Below, piece after piece: positions 1 through 64,000 of a stretch of DNA of 64,000 nucleotides (position 1 is its first letter; each line of letters opens with the position of its first letter). This DNA comes from a virus: IMG/VR virus record IMGVR_UViG_3300029893_000002; one strand, given 5' to 3'. The notes under the pieces are model-generated. The model worked only from the letters and a program-made list of their open reading frames with translations. It searched no databases and was not told the origin of the DNA. The translations under genes and the position numbers were made by a program.

Positions 1-1192
1 ACGCGTCCTCGTCCAACACCGGGGACTCAGGTGAGCGCATCACGGATTGATCTCTGTCCGCTAGCCGTGCGCGCCCGCAGTCCAGCGCCTCGACAAGCGC
101 CCGTGTCTCGATCGTGTGTGGGTCGCGATCCTCCAACTCCCCCACGCCGTCGAGCCATCCGAGCACGACGTCCTCGCGCGTGAATACGTCCTCCGCCTCG
201 CCGCACTCGGGGCATGCACGGTACGGCTCCACCTTCACCTCGGCATCGCTGGACCAGTAGGCACGTCCGCACTTGCCGCAGAACCACCGCTCTCGCGCGG
301 GCTGTGCCTCGGTGTCCCCGGCCAGAGCGCTCCGCACGTGGCCGTCGCAGCAGTAGGTCTCGTCGCCGTCGAGGAGGAAAACGTGGGTGGCCACCTCCTC
401 GCACCTCGGAAGGCGCCCCGAGATCCCGCACGAGCATTGGTGCGCGGGCCGCGTCTCGATCCTCCCGCTCCACACCGCGAGGGGTCGCTTGAGGCCGTGG
501 GCCACGCAGGACAGGAACGGCGAGCGCACCAGCACTTCGCAGTCCGGGTGGTCGCACTCGCGCGCGTCGTCGGGCTGTGCCTCGGTGTACTCCCCCCGGA
601 TCGTCCCCTCCACGCCCTCCATGCCGCGGGTCGCCCTGTCGAGGGCGTCCACTGCCGCGCGCGCCTCGCGATCGATCCTCTGCGCAGTCTCCGCGCCGAT
701 GGGTGCCGGTGCGGGGAGGTCGGCGATCTCGGTGCGCTCCCCGGGGGTGGGCTGTGCGACGGCGTAGCGATAGCCGGGATCGCCTGGGCCGCGAATGGGG
801 TGGCGGTTCTCCCGGTGGTAGCCGCGACGCTCCAGCTCGCGCAGCGCGCCTGGCGTGAATGGGGGCGAGTCCCGCTCCACTCCGGGGGCGGGCTGTGCCT
901 CGGTGTCCTCCCCGGGGGTGGTGGCGTTCAGCGCAGCGCACACCTTGCAGCCCTTTGGCAGCCCCGTGGCTTGATCGCAGGTGTGGTGGCCTAGCTCGCT
1001 GAGCGCTTCCCGTAGACGCGCGCTCTCACGTTCCGCCCATTCGCGCCGCGTAGCCTGTGAAAACACCAGGGCCCACAGTGACTCGCCGTCGCGCGCGCCG
1101 AAGTCTCGGAGAACCGACTCCACCTCCCGACGCAGCGCGTCGCATTCCAGCGCGGACAGCCGCGAGGTGTCCTCCCCCGGGGTGTCGCTCAC
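1..1192 (-). CDS. Hypothetical protein with repeated PGEDT/TEAQP linkers and CxxC motifs (runs off window edge)
   Basis: Manual translation from GTG at 1192 (GTGA overlap with upstream stop) stays open to base 1; absent from the ORF track because there is no stop in the window. Confidence 0.7.
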   Translation of the reverse strand, partial: MSDTPGEDTSRLSALECDALRREVESVLRDFGARDGESLWALVFSQATRREWAERESARLREALSELGHHTCDQATGLPKGCKVCAALNATTPGEDTEAQPAPGVERDSPPFTPGALRELERRGYHRENRHPIRGPGDPGYRYAVAQPTPGERTEIADLPAPAPIGAETAQRIDREARAAVDALDRATRGMEGVEGTIRGEYTEAQPDDARECDHPDCEVLVRSPFLSCVAHGLKRPLAVWSGRIETRPAHQCSCGISGRLPRCEEVATHVFLLDGDETYCCDGHVRSALAGDTEAQPARERWFCGKCGRAYWSSDAEVKVEPYRACPECGEAEDVFTREDVVLGWLDGVGELEDRDPHTIETRALVEALDCGRARLADRDQSVMRSPESPVLDEDA

Positions 1193-1716
1193 CGCGCCTC
1201 CCATCGGACGGGCGCCAACCCGTTCTCGTCGCGAAACGCGACGACGTCAGTGCGTGGCGCGAGCGCCTCGCTCCGAACGTGCCTGACCACCAGCGCCATC
1301 ACATCCTCGCGCCGGTAAGCGACATCCGTCTTACGGTTGCTGGTGATCTCGCGCGCCTCGGCCTCGTCATAGAGACCGGCCTTGGTGAGGTCGCAGGTGT
1401 AGCCACCGCGATCGGGGCACCACCAGACGGCGCAGTTGCCGACGACGCTCCGCGTGTCCTGGATGTAGAAGAGCGGCGCGCTGTCCTCGTCTCGGTGCCA
1501 CTTGAGATTGTTGAGCGCGATCGCGGCTGCCCAGTCCCTCCATTCGACCGGGTCGAAGCCGTCGGAGGACGGCTCCGGCTCGGGGTCGAGGGCTCTCAAG
1601 AGGTCCCGCACCGACTGCCGAAAGTCCATCTTGGCTCCCTCGAGCCGCTTGACGTAGCGCACGACGGCGGGGGGTGCCTTCTCGAGCCACTGCTGCACTT
1701 CATCGGGACGCTGCAC
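1189..1716 (-). CDS. Hypothetical phage protein with YIQD..GN..WW..GYT domain
   Basis: Coupled to neighbours; domain shared with next gene. Confidence 0.75.
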   Translation of the reverse strand: MQRPDEVQQWLEKAPPAVVRYVKRLEGAKMDFRQSVRDLLRALDPEPEPSSDGFDPVEWRDWAAAIALNNLKWHRDEDSAPLFYIQDTRSVVGNCAVWWCPDRGGYTCDLTKAGLYDEAEAREITSNRKTDVAYRREDVMALVVRHVRSEALAPRTDVVAFRDENGLAPVRWEAR

Positions 1717-2296
1717 TCGGGCCCTCCTTCGGAATGAGTGCGTCGGCCTCTTCGAGGTCGACGTGAAGCCTGGCGGCGCGCTCTACCACCTCCTGCGGGT
1801 AGGCGATGTCCCGGCGATCGGAAGACGGGGCGTCGCAGATCTTCTGTGCCTGCTCGGCGGTGTAGAGACCCGCCTCCCGGACGTCCGTCGTGTACCCGCT
1901 GCGTTCAGGCTTCCACCAGAGCGCGCAGTTGCCGTCCACGCGTCTTCCGTCGCGGATGTAGAAGCGCGACGGCACGGGCTGCGCGGAACGAGCGCCATCA
2001 GACGTTGCCCCGCACACGGGCACCGAAACGCCATTCACGAACACATGGTCCCTCGTGAAGACGATCGCGAGCGAGTAGGTCTTGCCCAGGGCGTGCTCTC
2101 CCCCCCGCTCCCCCTCGCAGTCGAAGAGCCCCGCCTCCTCCACGGCATGGCAGAGCCCCGCGTGCTCTTCGAGCTCGCCACGGTGCATGCGCATGACGGC
2201 GTCGACGGCCATGTCCAGGACCTCGCCCAACGCGGACGCGCTACTGCCATCGGGCAGATTCGACAGGACCTCGCGGAGCCGCTGCTTGTTGCTCAC
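1700..2296 (-). CDS. Hypothetical phage protein with YIRD..GN..WW..GYT domain
   Basis: GTG start with GGAGG upstream; paralogous domain to 1189..1716. Confidence 0.75.
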   Translation of the reverse strand: MSNKQRLREVLSNLPDGSSASALGEVLDMAVDAVMRMHRGELEEHAGLCHAVEEAGLFDCEGERGGEHALGKTYSLAIVFTRDHVFVNGVSVPVCGATSDGARSAQPVPSRFYIRDGRRVDGNCALWWKPERSGYTTDVREAGLYTAEQAQKICDAPSSDRRDIAYPQEVVERAARLHVDLEEADALIPKEGPSAASR

Positions 2297-2318
2297 CTGC
2301 GCTCCCTCCTCCGGCGCC

Positions 2319-2501
2319 CTAGCCGCCATCGTTGTCTCCCCATTCGATCTGATCGGCGAGCCGTCCGAGTGCCTCGATCACGCGTGACTGGCAGTCCGTG
2401 TTCTCCGTGGCCTCGACGACGGCCTGAACGGCCGAGCCGCGCAAGACGCGCGCGGCGAAGTCGCGCTGCTGCTGGCTCGGCTTGCGGCGGCGCTGCGTCA
2501 C
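2319..2501 (-). CDS. Small hypothetical protein
   Basis: GTGA overlap with upstream stop at 2498. Confidence 0.5.
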   Translation of the reverse strand: MTQRRRKPSQQQRDFAARVLRGSAVQAVVEATENTDCQSRVIEALGRLADQIEWGDNDGG

Positions 2502-3034
2502 GCGGGGCTCCAGAAGTAGAGCGAGACGAGGCTCCGCCGATAGTCCGCCGTCGTTTCGTACGTGTTGGCCATGGACGCAAGCTCTATCCCGAAATGGGGT
2601 GGCCACTGCACGTCCACCACAGCGACGGGTTCAAGGAGGACGCCCCCTGGATATCTGGCCCTCCGATCCGGCGACCGATCGATCGACGGGAAGCGGAGGC
2701 CCCAGCCGCGGGGCCGAATGCGCGGGCGCGGGTGGTCGAGCGCACGACCCGTCTCCGCGACGGCGACCGCGATGCGCGCCAGCTCCGCCGGCCCCTCGCG
2801 CCGCACGTATCGCTCGAGCCTGGGCCGCAGGTTGGCGAGTGCCTCGTCGGGCGTGTCGCCCTCGGCCGAGAGGTCGGGGCCGTAGACCTTGGCGATCCAC
2901 ACGGGGCGCCCAGAGGCCGCGACCAGGGGCCCGTCATCCGCCACGCCGGCGAAGTCGAGCGAGGGGTACAGCTGGACGCGCAGCCCTTCCCACCGCACGT
3001 AGAACGACCGCCGTCGCCACTTCCTCCCCTTCAT
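2498..3034 (-). CDS. Hypothetical protein with HicB-like motif (SAEGDTPDEALANL)
   Basis: ATG at 3034; motif resembles the HicB-family G-x-T-x-x-E-A segment. Confidence 0.55.
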   Translation of the reverse strand: MKGRKWRRRSFYVRWEGLRVQLYPSLDFAGVADDGPLVAASGRPVWIAKVYGPDLSAEGDTPDEALANLRPRLERYVRREGPAELARIAVAVAETGRALDHPRPRIRPRGWGLRFPSIDRSPDRRARYPGGVLLEPVAVVDVQWPPHFGIELASMANTYETTADYRRSLVSLYFWSPA

Positions 3035-3063
3035 AACCCCTGGTGTTTCCTGGCGTTTTTGCA

Positions 3064-3138
3064 TTCCGATAAGGAACGTTATCGGAAGTCCACGCCTGTA
3101 GACGGCTGTAGATAGCAGTGGACAGGACGGCCCGTCAA
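3064..3138. promoter_or_regulatory. Divergent control region: inverted repeat TTCCGATAA-N6-TTATCGGAA and minus-strand sigma70-like promoter (TTGACG-N18-TATCTA with TG extension)
   Basis: Lies between divergent gene blocks; motifs read directly. Confidence 0.45.
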
Positions 3139-3183
3139 GGGGTAGGTTCCCCACCGTCCGGCCGACGCCGGCGGAGGGGATCG

Positions 3184-3531
3184 GTGACCACAGGCGAGCT
3201 CGAGGAGCGCCGGCCGCGCCGGCGGGGACGAGACCGGGAGCGGCTGCGGCCTTTCGCCCAGCCTGGATCCGAGCAGCGGTGCCCCGCCTGCGCCCACCAC
3301 GCGCAGCACCCGGCCCGCTATCGCGCTGCCGGATTCAGCCCCTATGAGCGCCGGCCGCACTTCAAGTACACGTGCGTCGCGTGCGGCGCCAGCTGGCGGA
3401 CGCGTACCTGGGACGCCGAAACGCGCAGGCGCGAGCTCAACGCCGCCCTGGTCATGCTCGCGATGCTGATCCTCTTCGCGTTCCTGCTCGTAGCCGCTGT
3501 CGTCGCGGCACACGAGGGCGCCAGCGTATGA
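3184..3531 (+). CDS. Zn-ribbon protein with C-terminal TM helix
   Basis: CPAC...CVACG and hydrophobic C-terminus; GTG start with GGAGG. Confidence 0.65.
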   Translation: MTTGELEERRPRRRGRDRERLRPFAQPGSEQRCPACAHHAQHPARYRAAGFSPYERRPHFKYTCVACGASWRTRTWDAETRRRELNAALVMLAMLILFAFLLVAAVVAAHEGASV

Positions 3532-4010
3532 GCAGCGAAACGATCACCTACTACACGTGCGATACGTGCGGCGCGTGCGAGCCCGGTTCCGCTGCTGGTC
3601 TCCCGTGCGGCTGGGACTACCGATCGCCAGCTGCCGTCCGTCACGACCTCTGTGAGCGATGCGCCGAGACAGATCCGTTGGCAGAGTTCCTTGGTCAGCC
3701 CTGCCACTGCTGCGGCAAGTCCCGTCGCAATCTCGTCTCGATCGGCGTGCCACCGGTCGTCCCGCGCGGCGCCAGCGAGCGTGAAGCACCCACCGTTGAG
3801 CCCGAGGTGAAGGAGATCCGCGGATGCTTCGAGTGCCCCATGTTCGTCCCGTTCGGCACTCGAGGCGGCCCGGGGATGTGCTCACACTGGGGATCGCCTC
3901 AGGCTCAGGCTGTTCTCGGGCCAGAGGCTCCGTCGGTATTCCCGGAATGGTGCCCGATGAAGAAGCGTCCGTTGCTGTACAGGATTGCTGAGGTCATGAG
4001 CGATGACTAA
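3528..4010 (+). CDS. Cys-rich hypothetical protein
   Basis: ATGA coupling; several CxxC pairs. Confidence 0.7.
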   Translation: MSSETITYYTCDTCGACEPGSAAGLPCGWDYRSPAAVRHDLCERCAETDPLAEFLGQPCHCCGKSRRNLVSIGVPPVVPRGASEREAPTVEPEVKEIRGCFECPMFVPFGTRGGPGMCSHWGSPQAQAVLGPEAPSVFPEWCPMKKRPLLYRIAEVMSDD

Positions 4011-4329
4011 GTCGAAGACGCTTGCGCCGCTCGAGGCGTGGGATGCGTTCGGTGACGGGAGTTGGTTCACCATCCTACGAGAGGATGGGAGCCGTCTCAC
4101 GGGGGCGAGCATCGAGGGATCGGCCGACGACATGCACCGGCTCGCCGAGGCGATCCGAGAGCGCGACAGCTTTGCAGAAAGGCGGTGCGCCATCCGTTTC
4201 TGCAAGGACCATTTCGAGATGTGGTCCCCTCGCAACCACGCGAGCGATACTTATCCGCACGTGACGATTGCCGAAGCGGATACGCTCGCGGATTACATCG
4301 AGCGGCACGTGCCAAGGGGTAACGCGTGA
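4003..4329 (+). CDS. Hypothetical protein
   Basis: Overlapping start/stop with both neighbours. Confidence 0.7.
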   Translation: MTKSKTLAPLEAWDAFGDGSWFTILREDGSRLTGASIEGSADDMHRLAEAIRERDSFAERRCAIRFCKDHFEMWSPRNHASDTYPHVTIAEADTLADYIERHVPRGNA

Positions 4330-4955
4330 ACGACATCGTCCGACCCATTACGCCCGATGGGCTCGTTGGGTACGACCAGTTCGGGCAACTGATCGCCAAG
4401 CGGGCGGGTCCGCGCGTTACGTCCCTGCACATGATCGCTGACGTGCGCCGCCTCACGTGCGCGATCTGCGAGCGTGGCTGGGAACCCTCCGCCGAGTCGA
4501 TGCTCAACCAGGTGCCGTGGCACGCCGTCAACAACGACATCGTTCACGAGACCTGTCTCGTGCGCCACTGCGCGCTCGTGGAGCGCACGGAGTTTCGTTA
4601 CGCACTGATCGACGCGCGCGTGAGGTTTCGCCGGCTCGAGCCCGAACCCAACCGGTACTACCCAGAGGGCGATCCGTGGGCCAAGAAGCCCTGGTACAGC
4701 GCCGAGCTCACGGAGCACCCGGCCAGGTTTTTCATCGGGTGGCGCAAGCGCGTCGTTCACGTCGAGCTCCAGGCCGAGGGCGGCGTTCCGTTCGACTGGT
4801 GGGAGAGGGCGGAGCAGGCGTTCGCAGAGGAGAGCGTCACCAAGGCATTCGGTGAAGAGCGAGTCTTCCTCCACGCCTACGGTATGAACAGGGTGCGCGA
4901 GTACGCCGCGCGGCTCACAGAGATCGCCGGCTACCAGTACAAGGACGGCGTATGA
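4326..4955 (+). CDS. Hypothetical protein
   Basis: GTGA/ATGA coupling. Confidence 0.75.
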   Translation: MNDIVRPITPDGLVGYDQFGQLIAKRAGPRVTSLHMIADVRRLTCAICERGWEPSAESMLNQVPWHAVNNDIVHETCLVRHCALVERTEFRYALIDARVRFRRLEPEPNRYYPEGDPWAKKPWYSAELTEHPARFFIGWRKRVVHVELQAEGGVPFDWWERAEQAFAEESVTKAFGEERVFLHAYGMNRVREYAARLTEIAGYQYKDGV

Positions 4956-5536
4956 CCACGATCGAGTGGGAACGGGCCCGCGCGGACCGCGCGGAGCTAC
5001 GGCTGCAAATGCTGCTCGATGCCCTCGGCGACCGCCCATCAGACGGGTGCCGTGAGTGCAGGGTAGGCGCTCGGATCGTGTGCGTCCGCCATTGTGGCGG
5101 CCATGCGATCCCGCGCGACCGACCGCTGCCCTACCTGCTCGCTCTTCCCCTCGGTCCACCTGATCGCGACGAGGACGCGTTGCAGGCGCTCCTGGGCGCG
5201 GCCGAGGATCCCGAGTGCAGATCGGCGACCTTCACTCACTCGCAGGTCACTGGCATCGCCGGCGAGCTGCTGCGGCAACGGCGGGAGGCGCTGCGTGCGC
5301 GCGAGGCGGTTGTGGCCGTGCGGGGACTCGAGCAGGGGGCTTGGGACCTGCGGTCGATCCTGGTGCGACTTGCCGACGCCGCCGATCACCTGCTGGAGGT
5401 TCATTCCTGCGACGTCCACGGCCATGAAGGCATTGCCTACGCCCGGGACGCCGCGCGCAAGCTCCTGAGGGAGGTGCTCGAAAACCCAGACGGTCCGCTC
5501 GCGGCGACCGTGCGTGATGGGAGGCGTGATGGCTGA
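4952..5536 (+). CDS. Hypothetical protein
   Basis: ATGA coupling. Confidence 0.7.
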   Translation: MTTIEWERARADRAELRLQMLLDALGDRPSDGCRECRVGARIVCVRHCGGHAIPRDRPLPYLLALPLGPPDRDEDALQALLGAAEDPECRSATFTHSQVTGIAGELLRQRREALRAREAVVAVRGLEQGAWDLRSILVRLADAADHLLEVHSCDVHGHEGIAYARDAARKLLREVLENPDGPLAATVRDGRRDG

Positions 5537-6002
5537 GATCGACGAGTCCCAAGCGGCGGCCGCGCTCCGCAGGGTTCAGAGCTTCCTCGGAGCGAGGCAG
5601 TCCGTGGATACCATCCAGGACAACGAGCTCGCATCCGTATGGGGCGGCGATGATGATGAGTGGATCACCCTCACGGAAGACGATCTCGACCTGGTCGCCG
5701 CATTGGCGGATTCGATGCGTGCCGAGCGTTCCGTGTGGAAGGAGCGCTGTCTGCGCGCCGAGCGGACATTCGGCCGTCTCGCGCAGGCCTTGGCGGCGCA
5801 CCAGAGCAACGTGCTCGAGATGATCCGTACCGCGTTCTCGGACCCGAGGCGCCTTGCGACCCACACCCACGCGGCATCGTGCTGGGATCGCTACACGCCG
5901 TGCGGTGAGCACCACGTCCACGACTACAACTGCGGAGGCGGCCGTCTGCGCTCCAGCTGCCCCGATTACTGGGAACGCCTCTTCGTCCCCGACGTCCCAT
6001 GA
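5529..6002 (+). CDS. Hypothetical protein
   Basis: ATG with GGAGG upstream; coupled to next gene. Confidence 0.7.
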   Translation: MAEIDESQAAAALRRVQSFLGARQSVDTIQDNELASVWGGDDDEWITLTEDDLDLVAALADSMRAERSVWKERCLRAERTFGRLAQALAAHQSNVLEMIRTAFSDPRRLATHTHAASCWDRYTPCGEHHVHDYNCGGGRLRSSCPDYWERLFVPDVP

Positions 6003-6265
6003 GCCACCTCTTGCACAGCTCCGAACGCGTGGGCGCGCGCCCGGTCGGCAGGCCCTATGCCGCGGTGCTCGCAGAGAAGCGCGGTGACGCTCTCCAGGTC
6101 GTTGACCGCGTCGTGCTGATCAAGCCAGATGCGCAGGTCGTTCGACTCCCCGATCGCATCCGGATATTGTCGGGCGACAGCCCGATCGAACCCACCTGGG
6201 GCTTCTGGATCAGCGTCGAGACGATGGACCCCTACCACGCCATTCTCGATTGGGACGGGTCGTGA
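5999..6265 (+). CDS. Hypothetical protein
   Basis: ATGA/GTGA coupling. Confidence 0.6.
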   Translation: MSHLLHSSERVGARPVGRPYAAVLAEKRGDALQVVDRVVLIKPDAQVVRLPDRIRILSGDSPIEPTWGFWISVETMDPYHAILDWDGS

Positions 6266-7395
6266 GAGCTGTCGACCTCATCCCCGGCCGCTGCCGGGTC
6301 TATCTCGGCGACTGCCGAGATGCCCTTCGGCGGATGGAGGCCGACTCGGTCCAGACGGTCGTCACCTCGCCGCCCTACTGGAATCTCCGCGACTATGGGT
6401 GGCACGGGGGCGATCCCGCCTGCTCACACGCGGCGGTGGAGGGCCGGTGCGCCGAGTGCGGGGCCGAGCGGCTCGACTGCCAGATCGGGCTCGAGGCGAC
6501 GCCGTACGAGTACGTGGACGCCCTCGTCGACGTGTTCCGCGAGGTCAGGCGGGTGCTTCGCCCCGACGGGACGCTATGGCTGAACCTCGGCGACACCTTC
6601 ATGGGAGGGATGACCGGCGGGAGCGGCGAGCGCAGCCAGATCACCTCCCAGCGCAATCACGCCGCCGTGCGGGCATCGCAGGCCGCTCGAGGAGGTCCGC
6701 GGCACCGGCGCGCCCCCGGCCTCAAGCGCAAGGACCTCGTCGGCATTCCGTGGCGCGTCGCGCTGGCGCTCCAGGCGGATGGTTGGTGGCTTCGGATGGA
6801 CACGATCTGGCACAAGCCGAACCCGATGCCCGAGTCGGTCCGCGACCGTCCCTCGCGCTGCCACGAGTACCTCTTCCTGCTGACCAAGTCGCCGACGTAC
6901 TACTACGACCACGACGCGATCCGGACCGATCTCGCGCCGAAGACGGCGACGGCGTACGGCACCACCCGTCGGAGCAAGGGGACCGATGCGCTCGGGAAGG
7001 TCGCATCGCACAACATCTCGAGGGACATCCCGGAGCGCCGTCCGGCGCTCGACGCGGACGGTAACCCCAAGGGCGCCAACCGGAGGTCGGTCTGGAGGCT
7101 CGACGAGGTCGATGTCCCGTCGGTCATGACGATCGCGCAGGAGCCCTACCCTCACTCGCATTTTGCGACCTTCCCGTCCGCGCTCGTCGAGCCGTGTGTG
7201 CTCGCGGGCGCGCCCGCGGGCGGGCTCGTACTCGATCCGTTCGTCGGCAGCGGCACCGCTCTCGAGGTGTCGGTCCGGCTCGGCCGTCGCGCCTACGGAA
7301 TCGAGTCGAATCCCGACTACCTCCGGCTCATCGAAATGCGGCTCGACGGCATCCAGCTGCCGCTCGTCGCACCTGGACTCGTGGACGCCAGCTGA
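6262..7395 (+). CDS. DNA N4-C/N6-A methyltransferase, beta class (copy 1)
   Basis: VVTSPPY catalytic motif, WLNLGD, WHKPNPMPESVRDR, HFATFP, LDPFVGSGT SAM motif. Confidence 0.93.
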   Translation: MRAVDLIPGRCRVYLGDCRDALRRMEADSVQTVVTSPPYWNLRDYGWHGGDPACSHAAVEGRCAECGAERLDCQIGLEATPYEYVDALVDVFREVRRVLRPDGTLWLNLGDTFMGGMTGGSGERSQITSQRNHAAVRASQAARGGPRHRRAPGLKRKDLVGIPWRVALALQADGWWLRMDTIWHKPNPMPESVRDRPSRCHEYLFLLTKSPTYYYDHDAIRTDLAPKTATAYGTTRRSKGTDALGKVASHNISRDIPERRPALDADGNPKGANRRSVWRLDEVDVPSVMTIAQEPYPHSHFATFPSALVEPCVLAGAPAGGLVLDPFVGSGTALEVSVRLGRRAYGIESNPDYLRLIEMRLDGIQLPLVAPGLVDAS

Positions 7396-8549
7396 TGACA
7401 GACGTGGTCGATCTCGTCCGCGGCCGCTGCCGCGTGTACTTCGGCGACTGCCGCATGATGCTCCGCGAGCTCGAGGCGGAATCGGTCCACACCGTCGTGA
7501 CGTCGCCGCCGTACTGGAACCTCCGCGACTACGGAACCGGCACGTGGGAGGGCGGCGATCAGGACTGCAACCACACCCACAAGAACATGCGACCGGACCA
7601 CACGGGCACGACGATGCTCGGTCGCGGCAAACAGAAGGCCTCCGCGAACGCCGTCTCTCCGATGAGAGCGACCTGCTCGAGGTGCGGGGCGAAGCGCATC
7701 GACTGCCAGATCGGGCTCGAGGAGACGCCGGACGAGTACGTCGCCACCATGGTCGAGGTGTTCCGGGAGGTGCGGCGCGTCCTGCGGCCCGATGGGACGC
7801 TCTGGCTGAACATCGGCGACTCCTACGCGCACGGCGGCTGCGGGTCGCGAGACGCCGACCGGTGGCCCAAGCAGAGCCGTAACGACCACATGCCCACCCA
7901 CCCCAAGCGCGCTGCTGGGCTGCCTCGAAAGAGCCTGATCGGCATCCCCTGGCGCGTCGCGCTCGCGCTCCAGGCGGACGGGTGGATTCTCCGGATGGAC
8001 AACATTTGGCACAAGCCGAGCCCGATGCCCGAGTCGGTGAAGGACCGTCCCTCGCGCGCCCACGAGTACCTGTTCCTGTTCTCGAAGTCGCGACACTACT
8101 ACTTCGACATCGACGCGATCCGGGTGCCCCAGAAGTCCCGCGGCGAGCGCCATGAAGGCAGGAGCGGCTACCGCGAGGGTCACCCGTCGAAGGGTGGGAT
8201 CCGCGAGCGCGCCCTCCATCCGCGGGGGGCCAATGCCAAGTCGGTCTGGCGGCTCGAGGAGATCGAGGTGCCCTCGGTGTTCACGATCGCCCAGGAGCCC
8301 TATCCGCATTCGCACTTCGCGACCTTTCCATCCGCACTCGTCGAGCCGTGCGTGCTCGCGGGCGCTCCTGTCGGCGGCCGCGTGCTCGATCCGTTCGTCG
8401 GGAGCGGGACGGCGCTCGAGGTCTCGCTCCGGCTCGGCCGACACGCGTACGGCATCGAGGCCAACCGCGAGTACCTACGGCTCATCGAGATGCGACTCGA
8501 TGGGCTACAGCTTCCGCTGCTGGCCCCCGGTATCGTGGACGCCAGTTGA
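7395..8549 (+). CDS. DNA N4-C/N6-A methyltransferase, beta class (copy 2)
   Basis: Same motif set; TGATG overlap with copy 1. Confidence 0.93.
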   Translation: MTDVVDLVRGRCRVYFGDCRMMLRELEAESVHTVVTSPPYWNLRDYGTGTWEGGDQDCNHTHKNMRPDHTGTTMLGRGKQKASANAVSPMRATCSRCGAKRIDCQIGLEETPDEYVATMVEVFREVRRVLRPDGTLWLNIGDSYAHGGCGSRDADRWPKQSRNDHMPTHPKRAAGLPRKSLIGIPWRVALALQADGWILRMDNIWHKPSPMPESVKDRPSRAHEYLFLFSKSRHYYFDIDAIRVPQKSRGERHEGRSGYREGHPSKGGIRERALHPRGANAKSVWRLEEIEVPSVFTIAQEPYPHSHFATFPSALVEPCVLAGAPVGGRVLDPFVGSGTALEVSLRLGRHAYGIEANREYLRLIEMRLDGLQLPLLAPGIVDAS

Positions 8550-8565
8550 AAGGGGTAGAGGAGAA

Positions 8566-8853
8566 ATGGCACAGATCGAAGTCGAGCTGCACAAGCTCAA
8601 GTTTCGTGGAGAGCTCAAGACGCGGAGCGGGCGAGTGCTCGACTGCGCTACCGACGACGTGCTTGCGTTTCTGCGCGAAGCACAGATCGATGTACGGGTG
8701 AACGGAAAGGTCGTCGGGACGCTCGCCTACGACGGTCACGCACGGTTCGTGGCCACGAACCAGACCGTCCGAAACCGGCGTGTCCAGGCGGCCAAGGACC
8801 GACGGCGCAAGATCGCGAAGGTGAAGGCCGCAGCGAGGGCGCGCCGTGCCTGA
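8566..8853 (+). CDS. Basic hypothetical protein
   Basis: ATG with GAGGAG upstream. Confidence 0.7.
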   Translation: MAQIEVELHKLKFRGELKTRSGRVLDCATDDVLAFLREAQIDVRVNGKVVGTLAYDGHARFVATNQTVRNRRVQAAKDRRRKIAKVKAAARARRA

Positions 8854-9385
8854 TCTGAGCACGACTCTCGACGAAGTCAGGCGTCTTCACAGGGAGATCC
8901 ACGGCCTCTGGACACTCGTATGCAAGGAGGATGACGAGGCCACGCCCATCTCCGACATGAACGGCGTGTCCCTCGTTGATCTTGTCGGCTCGGCTTCGCT
9001 GATGCTGGAGCAGCTCGGTCGCGAGATCGAGCGAGGCAGGGAAGAGGTGCGCCTCGCGCTAAGGGACGGCCACGACTCCACGTTCGTCTATGTGGGAAGA
9101 CGTCCGGTCCCCGGATCCCAGAGCGCGTCGAAGTACCGCCTTCGTCACGCGCCCGACGAGGGACTGGTCGAGGCTGTTGATCTTGACTCGATGCAGACCG
9201 TTCTCGTGGCTGGTCCCTCGCGCAGTACGTGGCCTTCGAGCGCCATCATGTATGAGCTGCTTGCATCCCTGGTCACGGAGCTCAGAGACGCGCGCAACGA
9301 GGCGCTCCGCTACGGCGACCGCGTCAAGGAACACGAACGGCGCCTCGGTCGCATCCGTGGCATCGCGGAGGGGCTCGATGGCTGA
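8846..9385 (+). CDS. Hypothetical protein
   Basis: Overlap coupling with neighbours. Confidence 0.7.
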   Translation: MPDLSTTLDEVRRLHREIHGLWTLVCKEDDEATPISDMNGVSLVDLVGSASLMLEQLGREIERGREEVRLALRDGHDSTFVYVGRRPVPGSQSASKYRLRHAPDEGLVEAVDLDSMQTVLVAGPSRSTWPSSAIMYELLASLVTELRDARNEALRYGDRVKEHERRLGRIRGIAEGLDG

Positions 9386-9689
9386 CACGCGCAAGGAGCT
9401 CGTCGAGGACCTCCGGCGGAAGCCTCCCTCCGACGACCGAGACAAGCTCATCAACATGGCCCGGCGCGGGGAGTTCCACGACTACAAGTCCGAGCGTTTC
9501 GACCAGCCGAAGGTCGAGCTCCACCGGCGGCTCCTCAAGGCGGGCTACTGCGACCTGGCTGCCAAGGTCGTCGCCGGCGACTACGACGATGCCGCGGACG
9601 AGATCGACAAGGAGAGGATGCGATCCTGGGACCCGGGACTCTACGATAAGCTGCATCCAGAGGACGCGCGTCGGCGCGGGAAGGCGTAG
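9378..9689 (+). CDS. Hypothetical protein
   Basis: ATG with GGAGG upstream. Confidence 0.7.
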   Translation: MADTRKELVEDLRRKPPSDDRDKLINMARRGEFHDYKSERFDQPKVELHRRLLKAGYCDLAAKVVAGDYDDAADEIDKERMRSWDPGLYDKLHPEDARRRGKA

Positions 9690-9703
9690 AGAGGAGGGAC
9701 CGG

Positions 9704-9934
9704 ATGCTAGGCAGGATCGCCAAGACGCTCGAGGTGGTGGACCAGCTCAAGCAGATCCCAGTCGAGGAGCGTCGCTGGCTGCTCGAGGAGTGCAAGACGC
9801 TCGTCCAGCGCTACTACCACTCGGCACGCAAGAGCGCCGAAGCCGGCGGCCCGCACCAAGCCTTCTGGCACATGCGGATGCAGACCTTGAACATCGCCTG
9901 GAACCTCCTGTCCAGCATCAACATCGACCCGTAA
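9704..9934 (+). CDS. Hypothetical protein
   Basis: GGAGG SD; TAATG overlap with next gene. Confidence 0.65.
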   Translation: MLGRIAKTLEVVDQLKQIPVEERRWLLEECKTLVQRYYHSARKSAEAGGPHQAFWHMRMQTLNIAWNLLSSINIDP

Positions 9935-10470
9935 TGCGGACCTGGGAGCGATACACCCTCAAGGACACCGTCGTGCGGTGGCACCGGAAGATGGCCGCCC
10001 GCGGGTTCTTTGACGGCACCGGCGCATCGCAGGTCTATCTACTTCGGTGCAGGAGCTACCACCCGCTGACGGGCACCGGCATCACCTTCACCCGCGACAC
10101 GGGCCACCATTCGAGCGGCTGGTGGAAGAACCCCGACTACGAGCGGTGCTATCACCTGTCGCTGAGCTTCTGGGATCCTCTGACGCGTGCGTCGCGCCCG
10201 CACGATACGAAGCTCGCGAAGGAGTGGGTCGAACTCTTCTTCGGCGACGATCGGCGCAAGCTCTGGTGCGAGCCGCCCTGGAGCGACGACGGCAAGAAGT
10301 ACGACGTCTGGCACTTCCGTCTGTTCTGCGATCCGTCTTGGTCGCCCATCGTGCCGCGCGACGAGGTCTACACGAAGACCTGGACCGAGGCCGGATGGAA
10401 GTCGTGGTCGGACGTCCAGTACGAGCTCGAGGCCTACGATCGCGGTTCCCTGGGCGGCTCCGATGGGTAG
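9934..10470 (+). CDS. Hypothetical protein (RDTGHHSSGWWKNPDYERCYHLSLSF motif)
   Basis: TAATG coupling; aromatic/His-rich sequence. Confidence 0.75.
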   Translation: MRTWERYTLKDTVVRWHRKMAARGFFDGTGASQVYLLRCRSYHPLTGTGITFTRDTGHHSSGWWKNPDYERCYHLSLSFWDPLTRASRPHDTKLAKEWVELFFGDDRRKLWCEPPWSDDGKKYDVWHFRLFCDPSWSPIVPRDEVYTKTWTEAGWKSWSDVQYELEAYDRGSLGGSDG

Positions 10471-10667
10471 CGGCTGTCGCGCTTTCTTCGCCTGTCCTCG
10501 AGCGTCGAGTCGGCGAGCGCGGGGCCCAGAATGCTCATGGCGGTGACGAGAGCGCCGATAGCCTCGGCGGGAGGCGCCTCGACGAGCACGAAGAGCAGGA
10601 TCAGTCCGACAACCGAGCCGAGGAAGCCGAGCGCGATCACTTTGATGCGGAGATCGTGGTCAATCAT
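10434..10667 (-). CDS. Small membrane protein (two hydrophobic segments)
   Basis: ATG 6 nt downstream of TACAAT; hydrophobic stretches. Confidence 0.6.
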   Translation of the reverse strand: MIDHDLRIKVIALGFLGSVVGLILLFVLVEAPPAEAIGALVTAMSILGPALADSTLEDRRRKRDSRYPSEPPREPRS

Positions 10668-10694
10668 ATGGTCATTGTACGATAGAGGTGAGCA

Positions 10695-10907
10695 GTGGTG
10701 CTGAAACGGCCCGTGGGGCAGGCACGGATGGGGGAGGGGAGCCCGTACCGCGTGATCGGCGCATGCCCGTCGTGCGGCGCGATCGTCGAAGTGATGATGC
10801 CCGAGGAGCGGCTCTACACGAGGGAGTATTGGACGTCGGGGGCAGGGGTGCCGAGGTGCCCTGTGGGTTGCAACGTCACCCTCACCGACGTCCACGTCGA
10901 AGACTGA
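10695..10907 (+). CDS. Small Zn-ribbon protein
   Basis: CPSC...CPVGC. Confidence 0.55.
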   Translation: MVLKRPVGQARMGEGSPYRVIGACPSCGAIVEVMMPEERLYTREYWTSGAGVPRCPVGCNVTLTDVHVED

Positions 10908-10918
10908 AAGGGGTAGCC

Positions 10919-11575
10919 ATGACACCGAGCGAGCAGCAAAGACACGACCGCCTGATGCAGCTGGCCGTGGAGGCATTCGCCTCGCACGAGCTACGCCAGC
11001 ACAGGAGCGAACGTTGGCTCATCCAGAGGTGTGACGCCGGCCGCTGGAGCGGCTTCTACTCGGCCGAGATCATCGACGGCGCCCATGGCGAGCTCATCGT
11101 GACCGGCGACATCAACCACGTCATCTTCGCCGGGGGCGACAAGTGCGACCCGCGAGACAGAGTCCGCTGGATCGGCCGTTGCGAGTCGTTCGACTACTAC
11201 GTCCGCCAGAAGGCGGTCATCGGTACGGGCCGCGAGCTCATCGAGACCTACGACGCCGACGTGGCACGGGATGGACTCGCCGAGCTTCGTGCGGAACGGC
11301 TCGAGGCGCTTCGCGAGCGCGGGCTCGGCGCCGATGGCGACCGCTTCCTCGGCATCTACGAGGAGGCCGCGTCCTACCTGAGCGACCGAAGCGAGCTCGT
11401 CTCGTTCCTCTGCGACCGGGGCATTGACCCGGAGGTCCTGGAGGACCTGGGCGTCGTCATCGCTCCTCGGCTCTACTACGCGTACGCCGCCTGCCGCCGG
11501 CTCTCCGAGATCTTCGACGCCCAGGAGGCCGAGGGCTCCAGGCGCCCCGGGACGGGGGAGGCGGTCACCGTCTAA
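10919..11575 (+). CDS. Hypothetical phage protein
   Basis: ATG with purine-rich SD; coherent globular sequence. Confidence 0.75.
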   Translation: MTPSEQQRHDRLMQLAVEAFASHELRQHRSERWLIQRCDAGRWSGFYSAEIIDGAHGELIVTGDINHVIFAGGDKCDPRDRVRWIGRCESFDYYVRQKAVIGTGRELIETYDADVARDGLAELRAERLEALRERGLGADGDRFLGIYEEAASYLSDRSELVSFLCDRGIDPEVLEDLGVVIAPRLYYAYAACRRLSEIFDAQEAEGSRRPGTGEAVTV

Positions 11576-11966
11576 CCGCCGAGAGGATCGCCTCTCGGGC
11601 GGTCAGGCTCCCGAACGGCGCCACGGTGAGCTCCTGCCACCCTCGGCGCTCGAGGACGGCGCCGATCTGCGCAGCCCCCTCCTCGTCGTTGCTCCAGACG
11701 AGGACCGGTACGTCGGATAGAGCGCGGTCGATCTGTCGGGCGACGTACTCACCGGTCCCGTCGGACACGTGGTAGTCCAGGATGACCAGCGCCACCGGGT
11801 AGTCGATGGAGGCCGCCCGGTTGGCCTGCTCGACGAACGTCTCGACGCTGTCGGTCGCGTAGACGGCGACGTCGAGGCGACCGAGGACGCGCCCGAGCCA
11901 CCGGAGGCGGTCGTTGCTGTCCTCAAGCACCATCACCACGGGTGCGGTCGGCGGATCCGAGCTCAC
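11565..11966 (-). CDS. Standalone receiver-fold protein, probably cyclic-phosphate-processing receiver family
   Basis: VMVLED..RL.W, VILDYH, TGEY, VWSN..GA pattern. Confidence 0.7.
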   Translation of the reverse strand: MSSDPPTAPVVMVLEDSNDRLRWLGRVLGRLDVAVYATDSVETFVEQANRAASIDYPVALVILDYHVSDGTGEYVARQIDRALSDVPVLVWSNDEEGAAQIGAVLERRGWQELTVAPFGSLTAREAILSAVRR

Positions 11967-12052
11967 GGTGGGGAGGATCCCACGCAGCTCGATGGGCCTT
12001 CAAGCCCCGGTCCGTGGTAGACTCCCTGTCGCTACGTTCGGGAGGCCCGCTG

Positions 12053-12256
12053 ATGCACCGGTGCATTCACTGCGGAAGGCCCACGTTCGGCCTTTCGCCC
12101 GATCACGAGGTCGTGTGCGCCATCGTTCGGCGCATTCGGACCCCGGAGATCCGCGAGATGCTGTTCGATCTCTGGGGGGCCGAGGAGGCTCCTCCGATCA
12201 AGGGCCCGCGGCCGACGCGCCCCGAGGCGCGCCGCTTCGTCGCGGGAGGCAACTAG
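12053..12256 (+). CDS. Small Zn-binding hypothetical protein
   Basis: CIHC; GGAGG SD. Confidence 0.55.
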   Translation: MHRCIHCGRPTFGLSPDHEVVCAIVRRIRTPEIREMLFDLWGAEEAPPIKGPRPTRPEARRFVAGGN

Positions 12257-12283
12257 CGGTAGGATCCGCGCGAGGAGGATTCC

Positions 12284-12664
12284 ATGGACCTGAAAGACAC
12301 CGTGTATGGCACCGGCGAGGAGCTCCCCGTGCGGTTCGACCAGCTGCTCGAGTGGGTGGAGCGCGCCGGCCCGTACGAGCAACGCGCCTACGTGACCGGG
12401 AAGAAGCACCGAACCGACGAGTTCGGCAAGCCTCGGCTCGACGAGCCGGCCGCCATCTACGAGATCGGCATCATCTGGCACGACTACCACGAACAGCAGT
12501 CGGAGGTCGTCGTGCCGCGGATCACCGTCACGGCCAAGGGCCGCTCGCTCGAGAGCTACGACGACGCGGTCCGCCGCGCCTTCGACGAGGTGCGCGCCGA
12601 CCTCGACAGCATCGCGTCGCACGACATCGAGGAGCTGCGCGGTCGGCTCGGCGTTCCTCGCTGA
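12284..12664 (+). CDS. Hypothetical protein
   Basis: GAGGAGG SD; converges on the tRNA array. Confidence 0.75.
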   Translation: MDLKDTVYGTGEELPVRFDQLLEWVERAGPYEQRAYVTGKKHRTDEFGKPRLDEPAAIYEIGIIWHDYHEQQSEVVVPRITVTAKGRSLESYDDAVRRAFDEVRADLDSIASHDIEELRGRLGVPR

Positions 12665-12668
12665 TCGG

Positions 12669-12739
12669 CTCGGGGAGCAGGAGTCGAACCCACACAGCCG
12701 GATCCAAAGGCCGGCGTCCTACCGTTAGACGATCCCCGA
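12669..12739 (-). tRNA. tRNA-Gln(TTG)
   Basis: Cloverleaf; loop CTTTGGA. Confidence 0.85.
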
Positions 12740-12743
12740 CAGG

Positions 12744-12817
12744 CGACCCGGACGGGACTCGAACCCGCATCCACCGGCTTGAAAGGCCGGCTGCCGGACC
12801 AATCAGCATCCCGGGCC
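12744..12817 (-). tRNA. tRNA-Glu(TTC)
   Basis: Cloverleaf; loop CTTTCAA. Confidence 0.85.
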
Positions 12818-12822
12818 ATCGG

Positions 12823-12896
12823 AGCCCCCGACGGGGATCGAACCCGCAACCTCCGGAGTACGAAACCGGCGCGCTTCCATCCTGCGCTTCGGGGGC
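12823..12896 (-). tRNA. tRNA-Thr(CGT)
   Basis: Cloverleaf; loop TTCGTAC. Confidence 0.85.
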
Positions 12897-12901
12897 GTCT
12901 G

Positions 12902-12971
12902 AGCCGGCGGCGGGAGTCGAACCCGCGGGGCCCGATTACAAAACGGGGTGCCCTCCAGTGGGCGCGCCGGC
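12902..12971 (-). tRNA. tRNA-Thr(TGT)
   Basis: Cloverleaf with short D arm; loop TTTGTAA. Confidence 0.75.
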
Positions 12972-12987
12972 GCCGAAGGATTCCGCC

Positions 12988-13065
12988 TGGCGTCCCCGGG
13001 GGGAGTTGAACCCTCCGTCTCCGGATTGAGAGTCCGGTATCCTTGGCCTGCTAGACGACGGGGAC
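12988..13065 (-). tRNA. tRNA-Glu(CTC)
   Basis: Cloverleaf; loop CTCTCAA; CCA encoded. Confidence 0.9.
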
Positions 13066-13071
13066 AAAACC

Positions 13072-13491
13072 ATGTGGATCGCAGCCGCAGCTATCGTCAC
13101 CTTGCTCCTGGCATGGACGGGAGGCCGCTACCGAAGTCGCGCGCTCGAGATGCTTCCACCCGAGAATCTCGACGCGACCCTCTACTGCAGGGGATGCGGC
13201 ACTCGGCACCCGGTCCCTCCTCACCGGCTCCGCTACCGCATCTACCGCTTCGTGACCATGCCGCTCGCCGGCATCTTCTACGCGGTCGCCATCCTTCGGC
13301 GCCGGCGCTACCACGTGCTTCTGGCCGAGGCGGCCGTGCAGGTGGCCGTCGGGATCATCCGCGGCACGCGAGGCGACGCGGACATCGACGCGCTCGTCGG
13401 GCTCGCGCTCACTCACAACGTGCCGTTCGACCCCGACGGGATCGCGCAGCTGCGGCATGGCGTGCGCATTCGCGACATGCACATGCGATAG
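13072..13491 (+). CDS. Membrane-associated hypothetical protein inserted antisense in the tRNA array
   Basis: Fills the gap between two tRNAs; N-terminal hydrophobic helix, CRGC. Confidence 0.6.
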   Translation: MWIAAAAIVTLLLAWTGGRYRSRALEMLPPENLDATLYCRGCGTRHPVPPHRLRYRIYRFVTMPLAGIFYAVAILRRRRYHVLLAEAAVQVAVGIIRGTRGDADIDALVGLALTHNVPFDPDGIAQLRHGVRIRDMHMR

Positions 13492-13564
13492 AGCGGCCGG
13501 CGGGAGTCGAACCCAGCGCTTCCGCGTTGGCAACGCGGCGTGCCACCAACAACACCTCGGCCGC
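13492..13564 (-). tRNA. tRNA-Gly(GCC)
   Basis: Cloverleaf; loop TTGCCAA. Confidence 0.85.
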
Positions 13565-13571
13565 AGCTCGG

Positions 13572-13657
13572 CGGAAGATGGAGGAGTCGAACCTCCGCCC
13601 CCGAAGGGACGACCCGGGTAGCAACCGGGCGCCGGGACCACCCCGGCCTCACCTTCC
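13572..13657 (-). tRNA. tRNA-Ser(GCT)
   Basis: Long variable arm; loop TTGCTAC. Confidence 0.9.
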
Positions 13658-13659
13658 AG

Positions 13660-13745
13660 CGGAAGACGGAGGAGTCGAACCCCTACCGCTCGCGCGGCAC
13701 CACCGGTCTTCGAGGCCGGTTGCCCTCCTGTGGGCGGCGTCTTCC
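13660..13745 (-). tRNA. tRNA-Ser(CGA)
   Basis: Long variable arm; loop CTCGAAG. Confidence 0.85.
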
Positions 13746-13747
13746 CG

Positions 13748-13836
13748 TGGCGGAAGGAGGGGGAGTCGAACCCCCAAGGCGTCGAGCGCTCGCCCCGCTT
13801 CCAACGGGGTCCCGTCACCATTCGGGTTGCCCTTCC
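13748..13836 (-). tRNA. tRNA-Ser(GGA)
   Basis: Long variable arm; loop TTGGAAG; CCA. Confidence 0.9.
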
Positions 13837-13839
13837 AGC

Positions 13840-13928
13840 TGGCGGAGGACGGAGGAGTCGAACCCCTACCGCTCGCGCGGCACCGACGGCATTCAAGGCC
13901 GTTCGCGCTCCAGTGCGCGGCGTCCTCC
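13840..13928 (-). tRNA. tRNA-Ser(TGA)
   Basis: Long variable arm; loop CTTGAAT; CCA. Confidence 0.88.
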
Positions 13929-13932
13929 CTAG

Positions 13933-14004
13933 TCGGGGTGGCGGGAGTCGAACCCGCGACCTCCTGTTCCCGAAACAGGCGCGCTTCCGCTGCGCTACAC
14001 CCCG
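13933..14004 (-). tRNA. tRNA-Pro(CGG)
   Basis: C1-G72; loop TTCGGGA. Confidence 0.9.
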
Positions 14005-14034
14005 GTGCGGCCGCCCAAATGGGCCCGGCCGCGT

Positions 14035-14562
14035 TCAGTCCTGCTCGAGCGCCCCGTGCCAGTAGAGCCAGTTGGCCCAGGCCTCCGGGATCGACGACGC
14101 GTTGTCGACCCGGAAGGCGACGACCGGCAGCCAGTTCGGCTTGATGGGCCGCTTGAGCAGCGTCATCCCGGCCTGCTCGGGCGTGCGGTTGCCCTTCTTC
14201 TCGTTGCAGCCGTAGCAGGCCATGACGATGTTCTCCCACCTCGTCCTTCCGCCATGCGCTCGAGGGATGACGTGGTCGTAGGTGAGCTTCTTGAGCGGAA
14301 AGCGGCCGCCGCAATACTGGCACCGGAACTCGTCCCGCGTAGCCACGTTGATGCGGCTGAACTTGATGGAGCGTCGCCGTCCGCGGACCGCCCGCAGCAG
14401 CCGCACCACCGCGGGCATCTTGATGACCAACGTGACCGACCGAATCTCCTCGTCGTACTCCTCGAGGACCTCGACCTTGCCGTCGAAGATCATGCAGACC
14501 GCGCGCTTCCAGTCGACGATTCGGTGGGGCTGGTAGCCCTGATCCAAAACGAGCGTGCGCAT
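14035..14562 (-). CDS. HNH endonuclease (McrA-like) embedded in the tRNA array
   Basis: RDEFRCQYCG, TYDHVIPRAHGG, ACYGCNEKKGN. Confidence 0.9.
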   Translation of the reverse strand: MRTLVLDQGYQPHRIVDWKRAVCMIFDGKVEVLEEYDEEIRSVTLVIKMPAVVRLLRAVRGRRRSIKFSRINVATRDEFRCQYCGGRFPLKKLTYDHVIPRAHGGRTRWENIVMACYGCNEKKGNRTPEQAGMTLLKRPIKPNWLPVVAFRVDNASSIPEAWANWLYWHGALEQD

Positions 14563-14585
14563 GGTGTCCTCCGAGAGAGTAACGG

Positions 14586-14671
14586 TGCGGACCGAGGGAG
14601 TCGAACCCTCACGGCCACGATGGGCCGCCGGGGTTTGAGCCCGGCGCGTCTGCCTGTTCCGCCAGGTCCGC
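14586..14671 (-). tRNA. tRNA-Leu(CAA)
   Basis: Long variable arm; loop CTCAAAC. Confidence 0.9.
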
Positions 14672-14672
14672 T

Positions 14673-14761
14673 TGGTGCAGAGAGAGGGAGTCGAACCCTC
14701 ACGGCCGCAATGGGCCACCGGCTCCTGAGGCCGGCGCGTCTTCCTGTTCCGCCACCTCTGC
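14673..14761 (-). tRNA. tRNA-Leu(CAG)
   Basis: Long variable arm; loop CTCAGGA; CCA. Confidence 0.9.
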
Positions 14762-14763
14762 GC

Positions 14764-14849
14764 TGGTACCTGGGACAGGAGTCGAACCTGCACGGGCCGA
14801 GGCCCACCTGGTCCTTAGCCAGGCGCGTCTGCCGTTCCGCCACCCAGGC
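14764..14849 (-). tRNA. tRNA-Leu(AAG)
   Basis: Leu-type body; stem CCTGG/CCAGG, loop CTAAGGA; CCA. Confidence 0.85.
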
Positions 14850-14857
14850 GCATCTCT

Positions 14858-14933
14858 TGGTACCCGAGCTCGGGGTCGAACCGAGGGCCTCCGCCGTGTG
14901 AAAGCGGCGCTCTTCCGTCTGAGCTACTCGGGC
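14858..14933 (-). tRNA. tRNA-Val(CAC)
   Basis: Stem CCGCT/GGCGG, loop TTCACAC; CCA. Confidence 0.85.
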
Positions 14934-14934
14934 A

Positions 14935-15009
14935 TGGTCGGAGCGGCGGGGATCGAACCCGCGACCTCCGGTCCCCCAGACCGGCGCGCTTCCGCTGCGC
15001 TACGCTCCG
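14935..15009 (-). tRNA. tRNA-Pro(GGG)
   Basis: C1-G72; loop CTGGGGG; CCA. Confidence 0.9.
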
Positions 15010-15010
15010 G

Positions 15011-15080
15011 TACCGCCGGAGGGAATCGAACCCTCGCCGACACCCGTATGAGAGGCGCGTCCATTCCAACGGTCGGCGGT
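15011..15080 (-). tRNA. Atypical tRNA with CAT anticodon (Met?)
   Basis: A1-U72, wobble-rich anticodon stem, loop CTCATAC, intact T arm. Confidence 0.6.
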
Positions 15081-15081
15081 G

Positions 15082-15155
15082 TTGCGGGGGACGGAATCGA
15101 ACCGTCGTCGTCCCTGGGTTATGAGCCCGGGATGGGAGCCAACACCCTCCCCGCG
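15082..15155 (-). tRNA. tRNA-fMet(CAT)
   Basis: C1.A72 mismatch; GGG/CCC in anticodon stem. Confidence 0.85.
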
Positions 15156-15156
15156 G

Positions 15157-15233
15157 CGCCCTCGGCAGGACTCGAACCTGCACAATGTCCCGGCTTCGGA
15201 GGCCGGCGCTCTGTCCGGTTGAGCTACGAGGGC
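15157..15233 (-). tRNA. tRNA-Arg(CCG)
   Basis: Loop CTCCGAA. Confidence 0.88.
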
Positions 15234-15236
15234 AGC

Positions 15237-15311
15237 TGGCACCCGCACCAGGAGTCGAACCCAGATCTTCCGGTCCGTAGCCGGACGCTCTATCCGTTGA
15301 GCTATGCGGGC
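15237..15311 (-). tRNA. tRNA-Arg(ACG)
   Basis: Loop CTACGGA; CCA. Confidence 0.9.
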
Positions 15312-15314
15312 ATG

Positions 15315-15390
15315 TGGCGCTCCCGTGAGGACTCGAACCCCAACAGGCCGGATTAGAACGCCGGCTGCCGATCCGATCGGCGTCGGGAGC
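15315..15390 (-). tRNA. tRNA-Arg(TCT) with 9-nt anticodon loop
   Basis: Stem GCCGG/CCGGC enclosing CGTTCTAAT; G73; sits in the Arg group; CCA. Confidence 0.7.
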
Positions 15391-15391
15391 G

Positions 15392-15464
15392 TGGAGACGC
15401 GAGCGAGAATCGAACTCGCCTACGCCGGGTTGCAGCCGGCGGTGGTCAGCCAGACCGTCGCGTC
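15392..15464 (-). tRNA. tRNA-Cys(GCA)
   Basis: Loop CTGCAAC; U73; CCA. Confidence 0.85.
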
Positions 15465-15805
15465 AAGTTGTCGATGACCGCTACGCGGCCCGTTTTGTAG
15501 ATGACGATGCGGCAGCCTGCCGGTTCCACGACGGTACGCATGAGGTCACGCCGGACATCATGGCGGAGCTCCGCACCCCGTATGGCCTCGTTGAAATCGA
15601 GGTCGTCTGGTACGTTCCCGAGCGCGTGATACCGGCACAACGCATGACGGACCGCGCACCATACCTCCTGGTCGATGTCCTCGGCACCATGACGTGCGCC
15701 GCACCGGCACACGTAGGAGCTTTGCTTTCCGATGGTGGCAAAAAGACTGTACCCGCACTCGCAGATCAGATCGTCGCCACGCAACAGTGGTTGGTACATC
15801 CCCAC
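15446..15805 (-). CDS. Cys-rich ORF resembling the Zn-ribbon/C-terminal part of a large serine recombinase
   Basis: LLRG..ICECG..YVCRCG..IDQEVW; fills a gap in the array but overlaps tRNA-Cys 5' end. Confidence 0.4.
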   Translation of the reverse strand: MGMYQPLLRGDDLICECGYSLFATIGKQSSYVCRCGARHGAEDIDQEVWCAVRHALCRYHALGNVPDDLDFNEAIRGAELRHDVRRDLMRTVVEPAGCRIVIYKTGRVAVIDNLTRRSG

Positions 15806-15814
15806 ATTCTAACA

Positions 15815-15889
15815 TGGAGCGGCTGGCGGGAATCGAACCCGCATCACTGGGTTGGAAGCCCAGGGCCCTAGCCAATAGACCACAGCCGC
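15815..15889 (-). tRNA. tRNA-Gly(TCC)
   Basis: Loop CTTCCAA; CCA. Confidence 0.9.
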
Positions 15890-15893
15890 GAAC

Positions 15894-15968
15894 TGGTGGA
15901 CCCGGTCGGAATCGAACCGACGACCCCCTGCGTGCAAAACAGGTGCTCTCCCGCTGAGCTACGAGCCC
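15894..15968 (-). tRNA. tRNA-Ala(TGC)
   Basis: G3.U70; loop TTTGCAC; CCA. Confidence 0.9.
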
Positions 15969-15975
15969 TCTCGAG

Positions 15976-16048
15976 TGGAACCGGCGGGAGTCGAACCCGC
16001 GACCTCCTCATTGCGAACGAGGCGCTCTCCCGGCTGAGCTACGGCCCC
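15976..16048 (-). tRNA. tRNA-Ala(CGC)
   Basis: G3.U70; loop TTCGCAA. Confidence 0.9.
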
Positions 16049-16049
16049 G

Positions 16050-16091
16050 AAAAAGCGCGAGCCCGACCGGCTTTCACCGACGGGCCCGCGC
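16050..16091 (-). terminator. Intrinsic terminator-like hairpin inside the tRNA array
   Basis: GCGCGGGCCCG-TCGGT-GAAA-GCCGG-TCGGGCTCGCGC followed by TTTTT. Confidence 0.6.
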
Positions 16092-16117
16092 ACATCCATG
16101 GCGTCTATTTCGGCAGG

Positions 16118-16189
16118 TTGCGGGGGGAGGAGTCGAACCTCCGACCTCTAGGTTATGAGCCTAGTGAGCTACCGCTGCTCTACCCCACA
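16118..16189 (-). tRNA. fMet-like tRNA(CAT), variant
   Basis: fMet-type D arm (GAGC..GCTC), U1-A72, anticodon stem CTAGG/CCTAG. Confidence 0.75.
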
Positions 16190-16213
16190 CACGCCGCCGA
16201 AGATAGCACACGG

Positions 16214-16286
16214 TGGAAGCGGAGGGAATCGAACCCTCGACCTTCGGCGTGCCACGCCGACGCTCTCCCAACTGAGCTACGCCCCC
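16214..16286 (-). tRNA. tRNA-Ala(GGC)
   Basis: G3.U70; loop GTGGCAC. Confidence 0.88.
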
Positions 16287-16292
16287 ATGCGG

Positions 16293-16366
16293 TCGTCCCG
16301 GAGGGAATCGAACCCCCGGCCTCCAGCGTGTCGAGCTGGCGCTCTTCCTGTCTGAGCTACGGGACG
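16293..16366 (-). tRNA. tRNA-Val(GAC), C33 variant
   Basis: Loop TCGACAC. Confidence 0.8.
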
Positions 16367-16368
16367 GT

Positions 16369-16442
16369 TGGACCAGGAGGGAGTCGAACCCACGACGTCC
16401 CGGTTATGAGCCGGGGGCTCTCACCAGCTGAGCTACTGGTCC
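16369..16442 (-). tRNA. tRNA-Ile2(CAT), probable lysidine-modified
   Basis: G1-C72; C4-G69 and C5-G68 (known TilS determinants); loop CTCATAA. Confidence 0.75.
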
Positions 16443-16448
16443 ATTCGG

Positions 16449-16521
16449 TACTGCCGCCTGGAATCGAACCAGGAGCAACCCGCTTATCAGGCGGGTCAGG
16501 TCAACCAGACCGTCCGGCAGC
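16449..16521 (-). tRNA. tRNA-Ile(GAT)
   Basis: Loop CTGATAA. Confidence 0.8.
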
Positions 16522-16522
16522 A

Positions 16523-16600
16523 TGGGGTGACCGAGGGGAATCGAACCCCCACCTCCAGGGCCACAACCTGGCGTGCAGCAACCACTACACCACGGCCACC
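16523..16600 (-). tRNA. tRNA-His(GTG)
   Basis: G-1, C73; loop TTGTGGC; CCA. Confidence 0.9.
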
Positions 16601-16618
16601 ACAGGCAGTCACCACCGG

Positions 16619-16692
16619 AGCCCCCGACCGGCGTCGAACCGGCAACCTCCCGCGTACCAGGCGGGCGCTCTTCCGTCCTGAGCTTCGGGGGC
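16619..16692 (-). tRNA. tRNA-Thr(GGT)
   Basis: Loop CTGGTAC. Confidence 0.88.
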
Positions 16693-16693
16693 G

Positions 16694-16766
16694 CACTGCC
16701 GGCAGGACTCGAACCTGCGTCCTCCCGTTTAGGAAACGGGTGCCTCGTCCACTAGGCTACGGCAGC
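16694..16766 (-). tRNA. tRNA-Arg(CCT)
   Basis: Loop TTCCTAA. Confidence 0.88.
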
Positions 16767-16771
16767 ATCGG

Positions 16772-16858
16772 TGGGGAGGGAGGGAGTCGAACCCACTCAG
16801 ACGCGATGGCCACTCGGTTTACAGCCGAGCCCGGCTCTCCAATCTCCGGCGCCTCCCC
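16772..16858 (-). tRNA. tRNA-Tyr(GTA)
   Basis: Long variable arm; loop CTGTAAA. Confidence 0.88.
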
Positions 16859-16901
16859 GCGTTTTAGCCTCGAGCGCGATTGCGAACGCAACCGCTAACC
16901 G

Positions 16902-16973
16902 TCGGGGTGACAGGAATCGAACCTGCCCGGTCCTGCCCCCAAAGCAGGCGCTCCGCCTTGGAGCATCACCCCG
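16902..16973 (-). tRNA. tRNA-Pro(TGG)
   Basis: C1-G72; loop TTTGGGG. Confidence 0.85.
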
Positions 16974-16974
16974 G

Positions 16975-17047
16975 TGCCACGAGCTGGATTTGAACCAACG
17001 CACCCCGGGCTTCAACCGGGCGCTCTACCGGACTGAGCTATCGTGGC
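16975..17047 (-). tRNA. tRNA-Phe(GAA)
   Basis: Loop TTGAAGC. Confidence 0.88.
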
Positions 17048-17053
17048 AGTACG

Positions 17054-17128
17054 TGGCGGCGCGTACGGGAATCGAACCCGTGCCCCCCGATGGACAGTCG
17101 GGGATCCTCGCCACTGGACCAACGCGCC
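17054..17128 (-). tRNA. tRNA-Asp(GTC)
   Basis: Loop CTGTCCA; CCA. Confidence 0.9.
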
Positions 17129-17225
17129 AAGCGAGGGGCGCTCTACCCTTGAGCTACCCGACACCTCCGGCGTTTCTTCACCATCCGGCGCCGGAGCGGG
17201 ACTCGAACCCGCAACCTCCCTTCGC
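17129..17225 (-). ncRNA. Circularly permuted tRNA-like RNA, candidate YrlA-type Y RNA
   Basis: T arm precedes D arm; acceptor-like stem closed by a linker; ends GCGAAGGG/CCCCTCGC pair where the anticodon stem would be; no anticodon loop. Confidence 0.7.
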
Positions 17226-17227
17226 GG

Positions 17228-17300
17228 CAGGCCGCCTGGGTGTCGAACCCAGCCGTCTCGGATTTGGAGTCCGAGCCGCCCAGCCAACGGGCCGCGACCT
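17228..17300 (-). tRNA. tRNA-Trp(CCA)
   Basis: Loop CTCCAAA; G73. Confidence 0.85.
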
Positions 17301-17301
17301 A

Positions 17302-17378
17302 TGGCTCCAGGGGTGGGACTCGAACCCACGACCACCCGGTTAACAGCCGGGCGCTACTACCAACTGAGCTACCCTGGA
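17302..17378 (-). tRNA. tRNA-Asn(GTT)
   Basis: U1-A72; loop CTGTTAA; CCA. Confidence 0.9.
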
Positions 17379-17379
17379 A

Positions 17380-17453
17380 TGGTGGGCCGCGCGCTCGCGC
17401 GCGCGACCCTTCATCTGCGCGGAATCCTTCTTCGGTTGTCAACGAGCGAGGCC
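17380..17453 (-). ncRNA. tRNA-sized hairpin RNA ending in ACCA, without T or D arm
   Basis: GGCC/GGCC and CGCTCG/CGAGCG terminal stems; occupies a tRNA-sized slot. Confidence 0.4.
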
Positions 17454-17454
17454 T

Positions 17455-17530
17455 TGGCCCGGGAGGTGGGGCTCGAACCCACGGCCTTCGCGTTCAGAGC
17501 GCGACGCTCTTCCAGCTGAGCTACTCCCGA
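17455..17530 (-). tRNA. tRNA-Gln(CTG)
   Basis: Loop CTCTGAA; G73; CCA. Confidence 0.85.
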
Positions 17531-17531
17531 T

Positions 17532-17608
17532 TGGTGGACCCGGAGGGAATCGAACCCCCGACCGTCCGGGTAAGAACCGGCTGCTGCTGCCTGCTGAGCT
17601 ACGGGTCC
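17532..17608 (-). tRNA. tRNA-Lys(CTT)
   Basis: Loop TTCTTAC; CCA. Confidence 0.85.
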
Positions 17609-17615
17609 GTTGTCG

Positions 17616-17688
17616 TGGGGGCGGTGGGGCTCGAACCCACTCAGGCTGGCTTAAAGGGCCAGTGCCCGTCCCGTCAGGCGCCACCCCC
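17616..17688 (-). tRNA. tRNA-Lys(TTT), C33 variant
   Basis: Stem CTGGC/GCCAG; loop CCTTTAA. Confidence 0.75.
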
Positions 17689-17742
17689 CGTGGGGCGCGC
17701 CGCGTTTGTCGTCCATGCAGCTCCTTTCCGTGCGCAGGCACG

Positions 17743-17822
17743 AAAAAACCGCCCGAGGCTCCTGCCTGGGGCGGTCAGTCGTGTCGGAAATCCTGGGCTC
17801 TTCCTATGCGACCTGACCGCCC
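17743..17822 (-). promoter_or_regulatory. Terminator/antiterminator leader of the tRNA array
   Basis: Terminator CCGCCC-CAGGC-AGGA-GCCT-CGGGCGG-TTTTTT; competing 10-bp helix GGGCGGTCAG/CTGACCGCCC. Confidence 0.7.
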
Positions 17823-17963
17823 TCCGTGGGCCACTCGTGCGCGAGATCGATGGAAACGAAGGTCCCCTGATACAGGCACACGGCGGCGCTGCTACCCGGC
17901 GTATTCGCCGAGCGCCGCTTTGCTGCCGCGCGCATCTGTCTCGAGTGGGACATCACACTCTAG

Positions 17964-17992
17964 CTCTTACGCCTCATCGGGGCCGCTGTCAA
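17964..17992 (-). promoter_or_regulatory. Possible sigma70-type promoter of the tRNA array
   Basis: TTGACA-N17-TAAGAG; perfect -35, weak -10. Confidence 0.4.
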
Positions 17993-18005
17993 GCGCCCCG
18001 TGCGC

Positions 18006-19130
18006 TCAGTCGTCCTCGTACTTGCAGAGGAGGGTCACGAAGATGCCGCGCGGCGACTGCTGCGCGCCGCCAGCCGACTGGCCGCTCACATGAAGGCGAC
18101 CCTGCGCGGGCACCGTGGCGAGGCCGTCGGTGCCCGCGTCCGACGCGTCCGCCGTCGTGGCGACCTCGAGAGAGGCCTGCGCGACGCCGTCCACGTAGAC
18201 GCGGTAGGTCACCGCCTCGTTGCCGGCGCCGGGCGCCACATGACGCACCTGGACGCCGATGATCTTCATCTGGCGCCTGACCGGGACCTGATACGCCCCG
18301 GCTGCCGGGAACGGCCCGGCTGCGAACTCGAAGTACCCCGGCGTGAGGCCCACCTCCTGGCCGCCCGTGTCGATGTTGTCGACGCCGAACTCGAGCGTGT
18401 GCGTGCCGCGGGTCCGCGTGACCGCCACGGTGCCGGTCATCCCGGCCTGCGTGTCGTTGAAGCCGCTGCTCGCGTCCACGTCGACCTGGAGGTTGCTGTT
18501 GGCGTCGCCGTTGTCGCTCAGGGTGTCCTGCTCGACGACCGACGTGTCGGTCACCAGCATGTCGGTCGGGTTGCCCTGACCGTCGGCCTCGATGCGAATT
18601 GCCGCCGCGCCGTTCTGCTGGATCGTCGAGCCCTCGATCACACGGACCAGGCTGTTCGCGGGGACCGACAGCACGGGGTCGCTGGCAGCGCCCTCCGACT
18701 CGATCACCGACTCAGCGATGTCGATTGCGACCGTTCCCGTGTAGGTGATGTGGCCTGTGTTCCGCGCCACGCCGTCCTGCGCGCGCAGCGTGAGATTCCG
18801 GATCGCCTTCGGACCGTTGTTGATCGTCGTCCGGCCGCGCGCGGTCGAGGCGAGCTCGACGGCGATCGGCGAGCGCGCAGTCGGGGCGCCGATGAAGGCG
18901 ACGTCGTAGTCGAACGTGAAATCGCCTTCCGGAAGGACGATGGGATTGCCCGCGTCCCCCTCGTCGTCGAAGATGATGAGCGCACCGGGACCCGACTTGT
19001 TCACCTTGGTGACGAGCTCGTCCCAGTCGGTATAGACGCCGCGGCTCGGATTCTTCGTGCCGCTCGGTGCGTAGGTGAAGGCCTCGCCGCCGCCGAGACC
19101 AAAGAGCTTCGCGACCTTGCCGATGATCAT
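18006..19130 (-). CDS. Putative virion structural, beta-rich protein
   Basis: G/A/T/V/D-rich beta-type composition; longest plausible frame. Confidence 0.65.
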   Translation of the reverse strand: MIIGKVAKLFGLGGGEAFTYAPSGTKNPSRGVYTDWDELVTKVNKSGPGALIIFDDEGDAGNPIVLPEGDFTFDYDVAFIGAPTARSPIAVELASTARGRTTINNGPKAIRNLTLRAQDGVARNTGHITYTGTVAIDIAESVIESEGAASDPVLSVPANSLVRVIEGSTIQQNGAAAIRIEADGQGNPTDMLVTDTSVVEQDTLSDNGDANSNLQVDVDASSGFNDTQAGMTGTVAVTRTRGTHTLEFGVDNIDTGGQEVGLTPGYFEFAAGPFPAAGAYQVPVRRQMKIIGVQVRHVAPGAGNEAVTYRVYVDGVAQASLEVATTADASDAGTDGLATVPAQGRLHVSGQSAGGAQQSPRGIFVTLLCKYEDD

Positions 19131-19198
19131 GGGGTTCCCTCTCCGTCCTTATCCAGGGTATCCTACCCTGGAGCCACCTCCCGAGGGAACCCGAGCCG

Positions 19199-19930
19199 AT
19201 GGGCGCCTTCCCCCCCCTCTTGCCGACCCAGGGCCGCCTGTCCTCGCGCTACGGCATGCGCCGAGGCCGGATCAGCGGCAATCCCACCTACCACGCCGGG
19301 CTCGACTTCGACGCCGGCCGCGGGACGCCCGTCTATGCGGTCGCTGACGGCGTCATCCACGACATCGCGCGCGACTCGACGCCGCGCGGGCCGTACGCCG
19401 GCTACGGCAACGCCGTCGTCCTCTACCACCCGGACGACGAGCGCTGGAGCTTCTACGCCCACCTCGACAGCATCTCGGTGCGCGAGGGCCAGCGCGTCCG
19501 TGCGGCCGACAGGATCGGCCGCGTCGGCAACACCAGCAACGGCCGCTTCCGCGGGATGGGGCGGCACCTGCACTTCGAGATCCGAAAGCGCACGCGCGAC
19601 GGCCGCCCTCCCTTTCCGGGCCCCTACCGCTGGAACAACGTCGACCCCGAGGAGTACCTGAACGCGAAGGGCGTCACCTTCGGCGACCGAGGCGAGATCC
19701 TGGTCGTCCCGGCGACCGAGGCGTTCGCGACCACCGTGCGCTTCGTCGAGCGCGCCAAGGAGCGCGCCGGCGTCTCCGGCCTCGGCATGGCCACTCCGGG
19801 AAACCCCAACATCTACGAGCCGCCCGTCCCCGACGCCGACCTCGTCGGGACGGCCGGCGGCCTGATGGTCATGGGGGCTCTCGCGGCGAGCCTCGTCCTG
19901 CTCGGCTATGTCGCGTTCCGGGGGCGCTGA
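19199..19930 (+). CDS. M23 family peptidase with C-terminal TM anchor
   Basis: HAGLD, YGNAVVLYH, FYAHL, HLHFEIR. Confidence 0.9.
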   Translation: MGAFPPLLPTQGRLSSRYGMRRGRISGNPTYHAGLDFDAGRGTPVYAVADGVIHDIARDSTPRGPYAGYGNAVVLYHPDDERWSFYAHLDSISVREGQRVRAADRIGRVGNTSNGRFRGMGRHLHFEIRKRTRDGRPPFPGPYRWNNVDPEEYLNAKGVTFGDRGEILVVPATEAFATTVRFVERAKERAGVSGLGMATPGNPNIYEPPVPDADLVGTAGGLMVMGALAASLVLLGYVAFRGR

Positions 19931-19945
19931 CGCTACCCTAGCCGC

Positions 19946-21418
19946 ATGACCTGGAAGCCCTCCCGCGAGCTCGTCGAGGCCGCGGTCCGGATGGACGTCC
20001 TCGGCAAGGAGCTGTTCGGCCGGGCGGCCGTCAACGACACGGAGGACGGACGGCCGAACCTCGCCTGGATCTGCGACCCGCTCAAGATGCTCCGCGCCTT
20101 CGGGCTCGGCGACCCGGACCACATCCACGTCTCGGTCGACCCGCGGCGCGTCGCGGCCGCGCTCGAGGCGGTCGGCATCGGCGACAACGTCTTTCGGTGG
20201 GAGCGTGACACGGTCCTCTTCGACTTCCTCGAACGGATGGCACACGACCTCCGGAACTACACCGATCTCGAGGACCTCTTTTTCACCGTCATCCCGGAGC
20301 CCGGCTACCCGTGGCCCTGCGAGGGCGACGCGTACTTCTCGATCCGCGCCAAGGGACTCGTCGAGTCACCGGATCCGCCCTGGCTCATCGACGTCCAGCT
20401 CGACCCAGCCACGGTGGGCGCGGGCGAGGACCTCGTCGTCCGCGGCGCCGATCTCTGCCAGCTGGTGCCCGTCGATGCGGGCTACCAGACCGGCGCTGTC
20501 CACGGTGAATTCTCGGACGGCACCTACTACATCGTGAGCCACGCTGTCTCGCCGCGAAGCACCGAGCGCCTCGCGCCAAGCGATCCGGATGCGTGGCGGC
20601 TCGCCGGCCAGCAGGTCCGCCAGTGCGGTGGTCTTCTCTTTGCCTCGCTCGCCGTCGGCGAGGTGCCGGCCACGAACTTCTCGCCGTGCGTCCTCATTGC
20701 GGACGCGGGCCTCCCGCTCTCGAGCATGAGGCCGTACAAGCAGCGCGGCGCCTATCCCATCATCACCTACGACACCGACGCGTGGACCGGGGCGACCGCG
20801 ACCTTCATGCGCGATGCGGCCATCAGCGCATTCGAGCAGCTCCACGGCCACTCCGACTACATGTACAACATCGACACGACCATCTGGGTGCTCGGCCCCC
20901 AGTCGAGCCCACCGGGCCTCGGCGACTTCGAGCCGAAGATGATCAAATCCTCGTCGCGGCTCCGGACGGCAGTGAAGAAGCGGGCCAAGGTCTGGAGTCG
21001 CGACCTCACGCCGAAGCGCATCCGGAAGCTCCACGACACGCTGGCGATGAAGGCCGACTGGTACGGCTATCTCGAGGCCAAGAGCGCCGGCGTCATCACC
21101 GAGCGGCTCTTTCCGATGGCCGTCTGTCCCGCCGAGATGGAACCCATGTTCCGGTCGTTTCTCGACGCGATCGACTACAGCGGTCACCTCGTCACGCTCG
21201 AGTTGCCTCGCTTCATGCACGCGCCCGTCTTCGGTGAATACTTCGGGGACGGGAGCCAAACAGACGCCGCGCTGGCCGAAGCGGCGGGAGTCAGCCCCGC
21301 GGCCCTCGACGACTACGACACGAAGCGAGCGGCGGTCACCTGGGCGCTCATCCAGTACGGCTACATGGTCGCCGACGCGGTCCGCGAGGTCGGCGTCGCG
21401 GTCGCGGTGGAGGGATAG
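19946..21418 (+). CDS. Hypothetical protein (490 aa)
   Basis: Long ORF; ATG 6 nt after TACCCT. Confidence 0.8.
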   Translation: MTWKPSRELVEAAVRMDVLGKELFGRAAVNDTEDGRPNLAWICDPLKMLRAFGLGDPDHIHVSVDPRRVAAALEAVGIGDNVFRWERDTVLFDFLERMAHDLRNYTDLEDLFFTVIPEPGYPWPCEGDAYFSIRAKGLVESPDPPWLIDVQLDPATVGAGEDLVVRGADLCQLVPVDAGYQTGAVHGEFSDGTYYIVSHAVSPRSTERLAPSDPDAWRLAGQQVRQCGGLLFASLAVGEVPATNFSPCVLIADAGLPLSSMRPYKQRGAYPIITYDTDAWTGATATFMRDAAISAFEQLHGHSDYMYNIDTTIWVLGPQSSPPGLGDFEPKMIKSSSRLRTAVKKRAKVWSRDLTPKRIRKLHDTLAMKADWYGYLEAKSAGVITERLFPMAVCPAEMEPMFRSFLDAIDYSGHLVTLELPRFMHAPVFGEYFGDGSQTDAALAEAAGVSPAALDDYDTKRAAVTWALIQYGYMVADAVREVGVAVAVEG

Positions 21419-22102
21419 ATGCTCGGCGTCGCCATCGTCAGCAACGGCCGCTGCATGGAGCTCCTTCGGCACATCGTCCGGACCTGGCTCGACATGCGGG
21501 TCTCGGTGTCGCTGGTCGGCCCCGAGCTCGTCGTCCGAGACCCTCATCTCGACATCCTTCGGGTGACGGCCGGAGCCGAGCTTGTCCTGTCGGAGGCCGA
21601 TGTCGCGCCTCACCGGCACGGCGACGCCTACGCGCTCGCCATCGAGCGCTGCCTCGATCCCTACTGCCTCGTCCAGGCGGACGACTGCCTCCCCATCGGG
21701 GTAAGGTGGGCGCGCGCGGTCGAGCTCGAGCCCCGCACCCTGTCGGCGATCCGCCTCCTCGATCCGCTCGGCCGCCGCTGGTTCGACTGGGCCGTCCACG
21801 ACGAGACCGGTGAGCGGCCCGGCTCCTACCTCCTGCCGTACGGCGTCCACCGGCCCGGGGCCTATATCACGGGCGCCGCCCAGATCTGGTCCCCCGAGGC
21901 CCGGGACGCCGTCTCCTACCGCGGCCGGGGGTTTCGGCAGTTGGCCGACGTGCGCGTCTGCTGGGAGGCGCAGGCGGCCGGCATCGAGCTTCGCTCGCCA
22001 CGCGAGACGACCGCCGCGGTCATCCACATGGACCGAAAGCCCGAGCGCATCCACATGCATCCCGACTTCGAGCCCGAGCCAGCGTACTCGATGGACCTGT
22101 AG
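21419..22102 (+). CDS. GT-A fold glycosyltransferase-like protein
   Basis: N-terminal beta strand, QADD (DxD-like), later D..VC motif. Confidence 0.5.
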   Translation: MLGVAIVSNGRCMELLRHIVRTWLDMRVSVSLVGPELVVRDPHLDILRVTAGAELVLSEADVAPHRHGDAYALAIERCLDPYCLVQADDCLPIGVRWARAVELEPRTLSAIRLLDPLGRRWFDWAVHDETGERPGSYLLPYGVHRPGAYITGAAQIWSPEARDAVSYRGRGFRQLADVRVCWEAQAAGIELRSPRETTAAVIHMDRKPERIHMHPDFEPEPAYSMDL

Positions 22103-22104
22103 AT

Positions 22105-22335
22105 GTGTCCGAGCAGGACGACGTGCGCCCGCTCCTCGAGATGCTGCTGAACACCATCGGCAAGCACACCGAAGGCGGCCGCGACTTCGTCCCTCTCGAG
22201 GTCGAGCAGGTCGCGCTCAAGTGCCTGTTCGAGGCCCACAGGCGGGGGCGACGGCACAGAACCACCGGCCGCAACGTGCGCCTTTCTGAGACGGGCCTCG
22301 CGGTGGCACAATCGAAGGGTGAGGAGGAACCCTAA
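22105..22335 (+). CDS. Small hypothetical protein
   Basis: In operon order. Confidence 0.5.
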   Translation: MSEQDDVRPLLEMLLNTIGKHTEGGRDFVPLEVEQVALKCLFEAHRRGRRHRTTGRNVRLSETGLAVAQSKGEEEP

Positions 22336-23305
22336 GTTCTATGCCGAGGACCCCGGCGACGGGACGCTCGTCGGGGTCCGTGCGGTCGCCGAGCAGGTCT
22401 TCGAGGGCGGCGATCCGCGGGGCGCGAAGCTCCTCGGGACCGTGCCGTGGATCCTCCGGGGCGACGGGCGCCTTCTCAAGCTCGAGCCGGGCTCGTCCGG
22501 CCGTGGCGGCCTCGCCGTCTTCTTCCCGGTGGAACGGCGGATCGTCATCAACACCTACTCGCGAGCGCCGCTCAAGAGCCCGACCACGGTCCACTGGTTG
22601 ATGGAGCTTGCCAAGGTCCCATCGCTCGGCGACTGGCGCCTCTACCGGCACGCCGACTGGGAGGAGTGGTCGGGGCCTGGCGAGAAGGTCATCGACCTCG
22701 GCATGACGGTGGGCGACATCCCCGAGCTCGTCGAGGAGGTGGCCGAGACGACCCCCGTATTCGACGAGGAGGAGCCGAGGAGCTACGCCTACCACCGGGC
22801 GATCGATCCGAGAGCGGTCAAGTGGTACCACGCGACGCTCGAGCGGCACGTTCCGTCCATCCTCGAGCGAGGACTCCTTCCGAGCCAGGTGGGCGGCGAC
22901 GAGGCGCGGCCTGGTTGGTCACCTGGGTGGAACATGTACCTCCAAGAGGCGGTCTACCTCTTCGACTCCCTCGAGCCGGCCGAGGCCGTCGCCGAAACGC
23001 TCGCCGCGCGCCACGAAGAGCCCGTCGTCGTGCTCGAGGTGGACGGCCGTGGCCTGAGCGACCCCTCCAGGCTCGTCGTCGACGAGGACGTGCTCTACGA
23101 CGACTACGGGTTTCGCGGATCGAGTGGCGCCGACCACGACTTCCCCGAGTACCAGACCAGCTGGAACACCGGCCGCGGCTCCATCGGCTACGCGGGCATC
23201 ATCGCCCCAGAGCACATTCGAGTGCGCTCGCGCGGCGAGATCGACTGGGACGAGGAGGAGATCCTCTTCGAGGACCTCGACGACGCCGAGGCGGACGTCG
23301 GATAA
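22319..23305 (+). CDS. Protein with C-terminal ART-fold (Tpt1/KptA- or PARP-like) domain
   Basis: WYHAT..SILERGLLP..AVYL..VVLEVD..GIIAPEHI. Confidence 0.7.
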   Translation: MRRNPKFYAEDPGDGTLVGVRAVAEQVFEGGDPRGAKLLGTVPWILRGDGRLLKLEPGSSGRGGLAVFFPVERRIVINTYSRAPLKSPTTVHWLMELAKVPSLGDWRLYRHADWEEWSGPGEKVIDLGMTVGDIPELVEEVAETTPVFDEEEPRSYAYHRAIDPRAVKWYHATLERHVPSILERGLLPSQVGGDEARPGWSPGWNMYLQEAVYLFDSLEPAEAVAETLAARHEEPVVVLEVDGRGLSDPSRLVVDEDVLYDDYGFRGSSGADHDFPEYQTSWNTGRGSIGYAGIIAPEHIRVRSRGEIDWDEEEILFEDLDDAEADVG

Positions 23306-23531
23306 GCGTCCGGGGCGCCCCCGTCACCGCGTGAGCGCCCCGAATCGCCGGCTTCCCGATGCCTACCTCACCGGTACCGCCTGAATCACTGGCTCATCGC
23401 TGGCCTCCGCTCACGGTCATGTCGATTCGTCTACACAGTCACACGGGCGCTGTCCTCGCCAGGGTCCCGCCTGGCTCTCTGCGCGAAGACCCCGATCGTA
23501 CACTTCGACCCGCGCGCGGTACAATCGGGGC

Positions 23532-24224
23532 GTGAGCGGCGATCCCCTCTTCGACGCATCGATCTTCGAGGACGCCAGTCCCGATCCGGAGACGGTCGAG
23601 CTCCTGCGCGAGGACGAGCCGGACGAGGACTCTCTCTACGAGGACTCCATCTATCACGAGCGCCAGATCCGATGGGTCGGCGTCCCCGGCAAGATGTACC
23701 GCGCCAGCTGGGACGAGGTCCACGCGTTCCCCGGCAATCCCTTCGACCCGGAGAAGATCGCCGCGATCCGAGAGGTCATCCGAGAGGGCCACTCGAGCGG
23801 CGACAAGGCGGTCCTCTACGCGCCGCCGGCTCTGACGAGCCGGGTCGACCTCACCGATGTCGCCGAGAGCCAGCGGGCCGAGCGCGACGGGGAGCTCTTC
23901 GAGAGCTACGGGATGAGCCGCCCCTACACCACGGGCGACGACGAGCTCGACGAGTACCTCGTCGATCCCGAGGAATACGTCCTCGGGCAGGTGATCGATT
24001 GGGACGACGAGGACGAGAAGAGAGCCGTCCATGCCGAGATGACCGCTCGGGCGGCCGAGGCGCTCGCGAGCGGCGATGGCGACCTCGGCAGTGTCTCGGT
24101 GCAGCTCCGCGACGGCAACCACCGCGCCTTCGCAGCGCAGCTCGAGGGCGAGAGCTACGTCTGGGTCATCGTCAACGATTACCCTCCGGGCGAAGGTGGC
24201 GTCGATCCGGAGGACCTCGAGTGA
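23532..24224 (+). CDS. Acidic ParB/Srx-like domain protein
   Basis: LRDGNHRAFAA..YVWVIV. Confidence 0.7.
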   Translation: MSGDPLFDASIFEDASPDPETVELLREDEPDEDSLYEDSIYHERQIRWVGVPGKMYRASWDEVHAFPGNPFDPEKIAAIREVIREGHSSGDKAVLYAPPALTSRVDLTDVAESQRAERDGELFESYGMSRPYTTGDDELDEYLVDPEEYVLGQVIDWDDEDEKRAVHAEMTARAAEALASGDGDLGSVSVQLRDGNHRAFAAQLEGESYVWVIVNDYPPGEGGVDPEDLE

Positions 24225-24403
24225 TGGAGCGCGAGCCGCGACGAGGAGACCGCCTCGTCCACAAGAAGAGCGGCGTCAGCTACGTCGTCGAGCGCGGGTA
24301 CTACGTGGAGGGCCGCTTCCGCGTCATCGCCGAGAACGGCCGCGCCAGCATCGATCAGGCCTGGACGCAGTGGCTTGCGGCCTACGACTGGTACCCGAGT
24401 TGA
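24224..24403 (+). CDS. Small hypothetical protein
   Basis: TGATG coupling. Confidence 0.55.
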   Translation: MEREPRRGDRLVHKKSGVSYVVERGYYVEGRFRVIAENGRASIDQAWTQWLAAYDWYPS

Positions 24404-24436
24404 CACTGGGTCTCGGCCCGTACGACGATCGTCTCC

Positions 24437-24583
24437 ATGAGCTACCGTCGTCGCCCCATGGGCCAAGAACCCCCGCCGCCGAAGAACAACGCGTGGCTCG
24501 GCCCCGTGGTCGGCATCGGCATCGTGGTCGGCTTCCTCGCCCTGGTCGCCAAGTCCTCGCCCAAGGTGCGCCCGCTCTACTAG
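24437..24583 (+). CDS. Small single-TM protein
   Basis: MSYRRRP..GPVVGIGIVVGFLALVAK. Confidence 0.55.
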   Translation: MSYRRRPMGQEPPPPKNNAWLGPVVGIGIVVGFLALVAKSSPKVRPLY

Positions 24584-24810
24584 CCCTTGAGGACCGTGAT
24601 CGCGCGCGGCCGCGCGCGGCCGTACTTGTCCCTTCCGCGCTCGATGTAGCCCTTCTTCTCGAGCGCCACGAGGTGGTCACGCGCACCGGATGGGTTCGCC
24701 ATCTTGAAGCGGCGCGCGATCTCCTCGAGCGTCGGCGGAAAGCCGTGGTCGTCGTGAAAGTCGATGAGGAAGTCGAGGATCTTCCGCTGACGGTCGGTGA
24801 GCCCCCTCAT
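24580..24810 (-). CDS. LexA-type winged-HTH DNA-binding domain only (76 aa)
   Basis: LTDRQRKILDFL..GFPPTLEEIA..HLVALEKKGYI; no peptidase domain. Confidence 0.85.
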   Translation of the reverse strand: MRGLTDRQRKILDFLIDFHDDHGFPPTLEEIARRFKMANPSGARDHLVALEKKGYIERGRDKYGRARPRAITVLKG

Positions 24811-26000
24811 TCGTCTCTCGTCTCGGACTCCTCGAACCCGAGCGCGCCGGCGTGCCGAGGGGTCTCGGCGGCGACGAGCTCCCCGTCGATCTCCTCGACG
24901 GGCACCACGAAGACCGAATACTTCGTCTCGGCCGTCTCGCGCTTGAGCCCCGCGACGTTCTTGTAGGAGAGGCCGACGACCACGTGCGGCGGATCGTAGG
25001 GGCGGATGTCGTGGACGTCGCCGTCGATCACCGGAAGGCCCATGAACGTCGCCGGCAGCTCGTGCTTGCGCGTCATGAATACGACGGCCAAGCGCGATCC
25101 GCGCCCGAGCTCGTAGACGACGTCCTCCATGTTGCGGCCGCTGTAGCTGAACGTGAGGTCGTAGTTCTCGGGCGGCCGTCGCGCGGGAACCTTCGTGTAG
25201 TCGTAGAAGACCGCCCCCGGGACGGCGTAGAAGAGGTCCGGAAAGACGAGCTCCCACGGGATGTCCGAGTAGACGTTCATCCGGAACATCGGCACTTCGC
25301 CAGAAGCGCGTGCAGCCTCGACGGCGCGCTCGACCGCATCGACCATCATGCGCATGAAGGCCACGGGCGCGCGCAAAAGCGCCTCCGAGCGCGCCCTCTT
25401 GATCGCCAGGAGGTAGAGTCCCTGCGTGTTGCGGCCGCTGTTGACGAGACAGGTCGCGCGACACTCGCGGACCGACCGGTAGCAGAACGTGCCCCGCATC
25501 CCCAGCTGCCGGAGCGTCAGGCGGTGCGGTAGGAGCGAGAGACCCATGACGTGAACCGGCTTCGTGCGGCGCCTCACGAGCCCGCGGCGCGGCGCATCGA
25601 TCCGCGGGGGCTTGTCCATCTTGTAGTTCGTGCCGAGGAGCGCGCGCGCCATCGATCCCGGCCGGTCGTAGACCGCCGCATCCGGAAAGTAGGGGCGGAG
25701 CTCGGCGTGGGCCTCGTCGAGGCTCAGCTCCATCACGTCGGGAAGCGAGACCCGCGGCAGCCGGCTCCTGCGCGCCGCCTCGAAGGGCTGCTCCTCGAGC
25801 GGTGGCGCGTTCGCCGCGAGCGCTGGGGGCTCGTCGGCCTCTTCCTCGTCTTCGTCCTCTGCCGGGACGTCATCGAGCCGTACCTGACGGTCGGGGCCCG
25901 CAATCTCGCGGGCCTGCTCGATCGCCCGCGGCAGCGGCCCCTCGACGACGTCGAGGAGGTCGGCCGAGCCGTCCACGATCGCGTAGAGACGGCGGGTCAC
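24807..26000 (-). CDS. GP88-like phage protein
   Basis: C..C...CL..SGR, RMNVYSDIPWE, FYDYTK, NYDLTFSYSG. Confidence 0.8.
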   Translation of the reverse strand: MTRRLYAIVDGSADLLDVVEGPLPRAIEQAREIAGPDRQVRLDDVPAEDEDEEEADEPPALAANAPPLEEQPFEAARRSRLPRVSLPDVMELSLDEAHAELRPYFPDAAVYDRPGSMARALLGTNYKMDKPPRIDAPRRGLVRRRTKPVHVMGLSLLPHRLTLRQLGMRGTFCYRSVRECRATCLVNSGRNTQGLYLLAIKRARSEALLRAPVAFMRMMVDAVERAVEAARASGEVPMFRMNVYSDIPWELVFPDLFYAVPGAVFYDYTKVPARRPPENYDLTFSYSGRNMEDVVYELGRGSRLAVVFMTRKHELPATFMGLPVIDGDVHDIRPYDPPHVVVGLSYKNVAGLKRETAETKYSVFVVPVEEIDGELVAAETPRHAGALGFEESETRDE

Positions 26001-26431
26001 CCGATCTCCCCGATGGAGCCGAGGCACGCGAGGTACGCCTCGACCACCACGATCGATTTCGCCTGCTCCTCTCGCGGCAGATCACACCAAGGGACGAGGC
26101 AGTAGTGGGTCTTCTTGTCGGGATCCTTCTCGGGACCGTAGACCCAGCCCGTCATGCGCTTGTGGACGACCCAGTTGTCGTGGCTCATCCGCGGCAGCTC
26201 CTCGCGGAGCTTGTCGATCGAGCGGTCGGTGGCGAGTGCGATCTGCCTGTCCCAGAACGCGATCGCGTCCATCATCGATTCGCGCTGCCACGCAGGTGCC
26301 CGATCCCAGGGCTCGCCGGGCTGGCCGAGGCCGTGGACGGTGTACGCGTACCACGCCGCATGGCATGCGCACGCAAGTAGCTCCGCCCGGTCGAACGAGC
26401 AGCTGGTGCCGTAGACGACCGAGACGGTCAT
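25997..26431 (-). CDS. RyR-domain protein
   Basis: HDNW..K..GWVYGPEKDPDKKTHYCLVPW.DLP.EE..K. Confidence 0.85.
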   Translation of the reverse strand: MTVSVVYGTSCSFDRAELLACACHAAWYAYTVHGLGQPGEPWDRAPAWQRESMMDAIAFWDRQIALATDRSIDKLREELPRMSHDNWVVHKRMTGWVYGPEKDPDKKTHYCLVPWCDLPREEQAKSIVVVEAYLACLGSIGEIG

Positions 26432-26670
26432 CGATCGTCTCCGACGAGTGTCGTCTGGCCCTCGGCGAGCACCGCCGGCGGCTGGGCGAGATCCCGTTCG
26501 GCCTCCTCGAGCACGTCGAACATGGCCTGCCGCTGCTCGTCGAGCCGGCGTGCGTCCACGATGCCGCGCCGACCGAGGACGAGGTCCCGATAGGCCGCCA
26601 CGGCCTCGACAAGATCACTGTACGTGCTTGCAGTGGACATGCGGGGAGAATGGCCACCCTGGCTGGGCAT
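26428..26670 (-). CDS. Small hypothetical protein
   Basis: ATGA coupling. Confidence 0.55.
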   Translation of the reverse strand: MPSQGGHSPRMSTASTYSDLVEAVAAYRDLVLGRRGIVDARRLDEQRQAMFDVLEEAERDLAQPPAVLAEGQTTLVGDDR

Positions 26671-26671
26671 G

Positions 26672-27169
26672 TCAACGCTCGTAGGGGCGGCGAAGGACGT
26701 TGATGGCCTTGTCCGCGTCTCCCGCCGTCAGCCCGGTCCGGAAGCTCGTGAGGACGAGCCGGTCGATGAGGTGCTCCATGTCGTTGTCGTCGTCGAGGAT
26801 GACGAACGACTCGACGGGGCGACGGGTCGCGTCGAGCCACTCCTGGATCTCGAGGCCGCGTGGACAGCTCCGGACGCCGTGGGGCGGCAGCCTCGGCGTC
26901 TTGCCGATGATGCGGCCGGTGAACCCGCGTCGCTCGAGGATCTGGCGCAGATCCGCAAGGGCGTGGAGCTGACGCCAGGTCGAGCTCACCACGACGTCGG
27001 CGCCCGCGGTCGTGCAGATCCGGTCGAGCTCGGCGACCGCGGCCGGATCGACCTTGCGCACCCACCGCTCGAGGTCAGTGATGCCCTCCTCCGCTCTAGC
27101 GCCCTTCGTCATCTCGAAGAAGGCCCAACTGTTGAGGACCCCATCGAAATCGAGAAAGACGATTTTCAT
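26672..27169 (-). CDS. HAD phosphatase, Swiss-Army-Knife RNA-repair type
   Basis: FLDFDGVL, VVSSTWR, RG.EI..WL, FVILDD. Confidence 0.88.
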   Translation of the reverse strand: MKIVFLDFDGVLNSWAFFEMTKGARAEEGITDLERWVRKVDPAAVAELDRICTTAGADVVVSSTWRQLHALADLRQILERRGFTGRIIGKTPRLPPHGVRSCPRGLEIQEWLDATRRPVESFVILDDDNDMEHLIDRLVLTSFRTGLTAGDADKAINVLRRPYER

Positions 27170-27696
27170 GGCCGAAGCTCCCGGGTGCGCTCGATGGCCC
27201 CATCGAGATCGTCGGTCACGGCTCGGAGTGCCTCCTCCAGCGTATTGCAGTCGATGGGTGCATAGACGCGCTCGATCGGCATGAGGCAATCGGCGCAAAG
27301 GGCGTCACCGTCCCGGTGCGTGACCATGAGGAGCTCCTCCTCGAGTAGCTTTTGCCCGAGCAGTGCCCGCTGAGTCGGGCCCTCCGGGCCGCACGCGTCG
27401 ACGAGCTCCTTCATGCGCCCGCTCTCGACCGCCGCCTGCTGCGCGAGGTAGCGCGCGAGCGTGTGGTTCGGGTCGTAGGTGCAGATGCTGACCACGATGG
27501 GCTTTGATCCAGAGAGGAGCTCGATGCACTTCTCACAGCTCGGCTCGCGCTGCCGCGGTGACCGGTCGACCGTCACGTGCCGACCGCACAGGGTCACCGT
27601 CTCGGTCTCGCCCTTGCCGGGCGGAGAGGCCTGCCGCTGTGTCGCACACCACTTCGGCGACCGGTCGTCCACCCAGCGAATGCACCACGCCTTCAC
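27166..27696 (-). CDS. Hypothetical Cys-containing protein
   Basis: GTGA/ATGA coupling. Confidence 0.7.
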   Translation of the reverse strand: MKAWCIRWVDDRSPKWCATQRQASPPGKGETETVTLCGRHVTVDRSPRQREPSCEKCIELLSGSKPIVVSICTYDPNHTLARYLAQQAAVESGRMKELVDACGPEGPTQRALLGQKLLEEELLMVTHRDGDALCADCLMPIERVYAPIDCNTLEEALRAVTDDLDGAIERTRELRP

Positions 27697-27890
27697 GACA
27701 GCACGTCCCTCGCGCGCAGCTCGATGCGCGCCCCTTTCACATCCACCTCCACCATCGGAAGGCGGCCGCGGACGAACACGCGGAGCAACTTGGCGTAAGT
27801 GGTCCTCTGCTTGGGCCTCTTTCGCTCACGCGCGGGCACCGCGATGCGGACCCTCTTTCCTACCTTGCTCTGTAGCTCCGCGATCCGCAT
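27693..27890 (-). CDS. Small basic hypothetical protein
   Basis: Coupled to downstream gene. Confidence 0.55.
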   Translation of the reverse strand: MRIAELQSKVGKRVRIAVPARERKRPKQRTTYAKLLRVFVRGRLPMVEVDVKGARIELRARDVLS

Positions 27891-27904
27891 CGTGTCCCTG
27901 TACC

Positions 27905-29860
27905 GCCTCCAACCGCCATCCCCTCGGACGAACACCTCTAAGAGCCGCGCCTCCATACCGCACTTCATCGGGTCGCGTGACGGACCTCCACACCGCACTT
28001 CCACAAGCGACGGAGGCCCCATTCCTCCAAACCGCACCCTAATCACCAAACGTCAGAGGCCTCCAGGCCGCTCGAGACGGCCCGGTTGGACCAGGTGCTC
28101 CTAAGCCGCACCGGACAAGGAGCGGAAGGGCCTCCAAACCGCATGCGGCTGGCGACAAACGTGCGTGGCCGCACCCCAAATCGAATCCTCCGCAGAGCCT
28201 CCAGCCGCACCAGGCGGTGAGTCGCCTCCAAACCCGCACCCTGTTTTTTCGACAAGATCTGGGTGTGCCTCCAACCGCTGTGCCCACGTCGCGTTGATAG
28301 AGATGCAGCCTCCAAACCGCTACTCAGCCGCCCTCCAACCGCAACCGCTCATGTTCGTGGGCGCGCCTCCAAACCGCGGAGCGTCGACCTGTGACTGGCG
28401 CCTCCCAACCGCACCGCGCTCGTGTGGTGCCGCTCGCACCAGTATCCGCTCCTCCAACCGCATTTGCGGGGCGGCTCTGTCACCTCCAACCGCAACCGCT
28501 CGTTTCCATCCCGACCTCCGGTCTGCCTCCCAACCGCACCGCGCCACGGTCTAAGGCGGTACGAGTTCGCGACCTCCAACCGCAACCCGCTATGCATGGG
28601 CGACACCAGATCTCTCCCCTCCAGCCGCACCATCCGAAGATCCTCGTACGCCTCCAAACCGCATGGCTCTCCCAACCGCGCCCCGCAAATCCAAACCGCC
28701 TGCACGATCCACGATCGGTCCTCCAACCGCACCGAGCCCTCCTCCGCACCCATCGCCTTCGTTGCATGGCGCAAGGCCATTCACGCCCGCAACGAGAAGC
28801 TCCCGACTGCCCTCCAACCGCACGGCGCAACGGCATTCGCGCTCGACGACCTCCAACCGCACCCGCGCTCGTTGCGTCATCTCCGCACGGTGCCTCCAAC
28901 CGCACCATGGATGCACCACGTCGCAGCCTCCAAACCGCACCGGCCCTTTCCCGACCCCGCATCCGCAAGACGCCGGCAGGCGCCCTCCAACCGCACGCTC
29001 GTGGCGCAAGCCACCGGAGCTCCATGGCCTATCGTTCCTCCAACCCGCTCCTCGGCTAACTCGCACACGCGCCCGTTGCCTCTCGTGCCGGATCGTGAGT
29101 ACCTCCTCCAACCGCACAACTACCGACCCCGGCTCCTCCACCGCATCACTGGCATACCCGGGGCCGAACACCTCCAACCGCACGCTCTCGTCGGCATTGG
29201 TCCACCCCGTTTGCCTCCACCCCGCACCTGCTCTCGTTGAAGAAACGCGTGTGGATACACCCTGAGCCTCCAACCGCGGTTGGAGGCGGTCGGTGCCCAG
29301 GCTAGTTGGCCCCCGAAAACGAGCTCTGGTGCTCTCCGCGCGCGGGCCCGGGGACTCCTCCAAATCGCACCCGTCCTTGCTGCCGCCGGAAAAGCGCACC
29401 CGACCAGCCTCCAACCGCACACGCTCGCAATCGGACTGCCTCCGCCCATCAAGCGAGCTCCCGCTCCTCCAACCGCACACGCTCTCGTCGGTAGGGGCGC
29501 GCACGGCGGCGCCGTGCCCGGCACGACTACCTCCCAACCGCACACGCTCTCGTCGCATGGCGCACAAGGTGGACGCCGCCCTGTCCACGACTCCGGAGAA
29601 ACTGCTCCTCCAACCGCACCCGCGCTCGTTGCGCGCTCGCAGCCATGGAGTCGGACCTCCAACCGCACCCGCGCTCGTTGCGCGCTCGCGCGCAGCCATG
29701 GAGTCGGACCTCCAACCGCACCTTGCATGGCGCAAGGCACCGTCGCGCCTCCAACCCGCACCCGTTGCATGGCGCAAGGCCAGCACCGCGCCGCCCCCCC
29801 CAACAGAGCCACCATCCCCCTCCAACGCACCCGTCCTTGTTGCCGTGCCAGAGCTCGATG
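27905..29860 (-). repeat. Degenerate CRISPR trailer: roughly 35 copies (manual count) of the repeat core CCTCCAACCGCA at irregular spacing
   Basis: Core and indel variants recur; longer repeat remnants increase toward 29861. Confidence 0.75.
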
Positions 29861-30261
29861 CCTCCAACCGCACCCGCGCTCGTTGCATGGCGCAAGTTCC
29901 AGCGGCCGTCCCTTGTGAGGTATTCGATCGCGCCCTCCAACCGCACCCGCGCTCGTTGCATGGCGCAAGCGGCGAATAGCGCATAGCCGCGCATCGCCTC
30001 GGGCGCATCCTCCAACCGCACCCGCGCTCGTTGCATGGCGCAAGGTCCAGTCGCAAGGTGATAGAGCGTCGCACCGAACGACCTCCAACCGCACCCGCGC
30101 TCGTTGCATGGCGCAAGGTCGCACGTGAGGAGCAGCTCGGCCTCGAGCTCGGTCCTCCAACCGCACCCGCGCTCGTTGCATGGCGCAAGCTGCCCGAGGA
30201 CCTGCGCCATCTCGTCCAGCGCCTGCCTCCAACCGCACCCGCGCTCGTTGCATGGCGCAAG
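29861..30261 (-). CRISPR. CRISPR array: 6 identical 36-nt repeats (CTTGCGCCATGCAACGAGCGCGGGTGCGGTTGGAGG), 5 spacers of 36-39 nt
   Basis: Repeats start at 29861, 29934, 30009, 30082, 30154, 30226; spacers unique. Confidence 0.95.
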
Positions 30262-30396
30262 GGCCGCCGCCGAAGCATCGTGATTGCGCGCCCCTACCTG
30301 ACGCGCTGCGAGAGGCTCGGACGGCGGCCATTTCGTCCTATGGGGATTGTCAACGATCCCGTGGCGCGCCCGGGCGCGCCACCAAGCCTCTCGCGG
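30262..30396 (-). ncRNA. Structured leader, candidate guide scaffold, between effector stop and first repeat
   Basis: 10-bp helices GCGAGAGGCT/AGCCTCTCGC and GTGGCGCGCC/GGCGCGCCAC; GGCCGCCG/CGGCGGCC. Confidence 0.5.
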
Positions 30397-31887
30397 CTAC
30401 TCGCGGCCGCCGAGCTCGGTCGCCTCGCCGAGCCGCTCCTTGTCGAGCGCGTTCATGGCCGCCGTGACGTCGAGATGCCGCTCGTAGCCGCATCCCTGGC
30501 AAACGAAGAGCCAGCGGCGCAGGTTCATGTTCTTCTCGTCGGTGTGACCGCACGACGGGCACTTCTGGCTGATGTAGTGCGCGGGGACCTTCATCACCTT
30601 GATCCCGTACGACTCGGCGACCGATGAGATCGCCAGCATCAGCTGGTAGAACGGCCACTCCTGGACGAGCTTCCAGATGTCGTACCCGATCCGGTCGATG
30701 CCCTTCCAGTGCCGGATTCCGGAGAAGTCCTCGACGACGATCGTCGTCACCTCGTGCTCGGCGCACCACCGGACGAAGTTGTTGGCGAGTTGCCAGTTCT
30801 TCGTGTTGCGCCACCTGGCGGCCTTGCCGCGCAGGCGCTCGGTCGGCTGGAGGATTCGGCGGCGGCCGCGGCCGCGGCGGCCGCTCGCGCGCGAGTCGTT
30901 CTGGTAGCTGCGGCGGCGGCGCTGCATCTGCCGGAGGTACTGGACGATCTCGTTGCCGGGGTAGCGCCAGGTGCGGCCGCCGTCGGTCACCCCGACGAGG
31001 AAGTAGCGGATGCCGCGGTTGATGGCGCAGACCGACCCGCCGCCGGTCGCCCGCTCGACCCGCTTCTTGTACGGAATGTGCAAGTACCAGCGGCCCTTGG
31101 TCTCCTTGACGAGGAGATCGCCGTGCTTCCATTCGCCCCGGGCGAGTGCGCAAAGGACGCGGCGCTGGTAGCGGTCGCGCAACTGGATGGGGATCGTGTG
31201 GTAGCGGGGCTTGCCCGGCCCCTCCCGCAGCAGGGCGAAGCGAACCTCGACGGTGTTCTTGGCCGTCTCGCTGATCTTGAAGCCCACCTCGGCGGCCCGG
31301 AGGACGATGGGGTCGGTCCGCTTGTAGTGCGCGGGCGACTTGTCCATCCGAACGAGCGCCTCCCAGCGGTCGCGCCGCCACTTCGTCCAGACGCGCTTGG
31401 TGACCGCCGAGACGTGGCAGGGCGGAAGCTCCGGCGCCGAGCGGCACCCCATCCGGTAGGCCTCCGACTGGCTGATGCCAAGATCCTTGACCTTCCACTC
31501 GCCCCGCACGGGACGGCGCCCCTCGAGCAGGATGGGGTCGAGGTTCGCGGCGTCGCGCTTCCACATCTCGCGGGAGATGACGTTCGCCACACGCGCCTGG
31601 AGCTCCTGCGCGATGCGGAGATCCTTTCGGAGCGCCTTGGCCTCGTCGGGCGGCAAGAGCCGGAAGTCGACCCGGATCCGGCCTGTCGTTCGGACGAGCT
31701 CGGTGGTCGCAGTAGGATCCGCACCTGCGGTAGGCACCTCCCGAAGGAGGTGTGGTGCGGTTGCCCCTCGTACGGGGCCATTGGCGAGCCGGCCGGAAGT
31801 ATCTTCCCCGCTAGCGGCATCTTCCGGACGTTCCTCGCCTCCGGGCAGTGGAGTCTGCCCAGCAGATGCGGATCCTGCTACGGCCAC
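30397..31887 (-). CDS. TnpB/Cas12f-like RuvC effector, RuvC-I Asp replaced by Asn (probably nuclease-dead)
   Basis: RuvC-I CAINRGI (AAC codon), RuvC-II IVVEDF, SQKCPSCG..CQGCG Zn finger, RuvC-III HLDVTAAMN; GGAGG SD. Confidence 0.9.
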   Translation of the reverse strand: MAVAGSASAGQTPLPGGEERPEDAASGEDTSGRLANGPVRGATAPHLLREVPTAGADPTATTELVRTTGRIRVDFRLLPPDEAKALRKDLRIAQELQARVANVISREMWKRDAANLDPILLEGRRPVRGEWKVKDLGISQSEAYRMGCRSAPELPPCHVSAVTKRVWTKWRRDRWEALVRMDKSPAHYKRTDPIVLRAAEVGFKISETAKNTVEVRFALLREGPGKPRYHTIPIQLRDRYQRRVLCALARGEWKHGDLLVKETKGRWYLHIPYKKRVERATGGGSVCAINRGIRYFLVGVTDGGRTWRYPGNEIVQYLRQMQRRRRSYQNDSRASGRRGRGRRRILQPTERLRGKAARWRNTKNWQLANNFVRWCAEHEVTTIVVEDFSGIRHWKGIDRIGYDIWKLVQEWPFYQLMLAISSVAESYGIKVMKVPAHYISQKCPSCGHTDEKNMNLRRWLFVCQGCGYERHLDVTAAMNALDKERLGEATELGGRE

Positions 31888-31920
31888 CGGTTACCCTCCA
31901 TTGTCGTCGTCCACAATCTA

Positions 31921-32232
31921 CTACCCGATGCCGCGGGGCTCGTCAAGCACGTCGCTCCGAACGATGAGCGTGTCGGTCCAGCTGAGGGATGCGAGCGGCC
32001 GGCCGGCCGAGACCTGCCCGATGGCCTCGCCGAGGTTCGGCTCGCAGTAGCAGAGATAGGCGCCGTCGGGCCGCTCGGCCTCCGGGATGCTGAACAGCGT
32101 CCGCGCCACCGACTGGATGTCCTGGTAGCCGAACGGTCCTACGGCGGCGAGCTCGAGTGTGCCGCCGCGCCGCTTGAAGGTGAGGAGCCAGCTTGGTGTG
32201 GTGGGTCCGGGCTGCTTAGTGGTCTCCGCCAT
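31921..32232 (-). CDS. Hypothetical 103-aa protein directly upstream of the effector
   Basis: Follows a TTGACA promoter, same strand as the effector. Confidence 0.7.
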   Translation of the reverse strand: MAETTKQPGPTTPSWLLTFKRRGGTLELAAVGPFGYQDIQSVARTLFSIPEAERPDGAYLCYCEPNLGEAIGQVSAGRPLASLSWTDTLIVRSDVLDEPRGIG

Positions 32233-32242
32233 GGATGGTGCG

Positions 32243-32286
32243 AGGCTACCGGGCCCGAGAGGGCTGTCAACGGGGGATGCTATTCT
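32243..32286. promoter_or_regulatory. Divergent promoters: minus TTGACA-N16-TAGCCT; plus extended -10 TGCTATTCT
   Basis: Read directly between 32232 and 32293. Confidence 0.6.
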
Positions 32287-32292
32287 CCACAT

Positions 32293-33348
32293 GTGGATGC
32301 TCTTGCCCTTCTTCCGGAACAGCGGGACAAGGTGGTCCGCTTCGGCGGGGGCAGTCCGCACCGGCTCCGGCTTCACCTCCTCGCGCTCGTCGCCTTCCTC
32401 GAGCAGCAGCCCGAGAACACGCGCCGTAGCTACGCAGCCGCCCTCCGGCAATTCTTCGAGTGCCACGACTGGATCTGCCCCGAAGAGGTCACCGTCCGGC
32501 ACGTGACCGAGTACAAGCGGGCGATGATCGAGTCGAAGCGGGCGCGCTCGACCGTCGCCCAGCGGCTCGCCGCCCTCTCGAGCTACTTCGAGTTTCTCCG
32601 GCGGCCGATAGGCGCCGCGGAGAAGCCCATCCTCACCTTCAACCCCGTCCGGAGCGTCAGCCGCAAGGACGTCTCGCAGCAAAACTACCGGACCGCCAAG
32701 GCGATCGAGTGGGAGAAGATCGAGCGCATGCTCGAGGCGATGCCGGACGACGTCATCGGATGCCGTGACCGGGCCATCCTGCTCTTCTTTGCCTACACGG
32801 GCCGGAGAAGGAGCGAGGTCGCAGCGCTGCGGATCCGTGACCTCGACCTCAACAGCAACCCCATGACCTATCGGTGCCGCGTCAAGGGCGGCCACGTCGA
32901 GACCTTCGAGCTTCCGACCATCGTCTACGACGCCATCAAGCGCTACTGGGTCGCTTCGGGGCGGCTTCCGCGCATGACCAAGGACAGCGCCGTCTTCACC
33001 CACGTCCACCGGCTCGGCGTCACCATGCGCAAGCGGCCCGAAGCCACGATGAGCGACAAGGCCATGAGCGAGGTCCTCAAGCGCGCGGCACGTCGCGTCG
33101 GGCTCGACGGGGACCCCGAGCTGCATCTTCACGCGATCCGGCACCGCTACGCCGAGGACGCCGAGGCTGGGGGCGCAAGCTCGCGCGAGATCCAGAAGGC
33201 CCTCAGCCACAAGTCGCTCAAGACGACCGAGGCCTACCTGGCGAGGCTCGGCAAGGTCAGGGGCGCCCTCGCCGACCCCGTGTCTCGGGTTCGGCAAGGA
33301 GCCCCGCGTCGAGGAACGAAAGGTAGCCCTCGTCCGGGCTCGCGATAA
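32293..33348 (+). CDS. Tyrosine recombinase/integrase (XerC/D-like)
   Basis: N-terminal SAM-like domain; TGRRRSE, KGG, HAIRH, LSH, TTEAY; full R-K-H-R-H-Y set. Confidence 0.93.
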   Translation: MDALALLPEQRDKVVRFGGGSPHRLRLHLLALVAFLEQQPENTRRSYAAALRQFFECHDWICPEEVTVRHVTEYKRAMIESKRARSTVAQRLAALSSYFEFLRRPIGAAEKPILTFNPVRSVSRKDVSQQNYRTAKAIEWEKIERMLEAMPDDVIGCRDRAILLFFAYTGRRRSEVAALRIRDLDLNSNPMTYRCRVKGGHVETFELPTIVYDAIKRYWVASGRLPRMTKDSAVFTHVHRLGVTMRKRPEATMSDKAMSEVLKRAARRVGLDGDPELHLHAIRHRYAEDAEAGGASSREIQKALSHKSLKTTEAYLARLGKVRGALADPVSRVRQGAPRRGTKGSPRPGSR

Positions 33349-33841
33349 CGCAGTCGAGTAGCCGAAGGCCCAGGAGATCGAGCAGGACGACGAGCTGCTC
33401 GATCTCCTCGACACCCTTCGCGTAGATGTCGCTCGTGTAGTCAGCGAGCGATTGGGGCGGCGTCACACGGACCACGATGATCGCCACAGCCGCGCCGACC
33501 ATTGCATCGCGGATGATCGTCTCTGGATCGATGAGGAGCTTGTCAGTATCCACGTCGTACCGGAGCGTGTTCATCGGCCCATTCTTCGCATCGAGGTGTA
33601 TCGCGACGAAGAGATGGCCGCCCGTCGCTCGTTCGGCCACCCACTCGCCGTCGCGACCCATCACCAGGTCGACGACGTCCCTCGACGAGCCGATGCGGCG
33701 GCGGCGAGACTCCATGCCCGCTAGACCGGTCCGAATCTCGAAGGCGGCATGGTCGCCAAGCAGCGGATCGAACACCTCGTCCCGAAACGCGATACCCGCT
33801 CGGTTCGGGTAGAAGTGCTCCCGGGTCTCGCGATAGCTCAC
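33257..33841 (-). CDS. Degenerate RadC/JAB-like protein (HNHPSG motif lost)
   Basis: SSRDV..LDAKN..IDP..IIRDA..LLD.VI..YLSF; VRVTPP where HNHPSG is expected. Confidence 0.7.
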   Translation of the reverse strand: MSYRETREHFYPNRAGIAFRDEVFDPLLGDHAAFEIRTGLAGMESRRRRIGSSRDVVDLVMGRDGEWVAERATGGHLFVAIHLDAKNGPMNTLRYDVDTDKLLIDPETIIRDAMVGAAVAIIVVRVTPPQSLADYTSDIYAKGVEEIEQLVVLLDLLGLRLLDCVIASPDEGYLSFLDAGLLAEPETRGRRGRP

Positions 33842-34359
33842 CGGAGCTCCTTGAGCAGCATGCGGGCGTCGAGGAAGGAGAAGTAGCCATCGCCCGCGAC
33901 GATGACGTGGTCCGCGATCGGGAGCCCCACCGCCGCCCCGAGCCGCTGGCACCGCTCGGTCAGCGCGACGTCCTCGGCGCTCGGCTCGGGTTGGCCGGAC
34001 GGGTGGTTGTGGCACATAACGACCTCCTTCGCACCGAGGACGAGGCCCGTCCGCAAAAGGATGCCGGGCTCGACGACCGCGGCGGTCTGGCCCCCGAGGG
34101 CCATCACGTAGATGCCTAGCACCTTGCCCGCCGGCCCGAGGTAGATCCCGTAGAGCGCCTCGCGATCGAGGTAGCCCGCGTCGGAGACGAGCTTGTGGAC
34201 GTCGCGCGAGCTCGTGATCTTGCGAACGGGGCGCCGCTTCCTCGGCCGAAGGACGACCACGCCGGACTCCATGTCCTCGTGAAAGTCGCGCCCGTCGGCG
34301 ACGATCTTCCAGTCGTCCGGGTTCGGGTAGATGCGCTCCTCGGTCTCGGGATAGCTCAC
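33838..34359 (-). CDS. radC: RadC-like JAB domain protein
   Basis: CHNHPSGQPEPSAEDVALT..IADHVIV..YFSF. Confidence 0.9.
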   Translation of the reverse strand: MSYPETEERIYPNPDDWKIVADGRDFHEDMESGVVVLRPRKRRPVRKITSSRDVHKLVSDAGYLDREALYGIYLGPAGKVLGIYVMALGGQTAAVVEPGILLRTGLVLGAKEVVMCHNHPSGQPEPSAEDVALTERCQRLGAAVGLPIADHVIVAGDGYFSFLDARMLLKELR

Positions 34360-34982
34360 CGAGTCCTCCGTCCGGGGCCGCGCACGGTCGCCCAGAAGAT
34401 GAGCCCGATCACGCCGACGATGAAGATCGGGACGAGCGTCTTCGGCCGGTAGAGGCCCGAGAGCTCGTCGATGATCCCGTCGGCCCACGCCGCATAGCCC
34501 GTGCGCGTGAAGTGAACACCGTCGGCGCGGTGGCCGCCGTAGGTGTGCCGGATGGAGTCGATCCACTCGACCCCCATCTGCGGGAGCACGCTCGACTGCC
34601 AGCTGGCGACCTTGCGGTGGTTTGCCTTCCACGGCTCCTTCGTCGCCGTCGCCGGCCCGAGCCAGATGACGCGCGCGCCCGTACGCTGGACGCGTCGGAC
34701 GAGCTCACCGAGCTGCCCGGCGTAGGCCTCGAGCGAGCGCGGCCAGTCGTTGCCGCCGAGCTCGATGATCACGACGTCGGCGCCGGCGCGCGCCGCCTTC
34801 GATGCGACGTTCCCCTCGGACAGGTAGCGGGCCGTCGACCAACCCGGGTTCGCCACGACGTCGACGACGCGCGCCCCGCGGCTACGAAGCCTTGCGGCGA
34901 GCAGCGGGCCGAGCACCTGCGAGTGCGAGTCGCCGACGATGAGCACCCGCTTGCCCGAAAGGGAAAAGCCGGCCGTGCTCAC
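34356..34982 (-). CDS. SGNH/GDSL hydrolase with C-terminal TM anchor
   Basis: VGDSH, GWST, LGGND, DGVH. Confidence 0.88.
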   Translation of the reverse strand: MSTAGFSLSGKRVLIVGDSHSQVLGPLLAARLRSRGARVVDVVANPGWSTARYLSEGNVASKAARAGADVVIIELGGNDWPRSLEAYAGQLGELVRRVQRTGARVIWLGPATATKEPWKANHRKVASWQSSVLPQMGVEWIDSIRHTYGGHRADGVHFTRTGYAAWADGIIDELSGLYRPKTLVPIFIVGVIGLIFWATVRGPGRRTR

Positions 34983-35659
34983 CGCGCGCTCCTCCGCTTC
35001 GTGTACCACCAGTAGCCGAGCGCGGCCGCGGCGCCGAGGAAGAGGACGACCCCCACGGCCGCCGCCGCGTCGCCTGGTCCCGCGACGCGGCCCTCGTGGT
35101 GGATCGTCACCTGGTCTGGCGCCCACCGCAGCGAGTCGGGCTCGGCGTAGTAGTGGTGGCCGCCCGACCGGTAGAGCAGCGTGTCGCTCGACTGCTGCCG
35201 GAGGGTCGATGCCGCGAAGTCGACCGCCCGCGGCACCGGATTCGGTAGCTTCGCCTGCGCCCAGTGGATCACGTCCTTCCGGAGCGATGCCGGAAGCTCG
35301 CTCCAGCCGATGGTCGCGAGGCGGCGCCGACGAGCGAGCTTGGCGGACGAGCAGTATTCGGTGCCCTCGTAGCGGCCGCCCGCACGGCAGAACTCCCCCG
35401 TCTCGCGCCAGCGCGGGTTGATGGGCTGGCTGTGGGCCTCGATGAGGCTCGCCAGCGTCCGGAACCGGCGGCTGTAGCCCGGCATCACGAACCGCTGGGT
35501 CCAGGTCCAAAGCGTCTTCGGCGCCTCGTGGACCCCTTCGCCGTAGGCCGCCCGCGCCGCCGTGAGGACGTCGTGGTCGGTGATCGTGTACCTGAGGCCG
35601 TCCTTCGTGACGATGGTGCCCCAGCTCCCCCGAGGAGCGGCCGCGCCGAGCGAGTACAT
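34979..35659 (-). CDS. Possible SleB/Hydrolase_2-like cell-wall hydrolase with C-terminal TM anchor
   Basis: AARAAYGEG, GGHHYY; hydrophobic tail then KRR. Confidence 0.55.
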   Translation of the reverse strand: MYSLGAAAPRGSWGTIVTKDGLRYTITDHDVLTAARAAYGEGVHEAPKTLWTWTQRFVMPGYSRRFRTLASLIEAHSQPINPRWRETGEFCRAGGRYEGTEYCSSAKLARRRRLATIGWSELPASLRKDVIHWAQAKLPNPVPRAVDFAASTLRQQSSDTLLYRSGGHHYYAEPDSLRWAPDQVTIHHEGRVAGPGDAAAAVGVVLFLGAAAALGYWWYTKRRSAR

Positions 35660-35666
35660 CGTCCCG

Positions 35667-35680
35667 CCATGGTACCATGG
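35667..35680. promoter_or_regulatory. Palindromic bidirectional extended -10 (CCATGGTACCATGG)
   Basis: TGGTACCAT on both strands, each followed closely by an ATG. Confidence 0.6.
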
Positions 35681-35685
35681 CTCGC

Positions 35686-35919
35686 ATGTACAGCCGCCCC
35701 TGCTGCCCACCCGGAACGAGCCCCCAGACCGAAGTGCGCCGGGCGGGCCCCGTCACCTACTGCCAGCCGCCGGCCGTCCCTCACCGGCCGTGCTGCGCCG
35801 CCTGCGTGCCGCCCATCGGCGAGACCGAGCAGGCGCTCGAGCGGCTCGGCTCGGGCGCCGCCCTCGGCGTCCTCCTCGTCGGCGGGGTTCTCGTCCTCCT
35901 CGCGCTCTCGGGCAGCTAA
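35686..35919 (+). CDS. Small Cys/Pro-rich protein with C-terminal TM
   Basis: MYSRPCC..PCCAAC..LGVLLVGGVLVLLAL. Confidence 0.6.
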   Translation: MYSRPCCPPGTSPQTEVRRAGPVTYCQPPAVPHRPCCAACVPPIGETEQALERLGSGAALGVLLVGGVLVLLALSGS

Positions 35920-36150
35920 CGCAGCGCGGGCCCGGGACGCGGCCGTACGCACCGCGCCCCGGGCCCTTCTCTTATGGAATCGTGTCTGCGGGAGGGGAGA
36001 GCCCGAAACTACGGCGCGGGGGCGCCGTCCGTCAAGGCCTCCTCGGTCCCATAGACAAGGGCCCGGGGTTGACTAGGCCCCGGGCCCTCGGATTGTGGAC
36101 TCCACACTCTAGGGAGAGTCTGCCGAACCTACCGGGGCATGCCGAACAGG

Positions 36151-37113
36151 TCAAGCCGGGATCGCCAGGGGGTTACTCGCCATCCCGCGGCCCACGGCGG
36201 CGCCGGCGAGCGGCTGCCAGCGGCCGTAGCCGTCGCGGTAGAAGGCCGCCTGGGCGAGGCGCACGGGGCCCGGCACGAGGACCTCGGGCTTCGTCGCGGC
36301 CTCGATCTCCGACGGAAATCCGTAGAGGTCGGCGCCCGGGGCACCGAAGCGCAGCTGCCACGCCTTGATGAGGCGCTTGACCGCGAGGTAGGCGTCCGAC
36401 CCCTCCTCGGCCCAGCGCGCGAGCTCCTCGAGATGCCGCTCGTCGGTCGGGACGAGGTCTCGTGAGGCCGCATAGATCGCCAGCCTGTGCGGATCGTCCT
36501 GGGGGACCTCCTGCGCCGGCATCCAGTTGCGAAACGCGCCGCAGAGCTCGGCGTAGAGCCCGAGAAGATCGGCGGCCGCATCGTCGTCGAACTGCGTTCC
36601 CGCCTGGGCCACCTCCTCGAGATCGACCTTCGCGTCGCCGACGGCGTAGATCTCGTCGAACTCGCACCCCTCTTCGTCCTCGTCCTCGTCGGCGATTCGA
36701 TGATCCTCCATGACGAGGACGTAGTCGGCGTTCAGGTCACGCACCCGAAATGCGAAGCCGTGCTCGTCGAAGATGCGCCACGCGTCGAATGCGAGCGCCG
36801 GCCGGCTGTCGCGGTAGCCCTGCTGATCGAACTTCGAGTAGACGTTGCATGGCGAAAAGAAGGCGTAGCGGTGATCGCCCGCGAGCCGGTCGCGCTTGAA
36901 GAGCAGGCTCGACTCCCAGTCCTCGCCGCCCCAGGCACCCTCCGGATCGGCCTCGATCATCCGGCGCGGCATGAGCGTTCCGCCGCCCTCCATCAGATCG
37001 AGCATTTGCTCCTGGCCGAGCGGCCCGGGGGGTAGCGTCGTCAGCACGTGGAAGAGGAGCGGACGCTCCTCACTGAACGGAAGCCCCTCGCGGCCGATGC
37101 GCTCGTACCTCAT
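36151..37113 (-). CDS. Acidic hypothetical protein, possible ART-fold
   Basis: LFHV..GGTLMP..YAFFS; ATGA coupling. Confidence 0.7.
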   Translation of the reverse strand: MRYERIGREGLPFSEERPLLFHVLTTLPPGPLGQEQMLDLMEGGGTLMPRRMIEADPEGAWGGEDWESSLLFKRDRLAGDHRYAFFSPCNVYSKFDQQGYRDSRPALAFDAWRIFDEHGFAFRVRDLNADYVLVMEDHRIADEDEDEEGCEFDEIYAVGDAKVDLEEVAQAGTQFDDDAAADLLGLYAELCGAFRNWMPAQEVPQDDPHRLAIYAASRDLVPTDERHLEELARWAEEGSDAYLAVKRLIKAWQLRFGAPGADLYGFPSEIEAATKPEVLVPGPVRLAQAAFYRDGYGRWQPLAGAAVGRGMASNPLAIPA

Positions 37114-37661
37114 TGCAGCCGGAGCGCGGCCGCCGCCCGAGCCCGGACTCCGTCCAGCCCCCACAGGCGCGGCTCGCGGTGGTTACTGCGGCCGAGGCCG
37201 GTGCAGTCCTCGTAGAAGTGGATCGCGCCGTGAAGGAGCGTCCGCTGCCAGCCCCAGTCGGCGAGCTTGCTCTCGTGGATCGTGACGAGCGGGATGCTGC
37301 TACCGCCGAGAAACTCCTGGTCGCCCCAGCAGTGCGGCCAGCTGCCCCAGCAGTGGTTCGTGTAGCACTCGCCCGCGCACGCGTTCGGGCAGTCGTTGCT
37401 CGCCCGGTAGCCGGGGCAATGGCCAGGCGCGCAGTAGCCGGGGCACGTCCGGACGAACTGCGCGTCATCGAGGACGGCGATCCGAAACCGTCTCTTTTCT
37501 TCCTCGCACCGCTCGCCGACCGCCGGTAGCGTCGTGTCGCCACGCCAGGCGGTCTCGACCGCGGCGAGCGTGTCGGCGTCGTCCCGGTTCGGATGGTAGG
37601 AGGGGCTCGGTAGCGTCCGGCCGCAGCCGGCGACGAGGGCGACGAGAAGGAGCCAGCGCAT
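37110..37661 (-). CDS. Putative lipoprotein, Cys-rich, degenerate zincin-like HGAIH
   Basis: Lipobox LVAGC. Confidence 0.7.
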   Translation of the reverse strand: MRWLLLVALVAGCGRTLPSPSYHPNRDDADTLAAVETAWRGDTTLPAVGERCEEEKRRFRIAVLDDAQFVRTCPGYCAPGHCPGYRASNDCPNACAGECYTNHCWGSWPHCWGDQEFLGGSSIPLVTIHESKLADWGWQRTLLHGAIHFYEDCTGLGRSNHREPRLWGLDGVRARAAAALRLQ

Positions 37662-37678
37662 ACCCGGCTAGGATACCA

Positions 37679-38368
37679 TCAGCCCCACTCGATTCGCTCG
37701 CCGTCGATCTCCCTGATCCAGTCGGGCGGGATGAGGCCCGGGTAGCAGAACTGGTGGTCGCCGACCTTCAAGTCCGCGTCGTCCTCGTCCATGAGGAGAT
37801 GGTCCCAGGGGACGATGAGCCGGAGGACGACGGGGCGGCCGCCCCACTTCGAGGCCGCCACCTTCGCATAGAACTCGGCCGTCCCTCCGCCCTGGAGGAA
37901 GCTTTCGTAGCCGAGCGCGGTCAGGTAGACACAGCCCGGAGTCGCCTCGTCCCACGTGCGCTCTTCGACGGCCGGGTCGAGGCCGTCCGAAAGGATCCGC
38001 TCGAGCAGCGCCGAGCTCGTCCCGTGGTAGACCCATACGCTCTTGCCCGCGAGCCGGCGTGCTTGCGCCCAGGCGGGTGCATCCTCGTCGATGATCTCGG
38101 CCTGACTGTCCCAGGCGGCCTGCTCCGCCTCCACGGCCTCCGCCTCGGCGTACGCCGCGGCGAGCGCGCGGTAGCGGGCGGTCTCCCGCTCGAGCACGCT
38201 TCGGGCCTCCTCCCAATCGTCCTCCTCGAGCGCGCTGTAGAGCGAGCGCCAGAGAATCCGTCCCGGGGCCTCGGCCGCCGCGCGCGCCTCGACGAAGGCC
38301 TCGAGCACCTCGCGCCGCTCCTTCGGCAGCCGAGCCTCCCGACGACGGTCGCGCCTGCCATGGGCCAT
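37679..38368 (-). CDS. ART-fold (Tpt1/KptA- or PARP-like) protein
   Basis: VYHGT..ILSDGLDP..VYLT..AEFYA..VVLR..G.IPPDWI. Confidence 0.75.
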   Translation of the reverse strand: MAHGRRDRRREARLPKERREVLEAFVEARAAAEAPGRILWRSLYSALEEDDWEEARSVLERETARYRALAAAYAEAEAVEAEQAAWDSQAEIIDEDAPAWAQARRLAGKSVWVYHGTSSALLERILSDGLDPAVEERTWDEATPGCVYLTALGYESFLQGGGTAEFYAKVAASKWGGRPVVLRLIVPWDHLLMDEDDADLKVGDHQFCYPGLIPPDWIREIDGERIEWG

Positions 38369-38389
38369 GGCCCATCATACCACCCGGTT

Positions 38390-39175
38390 CTACTCGGCGG
38401 CCGCCGCGGCACCCCAGAAAAACTCGTGGAGCTTCACGAACGCGCGCTTCTGGATCTGGTGGACGCGCTGCTTGCTGATGCCGAGCTCCTGCGCCAGCTC
38501 CTCGCAGAGCGCCGCCTCCTCGGTGAGAAAGCGCTGCTCGATGATGCGCCGCTCGCGCTCGTCGAGGACCGAGAGCGCTTGATCGACCTCGTCGCGCGCG
38601 TGCAGCAGCTCCTCGTAGCGCTCACACAGCGCGTCCGGCGCCGGCACCTCCGCCGCCACGTGATCAACCATTTCCCCGCCGGCGTCGTACCCGCGCCGGT
38701 AGACGAGAACGCGCTCGACGTCGGCGAGCTTTGCATCGGTGCCGATGCGCTCGGCAAGGGCCTCGACCGAGGGCTCCTCGCCGTTTTCGGCGATGAGGCT
38801 GTCGAGCGCCCGGCCGAGCCTCGTCTGCGTCACGCGCACCGAGCGGCTCGCCGGCAGGTTCACGATGCGCCGGTTCTTCTGGAGCCAGCGGATGGTGTAG
38901 GCCTTGGCCCACCACCTCGCGTACGTCTGAAATCGGAACCCGCGGGATGGGTCGAACTTGCGGAGGGCGTGCATGATCCCGAGCATCGCCTCCTGCAGGG
39001 CGTCGTCGAACGAGGCGGTGCCGCGCCGGGCGACGCGCGCCGCGGCGCCCTCGGCAAGGAGCCGGAACCGGTAGACGATCTCGTCCTCGGCGCGCTTGTC
39101 TCCCGCCTTCGCGCGCTCGAAGAGAGCGCGCTCCTCGAGCGGCTGGAGCGGCGTGTACGGCTCGGTCGTCGTCAC
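38390..39175 (-). CDS. RNA polymerase sigma-70 family factor
   Basis: DALQEAMLG..KFDPSRGFRFQTYARWW (region 2); ELGISKQRVHQIQKRA (region 4). Confidence 0.93.
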   Translation of the reverse strand: MTTTEPYTPLQPLEERALFERAKAGDKRAEDEIVYRFRLLAEGAAARVARRGTASFDDALQEAMLGIMHALRKFDPSRGFRFQTYARWWAKAYTIRWLQKNRRIVNLPASRSVRVTQTRLGRALDSLIAENGEEPSVEALAERIGTDAKLADVERVLVYRRGYDAGGEMVDHVAAEVPAPDALCERYEELLHARDEVDQALSVLDERERRIIEQRFLTEEAALCEELAQELGISKQRVHQIQKRAFVKLHEFFWGAAAAAE

Positions 39176-39179
39176 GGTT

Positions 39180-39863
39180 CTACGCGTCAGGACGCTTCGT
39201 CGTGTCGTGGATGGCGGCGTCGAGGGCGTCGGCGAGCGTCATGCCGCAACCGCTCTTCTCCGTCTTGTCGAATTCGATGAACGTCGCCGCAAATCCGTGC
39301 TCGCCCGTGGGTCGCCCTGTGATTCGGTCGTGGATGGGCCGCGCATCGAACCGTACCGACCGCTCGGTCTTTTCGGGCGTGTCCGCGAGAAAGGCCTCGA
39401 CCTGCTTGAGAAGCTCCGCCTCCCGGCGAACCACGGGGCCGAACGCATACTTCGCAAGCGCCTCGATCCCCTCCTGCGCACGAACGGCCCACTCCCTGGG
39501 TTCCTTGTCGTTTGGACCCGGAAAGATCGAGACCGTATAGAGCCGGTCGTCCGCATCCCAGTCCGGAGTGCCCGTCCACCGATCGAGCGGTGGGGCGTAC
39601 CGAAGCCGGATCGTCCGCGGGTTCGCAAGCGTCGTCCCCGGCTTCGGCAGCAGCATCCGCTCCGCACGCACGAGCGCCGTCATTGCCGTCAGCTTCTCGT
39701 AGGGACCGTCCGCGTCCCGGCCGACCGTTCGTTCGACGAGGCGGTCCACTTCGAGCTCGAGTAGAACCGGCCATGAGCCGGGGCGAGCGTTGCCCCGCGG
39801 CCGCCAGCGCGTCCCTCGCGTGTCTGCCAGCCGCTCGAACAGCTCTCGGTATTCGTCCACCAT
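39180..39863 (-). CDS. Hypothetical protein
   Basis: In operon order; SD present. Confidence 0.7.
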   Translation of the reverse strand: MVDEYRELFERLADTRGTRWRPRGNARPGSWPVLLELEVDRLVERTVGRDADGPYEKLTAMTALVRAERMLLPKPGTTLANPRTIRLRYAPPLDRWTGTPDWDADDRLYTVSIFPGPNDKEPREWAVRAQEGIEALAKYAFGPVVRREAELLKQVEAFLADTPEKTERSVRFDARPIHDRITGRPTGEHGFAATFIEFDKTEKSGCGMTLADALDAAIHDTTKRPDA

Positions 39864-39872
39864 CGCCTCCCC

Positions 39873-40763
39873 TCAGTCGCCTGGCCGCCCCACCCACAGC
39901 CCGTGCTTGACGCCCAGATTGTACGGCAGCCGAAAGCCGTCGCTGCCGCACGCGGCCGTCGCCTCGTCGACCGCCGCGCGGTTCTTGATGGCGGCGACGG
40001 TGATCGGGCCCGGGATACCATCGGCCAGCTCGTCGAGCCCGAGGCCGATCTGACGCTCCTGCCACACCTCGAGATCCTGCTCCGCACTGGCCGAGAAAAA
40101 CTCGTAGCCGGCCTTCTCGAAGAGCTCCCAGATCGCGTCGCCCGGGTCGCCCGGGCCGCGGTTGCGCGTCGCGTTCCGGTGGCCGAAGACGCCGACAAAG
40201 TCCGCGCCCGACCGGCCGCCCGGGGCGTAGGCGAGCTCCTGCGACCTGGTGCGCCCCCGGTTCCTGCGCGCGAAGCGCTTGAGAATGGCCCGCTCGTCTC
40301 TGGCGACGCACTGGCGCTGGATGCCGAGCTCGCGCGTCAGCACATCGACGATCTTCACGGTCGTCTCGAGCGTGGGCAGCGTGATCGTCCCGTCGGAGGT
40401 CTGGTACATCTCGATGCCGACGCTGTAGAGGTTGCACTGGCCCGCGTGGTAGGCCTTGACCGCCTTCACGTCGAGGTGGCACGCGAACGACCCGTCCGCA
40501 TCGACGCTCACGTGCCAGCTGGCGGTTCGCGAGTCGCCGCTGACGCGCGCGCCGACGAGCTCGTCCCAGCGCCGGTCGCGCGGGTTCGGGTCGATCTTCT
40601 GAGGATGGATGCCGAGCCGGCTGTGGATGGTGATGTTCCGGACCCAGTCGATGGCCCGCGGCGCCGAGTCCCGCTTGTCGCTCATCGCGACCCGCGGGTT
40701 GTCGAGGAAGCTGGTTCCCTCGACCCCCGGCACTTCGACCTTCCTTCCCTCGATTACGAGCAT
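39873..40763 (-). CDS. N-acetylmuramoyl-L-alanine amidase (endolysin-like)
   Basis: ITIH, SWHVSVD.DG, AYHAG..N.YSVGIE, GHR; C-terminal DGIPGP.T binding motif. Confidence 0.85.
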   Translation of the reverse strand: MLVIEGRKVEVPGVEGTSFLDNPRVAMSDKRDSAPRAIDWVRNITIHSRLGIHPQKIDPNPRDRRWDELVGARVSGDSRTASWHVSVDADGSFACHLDVKAVKAYHAGQCNLYSVGIEMYQTSDGTITLPTLETTVKIVDVLTRELGIQRQCVARDERAILKRFARRNRGRTRSQELAYAPGGRSGADFVGVFGHRNATRNRGPGDPGDAIWELFEKAGYEFFSASAEQDLEVWQERQIGLGLDELADGIPGPITVAAIKNRAAVDEATAACGSDGFRLPYNLGVKHGLWVGRPGD

Positions 40764-40773
40764 CGTGTCCCTC

Positions 40774-41160
40774 CTACGGTCCGAACGTCACGAGGTCCTC
40801 GGTCGATGCGGCCCTCGCCTTGAGAAGCGCCCAGGCGCGACCGGCCGCGTCGTCCATGCTCTCTTCGCTCGTCGCCTTGACGCTCAGCGCGAAGAGCCGA
40901 CTGCCGTGGCTCGCTCGCTTGTCCTCCCAGAGGAGCGTGATCACGTAGACGCGCCTGCCCTCCGGAAACGCCGAGCCCATGAGCATCGCGCGGTACTCGT
41001 GCCGGGTTCCGGCTTCGATCCAGGCGTTGAGATCGGCGACCGTCAGGGCTTCGCGATCGATGACGTACGCGCCAGTGCGCCCCGCCCTGCGGTCCTCGTC
41101 CGAGATCATTCGCTCCATCCCGTCGCCCCCTCCCTTGCCTTGCATTGTGGCGTGGTCCAC
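40774..41160 (-). CDS. Hypothetical protein
   Basis: Downstream of a GGTAGAGT motif; start uncertain. Confidence 0.55.
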   Translation of the reverse strand: MDHATMQGKGGGDGMERMISDEDRRAGRTGAYVIDREALTVADLNAWIEAGTRHEYRAMLMGSAFPEGRRVYVITLLWEDKRASHGSRLFALSVKATSEESMDDAAGRAWALLKARAASTEDLVTFGP

Positions 41161-41190
41161 TCTACCCGGGTCCGCTCTCGGGAGGCAACC

Positions 41191-41637
41191 ATGTCACGGG
41201 CCAAGCGGCAGCCCCGCCGCGGCAAGACCATCACCGTTTTCGTCAACGCCGAGGACCTCGGTAACGTCCGGTGGAGCGTCTACTACTCGCCCGACATGAC
41301 CCCCGGCGACGTCCGCCGGATCTGTGGGCTCGGCGCCCGCAACTACAACGTGAAGAGGCTCGACGCAAACGAGACCCACGAAATCGAGCGGCCCGTCGGC
41401 TCGAACGAGGACGGCTCGGCGAAGATGGAGAAGGTCAGCTACCCGGACAAGATCCTCGTCGACGGCAAGTACCGCAAGATCTTCACAAGCCTCGACAAGA
41501 TTCTCACCCAGAACCTCCTCACCGTGATCGCCCGGGCCTTCAACCCGCGGCCCGAGGACGTCGAGGAAACGACCCGCATCCACGGCCGGCGCGAGCCCGA
41601 GCCCGACGGGGCGCCCCCTTCGCCGGGGGCCGCATGA
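41191..41637 (+). CDS. Hypothetical protein
   Basis: GGAGG SD; ATGA coupling. Confidence 0.75.
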   Translation: MSRAKRQPRRGKTITVFVNAEDLGNVRWSVYYSPDMTPGDVRRICGLGARNYNVKRLDANETHEIERPVGSNEDGSAKMEKVSYPDKILVDGKYRKIFTSLDKILTQNLLTVIARAFNPRPEDVEETTRIHGRREPEPDGAPPSPGAA

Positions 41638-42617
41638 TCCCCTTCCGCACCGTCGAGGACGAGTCCCGCTACGTCGCGCTGACGACCGAGATCTACCTCC
41701 GGCTCGCCGCGACGCTCGGGCGCCACGATCCGGTCGCCGTGAGCGAGATCCTCCGAAACCTCGCGAAGCTCGAGGCCATGGCCTACAGCGAGGGCATCCG
41801 GCAGGGCGTCGCCGCCGAGGCGATCCGCGCCGCGTCGCCCGCAGTCCCGGGCACCGCCATGGAGATCCACCGGGCCATCTACGCCGACGCCGACACCCCG
41901 CTCTGCCGCGTCGAGGAGAGCGGCATCGCCCACCCGGCCCTCGAGCCGGCGCCGATGACCTTCCAGCCGCTCACGCTCGAGGAGGCGAGGGCGCAGTACC
42001 CGGCCGTCGGCCGCTACCGGGAGCGGCCAGCGGTGAATGCCGACGCTCCCGCCGAGCGCCCGGTCCCAAACGAGCAGGTTCTCTTCCGGACCGTGCTCGA
42101 TCGCTACCTTTCGATGACGTCCGAGGACGAGCCTGCAGGTGCGGAGGCCATCGCCGAGCTCGACCTCGGCGCGCCGTGCCCTGGCTGCGCAGAGGCCGCT
42201 TCGCAGGACGACGAGCGGCACCTCTTTTCCGACCGCTGCGTCTGGCGCAGGACCGACGAGGGGACCGTCCAGGTCGACCCGGCAAGCGTCCTCTTCGGGG
42301 CGCCCTCCTTCGTCGCGGGCGAGATCGAGGCCGAGGGCTCGCCGGCGCTCGTCGAGCGGATCCGGACCGTGCTCGAGCACCTCCTCCAGACCGGATGGCG
42401 CCCGAAGGGATGGGAGGACACCGTCCTCATGATCCACCAGACGAGCCAGATGGCCGCCGACGTCATCGACGCCGAGCTCGCGACCGCGCAGGGCCGCGCC
42501 CTTCTCGGCCAGCTGGGGCTCCACCACGTCCAGCCCCGATCGGCCGCCGAGACGGGCTACGAGTTGGTCGAGCCGCCCCCCGCGGGGTACGCTCGAAACG
42601 ATCCGACACGGGGGTGA
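41634..42617 (+). CDS. Hypothetical protein
   Basis: ATGA coupling; stop lies within the tmRNA 5' end. Confidence 0.75.
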   Translation: MIPFRTVEDESRYVALTTEIYLRLAATLGRHDPVAVSEILRNLAKLEAMAYSEGIRQGVAAEAIRAASPAVPGTAMEIHRAIYADADTPLCRVEESGIAHPALEPAPMTFQPLTLEEARAQYPAVGRYRERPAVNADAPAERPVPNEQVLFRTVLDRYLSMTSEDEPAGAEAIAELDLGAPCPGCAEAASQDDERHLFSDRCVWRRTDEGTVQVDPASVLFGAPSFVAGEIEAEGSPALVERIRTVLEHLLQTGWRPKGWEDTVLMIHQTSQMAADVIDAELATAQGRALLGQLGLHHVQPRSAAETGYELVEPPPAGYARNDPTRG

Positions 42618-42994
42618 ACAGGCTTCGACAGGTAGGGGAACGCGAACAAGCTGCGTGTCCCGGTCGGTCCGTCACCGGGTTACCAAGGCGGCCAACCCAC
42701 AAACGCCAACGACAACGGCAACCTCGCGCAGGCAGCTGCGTGAGCGTCCCGGCGGCCGATGCCTGGTAGGCCGCCGGGGCGACGGTCACCAGGCTAGGGC
42801 GCGTCCGGTTCCCGCTCTCCGGGCCGCCCAAAGCTAGAAGCGGGTGGTGGAGGGCGCGCTGGGTCACACCAGTCGCCCCCAGGTGAGCCGCTCCGGCACG
42901 GGGACACCTCAACACCCCCGAACAGGAGCTACGCACGTAGAGGCCTTCGCGCGATCCTGTCTGGACCCGGGTTCGACTCCCGGCACCTCCACCA
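42610..42994 (+). ncRNA. ssrA: tmRNA, tag peptide ANDNGNLAQAAA
   Basis: 5' GGGGGTG..TTCGAC; G3.U70 acceptor with CACCTCC-ACCA; T arm; tag ORF GCCAACGACAAC..TGA. Confidence 0.95.
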
Positions 42995-43016
42995 ACGACG
43001 TAAGGGGTAACGGCAC

Positions 43017-43421
43017 ATGCTTCTCACCAATGTCACGCCCGCAGCGTGGACATGGCTCTTGGGCCGCCACGGCGAGCGCGCGGTTCGGCTGTCATCGAGC
43101 GATCGACTCTTCCATGTCGAGCTCACCTTCGGTCCCGCCGGCTGCTGGCGCGTTCGCGCCGAGAGCGACAAACACTGGGACGAGGCGATCGAGCGGGCGC
43201 TCGAAAAGCTCGCGGTCTGCCTTCGGTGCGGCAAGTCCGTTCCGTTTTACGAGGGGGTGTGCTCGGCCTACTGCCTCGAGACCCTCGCGGAGGACTTCGT
43301 TCACAAGAGGTCTCGGCTTCTCTCCCACGGGCTCGATCCCGATCGCGTCTGGAACATGGCGACCGATGAGCTGCTCGAGGAGGCCGACCGGAGCGAGAGG
43401 CGCGCGAGGCCAGTCGGATGA
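43017..43421 (+). CDS. Hypothetical protein with CxxC pairs
   Basis: CLRCG..CSAYC. Confidence 0.65.
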   Translation: MLLTNVTPAAWTWLLGRHGERAVRLSSSDRLFHVELTFGPAGCWRVRAESDKHWDEAIERALEKLAVCLRCGKSVPFYEGVCSAYCLETLAEDFVHKRSRLLSHGLDPDRVWNMATDELLEEADRSERRARPVG

Positions 43422-43861
43422 GGGGGACCTACGGCGATAAGCTCCAGGCGCGGCTCCTTGTCGATTTCGACATGGCCGCGAGGTTCGTCGAGCGCATGCC
43501 CGAGACCATCGCGGGCTCGGCCCTGCGCTGCCACGAGGTCGCCAGGGCCGTTCTCGAGGTGCTCCGCGCCAAGCCGCTCAAGACCACGCACTGGGCTGTG
43601 ATCGACGGCGTCTACGGGTGGTCCGATCACTCGTGGCTCGTGAGTGGGGGGTGGGGCGCCATCCTCGACGTCTACTCGGTCGGCCAGTGGCCGCTCTGCC
43701 GGATTGTCGATCCCTACGGGCCCGAGGGCACATCGACCGGTCGGTCGTCGAGCAGCTGCTTGCCCACCAGCCTCAGTGGTAGAATCGCCTCGTGGCGATC
43801 GACCAGCACGGGCTTGCCGAGGCCCTCGGCACCGACCTCGCCGTGCCTGTCCGCTGGATGA
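43418..43861 (+). CDS. Hypothetical protein
   Basis: ATGA coupling; 3' end overlaps the next gene. Confidence 0.55.
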   Translation: MRGTYGDKLQARLLVDFDMAARFVERMPETIAGSALRCHEVARAVLEVLRAKPLKTTHWAVIDGVYGWSDHSWLVSGGWGAILDVYSVGQWPLCRIVDPYGPEGTSTGRSSSSCLPTSLSGRIASWRSTSTGLPRPSAPTSPCLSAG

Positions 43862-45036
43862 GCCGGCTTCGGCGCGCCGAGGGCGATTCCGAGCGGGCGC
43901 GCGCGCTGCTCGGTGAGATGGCGGCCGAGGTGCCGCGGGCCAAGGGCGTCGGCGAGATCCCCGGCGCGGCCTACTACCTCGACCTCGGGCGGCGGCCGAC
44001 GCTCCTCTACGACCTCGCGACGCGCCGCTGGACGATTGCCGGGCCGACCGACTACCGGCTCCGGCAGAGGCTCGGCGAAAACCCCGTCCAGGAACCCTGG
44101 CGCTCGCAGCTGCCGCGCCGCACGGTGGACGAGCTCGACCAGGCCGAGCGGCGCCTTGCCGATCTTCGCGACGCCGCCGACGCTGCCTACGAGGCCGGCG
44201 ACATGGACCGGGCCGAGGAGCTCGACGCCCAGGCCGAGGAGCTCGCCGAGCGGATCGAGTCGATGGCCGAGGCCGTCGATGAGGTGGCTGTCGAAGAAGC
44301 CCACGGCGAGCGCGGCGAAGAGGAACCGCGGCTCAGAGAAATCGGACTCGGCCTCGAGTTTGGCGTCGGCGTCGAGGACCAGCTGGCCGAATACTACCGG
44401 CGCCTGCTCCGCTTCGAGGACGGCACCGAGCCCTTTTCCGGGGTCGAGTCAGAGGCCCAGCTCGCCGAGCTCATTCGGCGCGAGTGGGGAGCGCGCTACC
44501 CCAACATCGCGCGCGCCTCCGATGCCGAGCTCGTCGATCTCGCGCGCGACGCCTACGAGGCCCTCCGCGGCCGAATCCTGCGCTACCGCGAGCGGCGCTG
44601 GGCGCGCATGGCCGGCAACGCCTCGCTTCCACGGACCCAGGAGGCGTTCGACCGCCACTTCGACGTCATCGAGCGCGAGCTTCCCGACTTCGGTACGCTC
44701 GAGCTGCACATCGACCCCGAGGCGCACGACGGCGGCCGCCACTACGCCTACTGCAAGGCCGCGGGCGGGACCGTGCTTCTCGCCTTCGCGCCCGAGATCG
44801 AAGGGCTGCCCCCCGAGAACATCGACGGCCTCGTCGCCCACGAGATGGGCCACGCGGTCGACTTCCGCTACGGCAAGGCGCTCGAGGGGACGCTCGGCCC
44901 GCTCCCATCGGACGTCGAGGAGCGCGCCGACGAGATCGCGAGGCGCCTGTTCGGCAAGACCATCGAGTACGATGATAGACTGGTGCAATGCGTAGGGTGC
45001 GGCGGTCAGAGCCCTCGTCCGAAGGGTCTTCGCTAG
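43792..45036 (+). CDS. Multidomain protein with C-terminal zincin (HExxH) domain
   Basis: LVAHEMGHAVD..EERAD. Confidence 0.8.
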   Translation: MAIDQHGLAEALGTDLAVPVRWMSRLRRAEGDSERARALLGEMAAEVPRAKGVGEIPGAAYYLDLGRRPTLLYDLATRRWTIAGPTDYRLRQRLGENPVQEPWRSQLPRRTVDELDQAERRLADLRDAADAAYEAGDMDRAEELDAQAEELAERIESMAEAVDEVAVEEAHGERGEEEPRLREIGLGLEFGVGVEDQLAEYYRRLLRFEDGTEPFSGVESEAQLAELIRREWGARYPNIARASDAELVDLARDAYEALRGRILRYRERRWARMAGNASLPRTQEAFDRHFDVIERELPDFGTLELHIDPEAHDGGRHYAYCKAAGGTVLLAFAPEIEGLPPENIDGLVAHEMGHAVDFRYGKALEGTLGPLPSDVEERADEIARRLFGKTIEYDDRLVQCVGCGGQSPRPKGLR

Positions 45037-46409
45037 ACAGCTGGGAGGACGACTCCTACGAGGAGTCGGGCGGCTGGGACCTCTCGCTCCCCTCCGATGC
45101 GCTCGGCCATCAGCGGATCGCCGAGGCCCTCGCCCAGGCGCCCGAGTTTCTGCGCCGCTCGGGACTGCCCGTGACGATCCCCTACCTCGCCGCTGAGCTC
45201 CAAAAGCGCTTCCTCGGATCGGGCAAGTACGCCGTCGTCTACGCCCTCGGCGAGCGAAAGGTGCTCAAGGTGACGCTCGACCGCGACGACGGCTACGCCG
45301 CGGCGAGCCTCGACGGCGGCAAGAAGCACCGCGGCGTCGTGCGGATCCACCGCGTCGGCAAGGTCCCGTTGACCCACGGCATCTCCGAGGCGCTGCTCGA
45401 GGGAGGCATCTCGCCGCCCCAAGACGAGAGCGACGAGCCCGTGATCACGTGGACCCCCTACCTCTACGTCATCGTCGCTGAGCGCGTCACCACCCAGGCC
45501 GACCTCGAGCGAGCCGCGCTGGCCAACGCCCAGGCCAAGGGTCCGGGCGGCTTTCCCTGCCGGGTGCTCAACGACGCCCTCATCGAGGCGGTCGCGCTCA
45601 TGATGCACGTCCAGCGGCTCCCGTCCTACCTCTCGACCGGCGAGGCGACGCGCGCGATCAAGAAGGAGCAGCGCGACCTCGAGATGAGCGAGCTCGGCGA
45701 GATGTTCTTCAAGGACCTCGTCAGCGCCGCCGAGACCCTCACCGAGCGCGGGATCGACTTCGCCGACTACCACGAGGGCAACGTCGGCGTCGTCAGCCGC
45801 AACGGCGACGCTCACCTCGTCGTCATCGACTTCGGCCACAAGAGCTGGGCCGGAGACCGCGAGGCGCCCCCAATTCCGCTCCTTCGCAATCCCGAGCCGG
45901 CGACCGACCCCTGGGATGACTTCGACGCCTACGCCGCACGGCTCGCCCAGGCGCGCGCAGCGTTCCGTGGCCGCTTCGGCCACGTCGAGCGCCTCATCGT
46001 CTCGCCCGTCGAGTTCACGGGCTTTCGTCCCATCCCGCCCAGCGAACAGCCGGTCGACATGAAGCCACAGGGCATCTGGTACGGATGCGGACTCGAATGG
46101 GTCGAGTGGCTCCTCAGCAACGACGCGCCGGTGGGCGACTGGATCTACTCGGTCGAGATCACCTCGGCCGTGCTGCGGCTCACGACCGCCGACGAGGTGC
46201 TCGCGTTCAGCCGCGAGTACGGGGTCGGTGGCAGCAACGTCGACTGGCGCCGCGTCGCCGAGCGCTGGGCCGGCATCGAGATCTGCCCCTACCAGTGGGA
46301 GCTTCGGTACCGGCCGGAGACCGGATGGTACAGCCCGTGGGACGTCGCCTCGGGATGCATCTGGGACGAGCGCGGGATCCGCGCGCTCGACCTCCTCAGC
46401 CGCGCCTAG
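44988..46409 (+). CDS. Protein-kinase-like domain fused to a conserved-looking KP.GIW..DW..VA..GIEI..WDVASG domain
   Basis: LGSGKYAVVY, KVLK, DYHEGN, VIDFG. Confidence 0.82.
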   Translation: MRRVRRSEPSSEGSSLDSWEDDSYEESGGWDLSLPSDALGHQRIAEALAQAPEFLRRSGLPVTIPYLAAELQKRFLGSGKYAVVYALGERKVLKVTLDRDDGYAAASLDGGKKHRGVVRIHRVGKVPLTHGISEALLEGGISPPQDESDEPVITWTPYLYVIVAERVTTQADLERAALANAQAKGPGGFPCRVLNDALIEAVALMMHVQRLPSYLSTGEATRAIKKEQRDLEMSELGEMFFKDLVSAAETLTERGIDFADYHEGNVGVVSRNGDAHLVVIDFGHKSWAGDREAPPIPLLRNPEPATDPWDDFDAYAARLAQARAAFRGRFGHVERLIVSPVEFTGFRPIPPSEQPVDMKPQGIWYGCGLEWVEWLLSNDAPVGDWIYSVEITSAVLRLTTADEVLAFSREYGVGGSNVDWRRVAERWAGIEICPYQWELRYRPETGWYSPWDVASGCIWDERGIRALDLLSRA

Positions 46410-46751
46410 TCAGTCGACCTCGACGTCGCGCGTGATCTCGAACGAGTAGCACTGGAGGATCTCGTCGTCATTCACAGCGACGTCCGCCATGTCGAGCACG
46501 GCAAGGGAGGCGGCCTTCGTGACCATCGCAGCGTATTTCTCGGCCATGAGCCGCCCCTCGAACGTGTCGTCGTGCTTCACGGTGAACACGGCCTTCGCGG
46601 ACTCGATAACGACCGTGACATCGAGGCCTGGCATCGCCGCCGCGTCCTCCTCTATGCCCTCGGCCGCGCCTTCGACAAACTGTTCGAGCTGCCGGTCGTC
46701 GTTGATCACGAAGTCCGGGTGGCTCACCCGGAGAACGAGTGCTTTCGCCAT
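46410..46751 (-). CDS. Hypothetical protein
   Basis: ATG with AAAGGGG upstream. Confidence 0.6.
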   Translation of the reverse strand: MAKALVLRVSHPDFVINDDRQLEQFVEGAAEGIEEDAAAMPGLDVTVVIESAKAVFTVKHDDTFEGRLMAEKYAAMVTKAASLAVLDMADVAVNDDEILQCYSFEITRDVEVD

Positions 46752-46781
46752 GCGGTTACCCCTTTCTGGTACGATCGCATC

Positions 46782-47540
46782 ATGCTCGTCGACCTTCTCC
46801 GTTATCGCAAGCCCATGGCGATGATGAAGCGCGCCCGGGCGATGCTGGCCAAGCTCGGCCCCCCGACCGAAGACGAGCAAATCGCCATCGTCAAAGCCTT
46901 CGCCATGCAGAGGCTTCCCTACCCCACCGACAAGCGCGGCAACATCGTCCGGCCCTTCCGCTCCGTCCACCACACAGCGACCCCCGCAGCCGTCGCCGGC
47001 GCGCTCGAGCTCGGCGCCCACGGCGCGGTCCTGCTCGACGACGTCCACTTGAGCCAGTGGCTTCCGCAGTACCTCGTCAGGATCGTCGACCGCAAGGGCG
47101 AGCGCGAGTACGACCCGGCGCTCGTCCTGTTCAGCCTGCCCGAGGGCGAGCCGGTGCCCCCGGTGCTCGCGGAGTTTCTTTCGCGCGTCGAGGCAAACAA
47201 CGGCTCCTACAGCTTCGTCGGCGACTGCCGTGCCGGCCCGATTTGGTGGATCGAGTGGATCACCGACGAGGACGTCGAGGGATACGACGACGAGGTCCCG
47301 TGGGAAGAGATCGAGCAAGACCTCGCGGCCGATCCCGACTTCCGCATGTTCATGGGCGTCTGGGCCGTCCATCCCACCGAGGACTACCAGGTGGACTACT
47401 ACCGGACGCGGTCGCCCTCGGGCGTTCCGATCATCGTGATCCAGCACAGCGGCATCGAGCACGTCTGGGCCGCGGGCGACGTCGATCTCGAAAGGGAAGA
47501 GCAGCTCGCCGCCGAGGCAGGCTTCTGGTACCTCGTCTAG
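46782..47540 (+). CDS. Hypothetical protein
   Basis: ATG 6 nt after TGGTACGAT. Confidence 0.75.
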   Translation: MLVDLLRYRKPMAMMKRARAMLAKLGPPTEDEQIAIVKAFAMQRLPYPTDKRGNIVRPFRSVHHTATPAAVAGALELGAHGAVLLDDVHLSQWLPQYLVRIVDRKGEREYDPALVLFSLPEGEPVPPVLAEFLSRVEANNGSYSFVGDCRAGPIWWIEWITDEDVEGYDDEVPWEEIEQDLAADPDFRMFMGVWAVHPTEDYQVDYYRTRSPSGVPIIVIQHSGIEHVWAAGDVDLEREEQLAAEAGFWYLV

Positions 47541-47908
47541 GCCTCGTAGCCGGACCAGGCCGTGACGAGGAGCACCCTCAGCTTTTGCCCGAGTGACGGC
47601 GGCATCCGGTCGCAGAACGCGTGGATCTCCTCGAGCGACTCGAACCCGCGGATCCGTAGGACCGGATAGCGGCTCAGCTGGTTTCCGAACCAGAGGACCC
47701 GCACCGGGACGCCGTCCCGATGCCAGGTGCCGAGCGCGTAGGCCAGGTCGTGCGGACCGTCCTGTCCGCAGTCGCAGTGCCAGATCGTCGGCTCGGTCTT
47801 CGCGAGCGCACGGACCTCGCGCACAACCGTCTCGAGAGGGAAGGCGTAGAGGACGAGGTTGGCGCCGCCCCACTGGGCGACGATGTGCTGTGACGGCGCT
47901 TCGCTCAC
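47537..47908 (-). CDS. Hypothetical protein
   Basis: GTGA coupling. Confidence 0.6.
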   Translation of the reverse strand: MSEAPSQHIVAQWGGANLVLYAFPLETVVREVRALAKTEPTIWHCDCGQDGPHDLAYALGTWHRDGVPVRVLWFGNQLSRYPVLRIRGFESLEEIHAFCDRMPPSLGQKLRVLLVTAWSGYEA

Positions 47909-48435
47909 GCCGGCTTCTCCTGGCTCGTTCGCGCGCGCCACTCGTCCGCCTCGACGAGCCGCGCCGGCCGGTGGCAGAGCCGGAGCGTTCGAGCGACGTG
48001 CGCGAGCGGCCAGCCGCAGGCCGAGAGCACCACCACGAGCACATGGTCGGCGTCGGGCGCGCCCCCGTCGTCCGGCACGATGACGTACTCGGGGTGGGGC
48101 GCGCGGTCGATCACGAGGAGGTTTCCGTGCTCGAGAATCCGCTGGACCTCGGCCGCCACACGCTCGAGACCCACCGCGTGGCCGAGCGCGACCTCCAGGT
48201 CGTGCTCGGTGTGGCGCTCGGTTCGGCCGCGCTTCCCGGTGACGAGGCGGTAGCCGTAGACCCAGACGATCCAGCCGATCGACGTGGTCAGCAGGATCAC
48301 CAGCGCCATCGCGAAGACGGCCCCCACCGTGTGGCTCTCGAAGGCCGAAAGGGCGAGAGCCGTCCCCACCAACGTGAACGCGTACCCCATCACGAAGGGC
48401 CGCGCGATGCGCTCGATCTTCCGAAGGTACCCCAT
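47905..48435 (-). CDS. Membrane protein (two N-terminal TM helices)
   Basis: Hydrophobic segments. Confidence 0.65.
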   Translation of the reverse strand: MGYLRKIERIARPFVMGYAFTLVGTALALSAFESHTVGAVFAMALVILLTTSIGWIVWVYGYRLVTGKRGRTERHTEHDLEVALGHAVGLERVAAEVQRILEHGNLLVIDRAPHPEYVIVPDDGGAPDADHVLVVVLSACGWPLAHVARTLRLCHRPARLVEADEWRARTSQEKPA

Positions 48436-48484
48436 GGACCCGGAGCCTACATCATGAGGGGCGTTCTCTGGTAGAATCGGAGCC

Positions 48485-48952
48485 ATGGCGCGCTCGAAGG
48501 GCTACTCCGACTTCGACTGGATCATCAGCGGCAAGCTGGCGCAGGGCGCCTACCCCGATCCGCCCGACCGCGTCTTCGCCACCTTCGACACCGTCGTCTT
48601 CACCGCCGAGGAGGCCCAGCCCCGCTGGCTCTCGCCGCCCGCGGGCAAGACGCCGATCTTCGTGCCGATGGACGACGACCTCTACCGGCCCGTCGACCTC
48701 GCCTCGGCGCAGATCCTCAATCGGCTCGCGAACCAGCTCGCCGACGAGGTCGTCCGCGGCCGCAAGGTGCTCATCACGTGCTGGCAGGGCGCGAACCGCT
48801 CGGGGCTGCTTACCGCCCTCGTCCTCATGAAGGTCAAGGGCATGAACGGCGCCGCGGCGATCCGCACCATCCAGCAGCGCCGACGCCCGAAGGGTATCGA
48901 GGCGCTCTGCAACCCGATGTTCCAGCAGTTCTTGCTGAGCCTGCCCGGCTAG
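48485..48952 (+). CDS. Dual-specificity/PTP-family phosphatase
   Basis: MDD, VLITCWQGANRS (CX5R), NPMF..FL. Confidence 0.9.
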   Translation: MARSKGYSDFDWIISGKLAQGAYPDPPDRVFATFDTVVFTAEEAQPRWLSPPAGKTPIFVPMDDDLYRPVDLASAQILNRLANQLADEVVRGRKVLITCWQGANRSGLLTALVLMKVKGMNGAAAIRTIQQRRRPKGIEALCNPMFQQFLLSLPG

Positions 48953-49341
48953 CGGCCGGCGAGGGCGTTGCGCGGGATGCGGCCCGCCTGCACCCCGGAC
49001 TCGACCCACTTCTTGATCTCGGGCCACTCGATCAGGATCGGGGTGATCTTGCCGCAGTGACCGCACACCGGCCGGACGACGATGCCCTGGTTCGTCGGCG
49101 TCGTCCCCTTGACCTTGCGGCCGATGAAGAAGGCGAGGATCTCGCCCCAGGGCGTGATCATCTTCGCCTGCCAGCCGCAGTGCCGGCAGCTGTGGGTCGA
49201 CTCGATCCCGCCCCGGTGGGGCCGCGTGTTGACCTCCTCGAGCTGCTCGGCTCCGAGGTTCGCCAACATGTCGTCGGCCCCGAGGGCGCGGCCGTTCCGC
49301 ACCATCTGTTCCCGCCACACTGCGCCACGGCCGTTGCTCAT
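48949..49341 (-). CDS. Zn-binding hypothetical protein
   Basis: CRHCG..CGHCG. Confidence 0.7.
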   Translation of the reverse strand: MSNGRGAVWREQMVRNGRALGADDMLANLGAEQLEEVNTRPHRGGIESTHSCRHCGWQAKMITPWGEILAFFIGRKVKGTTPTNQGIVVRPVCGHCGKITPILIEWPEIKKWVESGVQAGRIPRNALAGR

Positions 49342-49407
49342 AGGGAGACCCCTTTCGTCGCTGATCGTCCAAAGGCTAAGATACCAGGGGAGAATCGAGG
49401 CCGCTAG

Positions 49408-50622
49408 ATGGAGCGGATCGAGTCAAAAATGCGCCCGAACCGCGCCGACAAGCGGCTCAGGTACATCGCCGGCCGCTACCCCGAGCCCGAGCCGCTCTAC
49501 TACGCCATCGAGGCCGCGCTCGAGCTGCACGGGATCCACGACCGTTGGCCGCCGGCCCGGTCGCTCATGCTCGGGGACGACGAGAGCTGGAACCGCGTGA
49601 TCCGACGGTGGCTCGACGAGAACGAGTCGCTCTTCCGCGTCCACCACCGCTACGACCGGTACCTGCCGTGGGTCGCCGAACAGGTCCACCGGATGCCCAA
49701 GTGGCGCGGGTCCCGCACAGGCAGCGACCTCTCCCTCGAGCTTCGGTCCATCGGCGACTGGGCTCAGGCCCAGAAGATCGACCTCGCCGAGGTCCCGGCC
49801 GAGACGGCCATCGAGGAGGCTCGTCGCTGGTCGAGAGAGCGCAAGCCCGTCGATGTGACGCACGGCTCGGTCGTCCTTCGCTTCGACAACGGCTGGACCG
49901 TCCAGGAGCTCACGACGCAAGAGCAACTGAACGACGAGGGTGAGGCCATGCAGCACTGCGTCGGGGAATACTGCGACCTCGTCGGCGCCGAAGCGGTCCG
50001 GATCTACTCGCTCCGCGATCCCGGCGGCATGCCCCACGTCACCATCGAGACCGATCCATCGGGAGTCCTCTTCAAGCAGATCCGCGGCAAGCAGAACCGA
50101 AAGCCCATCAAGGACTACTGGCCGTACCTGGGAGCGTTCATCGCTCACCGGCAGGGCGATCCGCCCGCAGAGGTGCTGCGCATCGCAGACACCATGCGCT
50201 CGGCCGCCATCAAGCAGCGGGAGGCCGAAAGGCGGTCGGTAGCGCTCGTGCTCCGCGCCGACGAGTACGTTCGGTGCGGCGACTTCGACAAGGCCGCCAT
50301 CGCCGTGCTCGAGGCCAATCAGCTGTCGCCGCATGCGTCGCTGCGTTGGCTCATCGAGGACCTCGTCCGTGCCGACGACCCCGATCGGATGAAGACGATC
50401 CTGCTCGATCACTTCGCGACGCTGCCCGAGGAGCGGTCGCAATACCCCATCTTCGAGCCGTTCCTCCTGTCGATCGATGGCGTCCCGAACCAGATCACCA
50501 TCCGTGACTGGATGGCCGACTCGTCCGACCCGATCTTCCTCTACCAGCACTCCATCCCCGCCTTCCGGCCCGAGCCGGTCGACGACTACCTATTCGCCGC
50601 CCGTGAAGAGGGGCTCATCTGA
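49408..50622 (+). CDS. PcfJ-like domain protein (copy 1)
   Basis: L..EGEAMQHCVGEY..IYSLRD..PHVTIE..QIRGKQN. Confidence 0.85.
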   Translation: MERIESKMRPNRADKRLRYIAGRYPEPEPLYYAIEAALELHGIHDRWPPARSLMLGDDESWNRVIRRWLDENESLFRVHHRYDRYLPWVAEQVHRMPKWRGSRTGSDLSLELRSIGDWAQAQKIDLAEVPAETAIEEARRWSRERKPVDVTHGSVVLRFDNGWTVQELTTQEQLNDEGEAMQHCVGEYCDLVGAEAVRIYSLRDPGGMPHVTIETDPSGVLFKQIRGKQNRKPIKDYWPYLGAFIAHRQGDPPAEVLRIADTMRSAAIKQREAERRSVALVLRADEYVRCGDFDKAAIAVLEANQLSPHASLRWLIEDLVRADDPDRMKTILLDHFATLPEERSQYPIFEPFLLSIDGVPNQITIRDWMADSSDPIFLYQHSIPAFRPEPVDDYLFAAREEGLI

Positions 50623-52046
50623 TGGCCTGGGCCGAGGAGATGACCCCGAACCCCGTCGGCAAGCGCCTCGAGTACGTCGCGAGGCAGTACCGCGACTACC
50701 CGAACGCCATCTACTGGGCCATCGCCGCCGCGCTCGAGCTCAAGGGGATCCACCGCATCAAGCCCCCTTCGCCGCCGTCTCCGCGCGCGAGCGAACGCAA
50801 CGCGGAATGGCACCAACTGCTCGTCGACTTCATCCGAAAGCACAGCCGCGAGCTCGGACGGCACCCCTACGAGAAGCACCTTCCCTGGGTGGCGCGCGAG
50901 GTCTCCCGGGCCCGCGGCGAGATGGGCTTTGACCGCGTCGGCTACGACCTCATGATGCGGCTCCGGTCGATCGGTGACTGGGCCACCGCCGAGCACATCG
51001 ATCTCGGTCGCTGGTCGGCCGACGAAGCGATCGATTCCGCACGGGAGTGGGCCGAGGAGCACGATCCCGTCGATGTTGTGCAGGGCACCGTCGTCTACCG
51101 GTTTCCTGACGGCTGGACCGTTCAGGAGCTCGAGGCCGTCGCCGAGCTCGAGGACGAGGGCGAGGCGATGCAGCACTGCGTCGGTGACTACTGCGACGAT
51201 GTCGATGAGGGGATCGTCAGGATCTATTCGATTCGCGACCCCTCGGGTAAGCCGCATGTGACGCTCGAGTTCGACACCGACCTCGGCCAGTTCACCCAGA
51301 TCCGCGGCAAGCAGAACGTGCCACCCGTCGAGCGCTACTGGCCCTACGTCGGCGCGTTTGTTCGGCACGCGAATGCCGACTACCGCATGCCGGAGTCCTA
51401 CCTCCAGTTCGCACGCGCCGTCATCAAGCGCGCCAAGCAGATCAAGGCCGATGAGGAGGCCATCCCGAAGATGGTCGCCGAGGCCGTGTCGCTCGCGCTC
51501 GCGGGCGAGTACGAAGAGGCGCTCGAGGTGGCGGAACGCGCACGGATGCGCGAGCTCGGCTACTTCACCCACGATCGTCTCCAGCCTCTCGTCGATGCGA
51601 TCGAGGAGGCCGTCAAGGAATGGCACACGCTTCGCGACGGCGAGATCGACGCGCTTCGACGCGATGGGATCGTCGTCGACCCGAACATCTCGGTCGGAGA
51701 CTTCTTGCGGATCGAAGATCAGATTGCCGAGGTCGGTGGCTACCCTCTGGGCGGTTCCGCCTCGTCGCCTGACTCCTTCAATCTGATCCGCAAGGCCGAC
51801 CGCAGATGGGCCCGGACCATCCGCGACATCGCCGACGAGTACGAGCCGTCCGAGCTAGGCGACATCCTTTCGTTCGAGGACCCCGACACTGGCGCTGTCA
51901 CCGAGGTCGATGTGGAGTCGGGTCACGCGCTCGACGACCCCGAGGAGATTGTGCTCGAGCTCGCCGAGCGCGACAGCCTGCCCGGCCCGGTCCCCGAAGC
52001 GACCGCGCACTACGTCGAGGCCGCGAAGGCCGTGGGGTGGGCCTGA
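50622..52046 (+). CDS. PcfJ-like domain protein (copy 2)
   Basis: Same motif set; TGATG coupling. Confidence 0.85.
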   Translation: MAWAEEMTPNPVGKRLEYVARQYRDYPNAIYWAIAAALELKGIHRIKPPSPPSPRASERNAEWHQLLVDFIRKHSRELGRHPYEKHLPWVAREVSRARGEMGFDRVGYDLMMRLRSIGDWATAEHIDLGRWSADEAIDSAREWAEEHDPVDVVQGTVVYRFPDGWTVQELEAVAELEDEGEAMQHCVGDYCDDVDEGIVRIYSIRDPSGKPHVTLEFDTDLGQFTQIRGKQNVPPVERYWPYVGAFVRHANADYRMPESYLQFARAVIKRAKQIKADEEAIPKMVAEAVSLALAGEYEEALEVAERARMRELGYFTHDRLQPLVDAIEEAVKEWHTLRDGEIDALRRDGIVVDPNISVGDFLRIEDQIAEVGGYPLGGSASSPDSFNLIRKADRRWARTIRDIADEYEPSELGDILSFEDPDTGAVTEVDVESGHALDDPEEIVLELAERDSLPGPVPEATAHYVEAAKAVGWA

Positions 52047-52486
52047 TGGACGAGCGGACCGAAGCGGCGGTGCCCTACGAGCGCATGAGCTACGAGGACC
52101 TCGTCCGGACCGTGCGCGCCCAGGACACCATCATCTCGAACCTCCACCGCATCACCGGCGGGCTCGAGGAGGAGATCCAGCACCTCCAGGAGGTGCTGGA
52201 CGTGCTGCGCGAGTCCAACAAGGAGCTGCTCGAGCGCGTGCGGCTCGGCGGCGAGCTCGAGCGCAGCCAGGAGATGCTGATCGGCAGCTACCGCAAGCGC
52301 ACCGCCGAGCTCGAACGCCAGCTGGGCGCCGCCGAGCGGATGGTCGAAGCCCAGGACGACTTCGTCCGCGTCGTCGCCGAGCGCAACGCCGCGCTCGAGG
52401 GCACCATCGCGGGCCTCTTCTTCCGGCAGCGGGAAGAGGCGGCCGACGCGGCGTGGCGCGCGCGCCGCCCGGCCCAGGCCGCCTGA
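52046..52486 (+). CDS. Coiled-coil protein
   Basis: Heptad-rich; TGATG coupling. Confidence 0.75.
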   Translation: MDERTEAAVPYERMSYEDLVRTVRAQDTIISNLHRITGGLEEEIQHLQEVLDVLRESNKELLERVRLGGELERSQEMLIGSYRKRTAELERQLGAAERMVEAQDDFVRVVAERNAALEGTIAGLFFRQREEAADAAWRARRPAQAA

Positions 52487-52490
52487 GGGT

Positions 52491-52997
52491 TCAGCCGCCC
52501 GGCTTCGGAAGGAGGGTCGAGGCGTCGGCCTCGGCGCGCTTCACGCCGAGCCATGCCTCGATCCGCTGCTCGAGCTCGGCCGTCGCGAGCTTCGGCAGAC
52601 CCGCCTCCTCGATCCACTTCCGGGCCAGGGTGATGGCCGTCTGGAGCTTCTCGTCGCTCCTCGGCACCTGATCGCCCCGGTCGAGGGCCTTGTGGGCCTT
52701 CTCCTCGGCAACCCCGATCGCGCGCTCGAGGATGGCGCGGAGCTGCGCCTCGACCGCCTCGTTCCGCTCGAGCCGGAGCTTCTGGCTGAGCCACGCGTAG
52801 CCCTTGAGCGCGAGCAGCGTCAGCACCGGCGTCAGGATCGCCGCCGCCAGCTCGACCAGGTGGCTGAGGAGAAACTCCCACCAACTCTGTGAGGAATCTC
52901 CCTCCTGCGCGTGGGCCACCGCGGGCACCGCGACATAGAAGGCGATCGCCGCGAGCGGCGCGAACAGGTACGACCAGGTGGCCTTGAGCCTCTGCAT
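52491..52997 (-). CDS. Holin-like (LL-H type) membrane protein with N-terminal signal-like segment
   Basis: TM helix then AI..AEE..G..K..A..IEA pattern; GGAGG SD. Confidence 0.6.
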   Translation of the reverse strand: MQRLKATWSYLFAPLAAIAFYVAVPAVAHAQEGDSSQSWWEFLLSHLVELAAAILTPVLTLLALKGYAWLSQKLRLERNEAVEAQLRAILERAIGVAEEKAHKALDRGDQVPRSDEKLQTAITLARKWIEEAGLPKLATAELEQRIEAWLGVKRAEADASTLLPKPGG

Positions 52998-53029
52998 GGG
53001 GCTATCCTCCTCCGCCGTACGGTACACCG

Positions 53030-53233
53030 ATGGGGGACAGGGAGAAAGACGGGCGCCCTCGGCAGCGGCCTGAATTTAGTCCGCAGGCTAAGCCGTTCTC
53101 ATTCGAGAGCGGCGCCCCCGGGCCGAACGGCATCTGGGTGGACCGGACGCGCGGCCTCGCCGCGGTCCCGGCGACCGACGACGAGCTCGAGCACCTCGTC
53201 GATGCCCTGAGCGGCGATCCGGCGCGCTTCTGA
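53030..53233 (+). CDS. Small hypothetical protein
   Basis: Only plausible ORF in the gap. Confidence 0.4.
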   Translation: MGDREKDGRPRQRPEFSPQAKPFSFESGAPGPNGIWVDRTRGLAAVPATDDELEHLVDALSGDPARF

Positions 53234-53249
53234 ACTGCCGATCACCCTC

Positions 53250-53666
53250 TTACGCTGTCTTTTCGGGGGCTTGTTTGATTCTTTCCCCTCCGCCGAGATC
53301 ACCCCGGCGCGCCCGCCGGCCGGGGTTGTGGCGGCGGCAGTACCACTCGACCCGGCGCGGATCGTAGGGGTCGGGGTGGTGCGCCTCGAGCAGGCGCGTC
53401 GTCCCGCAGACCCGGCAGGGCTCCCTTTCCAGTTGGCCCCGGCGGACGAGCATGTTCGTGTAGGACCGGACCCGGGCGCGGCGGCGCTGGTCCTCGCTCA
53501 GATCGCGGTACTTCTTCCGGTTTTTCCGCGCCCAGGCCCGCGTGCAGGGGCCACAGTAGCCCTTGCCGGGCTCGCGCGGCCGCTCGGCGCACCGGGGGCA
53601 GAGGCCGTCCCTGCGCCTCGGGGGCTTCTCCTCGCCCCACTTCGCCCAGAATTCGGCCTCTTGCAC
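53250..53666 (-). CDS. HNH-like small endonuclease
   Basis: CRVCG..EAHHPDPY..VEWYCRRH. Confidence 0.7.
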   Translation of the reverse strand: MQEAEFWAKWGEEKPPRRRDGLCPRCAERPREPGKGYCGPCTRAWARKNRKKYRDLSEDQRRRARVRSYTNMLVRRGQLEREPCRVCGTTRLLEAHHPDPYDPRRVEWYCRRHNPGRRARRGDLGGGERIKQAPEKTA

Positions 53667-53723
53667 CGTGGCGACCCTCCCCAGGGTTCCACGGGAAACT
53701 CTAACACAAACAGGTGCGGGGTT

Positions 53724-54449
53724 TCACGCTCCGGGTCGGTCGTTGCACGGGTCGGCGGCCGCCCGCTCGGGGCAGCTGGCGAGGCCGGGGACGCACCAGC
53801 CCACGTTCAGGCTCCCCGCGCACTCGAGCGGCACCCAACCCGCCGCACACGCGTGCCGCAGGTCGCTCCTCAGGCGCCTCGAGCCCCAGTGGTGCGGCCG
53901 TGCGCCCGCGCAGGGGTTTTCGGGCGGCTCGGCGAGGTCCCGCCGTGCCCGCTCGAGCGTCCGGAGCCAGCGGCCGCGCACGGCCCGCCAGGGGATGGTC
54001 GCCTGGTAGGAGGGCGGCTCTGTGCCGGCGGCGTCGAGCTCAGCGACCCAGCGGACCCGCTCGCTCCGGCCCGGCGGCTCGACCCCGGTCGCCCGGCTCG
54101 AGTAGGCCCGCATCTGGCGGAGGTCGGGGCGCCCCCCGCCCGAGAGGCGCGAGAGGACCTGGTAGATCAGCCGCTCGTCCGCCCGGCTCCGGCCGTCCGC
54201 CTCGTTGAAGTAGATCCGGGCCAGCGAGACGGCCGCGCCCGCTGGCGTCGGCCGCCAGCCGCGCCCCGCGGCCGCGTCCGCCGGGACCGACTCCGGGACG
54301 GGCCGGGCGCCGACGATCTCGATCGGCGCGAGCTCCACCACGACCCCGGGCTCTGGCGCCCGCTCGGGCATCCTCCTCGGATCGACGCTCTCGGTCTCAA
54401 TCGATCCGCAGCCGCAGATCACGGCCGCGATGAACGCCAGTACGCGCAT
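53724..54449 (-). CDS. Lipoprotein-like protein with possible SleB-like hydrolase domain
   Basis: ICGC lipobox-like; SLARIYFNEA. Confidence 0.55.
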   Translation of the reverse strand: MRVLAFIAAVICGCGSIETESVDPRRMPERAPEPGVVVELAPIEIVGARPVPESVPADAAAGRGWRPTPAGAAVSLARIYFNEADGRSRADERLIYQVLSRLSGGGRPDLRQMRAYSSRATGVEPPGRSERVRWVAELDAAGTEPPSYQATIPWRAVRGRWLRTLERARRDLAEPPENPCAGARPHHWGSRRLRSDLRHACAAGWVPLECAGSLNVGWCVPGLASCPERAAADPCNDRPGA

Positions 54450-54586
54450 CGACTCCCTCCCTCCGTCGCGTGACGCTGGCTTTCAGCGTCCTTGCGATCT
54501 CCTGCTGGTTCGGTGCGCCGGACGGTAGCGGCTGGGGCAGTCTGGTGCAACCACCCGCGCCTGCGTGCCCACACGTACGCGTTCGG

Positions 54587-55312
54587 TCAGTACCACTTCG
54601 GGAACCGCTCGAGGCCGCTCGGGGCGCCCTGTCGGCTCAGCGTGAGGCCGCCGACCGTGCCGCGGCTCACCCAGCTGGCGGGGGCGCCCGCCAGGTCGGC
54701 GTGTGTCCAGTAGTGCTCCCATCCCGCGCCGCCATCGACCATGTCCTCGGCCTCGAGCGCGGCCACGGTGAAGTCCACGATCTGCGCCTCGGTGAGAGCC
54801 GTCCCCGCAAGGTATGCGAACGCCGCGACGCCGCCGTTGAGCGGTCTTCCGCTCGCCGCCGCGTGGTAGCCGACCGAGGGCGCAGTCGCGGGCACGGAGT
54901 AGGCGCCCGCGATCGTCGTGGAGACGACGCGGCTTCCGTTGAGAAAGAGCTGCATGCGGTCATTCGCGACGTCGCGCACGCCGACCGCGATCGCCCAGGC
55001 CAGGTTGCGGGGCGGCATGTCTGGCATCGACGGCGCCGCCGCCGTCGCGCCGCTCGTTTGAAACCGCATGATGGCCGCGTTGAGCTCGAAGCCCCACCCG
55101 TCGAATGATGCGTCCTGGTTTCCGAGGACGAACGCGTTGGGCGTCGAGCCCGTGATGTTCCTTCCGTAGAACACCGCCGCGGCCGTCATCGTCGCAGCGC
55201 CCGGCAGATCCCCCGCGGCGCCCTCGTACCCGATGTTCGGTCCTACACCGAATCCCTCGATGACGTTCCATCGAGTCGCGCCACCAGGAGGTGCAGTAAC
55301 GGCTCCAGCCAT
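54587..55312 (-). CDS. LamG/ConA-like domain protein (tandem copy 1)
   Basis: QLFLNG, LNG.VAAFAY; shared W...G..L...G.P tail. Confidence 0.75.
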   Translation of the reverse strand: MAGAVTAPPGGATRWNVIEGFGVGPNIGYEGAAGDLPGAATMTAAAVFYGRNITGSTPNAFVLGNQDASFDGWGFELNAAIMRFQTSGATAAAPSMPDMPPRNLAWAIAVGVRDVANDRMQLFLNGSRVVSTTIAGAYSVPATAPSVGYHAAASGRPLNGGVAAFAYLAGTALTEAQIVDFTVAALEAEDMVDGGAGWEHYWTHADLAGAPASWVSRGTVGGLTLSRQGAPSGLERFPKWY

Positions 55313-56058
55313 CAGAACCTCGCCGGCTCGCCGTACGCCTCGGGCTCGCCCGTCTTCGCCAGATTGCCGACCCCGAGCGTGTCGATGCGCGGCACCCACG
55401 ATGCGGCGAGAGGCGACCCCGGGCCCTGCCAAAGGTCGGCGGCGTCGATGTAGTATTCGCAGCCTGCGAACGCGCTCAGCTCGCGGCCTTGTTCCATGTC
55501 GTCGATGATGGCGTTCAGATGTGCGGCCATCGCTGCGCCACTCAGCACGGCAGCGCCTTCGCTGTGCTGGTAGGCGCACACCTGTCCGGTTGGCGGGCGT
55601 CTGTCACCTGCGTTTCCGTTGCCGCCCACCACGAACGGTTGCGCACTGACCGTGGCACCGCCCGCGGTCGCTGCGTCGGCACCTACCTGACCAGCGAAAT
55701 CGAAGATCCGCAAGTTTGCACCGTCGTATGTCGCGCCGAGCGCAACCGTCTGGCGTTCCAACAGCGTGTAGCTCGCCGATGCGACCGCGGTAGGAGTCCC
55801 GTCCACGACGACGCACTGAACGGCGTCTGCTCCAACGACACGCCACCAAAAGCCGCCCTTACCCGATCCCAGCGTAGTGCGCCCGATGATCGTGTCCTGG
55901 CTGACGTTCCGACGCGTAGGCCACCCCGACTTGTACACGAGCACGCTGTTCAGCGCGGCCGACACATTCGGGCCCGAGGCGCTGCTGTAGAAGCTCGTCT
56001 CCAGAAAGCGCCCGGCGCCAACGAGACGCTCGACACGCTGGTCTGCGGCGCGCGGCAT
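55312..56058 (-). CDS. LamG/ConA-like domain protein (tandem copy 2)
   Basis: GATYDG.NLRI; QGREL, YYIDAAD tail. Confidence 0.75.
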   Translation of the reverse strand: MPRAADQRVERLVGAGRFLETSFYSSASGPNVSAALNSVLVYKSGWPTRRNVSQDTIIGRTTLGSGKGGFWWRVVGADAVQCVVVDGTPTAVASASYTLLERQTVALGATYDGANLRIFDFAGQVGADAATAGGATVSAQPFVVGGNGNAGDRRPPTGQVCAYQHSEGAAVLSGAAMAAHLNAIIDDMEQGRELSAFAGCEYYIDAADLWQGPGSPLAASWVPRIDTLGVGNLAKTGEPEAYGEPARF

Positions 56059-56819
56059 CAGGGCACCCTCATCGGATAGGAGTAGGCGTTGGGTGCGTCG
56101 ATTTTCGTCATCGTCACTCCCGAGATCCGATCGTCGAAGCTCGCGCGCAAACCGCCGCCTCCGATCACCGCGTCGCGCAGATCGAAGGCCCAGTCCTGGT
56201 CAGCGACACCGGCGCGGAAGTGCGGCACGTCGCGTCCCTGCTGGAGCGCTGCCGTCACGTCGGCGAGATAGTCGAGTGCTTCGGCGTCGGTTGCGAGCGT
56301 TCCGTTGGACAGACCGAGGTAAGTGACGGGGCAGGCGGACGTGCGGGACGTCGGTAGTCCAGCACCTGCGCCGGCTACATCGATTCCAATGAACATGCGT
56401 GCTGTTCCGGCCATTGCGTCGAGGTTCCCGCACGCAATCGACCCGACGAGGGCATCTTTGAAATAGTGCTTGAGCGTTCCACCACTGAGCGTCGCCATGC
56501 TCACGATCAAGCGTCCATTCATCGGCGCGATCGGCGAGACGCCAGGGCTGATGATAGTGGCGGCGCCGGACAATAGCCGCCACTCATAGTTGGCCGTCGC
56601 AGAATGCCACACGAAGTACGAGTGCGTGGCTGTCGTGGCCGCCGCCCCCGCGACCAACTCAGCGGCGAACGAGAACGCCTGCGTGGTGCGCAGTTGCACG
56701 AACGCGCAGATGCCCAGGAACGTCGCCGTGTTGCCTGGGCCGACAAGCGTCGGTGCGCGATAGCCGCCGCCTACTCCTCGTTTCGATCCGACGCACGCGC
56801 GCTGCGCCACCCGCTTCAT
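56058..56819 (-). CDS. LamG/ConA-like domain protein (tandem copy 3)
   Basis: LQQGRD, WAFDLRD, DDRISG tail. Confidence 0.75.
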   Translation of the reverse strand: MKRVAQRACVGSKRGVGGGYRAPTLVGPGNTATFLGICAFVQLRTTQAFSFAAELVAGAAATTATHSYFVWHSATANYEWRLLSGAATIISPGVSPIAPMNGRLIVSMATLSGGTLKHYFKDALVGSIACGNLDAMAGTARMFIGIDVAGAGAGLPTSRTSACPVTYLGLSNGTLATDAEALDYLADVTAALQQGRDVPHFRAGVADQDWAFDLRDAVIGGGGLRASFDDRISGVTMTKIDAPNAYSYPMRVP

Positions 56820-57574
56820 GCGCCGACCACCCTTCCGGGGAAGCCGGCGCGCTCCAACGTGCCCTGCAGGTTCATCACGGTACCCCCGATCCGGTCCTCC
56901 CAGGTGCCGTTGACCCAGTCGATGTCGCGCGGATCCCAGTAGTGCTCGGGCGCAACGATCGCGGACAGGCCCGCGTCGAGGTCGCGTCCCTCGCGGAGGT
57001 TGGCTGCCACGAGATCATGGGCAGCCTCCCGTCCGCCTGCGTCGAGACCAGCAGAGTCGGTCGCGAGCAGGGCGATAAGCCCGGTCTGATCGATCGAGAA
57101 TGAACCGCTGCTGGTAGTGGCACCGAAGGCCAGCGTGGAGCCGTTGCTGTTCGGCGTGTACCCGCTGTACGGACCAGCCGTTTCATCTCGCCCCGCAACG
57201 TAGAGACCAAAGCTCACGTCCGAGATATGCGATCCCACCATTACGAGAACCTCTCCAGGACGGGCCACGTAGGATCCCACCGTTCGCTGGTTCCCGACGC
57301 CGTCCGCGATAGCAAAGGTCAGCCCAGCGCTACTCCCCTGCTGTGTGAGCAGGCGCCATCCACCCGAGCCCGCCACGCTCGATGACGAGCTGGCGATGCA
57401 CTTGCCGATCGTGCCCGAGATGTGCCGCATCTGCCCGATGACGGCGATCACCGTCATGTCCTCGGAACCCTGGGGCGGAGGGTTTGCAGCGGGACTCGAC
57501 CACACCCCGCGGGCGTCGAATGTGCTCCCAAACTTCGCCGACGCCGGCCAGTGTGCGACGCGCTCGACGGCCAT
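56816..57574 (-). CDS. LamG/ConA-like domain protein (tandem copy 4)
   Basis: NLREGRDL, YWDPRD, WEDRIGG tail. Confidence 0.75.
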   Translation of the reverse strand: MAVERVAHWPASAKFGSTFDARGVWSSPAANPPPQGSEDMTVIAVIGQMRHISGTIGKCIASSSSSVAGSGGWRLLTQQGSSAGLTFAIADGVGNQRTVGSYVARPGEVLVMVGSHISDVSFGLYVAGRDETAGPYSGYTPNSNGSTLAFGATTSSGSFSIDQTGLIALLATDSAGLDAGGREAAHDLVAANLREGRDLDAGLSAIVAPEHYWDPRDIDWVNGTWEDRIGGTVMNLQGTLERAGFPGRVVGA

Positions 57575-58281
57575 CAGACGCGCCCTCCCACGCCGAAGCG
57601 CTGCGGCGCGCCCGTCGGCGCGAGCGCCTGACCCGCGACGCGGTCGATCCAGTCCTCGCCGGGCACGAAGTCGTCGCCGTCCCAGTAGCGGCCGAGGGCG
57701 AAGCCGAGCCCTTGGTCGAGGTCGCGGCCCTGGGCGAGGTTCGCGGCGATCGTGTCATGGATGGCTTCGACCACGGCAGCGTCGACCGCTGCCGGCTGCG
57801 CTGCGATGGCCGCAACCGCCGAGAAGGAGCGCGCCGGAAGCCCGAAGCTGTTCGGCTCGACGCCCAGCGCCACGTTGCGCAGGCCAGCCGTCACACCCGC
57901 CGCACCGACCGCGCTCGCTCCCGTGACCGCGCCGATCCTCGCTAGGGACTGCCCGCCCGAGTAGCCGCCGACCGCCACGATCGTCGTTCCGGGCACGGGC
58001 GTGAACGCGCACTGAGCATCGCGCGCTGCGCCGCCCCCGTCGGCGACACGGAAGACGAGGCCCCCGGCCCCGCTCGGCCAGAACCAGTGCCAGCCTCGCG
58101 TAGAGGCGTTGTCGTTGGCCCAGATGCGCTCGGCCGTGCTTCCAGGGCGTGCGAGGACGCGTAGCACGAGCGCGCGGATCATCGGGTCGGTACCCGCGGG
58201 ATCGGCCGACGTGCTCTCGAAGAACGCCGCACTGTCGCGGTACCCCCCGAGCCCGACCCACTCGCGCACGCGCCTGGTCAC
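57574..58281 (-). CDS. LamG/ConA-like domain protein (tandem copy 5)
   Basis: GTG start; NLAQGRDL, YWDGDD, WIDRVAG tail. Confidence 0.75.
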   Translation of the reverse strand: MTRRVREWVGLGGYRDSAAFFESTSADPAGTDPMIRALVLRVLARPGSTAERIWANDNASTRGWHWFWPSGAGGLVFRVADGGGAARDAQCAFTPVPGTTIVAVGGYSGGQSLARIGAVTGASAVGAAGVTAGLRNVALGVEPNSFGLPARSFSAVAAIAAQPAAVDAAVVEAIHDTIAANLAQGRDLDQGLGFALGRYWDGDDFVPGEDWIDRVAGQALAPTGAPQRFGVGGRV

Positions 58282-58994
58282 AGGCACACCCCTGGATGCT
58301 CGATGCGCTCGACCGGCGCCGTGTAGGCGAGCTGCGCCCCCGAGACGCGGTCGACCCAGGTGCCGTACCCGGGCCAGTCGCGGCCGTCCCAGTACCACTC
58401 GCTCACCGCGGCGAGGCCGTCGTCGTACCGGCGCCCCTGCTGCACGTTGGCGCGCACGGCCGTGAGGAGCGTCGCAAGATCCGTGATCGCCGACACGTCG
58501 GTGCCGAAGACCGCGCACACATCGAAGCTGTCGCAGTGCCCACTGAACGATGCGCCGTCGAGGACGCTAAAGTTGCCCGCGCCGCCCGACGGATCGCCCT
58601 GCGCCGGCGCCGTCGACTGCGCATCGGAGAGCACGCGCGATCGGAACGTCGTCCCGTCCCAGCTCAGCGCCCAGGCAAACAGCGCTCCGATGCCGGGAAG
58701 CGCGTGCTGGAGCGTGACGAAGGCGCCCCCGCCTCCAAATCCAGCGCCGATGCGCGCTTCGAGGTTGGTCGCGGTGGCGCGGTAGCCCCAGCCTTCGGAG
58801 TGCCCGAAGCCCTCGTTGGTGCTCGTGCGGTCGGCGAGGTACTCCGTCCCCGTCGGCACTGCGGTCTGACGCGCGAGCAGGACGCGCGTCATCGTGCCCG
58901 AGCCCTGCATCGGGTTGTCGAGGCTGGCGTCGCGGAAGATGCCCGTCAGCCGACCGACCCCAGGAACGCGCGCGTATCTGCCCGGCGCGCCCAC
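58278..58994 (-). CDS. LamG/ConA-like domain protein (tandem copy 6)
   Basis: NVQQGRRY, YWDGRD, WVDRVSG tail. Confidence 0.75.
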   Translation of the reverse strand: MGAPGRYARVPGVGRLTGIFRDASLDNPMQGSGTMTRVLLARQTAVPTGTEYLADRTSTNEGFGHSEGWGYRATATNLEARIGAGFGGGGAFVTLQHALPGIGALFAWALSWDGTTFRSRVLSDAQSTAPAQGDPSGGAGNFSVLDGASFSGHCDSFDVCAVFGTDVSAITDLATLLTAVRANVQQGRRYDDGLAAVSEWYWDGRDWPGYGTWVDRVSGAQLAYTAPVERIEHPGVCL

Positions 58995-58995
58995 G

Positions 58996-59727
58996 TCACA
59001 CCCCCGTGTTCAGGCAGTGCTCTGCCTCGGCGAGCATGTCGGCGGCAGACAGTTCGCTGTCCCAGACCTTCACGCTCCGGATGACACCGTTGAAGCGGTT
59101 TGCAGAGCCGTCCGCGTGCCCTCCGATGTTCACACCAGCGCCGGCGTCCGTCCCCCCCGTCGGCGGAGCTGCAGCCACGCCTGATCCGACGGAGCGGCCG
59201 TTCGCGTAGATGTTGTAGGTCACCCCGTCAGCGTTGCGCGTTAGCCCAACGTGGCACCACTGCCATGGCGTAATGCCGCTGTCGGCCGTGACGATGTTGT
59301 TGCTACCAGCGCCCGACTCGTGGAACGCCTGCAGCTGTCCCTGCGTGATGACGAGAGACCACATGATGTTCGCCGCCTCCGTTTCACCGGACGCCATGAA
59401 GCCAACCACCATCTGGTCAGTATCAGCGCTTGCGAGCACCAGAGCCGAAACGCTGACCGCCGCCGCGAGGTTGAATGTCTGATCCACGCGTTCCAGTCGG
59501 TTGTTAGCCACCGTCAGGAACCCGCGGACATCGCCACCAGTACCGCAGCGCGCGTAGCTCTGCGTGCCTACTGCCAGGCTGAGATCCCGCGCGCTGCCGG
59601 AGGCGTCCGTCATGTCCCCGTCTAGCTGCCAGCATCCGAGGGGAGCGCGGCTCGTCGGGTCATGGTTGCGCGGAACGACGGGCCGGAGCGTCGCTCCGCT
59701 GAGGACCGGTGTGACGTACCCGCTCAC
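58996..59727 (-). CDS. Canonical LamG domain protein
   Basis: CWQLDG..DASG, WCHVGLT, YANG, FNGVIRSVKVWDSELS. Confidence 0.85.
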   Translation of the reverse strand: MSGYVTPVLSGATLRPVVPRNHDPTSRAPLGCWQLDGDMTDASGSARDLSLAVGTQSYARCGTGGDVRGFLTVANNRLERVDQTFNLAAAVSVSALVLASADTDQMVVGFMASGETEAANIMWSLVITQGQLQAFHESGAGSNNIVTADSGITPWQWCHVGLTRNADGVTYNIYANGRSVGSGVAAAPPTGGTDAGAGVNIGGHADGSANRFNGVIRSVKVWDSELSAADMLAEAEHCLNTGV

Positions 59728-59730
59728 GCG

Positions 59731-60177
59731 CTAGCTCCGGGTCGTGCCGAGTCGCAAGACCTTGCCCTCGATCTCCGTTGCGGCGTGCTCTCCCCGCGCG
59801 CGGTTGTAGAAGCGCTCGGCGTCGGCCTCGTCGATGGCGCCCGGGCCCCGGCCGCGGGCGAGCTCGGCGAGGACCTCCTCGAGCGTGCGGCCGGCCGCGA
59901 CTGCCGCGCGCACCGCCGCATGCTCGGCCGCACTCAGGCTGCCGCCGGCGGCGGCGCCGAGCCGGCGGCAGATGTCGAGCAGCTGGCGCTCGAGCTCGGC
60001 CTGCGTCGAGGCCCTCACGTCCTGCGGGATCCAGTCGCGGCCGTCCTCGGGGTGCGTGAAGACCGTCCCGTCGGACTTGGTGACCCGGTACTCGAGCGTG
60101 TAGAAGCTCTTGTCGCGCCCGCCGAGGACGCGGTGGGTGAAGCGGACGTTGCGGATTTCGATCTGCGGTTCGGCCAC
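59731..60177 (-). CDS. Hypothetical protein
   Basis: In operon order; SD. Confidence 0.65.
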   Translation of the reverse strand: MAEPQIEIRNVRFTHRVLGGRDKSFYTLEYRVTKSDGTVFTHPEDGRDWIPQDVRASTQAELERQLLDICRRLGAAAGGSLSAAEHAAVRAAVAAGRTLEEVLAELARGRGPGAIDEADAERFYNRARGEHAATEIEGKVLRLGTTRS

Positions 60178-60187
60178 GGCGTCCTCC

Positions 60188-61099
60188 TCAGAAGGCGAAG
60201 AGCGTCATGTGAAGACCGGCCGAGCCGGTGAAGGTCGCGAAGGTCGAGCTCGACGCACCCGTGATGCCCGTGTCGAGGTAGAGCCCCTCGTGATTGGAGA
60301 AGTCGAGGAAGAGCGCGCCCTGGTCGGGTACGCGCCACGGCGTCATGAACGGCGCGACGGCGCCCGGGGCGCCTGTCGTGTTGTGGATCTGGAAGAAGAG
60401 CGGGCCCCCGGACTCGTTCGAGATGTAGGCCGCGTAGAGGCGCCCCGCGGCGCCCTTGGCGGTCTCGGTCGTCAAGACGCCGGGCTCGTAGCTGACGAGG
60501 CAGGTGTTCTGTTCGACCGCCAGGATCTTCCGGGCCATCGCGACGAAGTCGTGGACCTGGTTTTCGCCCGCGAACGCGAGGTCGTGGTAGACGTGCTGGC
60601 GGCCAACGCGATCGAGCCATGCGCGGACCGCGCGGGCCACCGCGCCCACGGCGGCGGGGGCCTCGTCGTCGGCGTAGCCGCCGATCGGAACCGGGTACTG
60701 CGTGTAGGCCGCGTCGTGGGCGACGGCGCCGCCGACCGCGAGCGCGAGGGCCGGGTCGAGCGGCACGTCGCCCGCGGTGTTCGACGGGTCGATGCCGCTC
60801 ACCCGGACGCGCTGCCGGCTCTCGAGGTCGGTCGAGGCGCCCGCCCGGTCTCCTTCGTTGACTGCGGCGCGCGGATTGGCCGAGGCGAAGCCACCGATGT
60901 AGACCGGGTTCTCGTCGCCCGGATCCGGATCGCCGTGCGGCGTGAAGCCTTCGACCTCGCCGGTGAACGTCGCCGCCCCGAAGACGCGCACCCAGAGCCG
61001 GCCGAGCTCGTCGGCGGCGCCATGGTTGAACTGGCCGTTCGCCTGGGCGGTGAGGCCCGCCGTCCCGTCGTCCGATGCCCGAAACATCTGGTTCGCCAT
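60188..61099 (-). CDS. Putative structural protein
   Basis: Ala/Gly/Asp-rich, beta-rich C-terminus; GGAG SD. Confidence 0.7.
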   Translation of the reverse strand: MANQMFRASDDGTAGLTAQANGQFNHGAADELGRLWVRVFGAATFTGEVEGFTPHGDPDPGDENPVYIGGFASANPRAAVNEGDRAGASTDLESRQRVRVSGIDPSNTAGDVPLDPALALAVGGAVAHDAAYTQYPVPIGGYADDEAPAAVGAVARAVRAWLDRVGRQHVYHDLAFAGENQVHDFVAMARKILAVEQNTCLVSYEPGVLTTETAKGAAGRLYAAYISNESGGPLFFQIHNTTGAPGAVAPFMTPWRVPDQGALFLDFSNHEGLYLDTGITGASSSTFATFTGSAGLHMTLFAF

Positions 61100-61108
61100 C
61101 GGGGTCTC

Positions 61109-61780
61109 CTACACGCTGAACGGCATCGCGGGGCCGCTGTAGCCCGTTTGCCAGCTGAAACGGAACTGGGGCTCGAGGATGGTGGAGTCGGGGTCCTGGG
61201 CCGGCGGATTGGCGACCGGGTCGTTCTCCGACTGGAACCCGATCGCGTAGCCGTGGGCGACGACGAAGAAGCTCTGCCGCATGGACCAGCCGGGCGCGAC
61301 CTCGCCGGTCGGGATCTCGAACTCCCAGACGTCGTGCTCCATCCGCCAGAGCACGTTCGGGACGGCGACGCCGGGCCCGGGGTTCAGGATGGGTCGGGGC
61401 GTCGTCCCGGGCTGCCAGACCCGATCGGTCGCCCCGAGACTCGCGTCGGGCGCGCCGAAGACGTGCGTGTCGATGGGCAGGTAGCGCGGCGGCTGGTCAC
61501 CGGCCGGTGGAAAGCCGGGCGGCCGAAACTCCGCGTTCGGCCGGAGCCAGTACGGCTTGAGCCGGACGCGCTCGAACGCCGGCTCGTCGAGGAACATCTC
61601 GACCTCCATGTGGACGTTCTGGCCGACGCGGAACTCGTTGTAGCTCTGGCTGATGATCTGCTTGAAGATCTGTCCCGAGTCGATCCCGGCGTACTGCGGG
61701 ACGAGCAGGACCGGCGTGTGGACGCCGTTGACCCCGGGCTTGATGTCGCTGACGGTGGGCAGCGCGGCTTCGTCGCTCAT
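61109..61780 (-). CDS. Putative structural protein (Pro-rich, beta-sandwich-like)
   Basis: AGGAG SD; leads the structural-looking block. Confidence 0.7.
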   Translation of the reverse strand: MSDEAALPTVSDIKPGVNGVHTPVLLVPQYAGIDSGQIFKQIISQSYNEFRVGQNVHMEVEMFLDEPAFERVRLKPYWLRPNAEFRPPGFPPAGDQPPRYLPIDTHVFGAPDASLGATDRVWQPGTTPRPILNPGPGVAVPNVLWRMEHDVWEFEIPTGEVAPGWSMRQSFFVVAHGYAIGFQSENDPVANPPAQDPDSTILEPQFRFSWQTGYSGPAMPFSV

Positions 61781-61888
61781 GGCACTCCTCGGCCCTGAGG
61801 ACTCCCGGCGCTGCCCCTGTTAGCTCCGGGTCCCTCCGGCCGAGAATACCGTGGGGGGCCGATCGATTCCAAGGGGCGCGCGCGCCCG

Positions 61889-62098
61889 CTAGAGACCCAT
61901 CAGCGGATCGGCCGCCCCCCGAACGAGCACCGCGGCCGACGCCTCCTTGCGGCCGCCGCCGGCCGTCGAGCGCCACTTTACGGCCACCACCTCGTAGTGG
62001 ACCATGTCGATGTCGACCCCCTCGCCGACCCGCGGCGGGCTGTCGAGCTCCTCCGATCCGAGGGCCCTCCCCTCCTCGGACACGTACGAGACCTTCAT
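61889..62098 (-). CDS. Small protein with P.PR.G..V.I..YEV.AV.W domain
   Basis: ATGA coupling; domain shared with next gene. Confidence 0.6.
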   Translation of the reverse strand: MKVSYVSEEGRALGSEELDSPPRVGEGVDIDMVHYEVVAVKWRSTAGGGRKEASAAVLVRGAADPLMGL

Positions 62099-62448
62099 CG
62101 TGGCTCCTCGAGCGACGCGAACCGGTCGGGCACCGGCCCCTTGAGCAGGACGCGCACCGGGCGCCCCTCGCCGATCTGCCACTGGACGGCCATCACCTCG
62201 TAGGTCGCCGTGCCGATCTGCACCTGGTCGCCCATCCGGGGCGCGTCGGGGAGCTTCGTACTGACGAGGTGTTGTCCCGAAACGTATTCGTAAAAACAAA
62301 CGTGTAAGAGCATCGGATGTGACCACCTGATCTCGAGGCCCATCTCGGCCATCAACTCCTCGAGCCGAGCGACCCTCTCGTCGGTCGCTTCGACCTCAAT
62401 CGTGCCGACGCGCCGACCGCGTTCGTAGATGTCGCCTTGTCGGATCAT
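62095..62448 (-). CDS. Protein with C-terminal P.PR.G..V.I..YEV.AV.W domain
   Basis: ATGA coupling. Confidence 0.6.
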   Translation of the reverse strand: MIRQGDIYERGRRVGTIEVEATDERVARLEELMAEMGLEIRWSHPMLLHVCFYEYVSGQHLVSTKLPDAPRMGDQVQIGTATYEVMAVQWQIGEGRPVRVLLKGPVPDRFASLEEPR

Positions 62449-62855
62449 TCGAGAAAGAGGGGCACGACCGCCGCGAAGATGGTCCAGCCCAAGAACGCGA
62501 CGACCGCGAACCACAGGAGCGCATCGATCGCGGCGCACCACGTTTTTGCGGGGGGCGCGAGCTCGGTCATGAACACCGACTTGCACTCGCCGCAGTACCA
62601 GAGAAGGTGCGGCGCGAGACATGGCGGCGCGATGTGGCCGCAGTCGTCGGGCTGCTCGGCCAGGGTCACGAAGAGCACGTACCCGGACTCGCGGTGCAAG
62701 ACCGACCAGTACGCGCGGCCGCGGGGATAGGCCCACGTGACCCGCGACGGGTTCCCGCAGTGAACGCACGCGATGATCTGGCCCCCGGGGTGGGGGTGGA
62801 CCGGCTGCTCGGGCCTTGCCTCGGGCCGCGCCGGCTCCCTGTACCCCTCCACCAT
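62445..62855 (-). CDS. Zn-binding protein with C-terminal TM
   Basis: CVHC, CGEC, hydrophobic tail. Confidence 0.65.
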   Translation of the reverse strand: MVEGYREPARPEARPEQPVHPHPGGQIIACVHCGNPSRVTWAYPRGRAYWSVLHRESGYVLFVTLAEQPDDCGHIAPPCLAPHLLWYCGECKSVFMTELAPPAKTWCAAIDALLWFAVVAFLGWTIFAAVVPLFLE

Positions 62856-62883
62856 GGCCCCTAGCTACCCGTTCAGTGTCGCT

Positions 62884-63061
62884 GTGTCAATGACACCACG
62901 TACTTGACCCCAGGTACGCGGTGAATGTACACCGTCCATCGGTGCGGTGAGGGAAGGCGCCACGGGTGAGGCAGTCGATCATAGGAACGGCTGTTCCGTG
63001 TGGTGGTTTGCCTCGCGCGAGATCGTTGGACAATGACCACTCGTTGTGACGTCACGTCACA
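62884..63061. promoter_or_regulatory. Lower-GC divergent control region with palindromes GTGTCA-A-TGACAC and TGTGACGTCACGTCACA
   Basis: Read directly; lies upstream of the HTH gene. Confidence 0.5.
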
Positions 63062-63084
63062 GATCTGTGGGGATGGGTAGGGCG

Positions 63085-63324
63085 ATGGACACGGTGTCGA
63101 TCTGGCTCAAGAAGACGCGCGAGAAGAAGGCGCAGACCCAGATGCAGGCTGCGCAAGCGGTCAGTGTCCACGTCATGACCTGGAGCGCGTGGGAGCGGGG
63201 GGCGCAGCTGCCGACGGGGCCGGGCACGATCGCGCGGATCGCCCGCTGGGCGGACGTCTCGATCGAGTCGGTCCTTCGGCGCGTCCAGCGGTCGGACAAG
63301 CAGCGGCTCGAGGCCGCGGGCTGA
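63085..63324 (+). CDS. XRE-family HTH transcriptional regulator
   Basis: LKKTREKK.QTQ.QAA..V.V..WSAWERG..P. Confidence 0.85.
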   Translation: MDTVSIWLKKTREKKAQTQMQAAQAVSVHVMTWSAWERGAQLPTGPGTIARIARWADVSIESVLRRVQRSDKQRLEAAG

Positions 63325-63431
63325 GCGAGGCGCCTCCCCGGGCGGGGAGGCTCTCGGGCCCGCGGTCTTCGGCACGCGATCCAGCGTGACGGTAGCCCCG
63401 GGCCCAGACGTGTTTCGAGGGGCTCAAGAGG

Positions 63432-64000
63432 ATGGCGGACCGGCAGGACGACGACAACCTGTCGAACAAGAAGGCGGGGGTGGTCATCGATCTGCCACTC
63501 GACCGCGAGATCTCGGCCGAGCACCGCGATCACCTCCGCTCGAGCGGCCTCAGCGACGAGACGATCGAGGCGGCCGCCCTCTACACGCTCCGCCACCAGA
63601 CCGCGATCGCGCAGATGCTCGGCTGGTCTCGCTGGCGCAACGGACCGGTCCTCGTCTTTCCCTACATGGCGCCCGGCCAGGAGACGCCGATCTTCTACCG
63701 CGTCCGGCCCGACCAGCCCCGGACGCGCAAGGCCAAGGACGGCAAGCGCAAGATCATCAAGTACGAGCAGCCGAAGGGGGTCGGGATCGCGCCCTACTTC
63801 ACGCCGCGCACGCTCGCCGAGGGCTGGCTCGAGGACCCGCGGCGGCCGCTCGTCTTCACCGAGGGCGAAAAGAAGGCGCTCCTTCTCGACCAGCTCGGCT
63901 ACGCGACCATCGGCGGCGCGGGCGTCTGGTGCTTCCACGATCCCGCGGCGCGCGATGAGGGCGGCGGCTTTCAGCTGCACCCGCTGATCCGCGATCACGC
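63432..64000 (+). CDS. DUF3854-type primase/Toprim protein (partial, runs off window)
   Basis: Manual translation: HL.SSGL, FPY, R.RPD.P, KYEQPKG, TEGEKKA, GVW. Confidence 0.85.
   Translation, partial: MADRQDDDNLSNKKAGVVIDLPLDREISAEHRDHLRSSGLSDETIEAAALYTLRHQTAIAQMLGWSRWRNGPVLVFPYMAPGQETPIFYRVRPDQPRTRKAKDGKRKIIKYEQPKGVGIAPYFTPRTLAEGWLEDPRRPLVFTEGEKKALLLDQLGYATIGGAGVWCFHDPAARDEGGGFQLHPLIRDH

Follow-up and report, generated by a model that had tools for sequence, protein, structure and literature searches.

Cas12m, Cas12k, TldR and dCas12f are RuvC-inactivated relatives of TnpB and Cas12, and the system described here is comparable to them. TldR is a miniature, RuvC-inactivated and often phage-encoded RNA-guided repressor, which uses a single omegaRNA guide located downstream of its gene, is directed at fixed host targets (fliC, oppF), has no array and belongs to a different TnpB branch. 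Cas12k for Tn7 and dCas12f for sigma-E are the precedents for effectors that recruit a partner. Cas12m (type V-M) is a protein of ~600 aa that works with crRNA alone, without a tracrRNA, its repeats folding into a hairpin by themselves; proteins of this type with NDD or HDD triads bind DNA and silence without cutting (bioRxiv 10.64898/2026.03.26.714355; PMC10691335). dCas12f-sigmaE and the CRISPR-associated dCas12f are naturally inactivated relatives of Cas12f and bind DNA under RNA guidance (Hoffmann et al., PMC13472631). They derive from the Un1Cas12f branch in Bacteroidota and have lost RuvC-III by C-terminal truncation. Most of them have no array and are located in an operon with rpoE, and their guide scaffold ends, on its 3' side, in a retained half repeat (PMC13472631).

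Cas12f1 (the V-U3 group with AsCas12f, SpCas12f1 and OsCas12f; type V-F) is the described system nearest to our effector by sequence, profile and fold. Both are small, have a zinc-ribbon TNB domain and an adjoining CRISPR array, lack cas1/cas2, and pair the repeat with a scaffold RNA, which in our case was seen in silico. Unlike in Cas12f1, the RuvC D-E-D triad is not intact here (Asn290), the scaffold RNA overlaps the ORF at its 5' end, the repeats are rich in G, poor in C and end in TGGAGG, the arrays can shrink to 13-nt handles, and the clade is carried by phage-like elements of high GC content that come from soil and subsurface metagenomes.

The window, i.e., the whole stretch of 64,000 nucleotides that was analyzed (IMG/VR virus record IMGVR_UViG_3300029893_000002), encodes 39 tRNAs, a tmRNA, GP88, lysis-type enzymes and an integrase. 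We consider it probable that the locus studied here is a compact, adaptation-less type V CRISPR-like module on a large phage-like carrier, whose Cas12f-lineage effector, with Asn290, is an RNA-guided binder or silencer that does not cut. What is new here is a covarying tracrRNA-like element that overlaps the first ~50 codons of the effector and accounts for a tail of mini-repeats behind the array. The effector gene and its neighboring repeats are as follows.

30397-31887, minus strand: effector gene, Cas12f-like (WED-REC-RuvC-zinc ribbon), ORF of 496 aa
30490-30561, minus strand: zinc ribbon CxxC...CxxC (TNB domain), Cys443 to Cys466, Pfam Cas12f1-like_TNB 2.9e-15
30262-30396, minus strand: gap of 135 nt from the stop codon to the first full repeat, beginning with the degenerate handle-like GGCUUGGUGG
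29861-30261, minus strand: six identical 36-nt repeats and five spacers of 36, 36, 37, 39 and 37 nt
27906-29860, minus strand: tail of ~38 mini-repeats reduced to the 3'-terminal 9-13 nt of the repeat (GUGCGGUUGGAGG), irregularly spaced at 23-141 nt

The ORF and repeat coordinates bear out the sequence-only reading, which had described a 496-aa RuvC protein 135 nt upstream of six identical 36-nt repeats on the same strand. The gene starts with GTG, preceded by GGAGG at a 7-nt spacing. The protein matched the PADLOC profiles of Cas12f (1.7e-55) and Cas12u3 (4.9e-51) and the NCBIfam guided_TnpB profile (3e-42), and a sequence search against the Cas12f chains in the PDB gave E-values of 1e-26 to 1e-30, the strongest being 1.8e-30. 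The AF2 model (pLDDT 87.5) found AsCas12f 8j12 as its best Foldseek match (E 3e-27, TM 0.73), with TM scores of 0.73-0.77 to AsCas12f vs 0.39-0.45 to Cas12m2. The lineage thus differs from that of Cas12m, for which the PADLOC match (Cas12u1, 2.1e-8) covers effector residues 343-483 only. The zinc-ribbon cysteines are invariant or nearly so in the family alignment. The effector therefore reads as a derived Cas12f lineage, AsCas12f-like by sequence, fold and tree, also because the scaffold RNA that it appears to use is of the Cas12f/omegaRNA type. This placement among Cas12f proteins, which profiles, PDB chains, Foldseek and the tree share, speaks against the independent TnpB-to-Cas12 transition that had been suggested from the sequence.

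The RuvC triad was located by alignment.

31018-31020, minus strand: Asn290 (AAC) at the RuvC-I position, which is Asp in active Cas12f and TnpB, aligned to PDB Cas12f chains
30730-30732, minus strand: Glu386 (GAG) of RuvC-II, retained, by alignment to Cas12f chains and the family
30469-30471, minus strand: Asp473 (GAC) of RuvC-III, retained and nearly invariant in the family

The motif AINRG of the effector aligned on GVDMG or GIDLG of the solved Cas12f chains (HMMER), so that the residues named from the sequence alone, an AAC codon at RuvC-I with intact RuvC-II Glu and RuvC-III Asp, were identified correctly. A GAC codon misread as AAC is unlikely because contigs from two samples of a subsurface metagenome have zero differing letters at this codon, and we reject a sequencing error also because the loss of the Asp is a trait of the clade. 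In the family alignment, the RuvC-I column holds N 84, H 18, R 8, T 7, Q 2 and C 1 times, while D is found in 29 sequences of a distant group. Our phylogenetic analysis of 137 full-length cluster representatives (FastTree, midpoint root) separated 27 Asp-bearing AsCas12f-like proteins (DED) from 110 proteins lacking the RuvC-I Asp with 96% local support. The sequences are thus consistent with a clade-wide loss in a single event, and the direction would be from D to N, given that Asp is the norm across TnpB and Cas12. The triad is eroded further in some subclades (NDD, HDD, HPD, HGE, and TAD), and in this gradual erosion, in the Asn or His at RuvC-I and in the lack of an adaptation module the clade resembles Cas12m (HDD in MmCas12m, NDD in PmCas12m).

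If the effector were still a nuclease or a nickase, Asn290 with Glu386 and Asp473, or a substitute residue, would cleave DNA or its own pre-crRNA, and the module would perform ordinary cutting interference. Conserved substitutions in RuvC motifs can mean a rearranged, active site, as argued in the 2023 census (PMC10691335), and both acidic residues are retained, the RuvC-III Asp being present in 143/152 aligned family sequences. However, the RuvC-I position varies between N, H, R, T, Q, and C in the clade, which is not what one would expect of a conserved substitute in catalysis, and the family alignment shows no conspicuous acidic residue that has newly become invariant. In addition, Cas12m with NDD or HDD triads was experimentally nuclease-dead (bioRxiv 10.64898/2026.03.26.714355). 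Cleavage is not expected because the RuvC-I Asp is replaced (Asn here; His, Arg, or Thr in relatives), and we regard a cutting effector as unlikely, while Glu386 and the nearly invariant Asp473 could allow residual catalysis (e.g., RNA processing or nicking).

The relatives also tell against cutting through their arrays. An array on the same strand was present in 20 of the 21 relatives' loci with enough flanking sequence, mostly just downstream of the gene; the array is thus a family trait, and the homologues are not ordinary IS605 TnpBs without arrays. Since most of these arrays begin 0-20 nt past the stop codon, the 135-nt gap in our locus is not conserved. Where two triad residues are replaced (HPD, HGE, TAD), members mostly keep their arrays and tracrRNA: L009 (HPD) has at least 23 repeats, L012 (HGE), L017 and L021 have kept arrays, and the predicted tracrRNAs of all four match the repeats of their own locus. 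The guided function would thus outlive the catalytic triad, which, as far as sequences tell, argues for guided binding over cutting.

The predicted scaffold RNA lies inside the 5' end of the ORF.

31730-31860, minus strand: predicted tracrRNA-like scaffold RNA overlapping ORF codons ~10-53, from covariation and a covariance model
31843-31860, minus strand: hairpin 1, whose 6-nt loop ACUCCA (31849-31854) is complementary to the repeat end UGGAG
31754-31763, minus strand: anti-handle CAACCGCACC, the complement of GGUGCGGUUG, which is the part of the repeat directly 5' of the terminal GGAGG

The predicted fold consists of hairpin 1, a long-range GGCGAG/CUCGCC stem with an inner helix, hairpin 2, the single-stranded anti-handle and hairpin 3, and has a z-score of -3.57. 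RNAalifold found 22 pairs across 17 loci, 16 of them with compensatory changes. The covariance model (R1) gave one strong match per family locus (99.7 bits here), including seven loci left out of model building. The hairpin 1 loop covaries with the repeat end, being CUCCA with TGGAG, CUGCA with TGCAG (L009, L011, L015, and L016) or UUCCA with TGGAA (L006). The anti-handle, which is unpaired in the predicted fold, has its longest perfect complement in the repeat of its own locus in 13/15 loci, and none of 20,000 permutations in which anti-handles were swapped was as good. Taken together, the loop and the single-stranded segment pair in silico with the last 13-15 nt of the own repeat at each locus. 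Two other positions were considered. A tracrRNA in the 135-nt leader was rejected, since the covariance model gives no match there, RNAduplex scans revealed no position common to the loci, and most relatives have their array within 20 nt of the stop codon. An anti-repeat in the 3' part of the effector gene was rejected as well, the same scans giving no common position. The element in the 5' end of the ORF had been missed in the sequence-only reading. A sister group (L025, L028, L030, and L031) gave weak matches to the scaffold model on the downstream side of the gene.

An overlap of guide scaffold and effector ORF is also seen in TnpB omegaRNA and TranC-type intermediates, in which the nucleotides directly ahead of the guide form a pseudoknot with a loop further upstream, as predicted here. 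Our locus differs from them in having no transposase or transposon ends, and its scaffold is at the 5' rather than the 3' end of the ORF and is split from multiple guides. This layout is the mirror image of that of TnpB omegaRNA and bears on how an omegaRNA was split into tracrRNA and crRNA.

Pairing of the scaffold with the repeat end explains why the mini-repeats keep only a 13-nt handle. The tail, ~2 kb with no coding signal and a strong G-skew, was identical in contigs of two samples, Logan contigs being broken at the repeats. The repeat 3' core TGGAGG occurs 43 times on the array strand within 27880-30300 (~1 expected from the rest of the window) and once on the opposite strand. L003 and L005 have tails of the same mini-repeat kind. 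The repeat field extends past 29861, where it had earlier been taken to end.

The repeat field is largely degenerate and the searches gave no targets, as would also be the case if the locus were a decaying relic in which the Cas12f gene is dead, the array erodes and no function is left. We consider this very improbable. The ORF is intact with a GC3 of 0.94 past codon 62, its fold is confidently predicted, and full-length ORFs are retained in ~110 clusters at 50% identity or less. In addition, the compensatory changes in the scaffold and its co-variation with the repeats of each locus require ongoing selection, and in three loci the nucleotides left by repeat erosion are exactly those that would pair with the tracrRNA.

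The genes around the effector bear on whether it may work through a partner. Pfam matches ~10 kb either side comprise a tyrosine recombinase, two RadC, a GDSL lipase, a sigma factor, an amidase, GP88 and a HAD phosphatase; no Pfam domain was detected in the other ORFs searched in this range. Consistent with what had been read from the sequence, Cas1, Cas2, Cas4 and TnpA were absent within 10 kb of the effector. The upstream neighbors are a 103-aa ORF of unknown kind and the recombinase.

32503-33348, divergent from the effector: tyrosine recombinase, directly upstream

An RNA-guided recruiter would bring a partner to the guide-matched site, the candidates being this recombinase, a phage sigma factor (a sigma-70-family gene, the nearest sigma factor, is located 6.5 kb off) or a host factor. 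Inactivated TnpBs beside tyrosine recombinases were noted in the 2023 TnpB/Cas12 census (PMC10691335), but the recombinase and the 103-aa ORF do not recur beside relatives and were rejected as partner genes, and no neighboring gene family is common to more than 4 of 23 loci. The conserved N-terminal tail (PEGE..GH..SP..LAN) could be a docking peptide; its conservation is, however, largely explained by RNA structure at the nucleotide level, since the frame in which block B is read changes from locus to locus and codons 1-62 have a GC3 of 0.52 vs 0.94 in the remaining codons. We therefore see only a small chance that the effector is a recruiter. No HTH protein was seen adjoining the effector gene.

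Membership in the described inactivated or transposon-linked groups was rejected in each case. Apart from its lineage, the locus differs from Cas12m in that its G-rich, C-poor repeats go with a separate predicted scaffold RNA bearing an anti-repeat, in place of a self-folding crRNA. The locus is not an IS200/IS605 TnpB, as there is no TnpA within 10 kb, an array replaces the single guide, and the NCBIfam IS200_TnpB score is 39 bits against a cut-off of 425. Cas12k and CAST do not fit because tnsB, tnsC and tniQ are absent among the Pfam matches of neighboring genes. The locus shares with TldR the miniature, inactivated and phage-borne design (repression being proposed here), whereas its array is multi-unit and no self or host target was found. 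dCas12f-sigmaE is set apart by its operon with an rpoE gene that has a C-terminal extension, which is missing here; our locus has long arrays and no adjacent sigma factor, and RuvC-III and the zinc ribbon are intact.

As judged from sequence, the most likely function is that of a phage-encoded, multi-guide, RNA-guided DNA binder or silencer. An element-encoded, multi-spacer binder or silencer had been proposed before; this proposal is supported in part, by the phage-like carrier, the multi-spacer array, the lack of adaptation genes and the clade-wide loss of the Asp, whereas the independent transition is not supported. The scheme that we infer covers expression, processing, binding without cleavage, silencing and targets. 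One minus-strand transcription unit appears to hold the scaffold RNA, the effector ORF and then six full and ~38 mini-repeats. Each crRNA would retain the last ~13-15 nt of the repeat; its terminal UGGAG would pair with the loop of scaffold hairpin 1 to form a pseudoknot, and the preceding 9-10 nt of the handle would pair with the single-stranded anti-handle. The RNP may then bind complementary double-stranded DNA beside a PAM without cutting, and might thereby keep host genes or a competitor element from being transcribed or replicated.

A wider reading, to which we give somewhat less than even chances, is that the clade is a phage-associated type V subtype of obligate DNA binders with the tracrRNA in the first codons of the effector, in which a 13-nt remnant suffices as guide handle. 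Because such a remnant would be enough for a guide, phages could carry dozens of short guides, and arrays might grow and shrink without Cas1-Cas2 and serve to silence host or rival-phage genes during infection. How such arrays are assembled in the absence of adaptation genes is a question that follows from this. Binding without cutting would make the clade a fourth or fifth natural route from RuvC-type guided nucleases to guided binders, here on phage-like elements with long multi-guide arrays. If 13-nt handles suffice, a ~440-aa core protein and very short repeats could be of use for multiplexed CRISPRi-type tools. The clade is large and uncharacterized, and the 2023 TnpB/Cas12 census may already contain it without a name. 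It is easy to overlook, as one pattern scan of 185,579 species-representative genomes found no relatives and the clade was not found in cultured phage records; two relatives are IMG/VR viral contigs.

Spacer searches, which had been proposed for finding targets and a PAM, gave neither: there were no protospacers in IMG/VR for the five spacers (five wobble-tolerant patterns) or in GTDB genomes (one spacer pattern), the whole array gave only chance-level matches (E of at least 0.2) when compared with INPHARED phages and PLSDB plasmids, and self-targets within the window were no better than 14/14 or 18/20. One metatranscriptome was examined and had no contig on the locus. Judged by eye, each of the five spacers has a GC3-rich reading frame.

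The RuvC protein of 496 aa and the six identical 36-nt repeats that the sequence-only reading had placed on one strand, 135 nt apart, were both found:

30397-31887, minus strand: effector ORF, 496 aa.
31018-31020, minus strand: codon AAC of Asn290, the RuvC-I position in the HMMER alignment to solved Cas12f chains.
29861-30261, minus strand (the gene strand): six identical 36-nt repeats with spacers of 36-39 nt, the first repeat 135 nt past the stop codon.

The effector was placed in the Cas12f family by PADLOC profiles (Cas12f, 1.7e-55; Cas12u3, 4.9e-51; almost full-length coverage) and by Foldseek with an AlphaFold2 model based on 65 relatives (pLDDT 87.5; residues 1-56 disordered), in which AsCas12f was the top match (E 3e-27, TM 0.73-0.77), followed by SpCas12f1, OsCas12f, and CnCas12f, with Cas12m2 much weaker (TM 0.39-0.45). 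In NCBIfam, the guided_TnpB subfamily matched at 3e-42 and the IS200 TnpB model stayed far under its cut-off. The motif AINRG aligned with GVDMG/GIDLG of solved Cas12f chains, and Glu386 and Asp473 were present at their positions, which bears out the earlier description of AAC at RuvC-I with intact RuvC-II Glu and RuvC-III Asp. The concern that codon 290 was a misread GAC was removed, because AAC stood without a differing letter in contigs from two samples of the subsurface metagenome.

When 1.84 billion cluster representatives were searched exhaustively, 98 proteins came out at E < 1e-30, all with 31-51% identity to the effector. The RuvC-I column of the MAFFT alignment contained N (84), H (18), R (8), T (7), Q (2), and C (1), and Asp was confined to more distant AsCas12f-like proteins of 400-470 aa. 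In a FastTree phylogeny of 137 full-length sequences, 27 D-E-D proteins formed one side of a single branch against 110 without Asp (local support 96%), so the loss of Asp is shared by homologues (N, H, R, T, Q, or C instead). Asn at RuvC-I is a clade trait. The triads within the non-Asp clade were eroded further (NDD, HDD, HPD, HGE, TAD), with the RuvC-III Asp nearly always retained. The same pattern of triad loss is seen in Cas12m, of which MmCas12m (HDD) and PmCas12m (NDD) bound and silenced DNA without cutting (bioRxiv 10.64898/2026.03.26.714355; PMC10691335). A rearranged but active nuclease would be in keeping with the retained Glu and Asp, but the many different residues at RuvC-I argue against it, and we consider it unlikely.

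A 2023 census of TnpB and Cas12 described large branches of Cas12f in which the catalytic sites are altered, and a group, V-U24, whose RuvC-I is non-canonical and which lies beside an HTH protein (PMC10691335); the window's clade may be one of those groups. Apart from these census groups, which may include it, the searchable literature held no account of the non-Asp clade. The dCas12f of Hoffmann et al., C-terminally truncated and mostly without arrays, belongs to a different Cas12f branch (PMC13472631).

The array is a family trait. It was present on the same strand in 20 of the 21 loci with sufficient flanking sequence, and in most of these loci it started 0-20 nt past the stop codon. The family's repeats are 36 nt long and G-rich, with the 3' end TGGAGG or, less commonly, TGCAGG or TGGAAG. 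In the window the full repeats are followed by a tail:

27906-29860, minus strand: ~38 mini-repeats consisting of the last 9-13 nt only (GUGCGGUUGGAGG), with a spacing of 23-141 nt.

TGGAGG occurred 43 times in 2.4 kb on the array strand versus once on the opposite strand, against a background of 0.45 per kb in the rest of the window. The tail was identical between two samples, and similar tails were found at two relatives' loci, L003 and L005; arrays cut down to 13-nt handles (the repeat's 3' end) had no account in the searchable literature. Two adjacent tail units (29607-29709) carry an identical guide, which indicates local duplication. The leader (30262-30396, minus strand), upstream of the first full repeat, contains GGTAGGGGCGCGC, with a perfect 13-nt complement in a degenerate repeat unit (29466-29501, minus strand) ~800 nt downstream. 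Spacers made by Cas1-Cas2 are uniform, whereas spacing in the relatives' arrays varied widely. Repeat spacing was 55-81 nt even in regular array parts of L002, L005, L009, and L016, and arrays of L004 and L016 lay several kb away from the gene, some of L004's in the opposite orientation.

A further element overlaps the effector ORF at its 5' end:

31730-31860, minus strand: predicted tracrRNA-like scaffold RNA, covariance model 99.7 bits (31730-31859).

About half of the relatives have the motif PEGE..GH..GE.SP..LAN in their disordered N-terminal tail, but what is conserved there is in fact the nucleotide sequence. One conserved scaffold block is in different reading frames between loci, in L014 and L022 the ORF begins only downstream of the element, and the effector's GC3 is 0.52 in codons 1-62 versus 0.94 in the remainder. 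In a 17-locus alignment, the scaffold comprised, in order, a 6-bp hairpin with a 6-nt loop, a long-range stem (GGCGAG/CUCGCC) around an inner helix, a second hairpin, a variable single-stranded segment, and a third hairpin. RNAalifold predicted 22 pairs, 16 of them maintained by two-sided changes; this covariation contradicts the reading of the system as a dead relic, which we regard as very improbable. A covariance model trained on 16 loci gave one match per family locus, at the gene's 5' end and on the gene strand (70-111 bits), including seven loci outside the training set. The window's scaffold had a fold z-score of -3.57, with the loop of hairpin 1 and the variable segment unpaired in the predicted fold. 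The searchable literature gave no account of an effector ORF whose 5' end overlaps a scaffold RNA. Codons 1-60 may be translated as well, since the frame is preserved in most loci and the GTG is preceded, at a distance of 7 nt, by a Shine-Dalgarno sequence, but the low GC3 and the loci with the element outside the ORF argue against this.

In TnpB/omegaRNA systems the scaffold lies downstream of the gene, as do weak matches (20-44 bits) in a more distant sister group with the triad H-E-D. This suggests that the scaffold, once 3' of the gene, came to lie 5' of it in the window's clade. Within the sister group, L025, L028, L030, and L031 each had one weak match downstream of the gene, and L027 had four copies around it.

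The variable segment (anti-handle) is complementary to the repeat of its own locus immediately before the final five letters; the two partners in the window are CAACCGCACC and, within the repeat, GGUGCGGUUG. The longest perfect match was to the own repeat in 13/15 loci (0 of 20,000 permutations as good). The loop of hairpin 1 complements the repeat end and varies with it: CUCCA with TGGAG in most loci, CUGCA with TGCAG in L009, L011, L015, and L016, and UUCCA with TGGAA in L006. Loop and variable segment jointly span 13-15 nt at the repeat's 3' end, exactly the portion surviving in mini-repeats. Guide RNAs of the omegaRNA and Cas12f types combine a pseudoknot just before the guide with a repeat:anti-repeat duplex. 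The predicted pairing in the window's clade has this architecture, but its scaffold sits at the gene's 5' end, separate from many short guides behind the gene. Guided binding without cutting is the best fit and the probable function, because the guided components persist and co-evolve where two catalytic residues are gone (L009, HPD; L012, HGE). With function predicted here from sequence, the system is of clear interest to specialists.

The absence of tnpA, cas1, cas2, and cas4 nearby held up: Pfam matches within ~10 kb of the effector were a tyrosine recombinase, two RadC, a GDSL lipase, a sigma factor, an amidase, GP88, and a HAD phosphatase, with no Cas1, Cas2, Cas4, or TnpA, and the remaining ORFs searched there had no Pfam match.

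31921-32502, minus strand: ORF of unknown kind immediately upstream of the effector, 103 aa from ATG, 193 aa in the public assembly's call.
32503-33348, plus strand: tyrosine recombinase, 281 aa, divergent, beside the upstream ORF.
38393-39238, minus strand: sigma-70-family factor (PHROG 351, 1.8e-41; Pfam Sigma70_r2/r4), 6.5 kb from the effector, not adjacent.
12667-17688, minus strand: 39 tRNA genes in one block, nearly all amino acids covered.
42610-42994, plus strand: tmRNA, tag peptide ANDNGNLAQAAA.

The upstream ORF and recombinase did not recur beside relatives, and no neighbouring gene family was common to more than 4 of 23 loci; hence there is no conserved adaptation module or partner. 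Recruitment of a partner by the effector, which no conserved neighbour supports, is in our opinion quite unlikely. A gene of ~300-450 aa with no Pfam match recurs beside or between arrays (L003:12442-13812, L005:3660-5033, L011:13592-14518, L015:1997-2812).

Large tRNA blocks and tmRNA are typical of very large phages, and chiefly for these the contig (68% GC in the window) was read as viral; methyltransferase, lysis-type peptidases, GP88, and integrase are also encoded. Two relatives were located on IMG/VR viral contigs (78 and 105 kb) and 43 on contigs from metagenomes; several of the latter are 60-190 kb long, and genes for primase, integrase, and depolymerase-like proteins lie near the relatives. 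A pattern scan of 185,579 species-representative genomes gave no relative, and cultured phage records gave none above 31% identity. On this evidence the element is most likely a large phage, and the family is known from metagenomes only.

The search for targets of the window's spacers came back empty in the window, in IMG/VR (five spacers), in GTDB genomes (one spacer), and in INPHARED and PLSDB (the array as a whole). An array guide of L001 (L001:11493-11520) matched, over 20/20 nt, a coding region of the same contig (L001:9125-9144) ~860 nt upstream of that locus's own effector gene, with the 8 nt adjoining the handle outside the match. Such a self-derived spacer may be one that a non-cutting effector tolerates, or may show where spacers originate.
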